The translations under genes and the position numbers were made by a program. A stretch of 64,000 nucleotides of DNA, taken from contig MU008158.1 of the NCBI GenBank assembly GCA_010909165.1, positions 3,435,478 to 3,499,477 of the forward strand, written 5' to 3'. Positions 1-64,000 of the stretch are shown here, one piece after another. Under the pieces are notes generated by a model. That model made no database searches. It was given only the letters and a program-made list of their open reading frames with translations, and had not been told where the DNA came from. The stretch is from Anthoceros angustus (Eukaryota; Plantae; Anthocerotophyta). How positions within the stretch are numbered: the first letter of the stretch is position 1; the number at the start of each line of letters is the position of its first letter.

Positions 1-1084
1 GTTCTGCTTGTTTACAGTGATCTCGATGGGCCTGTCACCGAGCACAATCTGAGCGCCAATGTCCTCTGCTGCCTTGCGAGCTGCACGAAACTGAACAAAA
101 CGGGAAGTAGTAGTTAGGATATTACTTGGATCAGAGTCTTACCAACAAGGGGCTTCTCTCCTTCCGTTCCCTCCTCCTACCCTCTCCAACAAGGAGCTGA
201 CAGCAGGCAATCCGTGAGGTGGGATCCACGTTACCTCTGCCCCAGTAGCTACACCAGCAGAATCCGATATTTTCTTAGAAGCGGCTCCCAACAGCAACCT
301 GAGAGCCATAGCCGACCTACCTCCTGCAGTGTGAGATAGAATTTAAGGTTAGACCTCAAAATTGAAGAGCCCTGCCTCCGGAAGAGTCGGACATTGCAGC
401 AATGTGCTCAATCTTCCATAAGAGGTGACATGAGGTTTGCACCCAGTTGCAGACTCCTTGCCATCGCTGAGCCAAAGCTTTCTCCACCCAGTCCCAAAAG
501 ATTAGAAGGTTTGTGCGTGAATGCACCCTGCACGGTGCTTGCCACCTCGTCCTCGTACATGATACCTGCCCTGCAGATGGGCATGGACTAGTGAACCTGA
601 ATCCAGCTCTGAAGCATCACCCACGAACTTGAGCACTTGCTTGCCTGCTTCTGCATAGCTCAACAACAACATTATCGGGGCGTACGGCTTGCAGAACTCG
701 AGAGACGTCCTGGGCGGAGAGGTAGGACATGTGGGCGGTGCCAACCACAAATACCACCTCCGGCTCTCTGTACCCATCCTGTCTACGCTCCACATAGTCT
801 GGCGACCTCTTCACGGCAATCAGCGTGCCCTCCTCCACCAGGTCCATGAGCTGCGGGTAGCATTCCTGCACCAGGACCCGGGTTTCCATCTCCACCTCCT
901 CCCGGAACCTGAAGTCCGCGGGCGGAGGCTCCACCTGCACCACCACTTTCTCAGAATTGCAGCGTGCAGAGAAGCTGAAGGCCGCCCTGCCGGGCAGTGG
1001 CGTGGGACACCAGACTCCCCCTATCCCAAATCCACCACCCCGCCGTAAGGCAGTCGATGAAGGAAGAAGTGCCATTCCTGCCAT
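1..1084 (-). CDS. TraB (pheromone shutdown)-family protein, probably plastid-targeted; multi-exon, 3' end beyond the window edge
   Basis: Exon 1 (1084-645) encodes VFVVGTAHMSYLSAQDVSRVLQAVRPDNVVVELCRS. Splicing to exon 2 (from 570) restores ELCRSRAGIMY. GTAH...VVVELC is the TraB signature. Further exons near 325-235 and 91-1. Confidence 0.85.
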
Positions 1085-1863
1085 CTTCACCTGGGTCGGA
1101 GACTTGTGCTAGAGCAGACAGCAGCCTCCAAATCTCGACTGCCTGTGCCGCACCATCTTCCCTGCTGTTGGAAAGGCTTGGCTACTTGGCCAAGCACACG
1201 CCATTCATTAAGGCCCGCTCTTGATGAACAACAAGTAGAGTTTATAGCATGCAGGTGCACAGGAGATACGTATTGTATGTCATGCAATTGAGACTTGCAA
1301 GCGTGTGTCCTGAACTGGTAGGGCCATGAGATAGCTGCTTCCCCATTTTGATTCCACAATCACTTCAACAGCAACAAGAGAAATTTTATGGACTAAAACA
1401 TGGATGTGAAGCGCTTGCAGACACTGCCTCCAAAGTCATGCACAAGCTACATAAAAAGCTGCCCTTTCAGAGGCTCAGAAGCTGCCCTTACCTCAAGGTA
1501 AACACGCGAAGGGTGCCGTCGTTACCTCTAACCTCGAGCTTAACTTAACTGCAGGTCCTAACTGTTCTGGAGTCTTTTTTCGAGACCTAATAGGTACACC
1601 TACCAGATGAGGCCGAAAACCTTCCACATGTATAATAGAAACCGGCAACAAATACATGTGTAGGTCCATGAATACGATGAATTCGATTCAAGGAATTAGC
1701 CTTGGATCAAAGCGGCCGGTTGCAAAGCTGCTCATCGCTCTGGTGCCGGCCGGTGGTGAAGGGGCGCGGTGCGTGAAGGATTAATAGCATCGTTCCCCTA
1801 CAGATGTCGATTTCAGTGAGTAAGGAGCACTCAAATGCTTTGGCCGGAGGGTTTTAAGGCCTT

Positions 1864-1871
1864 AAACCCTA
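1864..1871 (+). promoter_or_regulatory. telo-box (AAACCCTA) upstream of BOP1
   Basis: Exact AAACCCTA ~30 nt before the BOP1 ATG, with an inverted partial AGGGTTT at ~1848. Telo-boxes are typical of plant ribosome-biogenesis genes. Lies in the divergent TraB/BOP1 intergenic region. Confidence 0.55.
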
Positions 1872-1898
1872 CCTGAGGTTTGGCGAGGACCAGGAGAG

Positions 1899-4800
1899 AT
1901 GGCAAAGCATAGGCGAAGTGAGGATGCCTCGCCTGCCAACCAACTCAACGACGAGTCCCCGGAGGATTCCGATTACGATCCCAGCAGCGACGTCTCGAGG
2001 GATGACGACGAGAACGGCCTCGTTAGTTCGGACGAGGATGGAAGGGAGTCGGACAATGACGAGGGTGCAAGCTATTCAGACGATGATGAGGGTGCAATCG
2101 AGTCAGACGATGATGAGGGTGCAATCGAGTCAGACGCTAGTGAGGAAGAAGAGGAACAAGGAGACATTCAGGAAATTGCGGAGGCTATTTCGGACTACAT
2201 GAATGGAGATACTCATGCTGAGGATGATGCCGACGGCCGAGCTCATGATGGAGAAAGGTCGCTGGCAGCAGTACCGGAAAGTGACTCGTCGGAGGATGAG
2301 GTAGGAACGTGTCCATGTACGTTTATCTGCTGGAAGACACCAATTGGGAGATTGATGTTTTCTGGTTGTAGAACAGATGCCCTCTCGAAATACTATTGGC
2401 GATGTGCCGCTGGAGTGGTACAAGGATGAGCCCCACATTGGTTACGATCTCAGTGGGAAAAAGATAACTAAAAAGGAGAGAAGGGATCAGTTGGACTCCT
2501 TCCTCGCGCAAGCTGACAACGCCAAAGACTGGTGGGTTGAGGCAATCTGAGAGCCTGTGTGAGTGTTTGTGGTGCCGATTTTTTATGGCTAGTAATTTGC
2601 GTGACACTGGCTCTCTAGTTGTGTGTTTCAAATGCACAAGTACGTTGTTTTCCTTCAAGGTGGGGCACTTATAACGAATGGTGGATGCATTGTCCAGGCG
2701 GACTGTCTATGATGAATACAACGATGAACAAGTTGTCTTGACGAAAGAAGAAATCGATATGATAAGAAGACTCCGCACAGGCAAAATACCACATGCTCAT
2801 GTTGATCCATATGAGGTGATTGCTTATTTCCTCGAAGTACAGTTCTGCTTGTTGAGATGAAGTTTAGCAGACCTTTGCAACAGAGGTGGGTGCTACTGGT
2901 CAGCTGGTGCATAATTGTACTGATGCTGGAATTTGGCCCTGCATACAGCCCTACGTGGATTGGTTTGACTGGGCAGACAAAGGACATCCATTATCAAGTG
3001 CACCAGAACCAAAGCGGCGGTTCATTCCATCCAAGTGGGAAGCTAAGAAGGTACGGCCGGACACTGTCTAAAATCTCTGCCTGTGGAAGGCCTGGTTCAT
3101 CAAACATTGTAGACTTCGGAGAGGATTTGTTCCATTCTCAGATGCAAATGTCTTGCAGGTAGTCAAATTGGTCAGAGCTTTGCGGAAAGGGTGGCTCAAG
3201 CTTGACAAGCCGAAAGAGAAACCCAAGTACTATTTAATGTGGGGTGATGATCTAAAAACCACGGGTAAAATGGCAAATGGTCTTGCCTACATTCCAGCTC
3301 CAAAGCCCAAACTTCCTGGTGAGCATGGCACAGTCCTGTTGATGCTTCGCTGACTGGCTAGCCATATCCTGTCAACCTGCCGGCGAGCAGCTTCTAGTCA
3401 TACTGAACAAGCATCTTTTACCTTATGTTATTCACAGGACATGAAGAGTCTTTTCGTCCGCCAGTGGAATACATACCAACTCAAGAGGAGATCAATTCCT
3501 ATGCGCTTATGTATGAAGAAGATCGGCCAAAATTTATTCCCAAGAAGTGAGTGCTCCATTCTCACCTACCGAACTCCAGTGCTAGACTCGCCAGTTCCGT
3601 GGGCTAACTGGCATTGTGAACTCTGCAGGTATGACTCCCTGAGGCAAGTGCCTGCCTACTCAGAATTTATCAAGGAAAGATTTGAGCGATGTCTAGATCT
3701 TTATCTTTGCCCCAGATCTAGGAAGAACCGGGTTAGTTGTGAGACCAACTCGCATTTCTTGCAGCTCATTTCTAATTTCTCCTCTTTCAAGCTTCAACAT
3801 TGCCAGCTAGCTTATGTGTTACTGTTGGCAGATCAATATTGACCCTGAGTCGCTCATTCCAAAGCTGCCAAAACCTAAAGACCTGCAGCCTTTTCCAACA
3901 ACCTGCTATCTTGAATATCGTGGTCATAGTGGTGCTGTTGTTTCCATCACCACTGATCCTTCAGGGGAATGGCTAGCATCAGGTATGGTTAGTGTCTTGT
4001 TTTCTGGAAGGCGCTCATGTTCTGGATTTGTGAGCCCTTTTGTAAGAGCTCAACCTGAGTTTGATGTATTCCTTTGTTCTGTTCTTTCTTAGCTGGCTGG
4101 TGTGAATTGGCAAATGATGACACAATGGCATGATGGGATTTTTGGTGCTAAACCAGCAAGCTCCCTGTGAATGTTTAAAAGTAGTCTGATGCTTCTTCCA
4201 CTTGAATTTTCACGTTTGTTCCTCTGCTGCTTTTACTCTACTGCGCTGTATCTCTTCACAAGGCACCTATACTTTCCAGGCTCGAAGGATGGAACTGTTC
4301 GAATATGGGAAGTACAGAGCGGCCGTTGTCAGAGAACATGGACAATGGGTGGTCATGTTCGACGTGTTGCGTGGAATCCCAACCCTCAGCTGTCCATTCT
4401 TGCCATTGTGGTGTAAGTTCAGGCATTTCTATTGAGGGTATAAAGGAAGTGGAAGACTGTAAATTTCCTATGACAATCAGCTATCTATTTGTTCAGGGAT
4501 ATGGAGGTTCATTTGATAGACACAGGAGTGGGTGATGAGGAGGCACAATCTGCAGTTGATGCCCATCTTAAATTGAAGCCACAAACTTCTGCGCCAGGTT
4601 TTGATATCTGTCTTACAATTTTCACAGTATTCATGTTTCTTCGGTCTGCTGTGATCCTAAAGTATAGTTGTGGTGGCGCTTTGCAGATGATGCCGTTCTA
4701 GCAGCTTGGTCACAGGATGAGAAGCATCAAGGTTTGGTTTTGACCCATCAAAAGGTAATAAACCCTGTAACCGTGATTGGGCGCTGGTAAGGGTGTACTG

Positions 4801-5862
4801 GTCCTCAGGTAGGCACTAACATGAGTCCGTTGGATGTTGCAGATAGTGTCCTTCGTTTCTTGGCATCGCAATGGCGATTATTTTTCAACAGTTGCCCCAG
4901 ATGATATCCTTAAGCTGTTGAATTTAGCTGCGGTGTTGATAAATGTCTCGTGTTTCTGTGAATACCTGGACTGTTGGATGCAACCCCTTAACTTGAACCA
5001 GCACGTAACACCCGGGCTGTGCTTATACATCAGCTATCCAAACAGAGCACTCACAGTCCAATCAGGAAGCATAAAGGACAAGTTGTCCGGGTTCTTTTCC
5101 ATCCCTCTCGACCCTTACTATTTATAGCAACCAAAATGCGGGTATCCGCCTATAATCTTAAGACGCTCCAGCTTACGAAGAAGCTTATTACTGGAGTTCA
5201 AGAGATATCTTCAATGGCTGTCCACCCGGGTGGTAAGAGATGACTATGTGTTCAAGATTTGTGTGGATGCCGATTCTTGTGATATCTAGGAGAATATTTT
5301 TGACACCATCTTTGCAGGCGACAATCTGCTGCTGGGGAGCAAGGAGGCCAGGTTGCTCTGGTTTGATATGGATCTGTCAACTAAGCCCTACAAGATGCTC
5401 AAGTATGCCCCTGTTGTGCTGCTGTTGGACTGTTATGAAGCTAGCTTGCGTGTCAATGATGGTGATCAAGGTGAACTATCTCTTGGCAGGAATCATGAGG
5501 AAGATATCAGAGAAGTGGCCTACCATAAGGTCTATCCGCTATTTGCTTCCTGCTCAGACGATGGAACAGCTCATGTCTTCCATGGAATGGTTTACTCTGA
5601 TCTGCTGCAGAACCCCTTGATAGTGCCACTGAAGATCTTGCACAGTCATGAAACTGGGAGCGCGAAAGGTGAGTTCTGCTTCTGTTCAGCCTAGGGATCA
5701 CTTGCCGTCCTCTGTTAAATGCCCCTGGGATTGCTGCCTCGTTCTTGAAACTGAGGCAGGTTGCTCCCGTTTACAGGTGTCATGGACTGCCATTTCCACC
5801 CAAAGCAACCGTGGTTGTTCACGGCTGGGGCCGACTCCACGGTTAAACTCTTTTGTAACTGA
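1899..5862 (+). CDS. BOP1: Ribosome biogenesis protein BOP1/ERB1 (BOP1NT + WD40), multi-exon
   Basis: Acidic N-terminus, then spliced motifs [138 protein letters not shown]. Confidence 0.96.
4904..5004 (+). other. U12-type (minor spliceosome) AT-AC intron in BOP1
   Basis: 5' site ATATCCTT at 4904, branch point CCCTTAAC at 4985-4992, 3' end CAC at 5002-5004. Removal gives in-frame [17 protein letters not shown]. Confidence 0.92.
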
Positions 5863-6995
5863 TGTTTCGAATTCTTGAAAATGCAACGCAGCGTACGTGT
5901 TGCCGGCATTAGTTTGCTTTCTTAGGTTGAGAGCTGTAATTTATCTCTGAAATTTTTATTTAAATGGAGAACTTGCGAGAGTTTGTTTTCACTTTAACAT
6001 GATACATAGTACATATATATGTACATATGTAGGTAGTAGTGACATACTTACTACCGGTGCCTGGCGACTGGCATGATGGTACATAGCTGTCACACTGTAT
6101 CTGTGACAGGCGACCAAGGAATGCGCATGTCCTCTGGAAGCATGTGGTGCTTCGAGGTCCCAAATCACAACTGTCAGACGGGAAAACGAGAGTACCTATG
6201 TGAGCGGCACATGACCTATGTGCGCAGCATATGTATGCATGTATGTATGTATGTACATATGACCATATGTATGCATGTATGTATGTACATACATATGTAC
6301 AAACGATATGGCAGAAGTAGTCACAGCAATACTACAGAAATAACCACCAGTCAGAGTACAAAAATCAAAAACCATCAAACTATCAGTTTCGATCTATGGA
6401 GAAAAGGCGCAGAGTTCGGAACTAAACCCGATCCCTCGGGCTGGTGCCCACGGTCTGAAGGCTCATGTGACGAGTTCAATCAACAGTTTACGACTAGAGA
6501 CCGATAGCAATCCTGGACACAAGTTTCCCTCCCTGGACCATTTCTGTAAGACTAGAGGGATGCATTGGTCCTGGACACTCGAGACAGTAGAATCAAGGTG
6601 ACTGAAAAGTGTTGCTGGTCGAGCCAACACAGTTGATGCTTAAGCAGGCCGAAGACTGGCGGCGGGCGGGAATTCCAGATAAAGTTGGCACCTAATGCTA
6701 AAAACAAACAGACAAAACTCTAATACCTCCTCCTCTAAGAACTGTTACAGATTGACAACACCCAAACGTGACTCGAGCTTGCTGCATCAACAAATAGAAG
6801 GTACTATACAGTAGCCATAGGTGCCGTCCGAACAGGCCTGTGGGTCTGTACTTGCCAGATCAGAAGCACAAATAACCTGAACCCTGGAGTTAGAAATGAT
6901 ACCTAGTTGTAATGAAACTCTAGTCCCGGACGGAGCTCCACTGCCTAACAACTACTACAAAGAGGTCAATGTTGGGCTCTCCCAGCACCAAGCGA

Positions 6996-8034
6996 CTAGC
7001 GACCATTGTCTGGGAGGTCACAAAGTACAATAGACGCAAGGGATGCCCGCTCAAGCCCCATTGGCTGGGCGGCTAGGACAGCTGCAAGACGCTTCTTCTG
7101 TGCAGCCGCAGCATCCGGGCTGCTCGACCTCGATCTGCCTACAGGCATACCAAAAGTTGGCAGCGTTCTGTCCACCCGACTACCAGTGCTCATAACTTCC
7201 TTCTCCAGGTGAGTGCAGTAACCCTCAAAAATGTTCATGGTCACTTGCAGTCGGAAATCTAGGCGGAACAGAAACTCCAGCTCCAGTCGGTTCAACTCTG
7301 TCGTGCTTACTCCGCCAACCCTTGCAAAAAAGGCGTTATTGAAGTGCCTGCAGCCAGGGCCGCGGTCTGAAGAATGAGCAGACTTGAATGCGAGTATTCC
7401 GAAAAATGGTCAACAAAAAGAACAGACACCAGGATGATCATTGACGATAAACCCACAGCGTGCAACAGTCAGTGGGGTGGCAGGGCAGGGGCGAGCCTAC
7501 GCAGGGCACAGAACCAGAGGAAAGCATGGATGAGAGGCGAGAAAATACAAGGCAGCGAGAAGAAACTTACACGTCATCAAGGATTTTAGTAGCAACCATA
7601 ACGCTGGTGACGAGGAGACGATGCACGTTGAGGGATGTGATAGGCAATTCCGGCTGCCTATGGATGAGGCGGTCGATATAAACATAGCCCACGACAAAGC
7701 AGGAGGGGCTACAGTTGGTGTACTTGAAGATGCGCTCCAAATACTTGGCGATGCTGATGCTCGGAGCTCGCAGGCCGTGAAAGATGGTTAGCTTCCGTGA
7801 CACGTAGGGGCCCGGGCTCCCGCTTGCAGAGTACTTCTCATTCCTGGCCACCAGTCTCTCCAAGACAGAGGACAAAACCGACAAAACCTTGGGGATCTCT
7901 CGATCATTAGCTTCCGACGGGCCATCGTTGCCCTCGGAATGAACATCGTCGTCCACATCGTGATCCGAAGAGCTCAATCCGTTGGGGGCTTGCACCTTCC
8001 CCATACCCTTTGCATCACTGTAGCTGGATTGCAT
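6996..8034 (-). CDS. CYCU: Cyclin-U / P-type (PHO80-like) cyclin, 2 exons (8034-7571, 7347-6996)
   Basis: IFHGLRAPSISIAKYLERIFKYTNCSPSCFVVGYVYIDRL...ITSLNVHRLLVTSVMVATKILDD/VHFNNAFFARVGGVSTTELNRLELEFLFRLDFRL. GT-AG intron 7570-7348. Confidence 0.95.
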
Positions 8035-8832
8035 GAATGAGGCCCGTTAAAACCAGGCATACAGCTTCGGGGCCGAGGCCTGCTCACTGGCGGCCCATAT
8101 GCAGCCTACCAAACACAGTCTCCCTCCCTCTTCCCTCCACTTTCCTTCTTGGTCGAACGGCAGCCCTAAGCCGAAGGAGCAGGCTCAGAGCCGAGCTCCC
8201 ACTCCTTTCCCCGCCCTAGCACGCAGATCAGGCCAGGAGGCAAGCAAGCCCCAGCACTGGAAGCAGATAGCGCGATGCCGCAGCGCCGCTACGCATGCCT
8301 GGAATTACCCGTCATTCCCGAGGCGCGGCGGAATCCCAACACTCCCGCTGGCCACGCTCCTGCGACAAGTGCGACGACGCCCTGGAGGTCAGCAGGTGTC
8401 GTGACGCATTCCCCCTGCCCCGTGAGGCGGGCGGGCAGAAGGTGGCGCTGCTTCCGGTTGCCACCGATCACGATTCATTCCTGCGCTGCCCTGCCGGTGT
8501 CGGGGAGTGCGAGAGGCTGGAAGACGTTGGCGCTGCGCCGCGCGGGGGGGGGAACAGGGGCAAGCATTCGCGGTAGAACCGAGGGCAGCGCGCACCGCAT
8601 CATGCGCGGGCGGGGCAGCAGGGGCAAGGAGACGCAAGTGCCACAGCTGCACAGCTGCTCCAGCTACTGGCCAGAAGACTGTGCGCTGGGGAGCAGAGAG
8701 ACTGGGGACGGAGAGAGAAGACGGAGAGGTAGAGAGAGAATGGAACAGGACGCTGGGACCTTCTGCCTGCTGCCTGCTGCTGCCTGGAGGGATAATGGAT
8801 TTCGTGCTTTGCTTTGCAAGACTCGCACAAAA

Positions 8833-8910
8833 GGCAGGAACGCAAAGCCAAATCAAAAGCAACGGACAGGAGGCAGGAACGCAGAGCCAAATCAAAAGCA
8901 ACGGACAGGA
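8833..8910. repeat. 39-bp direct repeat x2
   Basis: GGCAGGAACGCA(A/G)AGCCAAATCAAAAGCAACGGACAGGA twice with 1 mismatch, upstream of the cyclin. Confidence 0.85.
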
Positions 8911-9036
8911 CATCAGCTAAGCTACCTAGGTAATCTGGTGGAGGGGAAAGCAAAGCTTCCCAGGGGCGCACAAAACAACATACCTACCTAGGCTAAACCT
9001 AGATCACTCGCACTCATACTTCCATCCGGCACACGC

Positions 9037-9090
9037 CTCGTCTCCGTCTCCGTCTCGTCTCTCGTCTCGTCTCTCGTCTCGTCTGGTCTC
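9037..9090. repeat. (GTCTC)-type microsatellite
   Basis: Imperfect run of CTCGT/CTCCGT units. Confidence 0.7.
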
Positions 9091-11223
9091 CGCACTACAG
9101 ACCTACATAATTCGCGCTCCATGAGGCCCGGCCCGGACCGGCCCGGCCCAATCATGCGTGCACATTGTCCCGGCCCGGCCAGTAAAAATCGTTTCGCTCT
9201 TGAATTGAATTCATGGAGAGTAGGCACATGCTGGCACATGTGACATATGAAGGCGTGAGGCGTATGAGATAATCCGGTGGCGTATGCATGGCATGGCATG
9301 GCATGGGCCGAAATGCCACGTCGATGGCGTCAGTGTGAAATGCTCCACAATTTCCGCCTTTTCTAGCTCGAGTCACGCTTCCGACGCGACTCTCATTCTT
9401 TTCCATAACAATATGCACTTTCCAGTTGAGAGCAGAACAAGAGAGAATATGGTACACAGGGTGGGACATGATGTGTGTACCTTCCGCGTAGTGCCTAGTG
9501 CGTACCGCGTACTGCGTCTGCGTACTGCGCACAGGAGGTACCCTAACCACAATGGTCACATCCGGCTGTGGATCTCTCGCTCTCCTATTAATATTATTAT
9601 TATTATGTACAGGTACTGTGTATCCATACACCATGGGGGACATGGTCAGGGCCGCGGGTAGCCAGCCTCCTAGGACCTCCGGGCGGCGTCCGCCTTCCTA
9701 ACTTCCTGGCCGCCTCCTGACCCTAGTCGGAGCCCCGGAGCCGGAGAGCGAGCACGCATGACAGCCACAGGACCTCGCCAACTCTGTGTCAGCCGGCATT
9801 CATGAGACTTGCCCTACTCACTCGCGCCACCACGCCTTTCCCGCTAATAATCCGTCTTGTCAGGCCTTCACCTTGCTGTCCTGTGGGCCTCCACTCGCCG
9901 ACCGCACCATTCGGATTCCACGATTCGGCAGCCCTCACCTTCACATTATGATGCACATATGTAGCCACAGCATGTACGCGGGAAGCACAGCCTCTCATAC
10001 TCCACACCTGGACTACCTGCATATATGTAAGGCAGTGCTATTCTGTTAAAACCCATCATGCGTTTAAAAGCATATCCGCATGCCTGTCTGTCTCACCCCT
10101 GACCCAGCCTGTGGAACTCCTTGCACAATGCGGATTCCGGTCCCAAAAGACTGCATACAGCCGCAGCCAGGCGGCCGGGCCTAGCGCCGGCCGGGGTATC
10201 AACTTTTCTTCCATCCAGTACACACATAGCTATAGCCATGTGCATCCAAGCTTTCCAAAGCCATCAATTGCAATGAGCTCAAAATCCACCACACCTTCTG
10301 TCGGCGGACACAGCAATAATGTTGGATCCTTTAGGCCCTTCATATTTATTCGTCTACGAGCGAGCCACAAGGGCCTTCCCTACAAATGCCTAACTCCTGA
10401 AAGGTCTACCTATACAGATATGTACAGCTATGTCCACTCAAGGAACAATTACTCTCAATCAGTGTGTCATCGTGACAAATTCCTACTGGGCTTCATTATC
10501 ACGTTCCCAGCCCCCCACGTAGCTTGGAAACAATCTGTCCTGTCGACAATCAGCCCTGTCGTCCTCCCTGCTCGCTCTGCCAGCTGCCCATGGCCCTCCA
10601 CTCCAGCTTTTTCTTCTCCATAAGAATCGAGTCTATCTCTACGCCTTCCTATGTCACACCCCCTGTCAACCGGCATGCCATGCACACATTACACAGCCCT
10701 ACCTTCCTTCCCACAAGCAGGCATTCACTCACTCCGCTCCAACTCCAGTTGCCGCCAAATTATCAACCTCAACCACCTCCAGCAGGAACTAAGGCAACCC
10801 TGAAATAGAGGCGCCTTTATTACAAAATATGCTTTCATACATCACCCGTATCCCACTCCCACAATCACCCAGCCACATATGCAACTGCGTCTGATAACAC
10901 AGACACCACACCATGCAACAACTTTACACTGGATAACCTACAACATTTACATCACACCACGCACATCGCAATAGCTCAACGCAATGTGAACAAAGCAGCC
11001 TCATGTTGCAAGGGTGGGGAAAGAAATTATTTTCCACCTTCAACAGACACTCGTCACCCGACAAAATAATAGCTTTTTTCAATCACATGTAGTATCACAT
11101 TTTTTTGCAGAGGAGCTCCACATGACTGACCACCAAACTGGGGACGTTCCGACCATCAGTCTGGCCAAACCAAGTCACATGTTAGCCACTCTTGCATTAC
11201 AGCATAACACAACACAAAACAAG

Positions 11224-14200
11224 TTAGCGCAGTACACCTACTATGGCCATGGGCATACCTTCCTCACAGAAAGGAAACATGGTCCCTTCCCAGACATCGT
11301 CGCCTGCCTCACCTTCATTCTCCTCACTTTTACTCTGTGCATCCGTGCTTTCACCATCATCTACAGTCACACTATTTTCTGCACATCCGCTGCTTGCTAG
11401 AGCTTCCCCCTCAACACCATTCACATCATGTCTGGAGTTGTTCAAACAAAAGCTGTTGCCCACCTCCTGACTCAGATCGCCTAAGGACTGCATCTGCACC
11501 ACTGGCGGTACAATCCCTTCCATATCCTTCCAACAGTCTGGACCCTTTTCACCTGGCAGCGTATCTAATCCTTCACTACGGCCATACGTACCATCAAATA
11601 CTTGGCTGACGACTCCTTTCTGCTCCTTAGATCCTTCATCTCCCTCTACATGAGCTACACAGTGTATACTTTTATTATCAGCAGCCTCAATCGCTTCCAA
11701 CACAACATCCCTATGGAGATCTCCTAAGAGCAGCTTGTTGGTATAATCCCCCTCCATGGAGACCCTCAAACTTGACAGGTTGTAAACACCAGATACACCC
11801 ACCTCCTGTCGCCCGAACCTTGGAATATCCATAGGTGGAGAACCACTAGCTGCTGCTGCATCCTCACGGGTATGAACTGGTAATGAGAAGGTCTGCTCAA
11901 AATAGTTTCCATTAGCAGTTGGAATTAACCCTGGCACAAGCAATTCCAAGGTGTCCAGCGAAGCAGGTCGCTCATGCCGGATGTCTTGAAAGTAAGGAGG
12001 AGATGAGTCCCGTGATGATGGAGTCCCTGCCGCTGATGTGTCAGGGGAATCTGCAAGAAAATTGACAAGAGGGTGTTAGACAAGCCTTGCACTACCAGTT
12101 CCAGACTAGCATGTTTTGCAGACACCATCCTGACAGTTCAGAGGACTCCAACAACCCAAGCCTCCAGCGCTAGGAGAGCCAATGGCTGCCATAATTACAG
12201 AATATGGTTTGCACCTCCCACAGAGTTGTCTACAGTCAAGCACCGAGAGACACTCACTCCGGTTCACTTCGAGGACTTGGATAAACAATCTCTAGTTCAA
12301 TGATCAATACCACGAGCATGGGGAATACAGCTTGCTGGGATATGAAGCTCCCTGGGTTGACAAGTTTATCAAGCGGTCTGAAGCAGGTGTTGAAATTGAA
12401 CCTTGATAAGCTTGATGGAATCCATTCAACCCACCATTGGCTCCAAATGGACCTCCTTCAGAGCCAAAACTGCTCCCACTACTTGTCCTCTGTATTTCAG
12501 GGCCACTTGAATGAAATGCAACCCTTCCATCTTGTATACCTCCTTCCTCAAGTAAGTGCATTTGCAAAGCTGAAACTCCAGGCAAGTTGTTGACACTCAT
12601 CTCCCTAGCAGGTGCAATTCAATTGCTTAGATCTTGTTGTGAACACAACTTGAGCAAGCATTTACAGCACTACATCATGCATTTACCTGTGTCCCTGAAT
12701 CTTAGTGAAATTCGACAGTCTTTCCATCACAGGGACCAAGTCCTTCCTTCGAACTTCAATGACCTTCGTAGGGAATGTCTCAATCTCTAGGTCATCGTCA
12801 GCAATCTCAGAAACCTCATCAACGGTCTGTTTCCCAGCTGCCAACATGACATGGAAATGCACCTGCACATGGAGAAGGTATCATGTCTGTGACACTATCA
12901 TACTCAGCTGCAGGGCAATGAGCAATGGAAGGGCAATAGACCTATACCTTCGAGCTTGCCCAGACAGGCAGTGTCCTAGCATGGTGCATTTGTACTTCAG
13001 CATTGGACATGAACCGCCGTTGCATCTCTTCTGTCGTAGCACCTTCCTTCCCAGAAATCTTGGAGAAGACATTTTCATAATCTAGGTCAGGCCCAGCCAA
13101 ACTATCAATATTCTCCTCCCGGTCACCCCAGGTAGGCCTCCGACAAACATCCCATCTTTGTAAAGTATCTACGTTAAGCCTTAATCCCTGTTGTTGACAG
13201 GAACTATTGCTTGCAGCGGTGGCACCAGCCATGCTACCACTGTTATAACCTGCATCCAGAACTGGCAGTGGGTGTAACAGATATCTAAGAAGGTGTCCAG
13301 AAGGTGCAAGAACCCAAAGCTGCTCCTTAAGACTGCCAGCTGATATTTCTGCCTCCTGCATCTGGCTGCCACCATCATGTAAAACAGCTGCCACAGCCCC
13401 TGAAACCACACTGCTTCTACCTGCAGCTACAGCTGCAGCACCGGTAACAGTTCCACGCCAGCCGCCGGGTCCGTTTTTTATCCTGCTAACAACCGAAAGA
13501 GTTACCGGAGGTGGCGGGGGAAGAACAGGCTGTTGTGTTGCCCTTACTGGTCCACTGCTGGACCACCATGGCAACGGTGGTGCAGGTGCAAACGTTGATC
13601 CAGCAGGACCATCTACAGGATACGTGCCATGTGTATGCAAGCCAACCATCCCGCCAAATGGGGAAATTGCAAAGACATGAGTAGTTGCCCGGGATGAGCT
13701 AACAACTACCCAGTGACCATCTCTACTGATACAGATGTCCTGAATAACCTGTAAAAGAGAGAATCAAAATAAGCCATCTCCATATCATGGCTGCCAATTG
13801 TCAATGATAAACAAAGCTCTGACCACTACCAGTAGCACTGGCCCCTCTTAAGATGATCTCGCAACTCTAAAGCAAAAGACACAAGAGGCAGCCAATTACC
13901 GCAGCTGTCATCCCACGGGACAGCTTGTAGAGGTGGACATGGGTTGCGCCAGCATCAAAGCTTCCTGAGTTAGATCCAGTTCCCGGAGAGGAGGGTGTCA
14001 AGCGGAAGACATTTAAATTGTGCCCATGGATAGAGGCAGTCACCAGAAGGGTGCCACTTGGATCAAATGCAAGTGCGGACAAGGGACTCGTATGAGCCCT
14101 GAAGTGAGTCACAAATTTCCTGCTCACAAAATCACGCACAACCACCTGCCACCAAAGATGCCAGACTGAGAACGAGAGGAAAACATGGCTGCCTACATGC

Positions 14201-16110
14201 AAGGTGTAATCAATCACATTCTCATTAACGAAATTGTACTCAATATCCAGCACCAAACCAAAACAGTAAACAGATTACACAGCCGGATTACATAACATGC
14301 CTACCATCTTATCTTCATTCTTAGATTTAGGATTGAAGGGAAAACTTGACTTACAATGCCTGCATGCTCGGGCTCAGGCACTTGACCTCCAGCATGGCCA
14401 TTGACACCATTCTTCCAACTTGGACTGCTAGAACCAGAATTAGTGGCTCCATCTGGAAGCAAGTCAGAGCAATACCGAGACAACGTCTTATATCCCATAT
14501 CACCGAGTGTCACGATCCCAGCAGCAATGTGCTTACTGGACTCTTTGGCATAGTGTGCAACCAAGCTACCACCAGCAGGTGAAGTGGATGGGCTCACACC
14601 AGGAGATGATGTGAGGTGTTGAGGTGAGACTCTTCCCGTGGTGGCCATAAGAGGTTGATTAGCCGCATATGCCAGCCATCTCGGCCCCACTGCCATTGCA
14701 CCATGAGCATTATATGCTGACCCCCCTCCAAGGTGAGATATAGGATATGTCAACACACTGAAAATATTCTGAAGAGTCACTGCATCAAAGCAGTAAATCT
14801 GCAGCCACCGAAGAACACAAAAGTGAGAGACAATTGATGAACACACATACCAAACAGGTTCAATAAGAACAGTAGGCTCCCACCTGGGCATGAAGAGCAA
14901 CAGCAACCACTCGTGAGCTGCAACGGACAGCACAAATGGTGCTTCTGAATCGTAACACATGGACATATGCATGTGTACGCAAGGAATAGAAGCGAACAAC
15001 AGTAGGAAACATAGGGCCATTCCCTCCTCCTGGTGGACTTCCCACACCCCCTCCATACCCTCCAGGAAACCCTCCTGGAACAGCGGTGACACTGTTAGAG
15101 GCATCCCCCGTGACGACCAATAACAAGGGACGTGCTGCTTTCAGCCCCCCCTCGCCAACCTCTTGAACATAAGGCTGTAGGCGTAGGAATGCAACCGGGC
15201 CATCTCGCCGAGAAAGTAGCTCCCGAACATTGTTTGCCTCTTCCACATCCCATACTTGGAAGCCATTCACATAGGTAAGCAGCAATACGCGCCGGGACTG
15301 TGAGGATCCAGTTTCCAGTGAATCAAAACCTGCCCACTGAACCTGCCAGCACATGGAACGAAAATGAGAAAAGAGATCATTTCAAAAAGATTATTTGGTG
15401 ACATTGTCAACATTAGCTTGTCTGGGTGTTGGAAAACAAGTGCACTTGTCGCTTCTGACAGCCTCGTTCCCACGATAAAAACAAGCAAGACATATTTGAC
15501 AATTAGGGTTTCTTGAAAAAAAAAAGGACAATCCTCATGAATTGGGGGAGCCTCAGAAAGCAGTCAAGCGAAACTCAGACAGTTAAATGCCCCTGCATGG
15601 TCCTACCATGAACAATCTCAACTGTCCTGGAGCATACTGCTTCGGCCTCTATACACAGTGAGTCTAGAACTGGAGAAGAATGTCACGCAACAGAAGGCGA
15701 CATGACACGACGATTCTGAATCAAACTACGGAACATTCCAGCAGCATATCCTCAAAATCTGCAAGCGTAAGACCCAAAGTCCGAAGTTTGCAACTACGGA
15801 ATTCAAGTCCAGCTGCTGCAACCTGCAGTCCAATCATGTTAAGTGCAGAGGGACAAACTAGCGCGGACACTAAATTACGGGAGCAATTACGAGTGCGCAG
15901 TACCTGCTCTCGCTGCCTCTCATCTTCCGCCGAAGACACAGTAGATGCAACAGTTGCTCCTGCGGATCGCACAGTAGAGGCGATGGTGCTGGCGTTTGCT
16001 GACACGCTGCGCCAGTAGGTTGAAATTGTCCGGAGTGATGAAGGGAAGAAGCTACCACGGCCTGTGCCCCCTCTGGGACTGCGAGCATGCAAAGCAGCAT
16101 CGTTCCTCAT
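11224..16110 (-). CDS. ATG18: Autophagy-related protein 18 f/g/h-like (WD40 + BCAS3 domain), multi-exon
   Basis: SSLRTISTYWRSVSANASTIAS; QVQWAGFD...LLLTYVNGFQVWDVEEANNVRELLSRRDGPVAFL; MAVGPRWLAYA; HFRAHTSPLSALAFDPSGTLLVTASIHG; HLYKLSRG; SNAEVQMH; EIETFPTKVIEVRRKDLVPV; MFPFCEEG. The true stop may lie in a further short exon after a donor near 11259. Confidence 0.92.
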
Positions 16111-17461
16111 CCCACTGGCTTGCCTTGTCAAGTTGGTGCTTACGCATGCCCAGGCTGTTTGTATGAGCCCTACAAACAGCCCCACCAATTCACACGGGAA
16201 TCTGCAAACTTTTGGTTTCCCGGCCTGCGACCATGAAAACGCCTTGCGCCTTCATGGCGTATGGGGAACGAGGATCAGCCTCATATGAGCACACGCAACG
16301 ACATCTCGCTGTGAATTCCGCCTCAAAAACGTCGCGTCGCAGCGGGCCAGGCCGTACACCAAACTTGCACTTATACGGCTCTTCTCTGGCACTTCGTGTC
16401 TTCACGCTCGTTCGTGAGTTTTGACTTGACAACGCCTTTTAAAGCACCCCACAGACTTCCTTTGCAAGTCATTCTCACCTTGCCCGATTACCCTTGCTTT
16501 CTCCTCAGTATGTGCAGGGTATATTTTTTATGCCGCTCCTTTCGATTTCGCATGTATGTACTTTTCAACCTGCTGTTTCAATTACGTAAACACTTTTCAA
16601 TTTGACATGTATGGCTAACTTCTAGAATATTTTATTTATTTTTAAATTTTACTTATTATTAATCGATTTAATTTAATTTGATTTGATTATCAAAGTTGGT
16701 GTGTAGGAAGAAGAAAGTTTTTCCCTTCATATACTTATCACTCCTCTCATTACAATGTTGTAGGGTAATGCTGAATACGAAAGACGGCTCTGTGTTTGAA
16801 CCATAAGGCAAGGGCCTTTCGAGCTTGGCTTGAGGTGAATAACCTCAAAGGGATGCCAAGAATCTTCGAGCTCCTTGCTAGTATGCATACCCAAAAGTTG
16901 CAAAGTTTCTTTTGGTGCGAATGTATGTATTTTAGTGGGAAAAGTTGCAAAATTCTCTAAACTACACTGAACAAAGGATATATAGCCTATTCAATTTAAT
17001 TCAATTGAATAAAAGTGGTCTCATGCACACAACTCCCCTGACATTCGTTGATAGCTATTTAAATATATCCTTTGCAAGACATATCTTGTACATACAATTC
17101 TAGGTAGAACAGATCCCACATCTGTGGACATCCTAGTTCTCGAGATGGATTTTGAAAATTTTCACTTGTTAAACAATTCAAGATTTTAGAGAACAGCGTA
17201 TGAGTTGCAAGATATGCTAGCCCAATACGTTCGAATGATTAGTAAATAAATAATAAAGAGTAAATAGATCAATAAGCAGGAACAAAAAATGAGTGTTAGA
17301 TAGATTAGAAATTATGATGAATTAATAATGGTTAAGCGGGGTTTTGAGTTAAATATAAATTGAACATGTGTAATGGCCCTCATATACATTGCGTAATGGC
17401 GTGTCACTCAGGGCGGACCTTTTTTATACTAGGGGGAGTAAATTTACATCGCTAATGTGGT

Positions 17462-18982
17462 TGTCACGGATCCCACGAGAGACTCTATATGCGAGCACGT
17501 CATCATCAACCTCCTAGGCTGGGCGGCGGAAGGATGCGCAACCAGCAAGACTCACAAGTACTCTCCTATGTAAGACGGCCATGTTTTCATCCCCCTCGCC
17601 CTTGAGACTCATGAGGCTATGTGCAAGTACTTCTCTAGGTTAATTAATGAGTGTTCAAAAGCCTATCATAACCACAGGATTTGGAGGGGCCTCCCCCTTT
17701 TCTTTAATGGTGGCTTTCTTTCGCCGGGGGTTTCCATAGCTCTGCAGAAAGCGCTGGCTAACGCTGTTTATAGGACGGCTACGTACGCAGGACTAGCGGC
17801 TTCTTCGGCTCTGGTGGTAGGTAGGCCCTTATCATCCCTGATCACGATATCATTGGTGCAGTAGGTAGTTACGGGAAAGGCATTCGAGAGGACTAGGACT
17901 TTCCTTTTTACTATTAGCCCTTTTTGGGTTGTTGTGGAACATAAAAGTTTGGGCACTCCTATTTTTTGAATCAAAAAGGATCAAACTAGAGCAAAACTGG
18001 AGCAGAGCTGAAGCAAACGGGAGAAGTGGAAGAGAATTGTCAGAAGATCTTGAGGCAATTTGTTGGAGAATGAGGAGTAGAGGGTGAAGGCAACTAAGCC
18101 AAGGAAGTAGCTTGAGGTTGCTGCACAAGCAGCTGTTGATAGGCTTGCAGAGGCAAAGGCTTGATATTTGGGGACCACCACCAAGTTTGAGGGGAAGGCA
18201 AAGTAACTTGCCGCACGTGTGGAAGAAGTGAGACATGGGTAGGTGCTCATATTGCTGAGATTTTGCAGTAAGGAGGACTGTTAGGTAGAGATGTGTGGCA
18301 AGGGTTGCTGCAGGAAGATGGGCCAAGTGCCCGTAATAGTGGAATTGTGCATGATCTATTGCAGGGCTCTAGGTTGGGAGCTCAGCATGCGAGAGAGGAG
18401 CAGCAATCGGTGCAAGGATGGGAGCGAGGAGCTCATGTTCAGGGTGATCAGCCACAAGAGGAGGCCATGGCGGTGCCGAGGCACGTGGAAATGCTCTCCG
18501 TGGAGTCAAGATGTGAGGATGGCATGATAGGGCCATGTGTTGAACTAGGAAAGGCCGTGGTAGAGCACTCACGGCAGGCTGAATTTGTAGCTGGGCTGCA
18601 AGATGGAGGTGTGGCAAAACCACAGAAGGCGTGTGCGGTGGGGCAACATGGTGAAGGAATCACAACGGGGTGTGCATCATGACCGCAGAATTTGCAGTGG
18701 GGCTGCAAGTCAAAGTGAAGGGAGGCCGTTGTGGTGGCCGCGATGAGAATTGGGCAACAAGGAGGGTTGATACGAGATGTTGGTGAGGCGTGAGGAGTTC
18801 ACTAGGGAATAAGTCCAATTTATTCATATTGAGTGTTGCGCACAACCAACTTGGGTGTGTTGGACAATGAAGCCTAAGAACTCTAAAACACCCAACTGGA
18901 CAATGAAGACTAAGAACTCTAAAGTTAAGCACCCTAGGGGTAGATCAATGTTGAGATGGGGTGCCTTTTGTGTAAGGTGTTT
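17462..18982 (+). mobile_element. Old degenerate transposon-derived sequence (continues at 24198-24609 once the nested insertion is removed)
   Basis: Stop-riddled coiled-coil-like reading at ~17980-18250 (EVAAQAAVDRLAEAKA*...), a 36-bp repeat at ~18862-18925, and LTR-like words TGTCAC (17462) and GTGACA (24609) without a matching TSD. Confidence 0.45.
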
Positions 18983-21900
18983 TGTGGCACGACTTTCGCT
19001 GACGGCCAGCCAGGCGCGCACAATCCCGTGTCGTTGTAGGAAGGAGTCCGTTCCCAAGGGAATGATAGGCTCCGTTTGCCGCGTTTCAGACGATTCTTAC
19101 TTCACTTTGCGTCCGTTCAGTCTCAACGCACACATTCATCAGTTCGCATCTAACTACTCGCAACGTTCACCGCACAGGCCCGGTGTGGCCAAACGTTTAG
19201 GGACCCGTTCGCGTCCGTATCGTTCACGTTCGTCACTTGCACCTCTAGTCCGTTCTCTCTCACACTACACTCATCAGCCTTAGGGAAAAACGCGGGGGCT
19301 ACACAGTCCGGACCTCCTCCGTCGTTCTGCCGGGCCTCTCCGTCCGGGCTCTACACGCCCTCCCGGAGTTCCTCCGGCTCACACGTTCCGGTCCGTTCGG
19401 CCGGCTGCTGCGGACGAACACGGGTCCCCAGTCACCCTTCCTGCACACACCACCACACGTTAGGGTCCGTCACCAGAACCTTGATCAGTCTCTCCGGGTA
19501 TCGTGCACCTTTCGATGACTCGGGACTCACGTTAGCAAGAAGACGACAAGTGCGCAGAGCGGCATCAACACCAAGAGAAGATACTTTACTTAGGCGACCT
19601 CGGCCCTCTTATACTACGCCGAAGGTCGGCGCCTTTATTACACCCTATTACGGGCGGTGGCTCTAGGTTGGGAGCTCGGTCGCCCTAATCGGCCGCCTAC
19701 CATCCTATTCCTCCCCTCCTATCTCCTTCGTCGGCGGTGGGGCTGGGAAGGTCCCGGGTTCCGCCTCGGGATTGGTGGTCCAATCTCCCGGCGATTGCGG
19801 CGCAATCGGATGATCCGGCGGACCCCTTCCTCTTCCGGAATCACAGCCGGGTTGGGCTCGGCGGTCGGCGACCGTTACCTGTCGTCCCCACAGCCCCGGT
19901 GGGTCCCCTTCGGTGGGGGCCACCCTATGCTCCCCAGCGTAAGTCGGAGGGACTCCTCCTTACTTCTGAGTCGGACCTCGAGGTCCGGCCTCGACCCGAG
20001 TCGGAACTTGAGTCGCCCCTTAGTCGGTCTGGGTCCGGTCTCATCTGGGGTTCGGACCTCGGTCCGAACTTATTCAGTCCGGTCCCAAGCTCGGACCCCT
20101 TCGCGGACCTCTTACTGCTAGGTCCTCATCCCTTCCCACCGACCCTTGTCTTGGGTCGGTTTGGCTTCCTCCTTCCGCTCCCCCTTCAAGGCCGCCGCCT
20201 CTATCTTCCCGAGCAGGTTGCAGCGGACTTACCCTGGGATTCGTTGTATTGGCCGCGTCCTGCTCCTCCTGATGCTCTTCTCCCCCGCTACCGTCGTCTC
20301 CAAACAGGGCCACTAGAGTCCCCGTGCTGTCCCCATGCCCTTCATCCCCTTCTGAGCCTTCCAGGGGTCCGTCTATTTGTAGCGGGGAGGCTTCAATGCT
20401 TAAGGAGCTCGGCGTGGTAATAGGCAAAGTCCGAATCAACTTCTTTGGATTGCCTCTTCCACGTGTGCGGAGCACCGATACTCCCTTGGTGCTCGGGAGG
20501 TGGCGTCTTTGCCCCTTGTTGGACCACCTCCCTGCCGGGTTTGGGTGGGCGGGCCGTATCACGCGAGGCTACAAGCGCCTCGGTCACCTCACCGCTTGTT
20601 GTTGCTCACTTTGCTCCGGCTCCGTCGTTTCGCTCGTTGCTAGCTTACCGCCATAGCGCGCTCCTTCCGCCTTTCTTAAGCGGACGGCGGCTTCTTTTAC
20701 CGTCCAGTGCTCTCGCTCCTCCGTTCATTCTGGCCGTTAACTCCGCCATCTCCCTCTCCAGGCGGTCGGGCAACTCTGCCCGATTGCGGGCCTCGCCCAG
20801 GTCCTTCTCCATTTCGGCGACGTCCTGCTCCCTGTTCCATCGCCTTACTTCCTCCGTCCGCCAACAGAGCTGGAGCCGCTCTATTTCTCGTTCGTGATCC
20901 GCGATCACGCCCTGCAGATTACCATTCCTCTCAATGGTAACTTGGAGCTGCAGCTCCAGAGTCTCCTTGCGGTCTTCCATCTCCTGCCGCTGGCGCTCCA
21001 CCTCACGCAACTGAGACCGGAGATCCTCCATCTCCTTGCCGCGTGCTTCCTCCTCCTCGGCATGGCTGGCCCGTACCTGCTCCGCCGCCTCCTGCTCCTT
21101 CTTCAGGTTAGCCGCAGCTATCCCTGCCGTCTCCCTCCACCGGTTCCGATCACGCCGATAGTGATCACGATCGGTCTTAGCGGCGACCGCCTCCCCTTCA
21201 AGGCCCCGCCTCCTCGCCTCCTCCTTGGCGTTAGTCGGTAAGGCCGCCTCCGCCAGGTCACGAGCCTTCTCCGCTTGCGCCCGGGCCTCCTCTGCCTCCT
21301 GCTGCGCTACTCCTCTCCGCCTGCAGAGGTCTTCAGCCCGTGCTTGGGCCTCCTCTGTGCTGTTGCTCACCCGGTGAAGGAATTTAGTCAGTCTGTCGGA
21401 TGGACGGACTTCCCTCTCGGCCTCCTGCGTTTCCCTTCTTGATGCGGCCGAGCTTGGCCTCCTCCTTGCCTCTGGGCCGCCTCCAACCGCCTCCTCGGAG
21501 GAGCACCATCGCCTCGGGTGGCTTCTACTTCACAGGTCTTCTCGGCATCCCGAGACCCCAAAGCATACCGTCCATGACGGTAGCTGTGACCCCGTGTTTC
21601 TTCCACGGCCGCCACCGTGAGACCCCACAAAGTCCGTAGTGGGAGGCGGGCATTTCACGGTCCGCCAAGGACCTCCATACATGATCCGGAGTAAGTCGGG
21701 GGTTCTCGGACCTAATCGGGGCCCTTAGGTCTGAGTCTTGGCTCGAGCTTCACCCTCCTTGGCCCTCTTGGCGTTCCTTATTTGCCCTCTTCGTCACAGG
21801 GCTCGGAGGGTGAGGGGTCGGGAGCTAGCCCTTTTGCCCTCTTCGTCACAGGGCTCGGAGGGTGAGGGGTCGGCCCCCACCTCGGGCGCCCGCTCGATCT

Positions 21901-24192
21901 CTCCCTCCTTGGCGGCGTCCCTTCGCCCTCCTTACGCCTCTTGACCTCTTGCCACTCAGGTGGGCGGGGGAGACGAGCCGTCCCGAGGTCTTTGCGTTGT
22001 AGCATCTTGCGCCTCTTCGGTTCCCGAGTCCGGGCAACTCTGCCCGTGCGGGCCTCTGGGCCGCCTCCTCGCCTCCGCTCATTCCGCCGCCTCCTCGTTC
22101 CCTCCTGCTGCGTTGATTGCTCCGGAGGAGGCACCAGGAGAAGGGAAGCGGGGATTTCTTCCCATACTTCCCTGGGTGGTGAGGGGGTCCGTTCCAGACG
22201 TATGGAGTCCGGAATCCCTCGATCGTCCTCCTCCGGGTCCGTTTGGCCTTAGGGGTGGCCCCCACCTCGGGCGCCCTTGCACGCCTCCGCTTCCTCCGGC
22301 CGGGCGCCGCTCGATCTCTCCCTCCTTGAGCTCGAAATGTCCCCATACATGGATCGGTATGGGGCGGTCCAATGAGGCTTCTCGCTCCTCGGCTGCGGGC
22401 CTCTGGGCGCAGGCGAAGATAATCCTTCCCAGTCGCCCTCTTCCCAGCGCGCATGCGGGAACACCAACAAATTATCACCAAGGTGATCCACCTTGGTGAG
22501 CAAGTTCCAATGGACAATAATCGGGCTCGGCCTTACTCGGCATCCGGCGGTCGATATCAACCACCGTTGGTTGTCCTGCGTTCGAGCCTCGGCATCCTTG
22601 TTGCGGCCCTATCTTTCCCTTCGCCTTGAGGGGCTCTGGGACTACGCCCCCATCTTCCTCCTTTGGGCGGTTGTAGGCCGCCCTCAGGACCTCCAAGGTC
22701 CATCGCCTGAGATCCTCCCGGAGGTTCTTGGACCGAACCTCCTTGTTGGCCGCCAACATCTTCCGGGCGAACTCCCGGACGGTGACATCAAGCGTCCGAC
22801 TGGAACACGTCTAAGTGCCACTCCTCGACTAATCCTCCCGCTTCCTCCAGCCAGGGCCCAAAGTCCGGATAGCGCCGGGTCACAATGTTGCGCTCTACGG
22901 GTTCCATGGCTCCCGGACCTCCGCAGCCTTTTGGGTGCCATCGCCTTCTTCTCCCCCCTTCTTTGGCGCTGGCGGCGGAGTCGCGGCACGATCGCCCTCT
23001 TCCCCTAGCATGCGGGAACACCGGCAAATTATCACCAAGGTGATCCACCTTGGTGAGCGTGTTCCAATGGACAATGATCAGACTCTGACCCTTACTCGGT
23101 ATCCGGCGGTCGATATCAACCGGCCGTTGGTTGTCCTGCGTTCGAGCCTCGGCATCGCCCTGCGGCCTCTATCTTTCGCCTTGAGGGGCTGCGGGACTCG
23201 CCCCCATCTTCCTCCTTTGGGCGGTTGTAGGCCGCCTCGGGACCTCAAGGTCCATCGCCTGGGATCCTCCCGGAGGTTCTTGGACCGAACCTCCTTGTTG
23301 GCCGCCGCCAACATCTTCCGGGCGAACTCCCGGACCAGAGTGACACTGTCAAACGTCCAGACAGCCTGGAACACGTCTAAGTGCCACTCCTCGACTAATC
23401 CTCCCGCTTCCTCCAGCCAGGGCCCAAAGTCCGGATAGCGCCGGGTCACAATGTTGCGCTCTACCAGGTTCCATGGCTCCCAGACCTCCGCAGCCTTTTT
23501 GGGTGCCATCGCCTTCTTCTCCCTTCGTTGCTGTAGCTGCTGGCCGGAGTCCGCTGGCACGATGCGCCCTCTTCGCCGCGTTCGCTGCTCCAACCCCGAC
23601 GGTGAGCCGCGAAGATGCTGGCGTTCAAAGAGATAGCGCCAGAGAGCCGGGTTGCGGGCGCAAGCTGCGAGGTGTCTCGAGGCGCGGGACCTCCTCGTCG
23701 GCGCCGTTGGAAGTAACCGGGGCGGAAGGCGCCTCTTCCACTGTCGTAGCGCGATGCGCGCACTCGACCTTACGCCCGCTTACTCGACCTTACGCGCGTA
23801 CTGCGGCCTTCGCCGCGGCGTGAATACCGCTATAACGGCCTCCGCCGCCCGGCCTCGCTGCATGCCCGACCTCCACTCAGGGCCGTCCACGTGGCGCCGC
23901 TAAGTCTGTCCTCACGACTCAACTTCTAAGTTACTTTCCCTGGCGTACTTATCCTGTTTTGACCCGGAGTGGGGTCCGGACTTATCCCGTTACACCGGGC
24001 GTGGTCCGGATCTCGCCATAGTGGTACCGGGGTCCGTTACCCACTCCGGAGTCCGATGTATACTCCGGAGTCCAGTCCGGAGCGCCATCCGTGCTTATTC
24101 CTGCTGTTCCGCCTTATTTTACTATTCCAACCTACCAAAAAAAACTAAACCCCACCTAATTCCTACCCCCCAAGGGAAGTCCATAGTCCACA
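18983..24192 (-). mobile_element. Copy A (5210 bp) of a TG...CA-bounded, ORF-carrying element (putative giant solo LTR)
   Basis: Ends TGTGG (18983) and CCACA (24192), flanked by the TSD TGTTT (18978-18982 / 24193-24197). Homologous end to end, in inverted orientation, to 25577-30343. Frameshifted ORF starts MAPKKAAEVWEPW at ~23509. Confidence 0.9.
22451..23575. repeat. ~557-bp internal tandem duplication in copy A covering the ORF start and N-terminal domain
   Basis: GCATGCGGGAACACC...AAATTATCACCAAGG recurs at 22451 and 23008. Both units encode VERNIVTRRYPDFGPWLEEAGGLVEEWHLDVFQ. Confidence 0.85.
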
Positions 24193-24211
24193 TGTTTCAA
24201 CTTGTTATATT

Positions 24212-24387
24212 TGCAGAAGTCACATGGGAGCTAATTGGGAGAGTGTTTAGGTGGTGCAGAAGTCACATGGGAGCTAATTGGGAGAGTGTTTAGGTGGTGC
24301 AGAAGTCACATGGGAGCTAATTGGGAGAGTGTTTAGGTGGTGCACAAGTCACATGGGAGCTAATTGGGAGAGTGTTTAGGTGGTGCA
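24212..24387. repeat. 43-bp minisatellite x4
   Basis: AGAAGTCACATGGGAGCTAATTGGGAGAGTGTTTAGGTGGTGC at 24215, 24258, 24301 and 24344 (last copy with one mismatch). Confidence 0.95.
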
Positions 24388-26280
24388 CCCTACGCAGAGC
24401 AGGTACATGGACAGGTTAAGGTGACAAGGGTGACCCTATATAAGTAGGGCAGGGGTCCCTGCATGTACGTATGTGGGTAGGACGACACCTTGTAGGTAGT
24501 AAGTAGGGAGTAAGTAGGGGGAGCGCTTTACATGTGGACGGGTAGAGACATGTAGGACGTAGGGAGTGGAGAGGTCTCCCTACGTGGGCAGCGGAAGTGG
24601 GGTGTGACACCCTACTTGGATACCTTGGGAAGCAAATTTTCCATATTAGGCAGGTTCCAACCTAGGAAGTTGCTAAAGAGGATTGCATATGCAAGGTACA
24701 AACCTAGGAAGTTGTTAAAAAGGACGGTATAAATAGAATATATTAGAAATAATAGAACATAAATATGTAAGGTAGGTAGTGTAGGGTGCTTTTAACATGT
24801 AGGGCTGCTAAATAGAGGACGGTGGAAATGGTGCCACATGGCAAGGAATCAACGGCCTATATCAAGGAGTTTCACTGTCACTACCAAGGGCCATGCAAGC
24901 TGGGTGTGTAGGGAGTAGCACCCGGGAAGCCTGCGAGGAATCGCGAGGAAGAGCTTGTGCATGCAAAGGGAAGCTAGGGCAAGGACTTGGTGAGAACGCG
25001 GTGCTCATGTGTGTGCAAGGAGAAGGAAGGATGGGCCTTGGAGAATAGAGGGATGCGAGAACAAGTCCGACAATTGGTGTATGCCGTGGCGATGGCCAAG
25101 AAGGATGTAAAGGAGGTCCAGGGCCTTGCGAAGACTAAGGATGACTTATTAAATGGTAAGGACCTCGAGGTAGGAGAATTGAGAAGGGAGAAGGAGACCC
25201 TACAAGAGTCATGGGACTCCCTCCAAACAGAGTTAGAAGAAGCCAAGGGGGCTATGAGTGAAGCTAATCGTAAGGCCTCACAAGAGGAAGAGAGTCGCAA
25301 GAAAGCTGAAGACATGGTACGTCGCTTGATGGTTGTGCGCAAGAGAAGGTTCAGAGCCGATCATGCCTTGCAAAAGAGGATGTTGAGGCGCGTCCATGAT
25401 ACGGAGAAGAAGTATCACGCTATGTCCATACAAGTGGGGCAGTTGGCTATGGAAAGGGAGGCTTTGCAAGTGAAGTGTGGGACGGGCGAGTGGCCTGCAG
25501 ACTTGGAAGATTTGAAGAACAAATATCGCAACCTACAGGTTAATTCGGCCAATAGACTGGCTAGGATCAAGGCTGATGTGGACCACAGATCCTCCCCGGG
25601 GGTAGGGAATGAGTTAGTTTTTGTTTTTTTTCGTAGGTAGGGAGTGCAAAATAAGGCGGAAAGGAAGAAATAAGCCCGAACTACTCCGGACTGTACTCCA
25701 GACTGCACCCCGGAGTAAGGACTCCGGAGTAGGTGGAAGGACTTCGAAGCACACTTAGGAGGAGGACCGGACAACGCACCGGAGTATTGGGATAAGTCCG
25801 GGCCACACTCCGTGGCAGGACGGGATAAGTACGCCAAGTAAAGTAACTTAGAAGTTGGAGCGTGATTTAGGCACGGCCACGTGGGCGGTCGAGTGGTGGC
25901 GGGCATGTAGCGGACCCAGACCTTGAGTTGCCAGGCGGGGTCCGGTATTCACGCCCGTACAGTTTGCGTGAGGCTTAGAGTATCGTGGCGAAACTTAGAG
26001 TAAGCGGCGTAAGGGCGGTGGCGGGCGTAAGGTGGGAGTAGGCCATGCGACCTCAGCGATTCTGGCGGGACACCCTTCCGCCTCCGCGACTACTCCCGAC
26101 GCCGCAACCTCGGAGGAAGACCATTTCTCTTTGCGACCTGCAACGATTTTCGCGGCTCGCCGCCATGGCGCTATCTCTTGGCGCTGGTACCTTCTCGCAG
26201 CTCACCTTCGTGGTTGGGCGGCGCGGGAGAAGAGGAGCGGAGCGGATTGCGCCGAGCGGCGGAGCAAGAAGAAGGCGGTG

Positions 26281-29200
26281 ATGGGACCCAAGAAGGCCGG
26301 GAGGTGTGGGAGCCTTGGCGCCTAGTGGAGCGCAACATTGTCACCCGGCGATACCCCGACTTCGGACCCTGGCTGGAGGAGGCAGAGGACTTGGTAGAGA
26401 AGTGGCATCTTGACATCTTCAGCGCGGTGTGGACGTTCGACAGTGTCACACTCGTCAGGGAATACGCCAAGAAGATGCTGGCCGTCGCCAACAAGGAGGT
26501 CCGCTCCAAAAGTTTGAGGGAGGACCCCAGGAGGTGGACCGTGGAGGTCCTGAGGGCGATTTACAACCGCCCGGCAGAAGAAATTGGGGGCGTAGTCCCG
26601 GAGCCCCTCAAGGTGAGAGGAAAGGTAGAAGCGGCGAAGGCGGCGCTATTGCGACCAGGGACGCAGCGGTCGTCAAACGGCTGGCTGATGTCGGACCTGC
26701 TGGACAGACGGGTGAGGGCAGTGGCTAAGGTCATTGTCCATTGGAACATGCTCACCAAGGTGGATCACCTTGGTGATAATCTTTTGGTGTTCCTGCACGC
26801 CCTACAGCGGGGCAAACGGGCCGACCGGGGGCGTATCATCCTCGCCCGAATCAGTCAAGAGGCGAGAAGCCGCCTCCGTCGGCGATGTCCCCCTTCCTAA
26901 TCCATGTGTGGGGATACCTCAACCTCCTGAAAGAGGGAGAAGAGGAGCGGGCGCTCCGGAAAGGATTGGCGGCCTTGCCGGAGGCAGAGCGGGAAGGGGC
27001 GAAGGCACCCGAGGCGGAGGCCCGACCTCCTAAGACCAAACGAGCCTGGGAGGAAGATGACTGGGAGGGAATTCCGGACTCCATCCGGCTGGAACGGACC
27101 CCCTCGCCGCCCCGAGAGGTATGGGAGGATATCCCTGCCTCCCTCCTTCTGGTTCCGAAGGCGGAGTTGCCCGCACCAAACGGAGCACCCACGGGAGGAG
27201 GCGGCGTTGGCAACGCCCGCCACCGAGAAACCGCCATGTGAGCACGCCAAGCGAGTTGTCAAGAGGTGGAAGGTGGCACCCACCAACGAAGCACCAAGAA
27301 GCGCACCAGTGCCTCTACCCTTGCCACCGAGTGGCGGAGGCGAAGAAGGCGGAGGCGGAGAGAGACGCCGCCTGTGGGCGGGATCACCGCGCAGCCCACA
27401 TCCGGAGCTCCGCCCCTCCTCCGACGGGAGGGGAAAGCAGCGGACTCCGGACCCCTCGCCACCAAGCCCAAAACGAAGACGGCGATGAGCCAGCGCCAAA
27501 CGGGCCAAGGAGGTAGAAGGCGGACCAGGCATCCAGGACATGAGGGTCTGATCGGTCCCGAGGCGAGTCCGGACTCACCGGATCTGCAGCGGTCCTTGAC
27601 GGACCGGGAGATGCCCGCCTCGCCGACCGGGTATCTCCTCAGCACCGTGGAAGAAACACGGCGAGTTTTGGCTACCGTCATGGACGGTATGCTTTGGGGT
27701 CTCTGCGGGATGGCAGAGAAGACCCAGAGGTGGAGGCAACAAGGAGGCACATGGTGCTCCTCCAGGAGGAGGTGGAGGCGGCCCAGGAGGCGAAGAAGAA
27801 GGCGGAATCCCTCGCTCGAATCGAGGAGGGAAAACGCCGTGAAGCAGAGCGGGAGGTCCGGTCTATTCAGCAAGACCTGACCAAGGTCCTTCAGCTGTGT
27901 GAACAGCTGAAGCAGGCACAAGAGGCCCAAGCTCGGGCAGAAGACCTCAACAAGCGACGGGAAGCGGCGTAGGGGGAGCTGGAGGAAGCCCGAGAGCAGG
28001 CGGAGCGGGCTCGAGACCTGGCTGAGGCGGCTAGGTAGGAACAACGCCAAGCCGCGGAGGCTCAGGTGAAGGCGGCGCGTGAGGCGGAAGCCGCAGCTAA
28101 GACCGACCGAGATCACTATCGGCGGGATCGCAACCTGGAGGAGGCAACAAGGAGGCGGCCAACCTAAAGGAAGGAGGCCGGAGCAGTGCACGGGCCACCG
28201 AAGAGAAGGAGGCCAGCAACAAGGAGATGGAGGATCTCCGGGCTCAGTTGCGGGGAGTGGAGGAACATCGGCAGGAGATGGAAGACCGCAAGGAGACCTA
28301 GGAGCTACAGCTCCAAGATACAATTGAGCGGAGCGGGGCTCTGCGGGGCGTGATCGTGGATCACGAGCAGGAGATAGAGCGACTCCAGCTCTGTTGGCGG
28401 GCAGAAGAGGTAAGGCGGTGGAACAAGGAGCAGACCGTCGCCGAAATGGAGAGGGACCTGGACGAAGCACGAAATCGGGCAGAGCTGCCGGACCGCCTGG
28501 GAAGGGAGATGGCGGAGCTTCAGGCCAAAATGAACGGAGAAGCAAGGGCCTTGGACGCAGAAAAGAAGCTGCTGGTCCAGTTGAGGAAGGCGGAGGGAGC
28601 CGCGTCCTGGCGGGAAAGTTGGCGTGAGCGGAGAAGAAGGCGGAGGCGGAGGGAGCACGGAGGTTGCAGGAAGTATGAGCGCCTTGTGGCCTCGCGATCT
28701 GCCTCGGCCCACCGGTGACAAACTGGCAGGAGAGACGGACCGGAGTCGAGACCGGACCACTCTCGACCGGAGCACCTATGGCGAAGGGAGTATCGGGTGC
28801 TCCGGGCGCATGTGGAGGAGGCAATCCAACAAATCGACTCGGATGTTGCCTACTACCACGCTGAGCTTCTCAAGGCGTTGGAAGCTTCACTCATAATCGA
28901 CCAGACCCTCGGAAGGGTCGAGGAGTGGAAGGGGAAGAAGGGCATGGGGACAGCGCTGGGGCCTTGGTGGCCTTGTTTGGTGATAAGGGCAGCGGTGAAG
29001 AGGAGCCCCAGGAGGAGCAGGACACGGCCAATGTAACGGACCTTGAGGTAAGTCCGTCGCAACCAGCCAGGGGGGATAAGGATGAGGGCCCCGAAAGATG
29101 TGGGGAGGCAGGAAACCAACCGGACCCAAGCCAGGGAAGGGACCGGTGAGTGAGGACGGGCCCCTAACAGTAGGCGGTCCGGGGATTGGGGGTCCGGAAC

Positions 29201-29601
29201 TTGAGGACCGGACCCTGGTAATAAGGTCGGACCTTGAGGTCCGGACTCTGGAAATAAGACCGACTCCTGAAGATCGGACCCCGGAGTCGAGACCGGACCC
29301 CGAGGTCCGGACTCAGGAGGAGGGAGGGAGTCAGCCCCGACGTGCTCAGGAGGAGCCGTCAACTAGTGGCCTTACAAGGCATGGACCCACTCGAAGGACG
29401 GGAGAAGAGGATGTGGTGGTTACCGTGGTCGTCCAACCGCCACCGGTAGCCCAACCCGACAGGATATCGGGAAGGGGAAGGGGTCCCACCTCGCGGATCA
29501 TCCGATTGGGTGCGCCGCAGCAGTCAGGGCAAGGAGTGGGGCCATCGGCGCCGAGGCGGAACCAAGGGCATCCCCAGGCCCACCGTCGACGACGGAGATA
29601 G
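26281..29601 (+). CDS. Element-encoded ~1100-aa protein (frameshifted in this assembly): globular N-terminal domain, Pro/Glu-rich linker, long coiled coil, low-complexity tail
   Basis: Consecutive ORF fragments, each mirrored in copy A: VWEPWRLVERNIVTRRYPDFGPWLEE...SVTLVREY...DPRRWTVEVLRAIYNRP...MSPFLIHVWGYLNLL; DHEQEIERLQLCWRAEEVRRWN; IDSDVAYYHAELLKAL. Stop at 29599-29601. Confidence 0.7.
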
Positions 29602-29673
29602 GGGGAGGGGCGTAAGATGGTAGGCGGCCGATTAGGGCACACTGAGCTGGCCACCCGCTCAGAATAGGAGTGT

Positions 29674-29704
29674 AATAAAGGCACCGACCTTGGGCGTAGT
29701 ATAA
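29674..29704 (+). promoter_or_regulatory. AATAAA followed by a TATA-like box, conserved in both element copies
   Basis: TGTAATAAAGGCACCGACCTTGGGCGTAGTATAAGAG in copy B; reverse complement GTGTAATAAAGGCGCCGACCTTCGGCGTAGTATAAGAG at ~19606-19643 in copy A. Confidence 0.55.
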
Positions 29705-30697
29705 GAGAGCTGAGGCTGCTCTAGTAAAGTATCTTTCTTTTGGTGCTGATGCCGCGTTCTCTTGCAGACCCTTGTGCGTCTTCTTGATAGCGTGAGTCCT
29801 GTGTCACTGAGCAGGCACGACAGCCCCGGAGAGACTGATCAAGGTGCTGGTGACGGACCCTAACGTGTGGTAGTGTGTGCAGGGAAGAGCGATCAGGGAC
29901 CCTTGCTCGTCCCGAGCAGCGGCCCACCGTCGGACGGACCGGAACGTGTGAGCCGGAGGAACTCCGGAAGGGCGTGTAGAGCCCGGACGGAGAGGCTGGG
30001 TGAGCGAGGAGGTCCGCTGACCACCCGCGTTTTTCCCCAAGGACGATGAGTGTAGTGAGAGTGGTGAGAGGAACGGACTAGAGGAACGAGTGACAAACTT
30101 GAATGATACGGACGCGAACGGTCCTTAAACGTTTGGCCACGCCGAGCCTGTTCGGTGAACGTTACGGGTAGTTAGTCGTAAAACGATGAATGTGTGTGTT
30201 GAGTCTGAAACGGTCACTGCGTGAGGTGAGAAACGATTGGAACGTGGCAAACGGAGCCTATCATTCTCTTGGGAACGGACCCCTTACTACAACGACACGG
30301 GATTGTGTGCGCCCGGCTCGCCGTCAGCGAAAGTCACGCCACAGCTGATCTTGGTAGAGCTTTGAGGGAGAGGTTGACACCCCCCCACAATGATGATAGA
30401 AAGACGCTAGAAGCAGAAGGTTTGAAGGCTGCGGACCTTGTGACCCAAGCAGAGATGGTGGAGTCGATGAGTCGGAATGGGAAGAAATGAATGAGCAAGC
30501 CGTAGAGGATGACTCGGAGGGGGAAGAGGAAGGCATGGAGCAAGATCCGCTCACGGGAGAATTAGTTTTGCTTGAGGGAATTTTAAGTATATATATGTTC
30601 AATTTTATTATGAAGTATGGATCACTTAAGTTCACTTTCCAATATCTTTGTTTCAAATATGATTTGTATCCAAATATCTAATAATACTTCTTGAATA

Positions 30698-31040
30698 CCG
30701 TACCCAGAGGAGTGGTTCAATAGGATAATGCCGAAATAATTATTAAAAAAAAGGTTCAACATAAATATTTATATGTTTCAAAATTTTAATATTTACAAAA
30801 AATAATTTTATCAAAATTCAAAATTTATTAAAATACATAGGCATATATATAAAACTAATGGATATGTATAGACCTCCCCTAAATATGCCCTAATTTTCCA
30901 CACAAACCCTAGTTTCCTTATTTTTGGCATAATAAATTCATAAAGTTTTACCTATTCAACATTTTAAGTATAATAATTTCTGGATTTTCAACTTTTACTA
31001 ATTCTAATTAATTAACGCCGAATCACCCCTTGGGGTACGG
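30698..31040. mobile_element. AT-rich MITE (343 bp), Tc1/mariner-like, TA target duplication
   Basis: Imperfect 21-bp TIRs CCGTACCCAGAGGAGTGGTTC / GAATCACCCCTTGGGGTACGG (17/21 match), each flanked by TA. Very AT-rich non-coding interior. Confidence 0.75.
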
Positions 31041-31302
31041 TACTTCAGAATTCCGAAACGCTGAATTAAGTAAGAATCTTCAAACCTAGCTTAAGTAGCT
31101 CTTTAATATTATTTCTTTTCAAAATCAAAAGGTCTATGTTGTGTCTATCTTGCGCCGGAAGTACCTACTCTGGTTATGGCAACAGATCTAGAAATATTCC
31201 GTAAGTAGGTACTTAAGAATCACCAAACCCTAAATACTTAAGAATCCCCAAACTTGACTTTAATAGCTCTCTAAGGTTGTTTTGGTTGGAAAATAGGTCT
31301 AT

Positions 31303-31903
31303 AGTAACGGCACTGGTGAAATAAGGTAGAAAGGTGAAAAGTTGAAAAAGGTAAAAAGCTAAGTTAGTAGCTGCCCTGTTTAGAAGATGCATGTGTTGCA
31401 TGCTCATGCAATCTCTTGTTAGAGAGGAATTGCTACGCCACAAATGAAGAGCTGCCTAGAGAGGACTCTTAGTGATTAGTGGTCCGTAAGAATCCCTAGA
31501 TTTAACAGCTGCCTAGTTAAGGTCAGTGTGGATATATAAGGGCTAGAGCAAGGGCTTTGAGGAACAAGTTACAAGTGGGACTCACTCTTTGAGAGAGCGA
31601 GCAAGTGTCACTGCAAGCCTTGTGTTGAGAGAGGCTGGAGAGCTAGCTAGTGAGCTTGTCATGGAATCAAGGGCGAGCTGGGCGTAGATAGCCGATTCCA
31701 TCGTTGTATTCTTGTAATAAAGAGCGGCACCTCGAGGAGGTGGCTGCGAGTCGTCGATGGACGGCGGGCTACTTGGAGCCTAGTCGTGTTGTGAGGTTGA
31801 GAGCGTTGAGAATCGTGCAAGTCTCTTGTGGAGTGAATTGGCGAGGTCCTAGACTGGGAAGCCGACTTGGCTTCCTTCTTGGGCTGCGGTGAGGGGTGTT
31901 ACT
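31303..31903 (+). repeat. 5' LTR (601 bp)
   Basis: Starts AGTAAC, ends GTTACT. TATA (GATATATAAG) at ~31531 and AATAAA at ~31716. Near-identical to 36421-37019. Confidence 0.95.
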
Positions 31904-31956
31904 TGAGTGGTATCAGAGCGTAGTCCATTCCTCCGAGTGACTAGAGAGTGCACAAG

Positions 31957-34900
31957 ATGGTCAATGAGAAGCGTAAGGAGAGGCTGAAGAAGCGGCTCCG
32001 ATCATCCGCCTCAACCAAGATTCATCATCGTCGGAACAAGAGGAAGTGAGAGCGCCGAGAGCACAGCCCATCGAGAGAAGTCGGAGGGAAGAAGCGGATG
32101 GTGGAAGTACTTTATCAAGTTCTTCCGGTGTCTTGGACGATGTAATGACTTCAAGGAAGAAGACAAAGCGAATCCAGCCCACACTCAACAAGGCGAAGAT
32201 GCGGAAGAACAACAAGAAATCTTCCGGAATTAGCATCTTCAAAGTGGCTCAAATCGAGCATGAAGCTAGCCCTACCGGATAAGTATGAGGGAGAAAGAGA
32301 TCTGCAAGTCATTGATTCTTGGATCTATTCTATTGAGACTTATCTCGCCTCATCTGGTGTTGAGCCGGAGTACTACTTAGGTACTGTTGGCAATTTCTTA
32401 AAGGGCTATGCTTTGGTCTGGTGGCGAAGTTATGGTGCTAATGTTGCCCAGGGTAACCGAGCACATACCATCACAGACTGGGCATCCTTCAAAGAAGCCC
32501 TCAAGAAGCAGTTCCAACCTGCGAATGCTTCGCGTCTAAGTAGACAGCAGCTTGACAATATCAAGCAAACAGGTACTGTACGAGATTATGTAAGTACCTT
32601 CAGTGAAGCTGTCATGCACTGCACTACCATGAGTGAAGATGACAAACTGCATCGCTTCATGGCTGGTTTGAAGGATTGGGCTGCTAACAGAATTGAGTTG
32701 CATAGTCCAACTACATTGGCAGAGGCCATTACAGCAGCAGATGCCATCCAGATACTTTCCATTCTAGTACATCCAACTCCTCCAGAAGATTTCGAGGCAG
32801 TACCCGTGGTCGGTATGCCCAGACTAGAGGAAGCTCTAGTAGTGCCGCAGAGGAGCTGCTAAGGACACTGGCGGAAATGGAATTGCAAGAGGCAATTCAA
32901 GAGGAAATTTCATGAAGAAATCGAGGAGCAGAGGCCGCGGAGCTCAGAGAACAGTCAGTATGGGTTCTCGAAAAGGAGTATGCTACTCATGTGGAGAGCC
33001 GGGACATTATGCAAATGAATGCCCGAATGCTGAACAAACTCTCAACGTAGCAGAAGGAGATCCACAGCCCCGAAGACTCAGGATTACGGAAGTGGTCGGA
33101 TCCGAGGATCCCAAATGACGGATCGGCCACATGCGAAGGCGCATGTGGTGAGTCTCAGTCTTGAGGGCACTATTCGGAGGCGGGTGGAGAGCTCATGTAC
33201 ATACATGGATGTATAAATGGAGCGAGCGAGGATGTTGCTTGACTTAGCAACAACACATAATTTCATTTCTCCTAGCAAGGCAAGCAAGCTTGGTTTGACA
33301 TGGGCTAGTACATCTGAGCCATGTAGAGTGAAACAAGCTAAAGGAATGCGCAACACAAAGGTGAATTGCAAGAAGTGCCGTTGCGGATAGGGAATTGGAA
33401 TGGAGCGGTGAGCTTCATTGTAGATATGGATGATCATGAAATCATCTTGGGCTTAGAATGGATGAAGGCCAACAAGGTATGTGTGAACGTGGACTCACGC
33501 ACCATACAGATCTTAGGAGATGAAGAGCACAAAGTGAGTTGTGCGTTCTCAAGCGAGGCTTGGAGACAACATTGATGATATCATCTCTAAGAAAAGCTCA
33601 AATGTTGTGTAAAGGATGGAGAGGAACTCTTTTACTTGTCTGCAAGGACTAGAAGATGGTCTTGAGATGGAGTCTCGAGCGAAAGATTCCAAGGAAGTGC
33701 GTCTTGAATGAGTTCAAGGACTTGATGCCCGATGAGTTGCCTCCTTTACCTCCTAGAAGAATTGTAGATCATGAGATTGATCTCAAGCCGTGAAGTACAC
33801 CGCCTTCAAGAGCGCCATATAGATTATCGCAGGATGAGCTACAAGAGTCAAGAGACAGATGTCTAACACCTAGCCAAGGGCTATGTGAGAATCTCAAAGT
33901 CCCCATTTGGTGCGCCTGTTGTTCACGCAAGAAGAATGGAGGATTGAGATTATGCTTGGATTACGAGCACTCAATCGATAATGTGAAGAATTCTTATCCT
34001 TTGCCAAGGATGGATGACTTGTTTGTGATTGAGAGGTGCTAAGTATTTCACCAAGCTGGATCTAATGGCAGGCTATTACCAGATTCGCATCGCAGAAGGA
34101 CATGAATACAAGACGCTTGTAGAACAAGGTATGGATCTTTTGAGTTCCTTGTCATGCCATTTGGACTCACTAATGCACCAGCCACGTTTCAGACTCTCAT
34201 GAATACTATATTCGAGATCATGGATGAGTGTGTTGTGATATACTTGGATGACATCATGATATACAGTTCTACCTTGGAAGAGCATGTCCAACACTTGAGG
34301 AAAGTGTTAGAAAGGTTAAGAGCAAATTCTTTGTTCTTAGCTATAACAAAGTGTGACTTTGTTAAGGAAGAGATAGACTTCCTAGGATTCATTGTCTCGG
34401 ATGGTATCGGGATGGATCCCGATAAGGTAAAGGCCATACTGAGTTGGCTGCCACGAATGTGCACGAGGTGCGTATGTTTTGGGATTGGCTAGCGTGTACA
34501 GAAGATTTGTACCGATGTTTGCCAAGATTGCTGCCCCATTAACGATCTCTTGAAGAAGGCGAAGGCTTGGAAGTGGGATGATGAATGTCGAGGGCATTCG
34601 AGTTCAAGTTGAAACTCAGACTACCCAGATTGGCAATCTATGATCCAAAGAAGGATATAGAAGTATATCGATCGTCGGATATTGCAATTGGCGGAGTGCT
34701 CATGCAAGAAGGTAGGCCGGTGGCTTACGAATCAAGGAAGTTGCATGAACATGAAAGGAAGTACCCACTTATGAAAAGGAGATGATCATCATCAATTGTC
34801 TCAAGATTTGGAGACATTATCTTCTAGGAAGATCTTTTGTCGTACAGACAATGTAAGCACGAGCTTCTTTACAAATCATGCGACTAAGCGCAAGACAAAG

Positions 34901-36400
34901 CTAGATGGCAAGATTTCCTAGCAATGTATGATGTGTCTATCAAGTACAAGCCGGGAAGGAGAATCTCGTGGCGGATGCTTTGAGTCGCAAGCGAGTTTAA
35001 GTTTGATAAGCTCGAAGAGGCCTAAGCTAGCGCAACACGATGGTGATTGAGCCAAGGACACTCACACGCATCAAGGAAGCTTATCTGCGAGATCCATTAA
35101 TCGATTGGATCAATGAAGTGGAGCAACCGGATCTAAGTTTAAGCTTAGAAATGGCTTGTTGATGTTCAAGCAAAAGCAGATTGTGATTCCCGATTCTCAT
35201 GTGTTGAGAAGGAAGTTGCTTGCAGTGTCATGATGTGCCAAGTGCAGTCATAGAGGAATTGACCCAACTTATGAGAAGTTGAGAAAGGCTTTTATTGGCT
35301 GGAATGTACAAGCATCTTGAGTATGTTAAGTCTTGTGTAGATCGCCAGGATAAGGTGGAGCAGACAAATCCGAGGTTTGTTGCAACCCCCCTATTCCAAG
35401 TGGGCCTTGGAAAAGTATATCAATGGATTTCATTATGCCATTGCCACCAAGAATGGACACACTATCATGACGGTGGTTGATAGATTCAAGCAAGCACACT
35501 TCATCCCTACAAAGAAGCGGTGAAAGCTTAAAGTTGCTCGATTGTTCAAGAAGCATGTATATGTGTTACATGGACGCCTATGCATTGTGAGTGAGAGATC
35601 CCAGTTCTGCGAGTTTTGGCAACTTATGAAGAGCTTAGGAGTGCAATTATGTATGAGCACGGTACCACCACCACGGATGGATCAACAGAGAGGGTGAAGA
35701 ATCCAAGAAGAATACTTACGACACTATGCGGATGGACCGGTGACGGAGTAATCATCTTGAGGATGCAATTTTGTTATAATAACATACATAGCTCCACGGC
35801 TACACACCTTTTCGGATGACAGTAACGAAGCAATGGACGTAGTTTCCATGTTGAATGCTAGCGTGTTGAGACAGCGAGAGAACCACGTGAATTCATTGAG
35901 CGATTAAGGGCGGGCATGAAGTTGCTAAGAAGATATTGGCCAAGGCTCGGGGCAGCAAAAGAAGTTTCTTGGCACAGCAAGAGGCGAGTTTCAAGTAGGA
36001 GACAAGGTGTGGGTGAAATTGAAGAATTTCCCACTACCACAAGGTGACCTCAAAGTTAAGGCCTAAGTATGGAGGACCTTTCGTAGTTCAAGCGCATTGG
36101 AAATGTGGCTTACAAACTACTGAATGGATCTTCTCTCATAATGTGTTTCATGTCTCTTTCTTTGAAACCATTTGTGATTTCGAAGAGAATGAAGATATGA
36201 ACAGAAGGATTATGTCATCCCGGTTCAACACAATCATGGTCTGCGGAGATTGTTGAATTCTGGCAGAGAGAAGTGCCTCTGTCGTGGTAATGTACCAGTA
36301 TCAGGCTTCGTGGTTATGCAGATCCTGCGGGTTTCACTTGAAGATGTGCAACAAGGATCATGGATGATCTCGCGTTACCGGAGGTCATTGAGGACAATGA
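31957..36400 (+). pseudogene. gag-pol polyprotein, heavily frameshifted in this sequence
   Basis: Gag (LPDKYEG...WASFKEALKKQF...IKQTGTVRDY), zinc knuckle CYSCGEPGHYANEC (~32980), protease remnant (LLD..THNFIS), RT (MPFGLTNAPATFQ, YLDDIMIYS), RNase H (IGGVLMQEGRPVAYESRKL), integrase (TDGSTERV, KLRPKYGGPF). Order PR-RT-RH-INT is Ty3/gypsy. Confidence 0.9.
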
Positions 36401-36420
36401 CATCTTCCGATGGGGGAGAG

Positions 36421-37019
36421 AGTAACGACCGTGAAATAAGGTAGAAAGGTGAAAAGTTGAAAAGGTAAAAGCTAAGTTAGTAGGCGCCTGTTAAGAAGAT
36501 GCATGTGTTGCATGCTTCATGCAATCTCTTGTTAGAGAGGAATTGCTACCACAAATGAAGAGCTGCCTAGAGAGGACTCTTAGTGATTAGTGGTGTAAGA
36601 ATCCCTAGATTTAACTGCCTAGTTAAGGTCATGCGGGATATATAAGGGCTAGAGCAAGGGCTTTGAGGAACAAGTTACAAGTGGGACTCACTCTTTGAGA
36701 GAGCGAGCAAGTGTCTTGTTGCAAGCCTGTGTTGAGAGAGGCGTGGAGAGCTAGCTAGTGAGCTTGTCATGGAATCAAGGCGTGCTTGATTGGGCGTAGA
36801 TAGCCGATTCCATCGTTGTATTCTTATAATAAAGAGCAGCACCTCGAGGAGGTGGCTGCAGTCGTCGATGGGCGGGCTACTTGGAGCCTAGTCCGTGTCG
36901 TGAGGTTGAGGCGTTGAGAATCGTGCAAGTCTCTTGTGGAGTGAATTGGCGAGGTCCTAGACCGCTGGGAAGCCAGCACTTGACGCTTCCTTACTGGCTG
37001 CCCAGTGAGGGGTGTTACT
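36421..37019 (+). repeat. 3' LTR (599 bp)
   Basis: Starts AGTAAC directly after the PPT and ends GTTACT, followed by the TSD TCTAT. Confidence 0.95.
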
Positions 37020-37918
37020 TCTATGGTGATATGAGGGTGCCGGAACTATGCCTCATTTAACTACCTTTACTTGGAGTTGTGCCGCCGGCATAACTGCAGC
37101 TGAACCGGCCACCCATCTTTGAGTCCACATGTGTGTATTCCATAGCTATCATGAGCGGATACTGCATAGCCAATTCTGCAACAAAATGGCACAACTTACA
37201 AAATGTTATTAGACGACGTGCTCCTCGGATGCCTACAAAGAAATTGGATTGCAGCAAGCCTTTGATCGCTGGTTGGGGCGGCGAATTGGCACAGGCGATA
37301 GGCCTACCTAGCCCTGGACACATGAAACTGACGTCTGTTTAGTGTGTTCGTTGTGTGAAACCCTCTGAAGTGGATGCCGTGAACAAACGGTTCTGGCTAG
37401 ATCGCCAGTCGCGAAGATGCACCTCTTTGAGCTCGCCTTGCAACGTTTCCGTGGATGGCCTTCTTCCACAGGTGGTGGCTGTGAATTGTGCAAGTGTTGG
37501 ATCCATTCAGGCAGTGTCCCGTGCCTTACGAATGCACTTGATGTCTCTGCCTGTTTTCCTTGCAGGTATGGAGGGTAGACCACAAGATCGCAAACGTCTG
37601 CAAGGGAGAAGGATAGCAGCCGCGGTTGCGCTGCATTGCTTTCGCTTTATTGCCTGCATTGTACAGCCAGACTCTTCTTGTGCCCTTAGCGTACTAAGCC
37701 TTTCCACCATGAACCGGGCTGGAAGGCAGCAACTGCAAGCTGCGCTACGCCGTGCTTCTCATTCCCAGGCCTCGCAGCAAGTCCCCTGCCGGAGCTATGG
37801 TGAGGCGTCGGTCCTGATGGATGTGCCGGAACTCTCCTGGCCTTGTTGGTTCTCTAACATACAGGGTCTACATGAGTTTATCATCTTTAATCTTGTGTGA
37901 TTGTACTCTCTCTTCTAG

Positions 37919-38838
37919 GGGCTCTGGACCTTGTCGCCGTACCTGGAGGCTGTAGCCATCGTTCCTCAGCTGGTTTTGGTGCAAAGAAAGAAGAATGTGG
38001 ATAATCTTACGAGGAACTATGTAGTACTCCTTGGGTAAGTCCAAGCTTTGCTCAATCAGTCTTGTCCCAAGTCTGCCAAGGGAGCTGTAAGAGGCAGGGG
38101 GTTTTTGGGATGCTCCTGGAAGTCTTAATCTCTGTGGGTAAGGCAATTCGTCAGTTTGTGTGTATGTAGCGGATATCGGCTACTGTTGATCATAAACTGG
38201 AATCAGAGGGCAGTCACAGAGACGCATTACGTGCAGTGGATAAGTGAGTGTTCGTGCAATTCATTTTTCTGTTTTGTTTGAGCTCACGAGAGAGCCAGCC
38301 TGGGCTTTTGCTTGGTTCTTCTTTTGATTTAGGTATCTCAAGGGGTGCAGCCTGGATATCTGGCATTGTGCAGACGCTTCTTCACACCGTTTTTGTTTTC
38401 TACTATTACTTCAAGAGGTCAGCCAATTCTCCTGCTTCACCATCATCTTGCCGGATTCCGCACAAGTGTAAACCACGTGTAGTTTATTTTCGTTTTGGAA
38501 CTCTGGGAATAAGGTCTTTGGAATGATTTTTGTGGGCAGACTTGTTGTCTGTGGCCGGAAGACCCTTCTACGCTAGTTTTACAAGCGTGCACTATGTTGG
38601 ATGGTGTGGTTGCATCATCTCTAACCAAGCCTTAGTCAAGAGTTTCCAGAGTTGCTTGTTTCCTCTTGTTTCTGGTATCGGGGGTCCGAGATCTGTCTCA
38701 GCTGGTTTCAGGACAGACAGAGGCTGTTATATGCGTACTGATTTCAAATAAATGATGTTATGACGATTGGATTGGGGCTTTTTTGGCAGTTGGAGAAACA
38801 ATGAGCGGCCACATCTGCCGGCATACATATTGTCCTGA
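37919..38838 (+). pseudogene. ERD2: Divergent or truncated ERD2 (KDEL/HDEL receptor)-like gene, last four exons
   Basis: Exons 37919-38034, 38170-38243, 38351-38417 and 38790-38838, all with GT-AG sites, give LWTLSPYLEAVAIVPQLVLVQRKKNVDNLTRNYVVLLGGYRLLLIINW...WISGIVQTLLHTVFVFYYYFKSWRNNERPHLPAYILS*. The 5' half is not recognisable. Confidence 0.8.
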
Positions 38839-40033
38839 CTGGATGTTTTAGTAAAGCTTCCGTGACCGTTACGGTGCTTGCCAGGACGGTAGGGTCACAT
38901 ACATATTGGACACGCTGTCAGTGACCACGGCCACAAGGTGGAAGCATTGGGCAGGCAGTAGCAGTTTCTGCCGGGCATAGGCATCCTGCCAAACCTCCTG
39001 GTGTCAATGGAGCCCGTCCTTGCTCTGCTTACTAGAACGCAGTACATACACATGCTCGCAGGGAGGACCTCAAGGGGGAACTCAGAATGAGTGTACATAC
39101 ACCCGGAAGGCAAGTTGATGGACATGAGCCTTTGTACCAAGAGTAATGACAAGATTCCGTACAAGTATGGAAAGAGTTGATCGGGATTTGGGTGGGCTGT
39201 TTAATGACAGGAGTTGGTGTGGGGAAGGTTGACTGTTGTGAGAAATGGCAACGCGGCGAGGGCTGAGAGGCTGAAGCAATGGTCGGTGGGGACCGCCGGA
39301 ATTGGGGGCAGACGGACAGAGTGTGAGAAAGTGTGTCGGTCGCGGCTAGCGGGTTCCAGCCGTCCAGCTTCCAGTTTGCAGTTTGCGGAGCCCAGCAGAG
39401 TGGATGCAGGCGGCTTCTGCAAGCTGGAGCCGGAAGGAGAGAATCTGAAGTGAAAATATCTTGGACCTTGGCGAGCAGTGGAATGAAATATCTGGGGAAG
39501 CGGGAAGCGGGAAGCGGGGCTCGGGTAGGGGACCGGCGTGCGAAGTGCGGAATCGGATTGCATGCGATGTGCATGGCGCGGGGTCGGGGGGCTGATAACA
39601 TCCATCCGACACACAGGTCAGGGGGCCACGCGTCGCCTGCATTCGGGCGCCACCTGCAGGGCGCGCCAAGTGGGAAGTGTCCCGACGCGGCAGGTGGTGG
39701 GTCTGCTCATCGTCCCCCACAGGTAGGTGGTACACTTATTATTACAGCGAGGCGGTTGCAGGACGGAACCGCGGATTGCTCCAAATTGCTAACACGCACA
39801 CAGCCAGCACATACGCATATGCATACATACATACATTCACACGCAATGGAAATGGCAATGGCTGTTCCAGCGCGGTGCACCGCCGTTGCCTGCTCATCGG
39901 CTGCTGGGCTCTGGGCTGTTTTGCACGCTAGTACTACCAAATGAAAATGAAGTTAGCGGGACACGAATACGCTGGGATGGGATGCGATCCTGTGTTGTGG
40001 CGGATCCGCCACAGGTGTCGCCGAAACAGCAGC

Positions 40034-43000
40034 AACAACTCCAGCGAAGCCAGGGAGCCAAGTTGCCAGCTAACTGTGACGGACGTCGGCTGCCCTCCTC
40101 GACCGTGGACGGCGGTGGCAAGCCGCCTGCCACGTGGGCCGTCCGTGGTGCCGCTGTCGGGGATTACATAAGCCTCGCTTCTCGCGCTCGCCTCTGCTCG
40201 CCGCGCTCGCTTGCCGGACCTATTCCTTTAGACCTGCACCCTGCTTCGGCCTCCGGGTCGAGAGGTGCGGCGCACCTGCTCTCATGCTTCGGAACGACGG
40301 CTGCTTCCTGGCCTGGTTCTTTCGGATTTCAGGCAAGTGCGTGCGCAATCATATACAATGATATGTTGTTTTTTTTTGTTTTATTAACATGTAACAACTT
40401 ATGAGTTTTTCCATTTTATTTTTTATAATTTTATTTTATTTTATTTTTTCAATTGAGTTTTTATTTTATTTTAGAATAATGAGAAATTATATGTAATTTT
40501 AAAATTTCTAAAATAATTATGAATTTTTAAAATTGGAACGTTAGAGCTTGCCTGAATCCGATAGACCCAGACTCGGGAGAAGCTGTTCGTTACGAAGCAG
40601 AAGAGGTGGTCACGTGCGTGCGCACCCCAAGTGCTTGGAGGACGAAGTGGCTTGCGGCTCTACTTCCATGGCGGTATGTCTTTGTCGTGTGTCCTGGGTG
40701 GGGACCGGGGAGTGTGTTCACTCTTAGGGCACGCGGCAGACCGAGCCGAGGCAGGCGGCTCGGTTCGTGGGTTCGTGGGTTCGTGGTCCCACCCCATGAT
40801 CTCAGGTGGTGGTGATTGAGCAGAGTCTCTCCTGCCCTCTCCTGAGCCTGGGCCTGGGTACCAGGCCTGGGCGCCAGGCCTGGGCTCAGGCGGGGAGGCG
40901 GTGGCTGCTTGCGCCGGCTGGGCGTTGGCTATAAGGCCACAGCCGGAAGCACCAGCTGCCTACCCGTTGCGCTTGCTGCGGAGCGCTGCAGCAACGAGCT
41001 CGCTGCACCTGTCCCCGCCCGCCTCTCTCGCTCCCTGCCCCCGCCTTCTTCCCCTTCGTTTCCCTCCAATTTCTCCTCCGCTTCTGCTGCACGGGACGGC
41101 ACGAGTCGCCTCGCCTTCGCTCCCCTCAGCCTTGCTGCTCCTGCTCCTACCCCCGCTGCTGGTGCTGGTGCTGGTGCTGGTGCTGCCCTTGTTACTTGCA
41201 CTTGCAAGTGCAAAGTGCTCTGGCCTGTTTTCTTCTCCGCACTGTGAACCTACAGGCCTTCTCCTCGTGCCCTCCTAATTTCCCACCTGGACCCAGCTCT
41301 GTCTCCTGCAATCCCCATGTTAGCTCGGCTATGTAGCTCACCACCCGCTCTTGCTTGTGTGCGGAATTGGGTTGCTCGCAATTGTGGCAGCTCAGCGTCG
41401 CGACATGTAGATCCTTTCCTTACGCCTTCCTCTCAGCCTCAACTCTAGGTTGGCGCACCCCGCCGGCTCTGTTTTGCTAACACTGCTAACTTCTGACGTT
41501 GAAATTCTTTCCTCTTCTCTTTTGCCAGCAGAGGCTACTTACCGCCGTAGCTTATTTCTTGCTCTCTCGTAATTTACCGCCCACCTCGATTCTTTGCCTG
41601 CAATTAGACTACCTAGCGCTAGCTTATTTGTTGCTTCTACCTGGCAGGACAGTAGCGGTGTCACCCCAGTGCCCCCTGCACAATGGCCTTGCGTTCCACG
41701 GATCCCTTAGTGGTCGGGAGGGTCATAGGAGATGTGATTGACCTTTTGTGCCCTCTGTGAGTATGTCCGTGCACTACAGCATGAGGCAGGTGAACAACTC
41801 CAGCGAAGCCAGGGAGCCAAGTTGCCAGCTAACTGTGACGGACGTCGGCTGCCCTCCTCGACCGTGGACGGCGGTGGCAAGCCGCCTGCCACGTGGGCCG
41901 TCCGTGGTGCCGCTGTCGGGGATTACATAAGCCTCGCTTCTCGCGCTCGCCTCTGCTCGCCGCGCTCGCTTGCCGGACCTATTCCTTTAGACCTGCACCC
42001 TGCTTCGGCCTCCGGGTCGCTTGAGGTGCGGCGCACCTGCTCTCATGCTTCGGAACGACGGCTGCTTCCTGGCCTGGTTCTTTCGGATTTCAGGCAAGTG
42101 CGTGCGCAATCATATACAATGATATGTTGTTTTTTTTTGTTTTATTAACATGTAACAACTTATGAGTTTTTCCATTTTATTTTTTATAATTTTATTTTAT
42201 TTTATTTTTTCAATTGAGTTTTTATTTTATTTTAGAATAATGAGAAATTATATGTAATTTTAAAATTTCTAAAATAATTATGAATTTTAAAATTGGAACG
42301 TTAGAGCTTGCCTGAATCCGATAGACCCAGACTCGGGAGAAGCTGTTCGTTACGAAGCAGAAGAGGTGGTCACGTGCGTGCGCACCCCAAGTGCTTGGAG
42401 GACGAAGTGGCTTGCGGCTCTACTTCCATGGCGGTATGTCTTTGTCGTGTGTCCTGGGTGGGGACCGGGGAGTGTGTTCACTCTTAGGGCACGCGGCAGA
42501 CCGAGCCGAGGCGGGCGGCTCGGTTCGTGGGTTCGTGGGTTCGTGGTCCCACCCCCATGATCTCAGGTGGTGGTGATTGAGCAGAGTCTCTCTCCTGCCC
42601 TCTCCCCTGAGCCTGGGCCTGGGTACCAGGCCTGGGCGCCAGGCCTGGGCTCAGGCGGGGGAGGCGGTGGCTGCTTGCGCCGGCTGGGCGTTGGCTATAA
42701 GGCCACAGCCGGAAGCACCAGCTGCCTACCCGTTGCGCTTGCTGCGGAGCGCTGCAGCAACGAGCTCGCTGCACCTGTCCCCGCCCGCCTCTCTCGCTCC
42801 CTGCCCCGCCTTCTTCCCTTCGTTTCCCTCAATTCTCCTCCGCTTCTGCTGCACGGGACGGCACGAGTCGCCTCGCCTTCGCTCCCCTCAGCCTTGCTGC
42901 TCCTGCTCCTACCCCCGCTGCTGGTGCTGGTGCTGGTGCTGGTGCTGCCCTTGTTACTTGCACTTGCAAGTGCAAAGTGCTCTGGCCTGTTTTCTTCTCC

Positions 43001-43562
43001 GCACTGTGAACCTACAGGCCTTCTCCTCGTGCCCTCCTAATTTCCCACCTGGACCCAGCTCTGTCTCCTGCAATCCCCATGTTAGCTCGGCTATGTAGCT
43101 CACCACCCGCTCTTGCTTGTGTGCGGGAATTGGGTTGCTCGCAATTGTGGCAGCTCAGCGTCGCGACATGTAGATCCTTTCCTTACGCCTTCCTCTCAGC
43201 CTCAACTCTAGGTTGGCGCACCCCCGCCGGCTCTGTTTGCTAACACTGCTAACTTCTGACGTTGAAATTCTTTCCTCTTCTCTTTTGCCAGCAGAGGCTA
43301 CTTACCGCCGTAGCTTATTTCTTGCTCTCTCGTAATTTACCGCCCACCTCGATTCTTTGCCCGCAATTAGACTACCTAGCGCTAGCTTATTTGTTGCTTC
43401 TACCTGGCAGGACAGTAGCGGTGTCACCCCAGTGCCCCCCTGCACAATGGCCTTGCGTTCCACGGATCCCTTAGTGGTCGGGAGGGTCATAGGAGATGTG
43501 ATTGACCTTTTTGTGCCCTCTGTGAGTATGTCCGTGCACTACAGCATGAGGCAGGTGAACAA
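40034..43562. repeat. ~1.76 kb head-to-tail tandem duplication (40034-41792 / 41793-43557) of the MFT promoter, 5' region and start of exon 1
   Basis: Near-identical copies. The junction at 41793 uses AACAA microhomology (CAGC-AACAA-CTCC versus GGTG-AACAA-TGGC). Confidence 0.95.
41887..41897. promoter_or_regulatory. G-box/ABRE-like (GCCACGTGG) upstream of MFT; duplicate at ~40128, further CACGTG at ~42371 and ~40611
   Basis: Motif match, with a TATA-like CTATAAGG at ~42695. ABA regulation of MFT genes is established in seed plants; function here is inferred. Confidence 0.4.
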
Positions 43563-44372
43563 TGGCTGTGAAATCAAGCCCTCAGCTACCACATATCCTC
43601 CCAACGTTCAGGTTGCCGGCCGCAGCAGCTCCGACTCTTACTTCACACTGGTTACTCCCTTACCTCACCCTTTTCGATCACTTGTTCTGCACTGTTTCCC
43701 TCAATTCTCCGCTCACTTCAAATTAGCTTATTTAGGAACTTTCTTATATACTTAGCGGAACTGACTAGCGATCGTCCTGGCAGATCATGACAGATCCCGA
43801 TGCGCCAAGCCCTAGTGAACCGTCAATGAGAGAATGGGTCCATTGGTAACCATTTCTTTCCCCTTTAACCATCCTCCATTTTCTCGGTCAATTGGTTTGA
43901 CTTGCAGCCGATGTGGGCTAGAAAGAAACTTTGTGTTCACGACTCGCTGGATTTTCATGCTGTGTCGCCAACTTGTGCAGGATCGTGACCAACATTCCTG
44001 GTTCTACGGACGCAACTCAGGGTATTACACTCCTTGTCTTTGTTTTAAAGCTCTCTTCCAGATCTTGTAAAAGCTAACTTCTGTACAAGTGCAATTCGAG
44101 ACCTCGACGTACCTGTGTCCCGTCTCACTATCCGAGCTTTTCCTTTCGTTGCAGGCACTGAAGTTGTACCTTACATGGGACCGAAGCCTCCCATAGGCAT
44201 CCATAGGTACATATTTATACTGTTCGAGCAGCGGGGACCGATGAGCGTGAATTGTCCATCCGTTCGCAACAACTTCAACACTCGGCGTTTTGCGGATGAA
44301 CATGGTCTGGGTCGGCCTGTAGCTGCCGTCTACTTCAATGCCCAGAAAGAAGCTGGGAGTAGACGGCGCTGA
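43447..44372 (+). CDS. MFT: PEBP family, MOTHER OF FT AND TFL1-like; exons 43447-43650, 43784-43845, 43981-44021, 44155-44372
   Basis: DPLVVGRVIGDVID, NGCEIKPS, MTDPDAPSPSEPSMREWVHW, GIHRY, PVAAVYFNAQKE. Canonical 62-nt and 41-nt internal exons. Trp at the FT-Tyr/TFL1-His position is MFT-type. Confidence 0.95.
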
Positions 44373-44773
44373 TGAGTACTTGGTACTTTGTACTTGAGCG
44401 GAATGCCAGCAGGGTTTTGTGGTACCTTTACTGTTTACTTTCCAAATAAACTATATGGCAAGTAACTGCCGATGAGAAGTCAGCTGCTGCCTGATAACAA
44501 TAAGTGGATAACACCTTCCGTTGCATCTTTAAGTTGCCTGGATGGTTAAACGTTTTTCACATCTGGCATGTTACCGCCCCTGGATGCAATTGCTGATTCT
44601 AATCTAATGAGCGCGCTTGGGATGACACCTCTAGTCGTGCACGACAAGTCGGACCATACATACCATAGTATGCAGGTAAGCGATCATTTTTATCAAAAAC
44701 ACTTTCGCATTTTGTCTATCATGTAACTACGCAAAGTTGTCACTAGATGACGTTAGACGGTAGGATACGTATC

Positions 44774-47700
44774 CTAAGCCACATCATCCATCTCGTAGGG
44801 ATCTAAACCACCACCACCGAACAGGCTTTCCAGCTCGGAATCTGAACCACCCCCCTGTCCACAGAAATAACTCGTTACCAGCAAAACCATTCTTGGGAAA
44901 GCTGAGCACTGAATGTAACGAGAAATAGCCCAGTACCACTTTGGTCCTGTTGAAGCGGGCTCGCTTATTGCGGATGGATGCTTCCATTTGAACCGGTATT
45001 GTCAAAGATGCTACATCCTAAGGTGAAGACGATGTGTTAACATACAAGGCACCCAAACACGACCGCCTCGTATGAAAAACGATCCAGATGTGGCATAGTC
45101 TGTTTCTTACTGTGCTCCTGTTTCTCTTCCGTTTGTCAAACCTCTGTTTTGACTGCGGTGCCGGAAAGGCGTGTTCATGGTGAACTACCTGAGAGAAGTT
45201 GGAATAATAAAAGAGCCATCAGAATTGCATCACTGCGAAAACGTAGCTCACTTTAGGCTGACCATCCAATGATAGTTCTGGAAACAAGCCCTCCCGAACG
45301 ACCTTCCCTGGACTTTCTAAGTATTTCTCCCAGCTCTAGAGCAATAATAAGAATCAAGACCCTTCATGTTTCCATTTGGGCGTCACTAGTACCTGGTCAA
45401 ACTTCGACGGTCCCTGGCTCATTGCTTTTGGTCTTCCCTTTTGCAACTGTTTTCAGGTCAGATAATTCCATCATGTGCCCACGAGTTTACAAACTCTGAC
45501 CATGCTCTGAATGAGGTACCAAACCTGTTCTTCCATTGCTCTTGTGTCTCGGGTGCTTAACTCTGCCAGCTTGAGTTGAGACTGCATCTGAAATCAGGCC
45601 GACGGAGATCTTAGTTGTTTCCAGTTTCCGAGCACCCACAGCTTATGCTGTTAGCACAAACAACCTCCTTCGTCTGCAATCTACTGTTCTCCATCCTCTG
45701 CAGTTCGTGCTTCCTTTCCCAATCCAAGCAAGTATTTCTGAGCTGGATGAACAGGCCGCAAACCACCTTGTCAAAGCACATTCCAAGCACATAAAGAAGG
45801 ATCTTAAGGTTTTCCAGGCAGCCCACGTCTACCTTGTCGAGCTCTTTATCAAATGTTTCTTGCATGTCTGCAACATTCTTCTGACGCGCAGCCCCGAAAG
45901 CTTCTCTGTCAGCTTCATACCTTAGCTTTTCTTGATCGAACTGACAACAGCACATACCCGATATAATTGTCAGTGCACATCAGTATACAAGGTTTCCCGT
46001 CTTATCCCACCAGCGCCTCAAAAGAAACAGTTTCTCCAATGTCATTGGAATGCACTAGATGCCCAGCTCTTGGACCAGCAACTCAGGCCTCTGCAATATT
46101 TCCTGATTACCTGTTGCTTCAGGATTTGAAGGTCTGCCTCAACCATAGCCTTTGCTCTTTCCATGCTCGTGAACTTCGATTCCCACATCAAGTTTTGCAT
46201 CTTGCTCTGACAAACAATATGGTACACCATCTTCCACCTTACAACTTCATCAACATCTGCATAAGCATTGGCTGAAAGCAAGCAACCCTGAAGCTGCCAG
46301 TTGTTTCACACATGTGACTTGCCTCTTCCAAACTTGCTTGAAAGGATTGCTGCAAGCTTAAGATTTCAGTTTGATGATCGCGCTGTAACAGCAGGCATCC
46401 CGCGACCTCATCCTCAAGAGTTCTCTCATACTGCAGGCATCAAACAGCAGCTCATTCTTGGCATGACTGAGCCGCACAACAAGCAGAGCCATGGCTGGTA
46501 TGTCCGAGAACTGTGGCCAATGTCTAGGAATTGCTGCTGCCCACTCTGTGCATGCCTAAGATAGATTCCATTCGGCCAGTCGAGCTTCAATGGCACAATG
46601 CGTTCACCTGTGTCAGCTCAGCCCTCAATTCTTCCTCCCTTTTCTTCATATCACTCTCAAACTTCTGGCATAAAAAAGAAATTCGTCCCTCCAATTCTTT
46701 GACCTTTTGTTGCTCCTAGAATAATACCCCAACATCAGAACGCAGCTCACTTTCACTTGTGACTCCGGTAGCATCTTCATACATCAGATTGTTGTAGGCA
46801 ATACCTTTGACACCAGCAATTTATGTTCAGTTTGCAACCTATGCAACTCTTCCATACTGTCCTTCTGCAGTTGTTGATACTGGCCATCCAGATCCTTGGT
46901 GCTTTTTTGTCTTTCCTATAATTTGGTAAGAAGGCATATAAGCACGGAAGAAGAGATGCCCAGAACAGAAAATGATGACAAAACATTAACACACCCAAGA
47001 AACAAGAAACAATCGAACCTTTGAAACCTCTGTAAGGACCTGTTCCTTCTGCTTTACAAGCTCTGCATGGTGTTTTGCGGACAATTTCTTCTTCTCCAGC
47101 TCATGAGCAAGCAACAATTCCTTCACCTGTAAGAAATACCGCCCATGAAGCAACCATGCACACCTTACAAGCTTGGACAGTCACACAAAGCAATCAGTTG
47201 AAGCAGGATGCGACAACCTTAACACTCTCCTTCAGGATAGCTTCCTTTGCCTCAGCTTCAATCTTCATCCTTAAGTCACTCATCTCCTGCAAGAAGGTTA
47301 GAAATCGCCAATGTCTTCTACTTCCCAGATAAGTTGTGCCATATGTTTAAGACAAAAACAGTGAGCACCCACAAAAGGTAGCCACGGTAGACAATGAAAG
47401 TGGATACGCATACAAGTACCAACCTGATTGTTCCGATTGGCTATTTCCTTGAGGTGCTTATTCAGGTCTGCTTGCTTCGCTTCTAGCTGTAGCTCAGATT
47501 GCCGTTTGATCTCCAAAGTGTGGCTGTCAGCCTGTGCCACTCTTGCATATTCCTACAAAGTTGAAAACCCAAGTCATACCACCTCACTAAAGGATGAGCC
47601 ATACTATCACTTGGGCTGCTATGTGCTGTTTGACAGTTCTCACCTCTTTCAATCTTTCCTCCATACATGCAAGGTTTTCTGAGTTTTCTTCCAGCAAACG

Positions 47701-64000: not shown

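Follow-up and report, generated by a model that had tools for sequence, protein, structure and literature searches.

Two diverged elements in the hornwort Anthoceros angustus carry a selected 1100-codon gene and are probably solo long terminal repeats

Introduction

What kind of mobile element carries one long gene between integrase-type ends, with no recognisable enzyme? The question is raised by two related units in a 64,000-nucleotide stretch of the genome of the hornwort Anthoceros angustus (assembly GCA_010909165.1, contig MU008158.1), referred to here as the window. Unit A (18983..24192, minus strand, 5210 bp) and unit B (25577..30343, plus strand, 4767 bp) both read TGTGG...CCACA, and both are presumptive solo long terminal repeats (LTRs).

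Two insertions of one element

Each unit lies between the copies of its own 5-bp target site duplication (TSD), TGTTT at 18978..18982 and 24193..24197 for unit A and GCTGA at 25572..25576 and 30344..30348 for unit B; in both cases the TSD flanks a single unit, and the two sequences differ. The coordinates, TG...CA ends and perfect TSDs that a preliminary description had given for two homologous units were confirmed, and its view of them as two independent, integrase-type insertions is upheld by the separate TSDs. Pairs of TGTGG and CCACA accompanied by a 5-bp repeat are in themselves not rare, with 4 found among 1774 pairs for an expectation of 1.7. The ends and TSDs of the units are real because they fall exactly where A-B homology stops and because an unrelated coiled-coil reading frame outside the unit (24978..25576, plus strand), broken by unit B, resumes in frame at 30349. 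With unit B skipped, as in an empty site, this frame runs on for 46 codons, which fixes the boundaries of the unit. The surrounding repeat into which both units inserted has only chance-level pairs of terminal inverted repeats (TIRs) and TSDs at its own ends.

The units are homologous end to end (74-79%, five main blastn blocks), and they are two long-diverged subfamilies of one element. The reading in which A and B form a single element, as its LTR pair or its inverted repeats, was rejected, as they face apart, are 25% different and have separate TSDs. Unit A also contains a tandem duplication of about 568 bp (22433..23574, minus strand), absent from the preliminary description, which covers the gene start with the ATG region and the N-terminal domain and is marked by an identical 10-bp word at 23574, 23002 and 22443; without it, the unit would measure about 4.64 kb. 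The elements at both sites are real, and the identity proposed for them below is likely, not proven.

No recognised enzymes or priming signals

The inverted repeat at the unit ends stops at 5 bp, and a comparison of the terminal 700 bp at the two ends of each unit gave neither direct nor extended inverted similarity (scores 17-24, shuffle means 21-22). No Pfam enzyme domain was found in either unit, and a scan of 12 frames with six reverse transcriptase, protease, zinc-knuckle and integrase motifs returned four isolated matches, three of them on the non-coding strand. Inspection of the four unit flanks yielded no sequence resembling a primer binding site (PBS) or purine tract. End comparison, flank inspection, motif scan and Pfam thus agree with the earlier statement that terminal direct repeats, PBS, polypurine tract (PPT), reverse transcriptase and integrase are lacking. 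The end of the gene has a purine-rich stretch, which was considered as a relic PPT; this is not supported, because purine runs of 13 or more number seven in each unit. Rfam gave no match at E<=0.5 over positions 16000-38000, and ARAGORN found no tRNA. For a DDE or tyrosine-recombinase domain there was no Pfam, NCBIfam or PDB match, with fold models of pLDDT 46.5 and 44.4.

Related loci were sought elsewhere by pattern, and 0 of 590 and 0 of 23 matches were confirmed; a 22-nt end pattern hit five metagenome loci, no viral and no prokaryotic ones, all five being alike in those 22 bases only. The only recognised gag-pol element in the window is a Ty3 element with AGT...ACT ends. It was rejected as a mobilising partner, since its ends differ and it has no similarity to the units.

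A gene under purifying selection

The unit B gene (26281..29615, plus strand) extends from an ATG at 26281 to a stop at 29613-29615 that is common to both units, as is the ATG region; the span of about 1112 codons makes up 70% of unit B. Its counterpart in unit A runs from ATG to TAG at 19705..23509 on the minus strand. For the two to be aligned codon by codon, approximately 22 frameshifts must be allowed for B and 28 for A, together with 5-6 stops in each, and the longest stop-free stretches in the sense direction are 289 aa (B) and 294 aa (A). The length and share of the unit reported earlier for a single open reading frame of about 1100 codons therefore stand, but the frame is not intact in either copy. 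The breaks resemble sequencing errors at sites open to methylation, a pattern also seen in the neighbouring Ty3 element, and the units look methylated in the sequenced tissue.

Both units contain a true protein-coding gene under purifying selection. Across 418 codons in eight gap-free blocks, chosen by protein similarity, dN/dS between A and B is 0.16 (dN 0.14, dS 0.86, synonymous sites 51% different), against 1.2-1.4 in the remaining two sense frames. Differences at codon positions 1:2:3 number 66:62:144 in these coding blocks and 15:11:16 in five non-coding blocks.

The encoded protein

The protein is predicted to consist of a helical N-terminal domain, a linker, a long coiled coil and an acidic tail. 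The N-terminal domain (26281..26930 in unit B, plus strand) is the most constrained part, with a dN/dS of 0.05 over its first 80 codons; it is modelled as all-helical at low confidence, and its tryptophan pattern is, we presume, reminiscent of the plant mobile domain (PMD). It is followed by a linker rich in proline and charged residues, in which two short blocks are conserved (26931..27750, plus strand), the coiled-coil region (27760..28650, plus strand) and, up to the common stop, a short conserved helical block, an acidic stretch and a low-complexity tail (28776..29615, plus strand). The longest clean coiled-coil stretch, 220 aa with heptad bias, is in the A protein (20699..21358, minus strand). 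There is no transmembrane helix, with no 19-residue Kyte-Doolittle window above 1.44 in the six sense frames.

A 198-aa N-terminal piece had no homologue among 3557 and 895 candidates, no match in 1.84 billion representatives, no usable match in the ESM Atlas, and none in PDB sequences or NCBIfam. Pfam gave no family for N-terminal pieces at E<=1 or E<=10, the pieces being short and carrying read errors and the HMMER filters dropping weak matches; the Pfam models of PMD, Athila ORF1 and Transposase_28-type domains likewise did not match the protein. The coiled coil retrieved generic coiled-coil clusters only. Both AlphaFold2 models were poor (the pLDDT values given above), and a Foldseek search with the first returned nothing at E<=0.001, a negative that does not count given the quality of the model.

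Conserved non-coding ends

Behind the stop codon, both units have a conserved non-coding 3' end that would represent the end of U3, R and U5 (29616..30343 in unit B, plus strand, 728 bp; 18983..19704 in unit A, minus strand). Here A and B share 606 of 700 aligned bases, and 91 of the last 100; for the 5' part the counts are 245 of 314 and 236 of 312, which gives a gradient from 87-91% at the 3' end to 76-78% at the 5' end. The 87% identity of this non-coding end is to be set against 49% at synonymous sites of the gene. High identity of the 3' end and dN far below dS in the gene indicate that both have been selected over a long history of replication. The 3' end does not fold unusually (z from -2.1 to +2.1, 14 windows).

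The segment at 29671..29707 (plus strand), comprising TGTAATAAA and the TATA-like GTATAAGAG, is identical in A and B, and both copies have AATAAA (29674) and TATAAGAG (29700), in line with the AATAAA and TATA-like box noted earlier behind the reading frame. A TGTAA lies 29 bp ahead of the TATA in both (19642 and 19613, respectively, in unit A). Because AATAAA precedes the TATA instead of following it, it is not the usual poly(A) signal of an LTR. The only TATAA common to both copies is on the strand of the gene, and unit B has none on the opposite strand.

The 5' non-coding region (25577..26280 in unit B, plus strand) has TCCGGA/CCGGAC-type words clustered in its first 250 bp, and no TATA was found there upstream of the reading frame. 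It does contain a putative splice acceptor, a T-tract followed by TAG|GT (25624..25638, plus strand; 24144-24130 in unit A), and two putative donors, GTAAAG at 29724 and GTGAGT at 29792 (29723..29799, plus strand), are conserved in the 3' ends of both units; all of these are motif matches. Each unit also has four ATGs upstream of the gene, some ahead of the acceptor and others between it and the gene, a point against the spliced reading. In the preliminary description, every solo LTR would leave a self-contained gene. With no TATA found upstream, the conserved acceptor-like site suggests another possibility, expression from a spliced transcript for which a full-length element would be needed.

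Nature of the element

We consider it reasonably probable that each unit is a solo LTR of a giant Ty3/gypsy retrotransposon with the 1100-codon accessory gene in its U3; the further assignment, probably to the Athila/Tat type, is drawn from size and architecture only, because no protein homologue was found. Among plant LTR retrotransposons, 93.4% produce TSDs of 5 bp, and the LTRs of non-chromoviruses can be about 5 kb long (PMC6317226); Ogre LTRs measure 1.9-6.5 kb (PMC6431247), and 6425 bp is reported for an orchid Tat element (PMC9289625). Solo LTRs arise by recombination, to which long LTRs are more prone (PMC7251063). LTR anatomy includes short inverted ends, an R-U5 better conserved than U3 and a TATA conserved in plant elements, with TGTAA upstream of the TATA in some clades (PMC3601003), and all four features are seen in the units, the promoter and R-U5 being putative. 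The conserved TATA behind the stop and the 3'/5' gradient fit the layout U3(gene)-TATA-R-U5 put forward in the preliminary description, in the direction of the gene; no copy paired around gag-pol was seen in the window. The solo LTRs of giant non-chromovirus Ty3/gypsy elements (Athila, Tat, Ogre) resemble the units in TG...CA ends, 5-bp TSD, a size near 5 kb, a TATA and a conserved 3' end. They differ in that, in the sources consulted, such LTRs count as non-coding, with any extra reading frames lying internally, whereas one selected gene fills 70% of the present units.

Under the solo-LTR reading, a full-length element with two LTRs of about 4.7 kb around gag-pol would have integrated with a 5-bp duplication, and LTR-LTR recombination would then have dropped the interior, leaving a single LTR between the TSDs. 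The TATA behind the stop codon would, in the 5' LTR, drive the genomic RNA, with the 640 bp beyond it serving as R-U5. The gene may be read from the 3' LTR copy, either from an internal promoter or through a splice that joins a donor shortly downstream of the start site to the acceptor-like motif close to the beginning of U3. Its product would be a soluble coiled-coil protein, probably a nuclear regulator that helps the element, in a role resembling that of Tat-group accessory proteins and distinct from an envelope protein or transposase. Silencing would be its most likely target, although this is a guess and the apparent methylation of the units counts against it.

Extra reading frames of the Retand/Grande/RIRE2 type (TRP28 plus Smc-like) and of the PMD and Athila-ORF1 types encode proteins of similar build, with a small N-terminal domain, a proline- or charge-rich linker and a long coiled coil, and with neither enzyme nor transmembrane helix. 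In contrast to the present gene, they are located either ahead of gag or, often in antisense, after pol and before the 3' LTR, and are found in flowering plants. In Retand, a small domain is joined to Smc-like and polIII-gamma/tau-like regions (PMC11963269), and the Grande accessory protein is nuclear (PMC7264820). A gene in U3 with its own promoter is known from the sag gene of MMTV (PMC9412291). Like the gene of the units under the solo-LTR reading, sag is a protein gene upstream of the main promoter, and every LTR copy carries a gene so placed. It belongs to an animal retrovirus and has no sequence relation to the units. Both the LTR and the gene of MMTV are much shorter than those described here.

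Both copies seen in the window are solo, which is possible for solo LTRs and also expected of an element that never had LTRs. The units could then be complete, non-autonomous single-gene elements that depend on the integrase of another element, acting in trans, to cut and paste or to copy their ends, with priming or packaging signals in the conserved 728-bp 3' end. This would be a new kind of mobile element, with one gene, 5-bp ends and a borrowed integrase, and without enzyme, terminal repeats or primer site. We hold it to be unlikely, if worth keeping in view: the single units with perfect TSDs, the collinear layout kept by two subfamilies at a dS of 0.86 and the strong non-coding constraint on the 3' end all fit, but there is no PBS, PPT, terminal repeat, Rfam RNA or tRNA to regenerate both ends, the 3' end lacks unusual folding, and an outward TATA 640 bp from the end has no evident role, while being sensible in an LTR. 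LARD- and TRIM-type elements share the integrase-type ends and the lack of gag-pol enzymes, but retain both LTRs along with PBS and PPT; none of the features of intact LARDs, TRIMs or retrozymes (two terminal direct repeats, PBS, PPT, hammerhead) was found in the units.

The symmetric TG...CA ends do not fix the direction of an LTR, and the units might be solo LTRs read the opposite way, the gene being an antisense Retand/Grande-type accessory frame swallowed by the LTR; Retand as a rule has antisense, internal frames with Smc-like regions, and it is not reported outside flowering plants (PMC11963269). The strand of the shared TATAA and the better conservation of the end behind the gene argue against this reversal. 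Alternatively, the units might derive from a larger element through a deletion that became fixed. The two ends lack homology, so that they do not represent the two members of a normal LTR pair. We regard these two explanations together as rather improbable. Less credible again is a DNA transposon, either a non-autonomous derivative of the integrase-like Ginger, Tdd and GingerRoot families with a cargo gene or one with an unrecognised transposase. These families have TG...CA-type ends and cargo genes, Tdd-4/5 make 5-bp TSDs (PMC2836005), and GingerRoot occurs in a clubmoss, a seed-free plant, as elements of 4-13 kb with gene fragments (PMC6839031). However, they require TIRs of 40-270 bp, with mostly 4- or 6-bp TSDs (PMC6839031, PMC2836005), compared with a 5-bp inverted repeat in the units; no integrase-like transposase was recognised there, and the protein is mostly coiled coil or low complexity beyond its tentatively all-helical N-terminal domain. 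That the long gene merely reflects GC-rich repeat sequence or faulty assembly deserves almost no credence, for despite 20-30 breaks per copy, the absence of a homologue and the choice of blocks by protein similarity, the codon-position bias is confined to the coding blocks and the ATG region and stop are shared.

Implications

Literature searches turned up no gene inside a plant LTR; their scope excludes two papers (Steinbauerova 2011; Macas and Neumann 2007) as well as the tables in the supplement of PMC6317226, which may bear on the point. To our knowledge, no function has been established for any accessory gene of plant retrotransposons. If the units are not LTRs, they represent a transposition route without described precedent. 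If they are LTRs, a plant retrotransposon keeps an 1100-codon gene within its terminal repeat, and LTR-LTR recombination, the main route by which the host deletes such elements, would leave that gene behind intact. A gene at every solo site would then allow a direct test of action in trans, for instance against silencing. The family would also show how accessory genes become host genes, and would explain long orphan coiled-coil 'genes' in the annotations of seed-free plants.

Boundaries of the two insertions

Unit A (18983-24192, minus strand) and its homologue unit B (25577-30343, plus strand) both start with TGTGG and end with CCACA, and each is bounded on both flanks by a direct repeat of its own, TGTTT for A and GCTGA for B. 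Such TGTGG/CCACA pairs with a duplication do occur by chance (4 of 1774 pairs in our test, against 1.7 expected), yet the ends of A and B are credible because they match both limits of the A-B homology and because a reading frame is restored across B. The frame is that of a coiled-coil ORF followed by an acidic stretch (24978-25576 and 30349-30600, plus strand), unrelated to the units, which is halted at B's left end; with B and one copy of its duplication removed, it resumes at the right end for 46 more codons. The homology limits and this empty-site frame agree with the preliminary description of two homologous units, each with its own 5-bp target site duplication. That account had also reported terminal direct repeats, a primer-binding site (PBS) and a polypurine tract (PPT) as absent, and this was confirmed: the left and right ends of each unit share no similarity past 5 bp, direct or inverted, and neither a PBS nor a purine tract was found in the flanks. 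The rest of the window contained no other unit-like sequence save short chance matches. Four near-perfect 43-bp tandem copies (24212-24387) lie 20 bp beyond the 5' end of unit A. The split ORF, with a TATA-like CCCTATATAAG upstream near 24435, is probably a gene carried by some other unclassified repeat, the ends of which were searched for and not found.

Genomic surroundings and sequence quality

The transposon nest (roughly 16400-37000) lies behind pieces of two host genes with Pfam matches, BOP1-like (3354-3842, plus strand) and BCAS3/WD40 (ATG18-like; 11200-15400, minus strand). It includes a separate Ty3/gypsy element (31303-37019, plus strand) with ~600-bp LTRs, the duplication TCTAT, a gag Pfam match and a PBS, TGGTATCAGAGC, four bases past the 5' LTR. 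Its LTRs start with AGTAAC and end with GTTACT rather than TG...CA; the insect Zam clade is described as having ends of the AGT type (PMC3601003).

The repeats of the window are error-rich, in contrast to a CAD1-like MACPF gene (59875-61700, minus strand; 612 codons) that aligns unbroken over 612 residues. This gene reads as intronless here, given one uninterrupted frame against its relatives; flowering-plant relatives have introns. It is 58, 57 and 56% identical to Diphasiastrum, Marchantia and Selaginella proteins, respectively, and in a tree of 19 rows, none a named hornwort, it pairs with one protein, apart from every lycophyte, liverwort, moss, fern and seed plant sampled. This makes the host a seed-free land plant and, by exclusion, probably a hornwort. 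Over about 590 bp, 20 substitutions and 21 indels separate the two LTRs of the Ty3 element; 14/20 substitutions and 16/21 indels fall on CG or CWG sites, compared with a 31% background (P = 4e-4 and 3e-5, respectively). We take such a pattern to mark nanopore sequencing of methylated DNA. Hornwort transposons are described as carrying CG and CHG methylation (PMC10952607). A 1.76-kb tandem duplication (40034-43562, 98.8% identical), either a recent event or an assembly artefact, has copies 4 substitutions and 14 indels apart, mostly 1-2-bp indels in homopolymer or dinucleotide runs. Unit A contains a ~568-bp duplication of the gene start, with a 10-bp word common to the junctions; this duplication is either young or a product of the assembly, since its copies differ by 22 substitutions, 21 of them at CG/CWG sites, and 15-17 indels.

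The gene and its predicted protein

The preliminary description placed one ORF of ~1100 codons over about 70% of each unit. Its length and share hold (1112 codons, 70% of B), but not the intact frame, as neither unit has an intact ORF in the assembly. A codon-aware A-B alignment follows a shared path from B's ATG at 26281, across about 22 frameshifts (B) and 28 (A), to a stop codon that the two units have in corresponding positions (B 29613-29615, A 19707-19705). Eight gap-free blocks (418 codons) gave pS 0.51, dS 0.86, dN 0.14 and dN/dS 0.16, compared with 1.19 and 1.36 in the other sense frames, 1.33 and 1.39 in two antisense frames, and 0.35 in the antisense frame with common third positions. 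The blocks were picked by protein similarity, which biases dN downwards, but dN/dS was still 0.26 in the whole-length alignment (596 codons); in the first 80 codons it was 0.05. Both the element and its orphan gene are genuine.

The protein opens with an N-terminal domain of ~220 residues, joined by a linker rich in proline and charged residues to a coiled coil (~300 residues, heptad bias); a short block of conserved sequence and a tail that is acidic and of low complexity follow. No transmembrane stretch was found, nor any homologue in the sequence, structure-sequence or domain-family databases searched, including Pfam, NCBIfam and PDB. Two fold models were all-helical and unreliable (pLDDT 46.5 and 44.4). 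To our eye the N-terminal tryptophan pattern resembles a plant mobile domain, without confirmation by Pfam.

Non-coding ends

Conservation between A and B rises from the stop codon, with 606/700 aligned bases identical to the end and 91 of the last 100, compared with 245/314 and 236/312 in the 5' region and 49% at synonymous sites. Both units contain TGTAATAAA (29671 in B) and GTATAAGAG (29699 in B); the TATA-like box earlier placed downstream of the ORF is thereby recovered, and it is the only TATAA common to both units on either strand. Downstream of it come donor-like GTAAAG (29724) and GTGAGT (29792) motifs, and an acceptor-like T-tract with TAG|GT lies 50-60 bp inside the 5' end; both units have them. 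The first 250 bp hold a cluster of TCCGGA/CCGGAC-type words (14 in A, 11 in B), and a CCGGA-rich 140-nt window folds better than shuffles (A 23953-24092, z -4.2; B 25677-25816, z -2.5), ranking first among the 14 windows of each unit. The units have 61-62% GC and a CpG observed/expected ratio of 0.88-0.94 (0.64 elsewhere in the window), although miscalls at CWG sites may inflate it.

Nature of the element

The TG...CA ends, variable 5-bp duplication, TATA with upstream TGTAA and better-conserved 3' end make it reasonably probable that each unit is the U3(gene)-TATA-R-U5 of a giant Ty3/gypsy LTR, i.e. a solo LTR. Short inverted TG...CA ends and the other features are described as LTR anatomy (PMC3601003, PMC6317226), plant non-chromovirus LTRs are recorded up to 5-6.5 kb (PMC6317226, PMC9289625, PMC6431247), long LTRs are reported to yield solos by recombination more readily (PMC7251063), and hornworts are reported to have Tat elements (PMC13468544). 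Against this reading, both observed copies are single, as they would be for an LTR-less element moved in trans; we hold that alternative unlikely, since no mechanism is known by which a lone unit lacking PBS and PPT could remake its ends, and a solo LTR needs none. Ginger-type DNA transposons are described with ends like those of the units, but also as needing long terminal inverted repeats, which the units lack (PMC2836005, PMC6839031). In the literature searched, mostly outside subscription journals, we found no case of a long gene lying within the LTR of a plant element; to our knowledge, LTR-finding pipelines rarely check LTRs for ORFs. The reviews, where they treat extra ORFs of these elements, put them in the internal region.

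As part of a solo LTR, the gene would count as accessory, comparable to the accessory genes of Athila/Tat elements, described as heterogeneous and mostly without known domains (PMC6317226); in Retand these are reported to combine a small domain with Smc-like regions (PMC11963269). Its expression might rely on a splice joining a donor in the R region of the 5' LTR to the acceptor in U3 of the 3' LTR, which would leave solo copies silent, or on a promoter in U3, for which MMTV sag is a described precedent (PMC9412291). Host relatives of the plant mobile domain of Gypsy elements are reported to act in silencing (PMC5418596), and the Grande accessory protein is described as nuclear (PMC7264820). 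Our committed guess is that the protein would be a nuclear coiled-coil regulator serving the element against silencing.

Follow-up and report, generated by a model that had tools for sequence, protein, structure and literature searches.

Purifying selection on an orphan open reading frame that probably lies within a 4.8-kb long terminal repeat in Anthoceros angustus

Two repeat units in the hornwort Anthoceros angustus, here called copy A and copy B, share a long open reading frame (ORF), and one short block of it differs between the two copies only at silent positions. Does this block reflect selection on a protein, and if so, what kind of element carried the gene and where within that element did it reside? 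Both copies are found in the window, a stretch of 64,000 nucleotides of contig MU008158.1. The ORF as read in copy B, its conserved parts and an internal duplication in copy A are listed below.

26281..29149, plus strand: ~950-codon accessory ORF in copy B, interrupted by in-frame TAG stops and frameshifts; may extend to ~29600
26281..26930, plus strand: N-terminal domain, ~210 residues, the most conserved part of the ORF; predicted to be all-helical with low confidence, no homologue found
26331..26384, plus strand: 18-codon block, with counterparts at 23405-23458 and 22839-22892 on the minus strand
27071..27165, plus strand: conserved 31-residue acidic, proline-rich motif within a gappy low-complexity linker
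27917..28557, plus strand: long helical, coiled-coil-like region (counterpart in copy A at 20648-21357)
28828..29132, plus strand: C-terminal motif and acidic tail, conserved (p 0.03 and 0.005)
22433..23577, minus strand: tandem duplication in copy A of ~560 bp of the N-terminal domain, with 10-bp microhomology at the junction

The two copies have a start codon in common, at position 26281 in copy B and 23509 in copy A. Comparison of 26331-26384 with the reverse complement of 23405-23458 identified eight differences in 18 codons, all of them synonymous third positions, such that the 18-residue peptide is identical. The codon pairs named in the initial annotation (GTC/GTG, CGA/CGC, TAC/TAT, CCC/CCG, TTC/TTT, GGA/GGG, GAG/GAA, GCA/GCG) match exactly. 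A third copy of the block, at 22839-22892 (minus strand, inside copy A), shows the same eight differences from copy B and owes its existence to the ~560-bp tandem duplication (22433-23577).

To compare the two copies over the rest of the ORF, reading frames were set beforehand by taking the longest one open in a single copy, and codon counts were restricted to ungapped blocks of 24 nt or longer; the comparison consists of copies A and B only. In the fixed frame the N-terminal domain (121 codons, no stops) displayed a dS of 1.07 and a dN of 0.12, giving an omega of 0.115 with kappa 1 (bootstrap 0.05-0.19) or 0.167 with kappa 3 (0.09-0.27), and its mismatches were distributed 21/14/44 over the three codon positions. 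With the 18-codon block removed (103 codons) omega was 0.135 (kappa 1) or 0.20 (kappa 3), and when the domain of copy B was compared with the second repeat unit of copy A it was 0.16 or 0.22. The coiled coil (179 codons, two stops) gave 0.21 (kappa 1) or 0.28 (kappa 3). For the N-terminal domain and the coiled coil, four of the five other frames returned omega values of 0.96-1.85 (kappa 1), and the antisense frame sharing the same third positions returned 0.36-0.39. In the control regions omega was 0.64-1.08 over all six frames of the upstream head and 0.68-1.02 in five frames of the 3′ region.

A frame-free test was then applied to every ungapped block of 36 nt or more (28 in total), with the best of six frames scored against 200 permutations. 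Seven of the 15 blocks within 26281-29250 were significant (p<=0.03), every one on the sense strand, compared to none of the 13 blocks elsewhere. The selection signal is thus on the sense strand and limited to 26300-29132. This test also bore out the protein-level conservation that had been proposed for two further blocks (EIERLQLCWR.EEVRRWN and DSD.AYYHAELLK). The acidic motif at 27071..27165 contains 14.5 synonymous and 4.5 non-synonymous differences (p 0.005). An antisense frame of 536 codons (27259-28869) was considered as a gene and rejected, as antisense frames were never the best in any significant block.

The remaining frame of the 3′ region is an exception to the otherwise neutral controls. 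It is a sense frame of 189 codons with 11 stops, in which omega was 0.46-0.56 (Fisher p 0.02, uncorrected). This weak synonymous bias is found at 29805-30125, within the supposed R-U5, and no single block of it was significant in the permutation test of ungapped blocks. The bias counts against a clean non-coding reading of the 3′ region, where a small extra exon or ORF may be present.

Maximum likelihood gave an omega of 0.08 over 361 codons, in agreement with the direction of the fixed-frame result; the fixed-frame estimates are preferred because the blocks used had been pre-selected as significant and the N-terminal domain is saturated. Decay and assembly errors would push omega upwards, and the estimates are therefore conservative. 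Methylation bias was rejected as the source of the pattern: transition frequencies are 0.21 at CG, 0.22 at CHG and 0.19 in other contexts, and such near-equality leaves it unable to account for the synonymous differences. The initial annotation had held that a dN/dS near 1 over the full alignment would mark the block as a chance sample. The values obtained were 0.12-0.28, and the 18-codon block is no chance sample. Taken together, the fixed-frame, block-permutation and maximum likelihood analyses support the earlier proposal that purifying selection acted on the protein during divergence of two subfamilies. Selection of this kind on a retrotransposon accessory ORF is, by itself, ordinary and expected.

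In-frame TAG stops occur in two of the significant blocks of copy B where copy A has sense codons, indicating that the gene of copy B is probably truly dead. We infer that selection operated while the lineages were still active and that copy B has decayed since. The frameshifts call for more caution. The paired LTRs of a neighbouring gypsy element (31316-31904 versus 36431-37020) differ by 26 indels and nine substitutions, and the two copies of a 1.76-kb duplication (40034-43562) by 15 indels and three substitutions. This large excess of indels over substitutions in recent repeat pairs suggests long-read consensus errors, and frameshifts in repeats of the window may be unreal. The 1.76-kb tandem duplication itself is 99% identical and resembles the 5′ part of a gene; it could be real or an assembly artefact.

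The element that carried the ORF was sought in the boundaries of the two copies. Each is a discrete unit flanked by a short duplication.

25577..30343, plus strand: copy B, 4,767-bp unit, likely solo LTR, with TG...CA ends, a 5-bp terminal inverted repeat and no LTR pair inside
25572..25576, plus strand: GCTGA, target-site duplication on the left of copy B (repeated on the right at 30344-30348)
18983..24192, minus strand: copy A, a unit of 5,210 bp with the same ends, inverted relative to copy B; likely a solo LTR from a sister subfamily
24193..24197, plus strand: TGTTT, target-site duplication of copy A (its partner is at 18978-18982)

Both units start with TGTGG and finish with CCACA, and in a self-comparison the inverted copies align end to end, with an identity of 73-86% depending on the sub-region (about 20% divergence). 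The chance of one 5-bp duplication match is ~1e-3. The GCTGA duplication is corroborated by an older ORF that copy B interrupted, which stays in frame past the site for 47 more codons. The TG...CA ends and target-site duplications bear out the transposable-element setting assumed in the initial annotation. The older ORF (24978-25576 and 30344-30560) encodes a coiled coil with an acidic tail; its layout resembles that of the ORF studied here, no sequence similarity between the two was detected by tblastn, and it is possibly the accessory gene of another family. Adjoining the end of copy A are four near-identical 43-bp tandem repeats (24212-24383).

Within each unit, comparison of the two ends over 300 bp and over 800 bp revealed no direct or inverted similarity above shuffled sequences; extending it to 1,500 bp gave a marginal score in copy B only (32 versus a maximum of 29 in 30 shuffles). 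The frames of the units that were scanned contained no match to gag, protease, RT, integrase or transposase families, Rfam returned no match in 17000-32500, and no related loci were found in viral contigs. A metagenome stretch (one of 73) sharing an 11-residue match, with nothing further similar, was rejected as chance. TG...CA ends combined with a 5-bp duplication and absence of an inner LTR pair are the signature of a solo LTR. Copies A and B were rejected as the paired LTRs of one element, being inverted, ~20% diverged and flanked by separate duplications.

These observations make it quite probable that the gene is located inside an LTR, in whichever orientation. With somewhat less assurance, we favour a model of one large LTR retrotransposon with two subfamilies, represented here by the solo LTRs A and B, each of which would have a protein-conserved gene of ~950 codons wholly in U3. 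The LTR identity of the units is indirect, because two copies were compared and the full-length parent element was not seen. According to PMC6317226, plant LTRs reach about 5 kb in non-chromoviruses and target-site duplications are 4 or 5 bp; copy B falls at the upper end of that length range. The representative hornwort Tat LTRs listed in PMC10508981 measure 356-1,484 nt, a size mismatch with the 4.8-kb unit.

The same boundaries could instead delimit a mobile element in its own right, a non-autonomous one moved by cut-and-paste or by an integrase, with very short inverted ends of the Ginger-like kind and the ORF as its sole gene. Both copies are complete and bear target-site duplications, they lack any retrotransposon domain, and the unseen parent element fits this view as well. 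The inverted repeats, however, measure just 5 bp and inverted similarity does not extend beyond them, whereas DNA transposons usually require longer repeats. Long terminal inverted repeats and a transposase, by which a TIR DNA transposon is recognised, were both absent from the frames and ends scanned. Moreover, TG...CA ends with a 5-bp duplication are the standard signature of plant LTRs, and the neighbouring gypsy element also made a 5-bp duplication. We consider a self-mobile unit unlikely. That neighbour (31303-37019) is a full-length Ty3/gypsy element with LTRs at 31303-31903 and 36421-37019 whose ends read AGT...ACT rather than TG...CA; it has a TCTAT duplication, a Met-type PBS four bases past the LTR, a PPT, and gag and RT matches.

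If the units are solo LTRs, their internal anatomy should indicate how the gene is placed relative to the signals of the element. Candidate signals are as follows.

25577..26280, plus strand: non-coding head of ~700 bp without codon signal, candidate promoter of the gene
29151..29330, plus strand: purine tract, TG, then a cluster of 33-bp imperfect GGACC/TCCGGA repeats
29671..29707, plus strand: AATAAA (29674) and TATA-like GTATAAGAG (29699), identical in copy A (19631, 19606)
29725..30343, plus strand: likely R-U5, a candidate assignment

The head is rich in TCCGGA. It has the motif GGGATAAGT twice, starting at 25789 and at 25822, followed by CCACGTGG at 25877; copy A shares these motifs. The best conserved stretch of the units is 29661-30343 (86% identity between copies A and B, compared to 73-82% elsewhere). 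Here AATAAA at 29674 may act as the poly(A) signal for the gene, and GTATAAGAG at 29699 may be the main LTR promoter; canonical TATA[AT]A is absent from both copies. Under the solo-LTR reading, the whole gene would fall in U3, upstream of the conserved TATA-like box. A 12-mer around the AATAAA of both copies recurs at 10813-10824 (minus strand), ~400 bp downstream of the likely last BCAS3-like frame, and could be the poly(A) signal of that gene. Host gene pieces elsewhere in the window match BOP1NT, cyclin, BCAS3 and alpha/beta hydrolase (3354-3842, 7567-8046, 11224-15381 and 58413-58901). An intronless gene with a MACPF domain (CAD1-like) is located at 59872-61947 (minus strand); its protein is 58% identical to that of Diphasiastrum, 57% to Marchantia and 56% to Selaginella moellendorffii, the best named matches, and 74% to an unnamed protein. 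These values indicate a seed-free land plant with scant coverage in protein databases, which a hornwort would fit.

As the units are flanked directly by target-site duplications, no PBS or PPT is available as a guide to orientation, and placing the unit on the strand of the gene depends on one imperfect TATA-like motif. TG...CA reads the same either way. The solo LTRs could thus run in the opposite direction, with the gene antisense to the element like the accessory ORFs of Retand and Grande, yet within the LTR. Antisense accessory ORFs with Smc-like coiled coils are described as common in Retand (PMC11963269, PMC7264820). Against this orientation, the sole TATA-like motif common to both copies is on the strand of the gene, ~640 bp from the end, and no conserved TATA-like motif was seen on the opposite strand of the 700-bp head. 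We regard the opposite orientation as quite unlikely.

In both copies a purine tract and then TG lie where the ORF ends, which raises a further alternative. Here the ORF was an ordinary internal accessory gene located after pol and before the 3′ LTR, and the unit arose from such an element by deletion; it would consist of a stub of the 5′ end, the ORF, the polypurine tract and a 3′ LTR of 1.2 kb starting at ~29151. The interval after pol and before the 3′ LTR is the commonest site of plant accessory ORFs (PMC7264820). The head of copy B is also weakly similar to the repeat zone at 29250-29325 (local score 32 versus a shuffled maximum of 29 in 30 shuffles). This similarity is not seen in copy A, however, and replication needs a repeat at both ends, of which the unit has none. 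Furthermore, copies A and B are ~20% diverged, share both boundaries and have separate duplications, which argues that the unit integrated twice as such. A deletion origin of the two copies is accordingly improbable, to much the same extent as the reversed orientation. The scheme is more tenable as an explanation for the origin of the long LTR: speculatively, 29151..29330 may be a vestige of an older, shorter LTR start, the LTR having grown upstream over a 3′ accessory gene.

To investigate what the gene of these putative solo LTRs encodes, the conserved regions were modelled and searched for homologues. An AlphaFold model of the frame of copy A places residues 11-188 of the coiled coil in one helix (178 residues, mean pLDDT 85). 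The acidic tail has a net charge of -11 across 90 residues. The N-terminal domain model has a pLDDT of 44, and a Foldseek search with it gave no match at E<=0.001 among 102 viral and 228 PDB candidates, an uninformative outcome. Basic runs in the linker derive from frames that are possibly shifted. Eight open pieces that together span most of the ORF contained no transmembrane segment of the kind an Env-like ORF would have (best 19-residue hydropathy 0.94).

Homology searches were conducted with the N-terminal domain; the coiled coil was scanned against Pfam alone, where it gave weak, sub-threshold coiled-coil matches. The N-terminal domain matched no Pfam family at E<=10, a result that covers the plant mobile domain and Athila profiles proposed for it at the outset (PF03078, PF20167, PF04195 and PF10536 were each without a match at this threshold). 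The spacing of its motifs may resemble that in Athila ORF1/Transposase_32, for which the Pfam profile test was negative. A word-index search of longer proteins yielded no hit at E<=0.01 among 3,557 candidates, an alignment search none at E<=1 among 7,996, phmmer none at E<=0.001 over 1.84 billion representatives, and PDB sequences none at E<=10. Two ESM Atlas queries returned no usable match (recognition 1883, under the 2300 mark). The resemblance to bryophyte accessory proteins that had been suggested for the N-terminal domain thus found no support in Pfam, the 1.84 billion representatives, the word-index searches or the ESM Atlas. Transposon ORFs are often missing from protein sets, and these blanks are therefore weak.

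The absence of a cellular homologue of the N-terminal domain in these searches bears on whether selection acted at the level of the host, on a domesticated or captured cellular coiled-coil gene. The low omega would fit such a gene, and long coiled coils are common in cellular proteins, as the sub-threshold Pfam matches illustrate. Both copies, however, lie between element ends amid a nest of repeats, copy B has stops opposite sense codons of copy A, and copy A carries an internal duplication. Selection on a host gene is very improbable.

These results suggest a sequence of events for the favoured solo-LTR model. The units would have been inserted by a retroviral-type integrase as full-length elements, which were later cut down to solo LTRs by recombination. 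If the TATA-like box at 29699 is the main promoter, the last 620 bp would be R-U5; the 700-bp head may hold the gene's own promoter, and AATAAA at 29674 may serve as its poly(A) signal. The protein would oligomerise via its long coiled coil, the orphan N-terminal domain may bind DNA of the element, chromatin or RNA, and the accessory factor may promote transcription of the element or escape from silencing. By analogy with described accessory proteins, we tentatively propose that the product is non-enzymatic and probably nuclear, a coiled-coil oligomer whose N-terminal domain would bind element DNA, chromatin or RNA and so aid transcription or silencing escape. A broader scenario is more doubtful still. 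In it, a retrotransposon of a seed-free plant would have relocated an accessory gene of 950 codons, representing a new family, entirely into the LTR along with the promoter and poly(A) signal of the gene; each element would then carry two copies, and solo LTRs would keep a self-contained gene able to act in trans on full-length elements.

Selection on plant accessory ORFs is known; the interesting point is that a 4.8-kb LTR probably houses an orphan gene of 950 codons. Plant genomes delete retrotransposons mainly through the formation of solo LTRs, which are regarded as non-coding scars. If an accessory gene resides in U3 with its own promoter, deletion by LTR recombination would leave the gene behind. 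Annotation that seeks extra ORFs in the internal region could then miss this class. The locus would also provide a test case for the long-open role of plant retrotransposon accessory proteins, in a lineage seemingly without a described one.

In the literature searched, which was mostly open-access and of incomplete coverage, no case of a plant ORF inside an LTR was found; in PMC5408684 the phrase is used in another sense, and the accessible parts of PMC13468544 do not address it. Very long LTRs do occur among plant Ty3/gypsy OTA elements (PMC6317226, PMC11963269 and PMC13547354). The accessory ORFs of this group include Athila ORF1 (PF03078, PF20167), Retand TRP28 (PF04195) with its Smc-like region, and the Ogre plant mobile domain (PF10536). 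They are, like the ORF studied here, long, non-enzymatic and conserved, with a globular domain and a coiled coil; Retand has TRP28 and Smc ORFs (PMC11963269), and the Grande accessory protein is nuclear, with its gene under its own promoter (PMC7264820). In these accounts the OTA accessory ORFs are internal to the element, placed either after an LTR and before gag or after pol and before the 3′ LTR, whereas the ORF here is apparently within the LTR, and its N-terminal domain differs from the OTA accessory families in having no Pfam match at E<=10.

The Tekay ORF0 or 5′ aORF (rice Retrosat2, RIRE3 and RIRE8; sunflower Tekay group 2) is likewise an orphan ORF under purifying selection in elements with LTRs >3 kb and many solo LTRs. 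For rice ORF0, PMC3485330 reports a Ka of 0.26 and a Ks of 1.65; the sunflower 5′ ORF has disordered regions and a long helix and is kept in 500 of 523 Tekay elements (PMC11728184). In these papers ORF0 is described as upstream of gag-pol, separate from the LTR, in grass and sunflower hosts, and the likeness is one of description, not of sequence. The arrangement proposed here is paralleled by MMTV sag/naf, an ORF that, like a promoter of its own, is located in U3 (PMC9412291). MMTV is a vertebrate retrovirus and the product a superantigen; the arrangement is the only parallel, and homology is not implied.

A further comparison is with the VANC anti-silencing proteins of Arabidopsis VANDAL, transposon accessory proteins predicted to oligomerise through a coiled coil (PMC13547354). 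VANC belongs to a dicot-specific DNA transposon and its function is demonstrated, whereas the role of the hornwort ORF, to which no similarity was detected, is a tentative proposal. Extended coiled coils are predicted to assemble the proteins of both Athila and VANC into pentamers (PMC13547354). A transcription-promoting or anti-silencing role has been argued for the accessory proteins of Retand, Athila and VANC.

Follow-up and report, generated by a model that had tools for sequence, protein, structure and literature searches.

AG...CT termini in a Ty3/gypsy retrotransposon family from an Anthoceros angustus contig

For the integrases of retroviruses and LTR retrotransposons, a terminal CA is regarded as an almost constant requirement, and plant surveys have described the first T of the element as invariable. 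An element in the 64,000-nt stretch of DNA analyzed here, referred to as the window, begins with AG and ends with CT, which raises the question of whether these ends are real, whether they belong to a family or to a single copy, and how such a family could have been inserted. The features of the element are collected in Table 1.

Table 1. Terminal signals and coding regions of the AG...CT element, in window coordinates.
Feature	Position	Strand	Evidence
Left target-site duplication (TSD), TCTAT	31298..31302	+	Sole 5-bp TSD within shifts of ±12 nt
5' LTR, 601 nt, AGTAAC...GTTACT	31303..31903	+	Sequence comparison; short-read contig junctions before 31303
4-nt spacer TGAG, U5 end to PBS	31904..31907	+	Sequence; short-read contig over junction
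Primer-binding site (PBS) TGGTATCAGAGC, 12 nt, presumed tRNA-Met type	31908..31919	+	Motif common to 9 related loci
Stop-free frame with gag capsid	32149..32859	+	Retrotrans_gag E 1.8e-19; Ty3_capsid E 6.6e-13
CCHC zinc knuckle	32978..33028	+	zf-CCHC E 3e-8
Aspartyl protease, two frames	33217..33572	+	RVP_2 E 5.6e-5 for one piece, with a weaker match for the second
Reverse transcriptase (RT), in pieces, longest holding YLDD	33794..34441	+	RVT_1 E 1.4e-23
RNase H, in pieces	34585..34853	+	RT_RNaseH_2 E 2.1e-9
Zinc-finger and core region of the integrase, with many frameshifts	35126..35783	+	tblastn of relatives; no Pfam match on pieces
Integrase SH3-type C-terminal region	36023..36166	+	SH3_Tf2-1 E 0.005, under curated cut-off
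Position of chromodomain in relatives	36170..36400	+	Scores here inside shuffled range
Polypurine tract (PPT) GGGGGAGAG, flush with 3' LTR	36412..36420	+	Sequence; same 9-mer before TGT in relative L003
3' LTR, 599 nt, AGTAAC...GTTACT	36421..37019	+	Sequence comparison; short-read contigs
Right TSD, TCTAT	37020..37024	+	Sequence

The results showed that the element spans positions 31303 to 37019, with a copy of TCTAT on either side, and that all four LTR ends are of the AGTAAC...GTTACT type, with the 6-bp inverted repeat AGTAAC/GTTACT bounding both LTRs. Two direct LTRs, a TSD, a PBS, which we take to be of the tRNA-Met type, and a PPT are present, as is usual in Ty3/gypsy LTR retrotransposons. 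The original prediction had described these ends together with the TSD, the abutting PPT and a tRNA-Met PBS 4 nt after 31903, and all of them were recovered from the sequence; its span of 31298 to 37024 includes the element, but it also counts in both TSD copies, which lie outside the element proper. No second copy or solo LTR was found within the window.

The boundaries were evaluated by taking every shift of ±12 nt at both ends and scoring each for a TSD. A single 5-bp TSD was obtained, flush with AGT...ACT; two 4-bp matches were sub-words of TCTAT, and there was no 6-bp match in this range. It had been allowed from the beginning that a boundary shift might restore a terminal CA, and none within ±12 nt gives back TG...CA, while the PPT register equals that of the TG relatives described below; a shifted boundary was thus rejected. 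Comparison of the 5' and 3' LTRs gave 567 matches and 10 substitutions in 577 columns (1.7%) together with 28 gap events, 24 of which are 1-2 nt long, a pattern suggestive of an unpolished long-read consensus. The element is indel-rich in the window, which would fit the ends being an artifact of sequencing error, of mutation of this one copy after insertion, or of misplaced boundaries. Such an artifact is nevertheless hardly credible, given that the TSD is flush with the ends in the only available register, that the PPT register agrees with that of the relatives, and that short-read contigs from other sites show the same ends. In addition, a short-read contig with a depth of 91.7 crosses the LTR-PBS junction and carries both the terminal T at 31903, with no alternative letter listed, and the 4-nt spacer, so that neither can be a long-read error.

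The evidence on sibling copies came from short-read contigs of two runs, X1 and X2, which represent one sample in two studies and possibly the window's own sample. Of the contigs at the left end, 18 from X1 and 4 from X2 match from 31303 onwards, with dissimilar sequence ahead of that position (agreement among the loose parts is 0.45 in X1 and 0.57 in X2), although some of these 22 contigs may represent the PPT junction, or one site in both runs. Among the 12 loose-end rows listed there was no break at 31304, which is where copies starting with T would be expected to break. Both flanks of the element in the window are without contig cover, and the left-end junctions therefore come from other sites. 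At the right end, among the matches listed, four X1 contigs run through TGTTACT and then turn dissimilar, another X1 contig and two X2 contigs align to 37019, and altogether eight junctions finish in T when the PBS-junction contig is included. The AG...CT ends are therefore a family trait, as the original prediction had proposed for the lineage, and the family inserted many times with them. Among the matches listed no TG...CA sibling junction was present, which leaves room for a minority of such siblings, and neither of the intermediates with a single changed end (TG...CT or AG...CA) was seen among the junctions and relatives examined. A search for a 21-nt word of the LTR was negative both in prokaryote genomes and in viral contigs.

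The element is a Ty3/gypsy LTR retrotransposon. The Pfam scan of 23 pieces gave the order gag, CCHC knuckle, protease, RT and RNase H, and tblastn of relatives placed the integrase downstream of RNase H, which is the PR-RT-RH-INT order of Ty3/gypsy and bears out the classification made initially. The integrase region consists of short frame-shifted pieces, and the residues facing the DNA end are unreadable in this copy. Since indel-type gaps dominate the differences between the LTRs, many of the frameshifts in pol may be technical. Pfam gave no chromodomain match on the frame-shifted pieces of the element, and when the chromodomains of 8 relatives were scored against the region in a frameshift-tolerant manner, 7 to 39 of 60 shuffles reached the score, the region being indel-damaged. 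An intact sibling protein was not found in the RT searches, in which the best identity was 66%, and in the gag search among longer proteins 0 of 667 candidates scored.

The broken pol of this copy could also mean that a TG...CA partner at another place in the genome mobilizes the AG...CT copies in trans, and the contig depth, which is far higher over the LTR than over gag, points in the same direction, though depth here is not a copy number. All gag-pol domains are however present and in order, the breaks in pol resemble long-read consensus errors (gap events far exceed substitutions in the LTR pair, and at such indels the short-read contigs read differently from the window), and the TG...CA junctions that a partner would leave were absent among the matches listed. 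We consider mobilization in trans to be improbable.

The phylogenetic position was evaluated with an RT tree of 63 rows (the window, 33 proteins and 29 chosen loci) and 186 columns, in which all rows came from RT-similar matches. In this tree the sister group of the element is a plant clade of 26 rows, made up of angiosperm and other elements, with a support of 98/91, the element standing on a long branch outside that clade and not inside it; in a tree of 27 rows the support for the same placement was 80/68. The AU test did not reject placement with a fungal-like group (p 0.41) and marginally rejected placement with a Tanacetum/Solanum group (p 0.046). The angiosperm clade beside the element is one that we take to be Galadriel-like, in a tree that holds no named Galadriel reference. 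By RT, the closest named relatives are plant elements with 61-64% identity, the nearest full-length relatives carry the chromodomain PF00385, and the RT groups with chromodomain-bearing elements. In general, the trees give moderate support to a grouping of the RT with Galadriel-like plant chromoviruses.

The ends of related elements were collected from 82 loci obtained by RT match, 78 of them from metagenomes and 4 from a viral collection, which were chosen by RT motif and include none closer than 66%. The sequence extends far enough downstream in 56 of the 82 loci, and 29 of these yielded a PPT-anchored start, which was T in 27 cases, A in one (L004) and G in one (L030). Neither exception was retained: L004 had been considered for a second AG start, but its A does not coincide with the beginning of an LTR, and L030 is a mis-registration in which TG follows a few bases on. 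In relative L003 the identical PPT 9-mer directly precedes TGT. A Met-type PBS was present in 9 loci, each with CA located 2-3 nt upstream. In the sister clade, which is the nearest one from the metagenomes, all 22 LTR starts that were mapped are T, 18 of them TG, and all 17 mapped LTR ends are CA, in rows that include the query element and the duplicate L007/L009. The spacer between U5 and PBS is 4 nt in the window element in comparison to 2 nt in the sister clade. Because the PPT register is the same and A stands where the relatives have T, the difference is a substitution of the outermost base pair and not a boundary shift. Since every candidate neighbor with readable ends has TG...CA, AG...CT is the derived state under whichever placement. 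As judged from these sequence comparisons, the AG...CT family likely goes back to an ancestor with TG...CA, in which the outermost base pair was replaced at both ends. In viral contigs, the pattern of an ACT end followed by the PBS gave 2 matches, neither with LTR context, and the RT piece alone gave no relative.

The accessible text of the REXdb paper (PMC6317226) describes the Galadriel clade as having a tRNA-Met PBS, a TSD of 5 or 4 bp and a length of 4.8-12.5 kb. The element, with 5.7 kb and 600-bp LTRs, resembles this clade in its gag-PR-RT-RH-INT order, tRNA-Met PBS, 5-bp TSD and size, which are features shared with other chromovirus clades; Beon1 measures 6038 bp with LTRs of 631 bp (PMC3605345). 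It differs from the clade in its AG...CT ends in comparison to TG...CA, the ends also given for the Selaginella SM1/SM2-Galahad elements in the available part of PMC3350952, and in the spacer before the PBS, which is 4 nt in comparison to up to 3 nt. It differs also from the Tcn1 clade, of which 83% of the members are self-priming without a tRNA PBS, in having a 12-nt PBS of the tRNA-Met type.

Outside plants, ends of this kind are found in insects, as had been pointed out at the start: in the accessible portions of PMC5408687 and PMC3601003, Drosophila errantiviruses of the gypsy, ZAM and Idefix subgroups begin with AGT and finish with AnT, and as many as 7 of their terminal bases are complementary, a pattern which AGT...ACT fits. 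It could thus be supposed that the element is of errantivirus type, or that its ends were acquired from an errantivirus by horizontal transfer. Errantiviruses, however, are insect elements with env and sequence-specific targets, whereas the RT, PBS and PPT here are of plant type, the PPT and PBS match those of plant relatives, and the nearest named RT relatives, with no errantivirus among the sequences compared, are the above plant elements. The interval from the integrase SH3 region to the 3' LTR measures only about 260 nt, its longest stop-free piece being 76 aa, which leaves no room for env. An errantivirus origin is for these reasons extremely unlikely, and the likeness of the ends is likely convergent.

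Several non-TGCA elements have been published for plants. Across 50 plant genomes LTR_retriever identified seven types other than TGCA, with copia accounting for 89%, only the first T being invariable and retained in all non-canonical motifs, and three gypsy-like TG...CT copies were recorded in soybean (10.1101/137141, as far as its accessible text goes). In the part of the lotus survey available (PMC9804982), the first base was always T and TG...CT was the commonest non-TGCA type, with 6203 copia copies. Families of copia with AA...CA, in which one end only is changed, are described in the accessible part of PMC5659011, so that A as first base is not unique in plants, and the available text of PMC2806351 reports 3 of 26 CoDi families of diatoms without TG/CA. 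The plant non-TGCA elements (LTR_retriever types, lotus TGCT, Rosaceae TGTT and AACA) are likewise family-wide with normal TSDs, but they are mostly copia, mostly changed at one end and non-palindromic, in comparison to a gypsy element with both ends changed and a 6-bp inverted repeat. AG...CT is not in the plant non-TGCA lists in the accessible parts of the LTR_retriever and lotus surveys, and the literature search, which worked by word matching and missed most subscription papers, returned no report of an AG...CT land-plant element. Nothing on end specificity was found in the available passages of a paper on the ZAM integrase or of a cranberry preprint. An AG...CT gypsy family is thus apparently unreported for land plants, as a one-base-pair variant with precedent in other groups.

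During replication tRNA-Met primes the minus strand at the PBS and the PPT primes the plus strand, and both LTRs of the new copy receive their U3 from the 3' LTR and their U5 from the 5' LTR of the template. Two independent mutations are therefore sufficient for four concordant ends, and the agreement of the four ends, which the original prediction had put forward, does exclude a base-calling error but is equal to only two independent changes. As the TSD is flush with the ends, the joined 3' ends were CT on both sides, given the standard scheme. In the proposed sequence of events, the TG...CA ends of the ancestor would have become TG...CT, which lotus and soybean show to be tolerated, and then AG...CT; a shift of the integrase in favor of T at the joined position would have led both ends to change to the same complementary letter, which was kept since. 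The family's own integrase would then insert the element by joining CT-3' instead of CA-3' ends, and 3' processing would remove 4 nt at the U5 end in comparison to 2 in the sister clade. We consider it probable, at roughly 0.6, that the family's own integrase has shifted towards CT by way of a tolerated TG...CT stage, the change in specificity being one that we infer from the ends.

The main alternative, if a less likely one, is that an unchanged integrase accepts a terminal T and that one doubly substituted master founded the visible family. Two mutations would be enough for this, plant surveys find T at the last position more often than any other tolerated letter (PMC9804982, in its accessible part), and the low divergence of the LTR pair, at 1.7% substitutions, is in keeping with a family that expanded recently from a small number of masters. 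With a continued preference for CA, however, the double variant would be penalized at both ends and should not dominate, and yet all left-end and right-end junctions counted among the matches listed carry it; the same symmetric end state is, moreover, fixed across the errantiviruses, according to the available text of PMC5408687 and PMC3601003.

With a shifted integrase as the preferred reading, the AG...CT family beside TG...CA sister clades provides a natural pair for finding the integrase residues which read the joined base, and the same pair could be used to test whether errantiviruses got to the AG...CT state by the same route; the replication scheme itself is unchanged by the finding. 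The expectation that finders relying on TG-CA motifs would skip the family agrees with the accessible descriptions of the REXdb prediction step, which required 5'TG/3'CA (PMC6317226), and of the LTR_retriever motifs, which keep the first T (10.1101/137141). Annotation filtered in these ways would drop such families, so that repeat content and lineage ranges would be biased in non-seed plants. A wider reading, offered tentatively and with less than even confidence, is that the element may represent a deep-branching, likely hornwort chromovirus lineage whose integrase became adapted to CT-3' ends and to a U5 overhang of 4 nt independently of the insect errantiviruses, so that AG...CT might be a recurrent second solution, with a share in non-seed plants hidden outside motif-filtered sets.

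As a separate observation on the window, its host is by elimination likely a hornwort, as judged from a single gene and with no named hornwort sequence among those compared. This MACPF gene was found on a long branch, with one sister, outside mosses, liverworts, lycophytes, a fern and seed plants in a tree of 22 rows taken from 120 matches.

The 4-nt spacer between the 5' LTR and the primer-binding site of the Ty3/gypsy element (31904-31907), which has the same length in a short-read contig, is longer than the corresponding spacer both in the sister clade of metagenome loci (2 nt) and in beet chromoviruses (3 nt or less). This spacer implies a longer U5 overhang in the element than in its relatives with a shorter spacer. 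Four loci of the sister clade (L003, L005, L024 and L056), in which the LTR ends are TGT...TCA, each contain multiple closely spaced LTRs from the family to which the locus itself belongs, and this clustering suggests nesting.

The other features of the window are listed in the table. The arms of the inverted pair have a GC content of about 62% and contain long frames, and the eight frames compared with Pfam gave no match above the curated cut-off; the pair probably represents two head-to-head copies of an unclassified repeat. The AT-rich stretch belongs to a repeat family other than that of the element. The tandem duplication could be either a recent event or an assembly artefact. The predicted MACPF protein, which served as the marker for placing the host, matches one protein at 74%, and no named protein above 59%.

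Repeats and gene in the window
Feature	Position	Strand	Description
Large imperfect inverted pair	18983-24193 and 25576-30343		71-74% identity over up to 3 kb
43-bp tandem array	24212-24387		Near-perfect; between arms of inverted pair
AT-rich stretch	30900-31042		Immediately left of element; summed contig depth very high
Tandem duplication	40034-43562		Period about 1.76 kb; copies near-identical
Plant CAD1-like MACPF protein gene	59872-61947	-	Long unbroken frame
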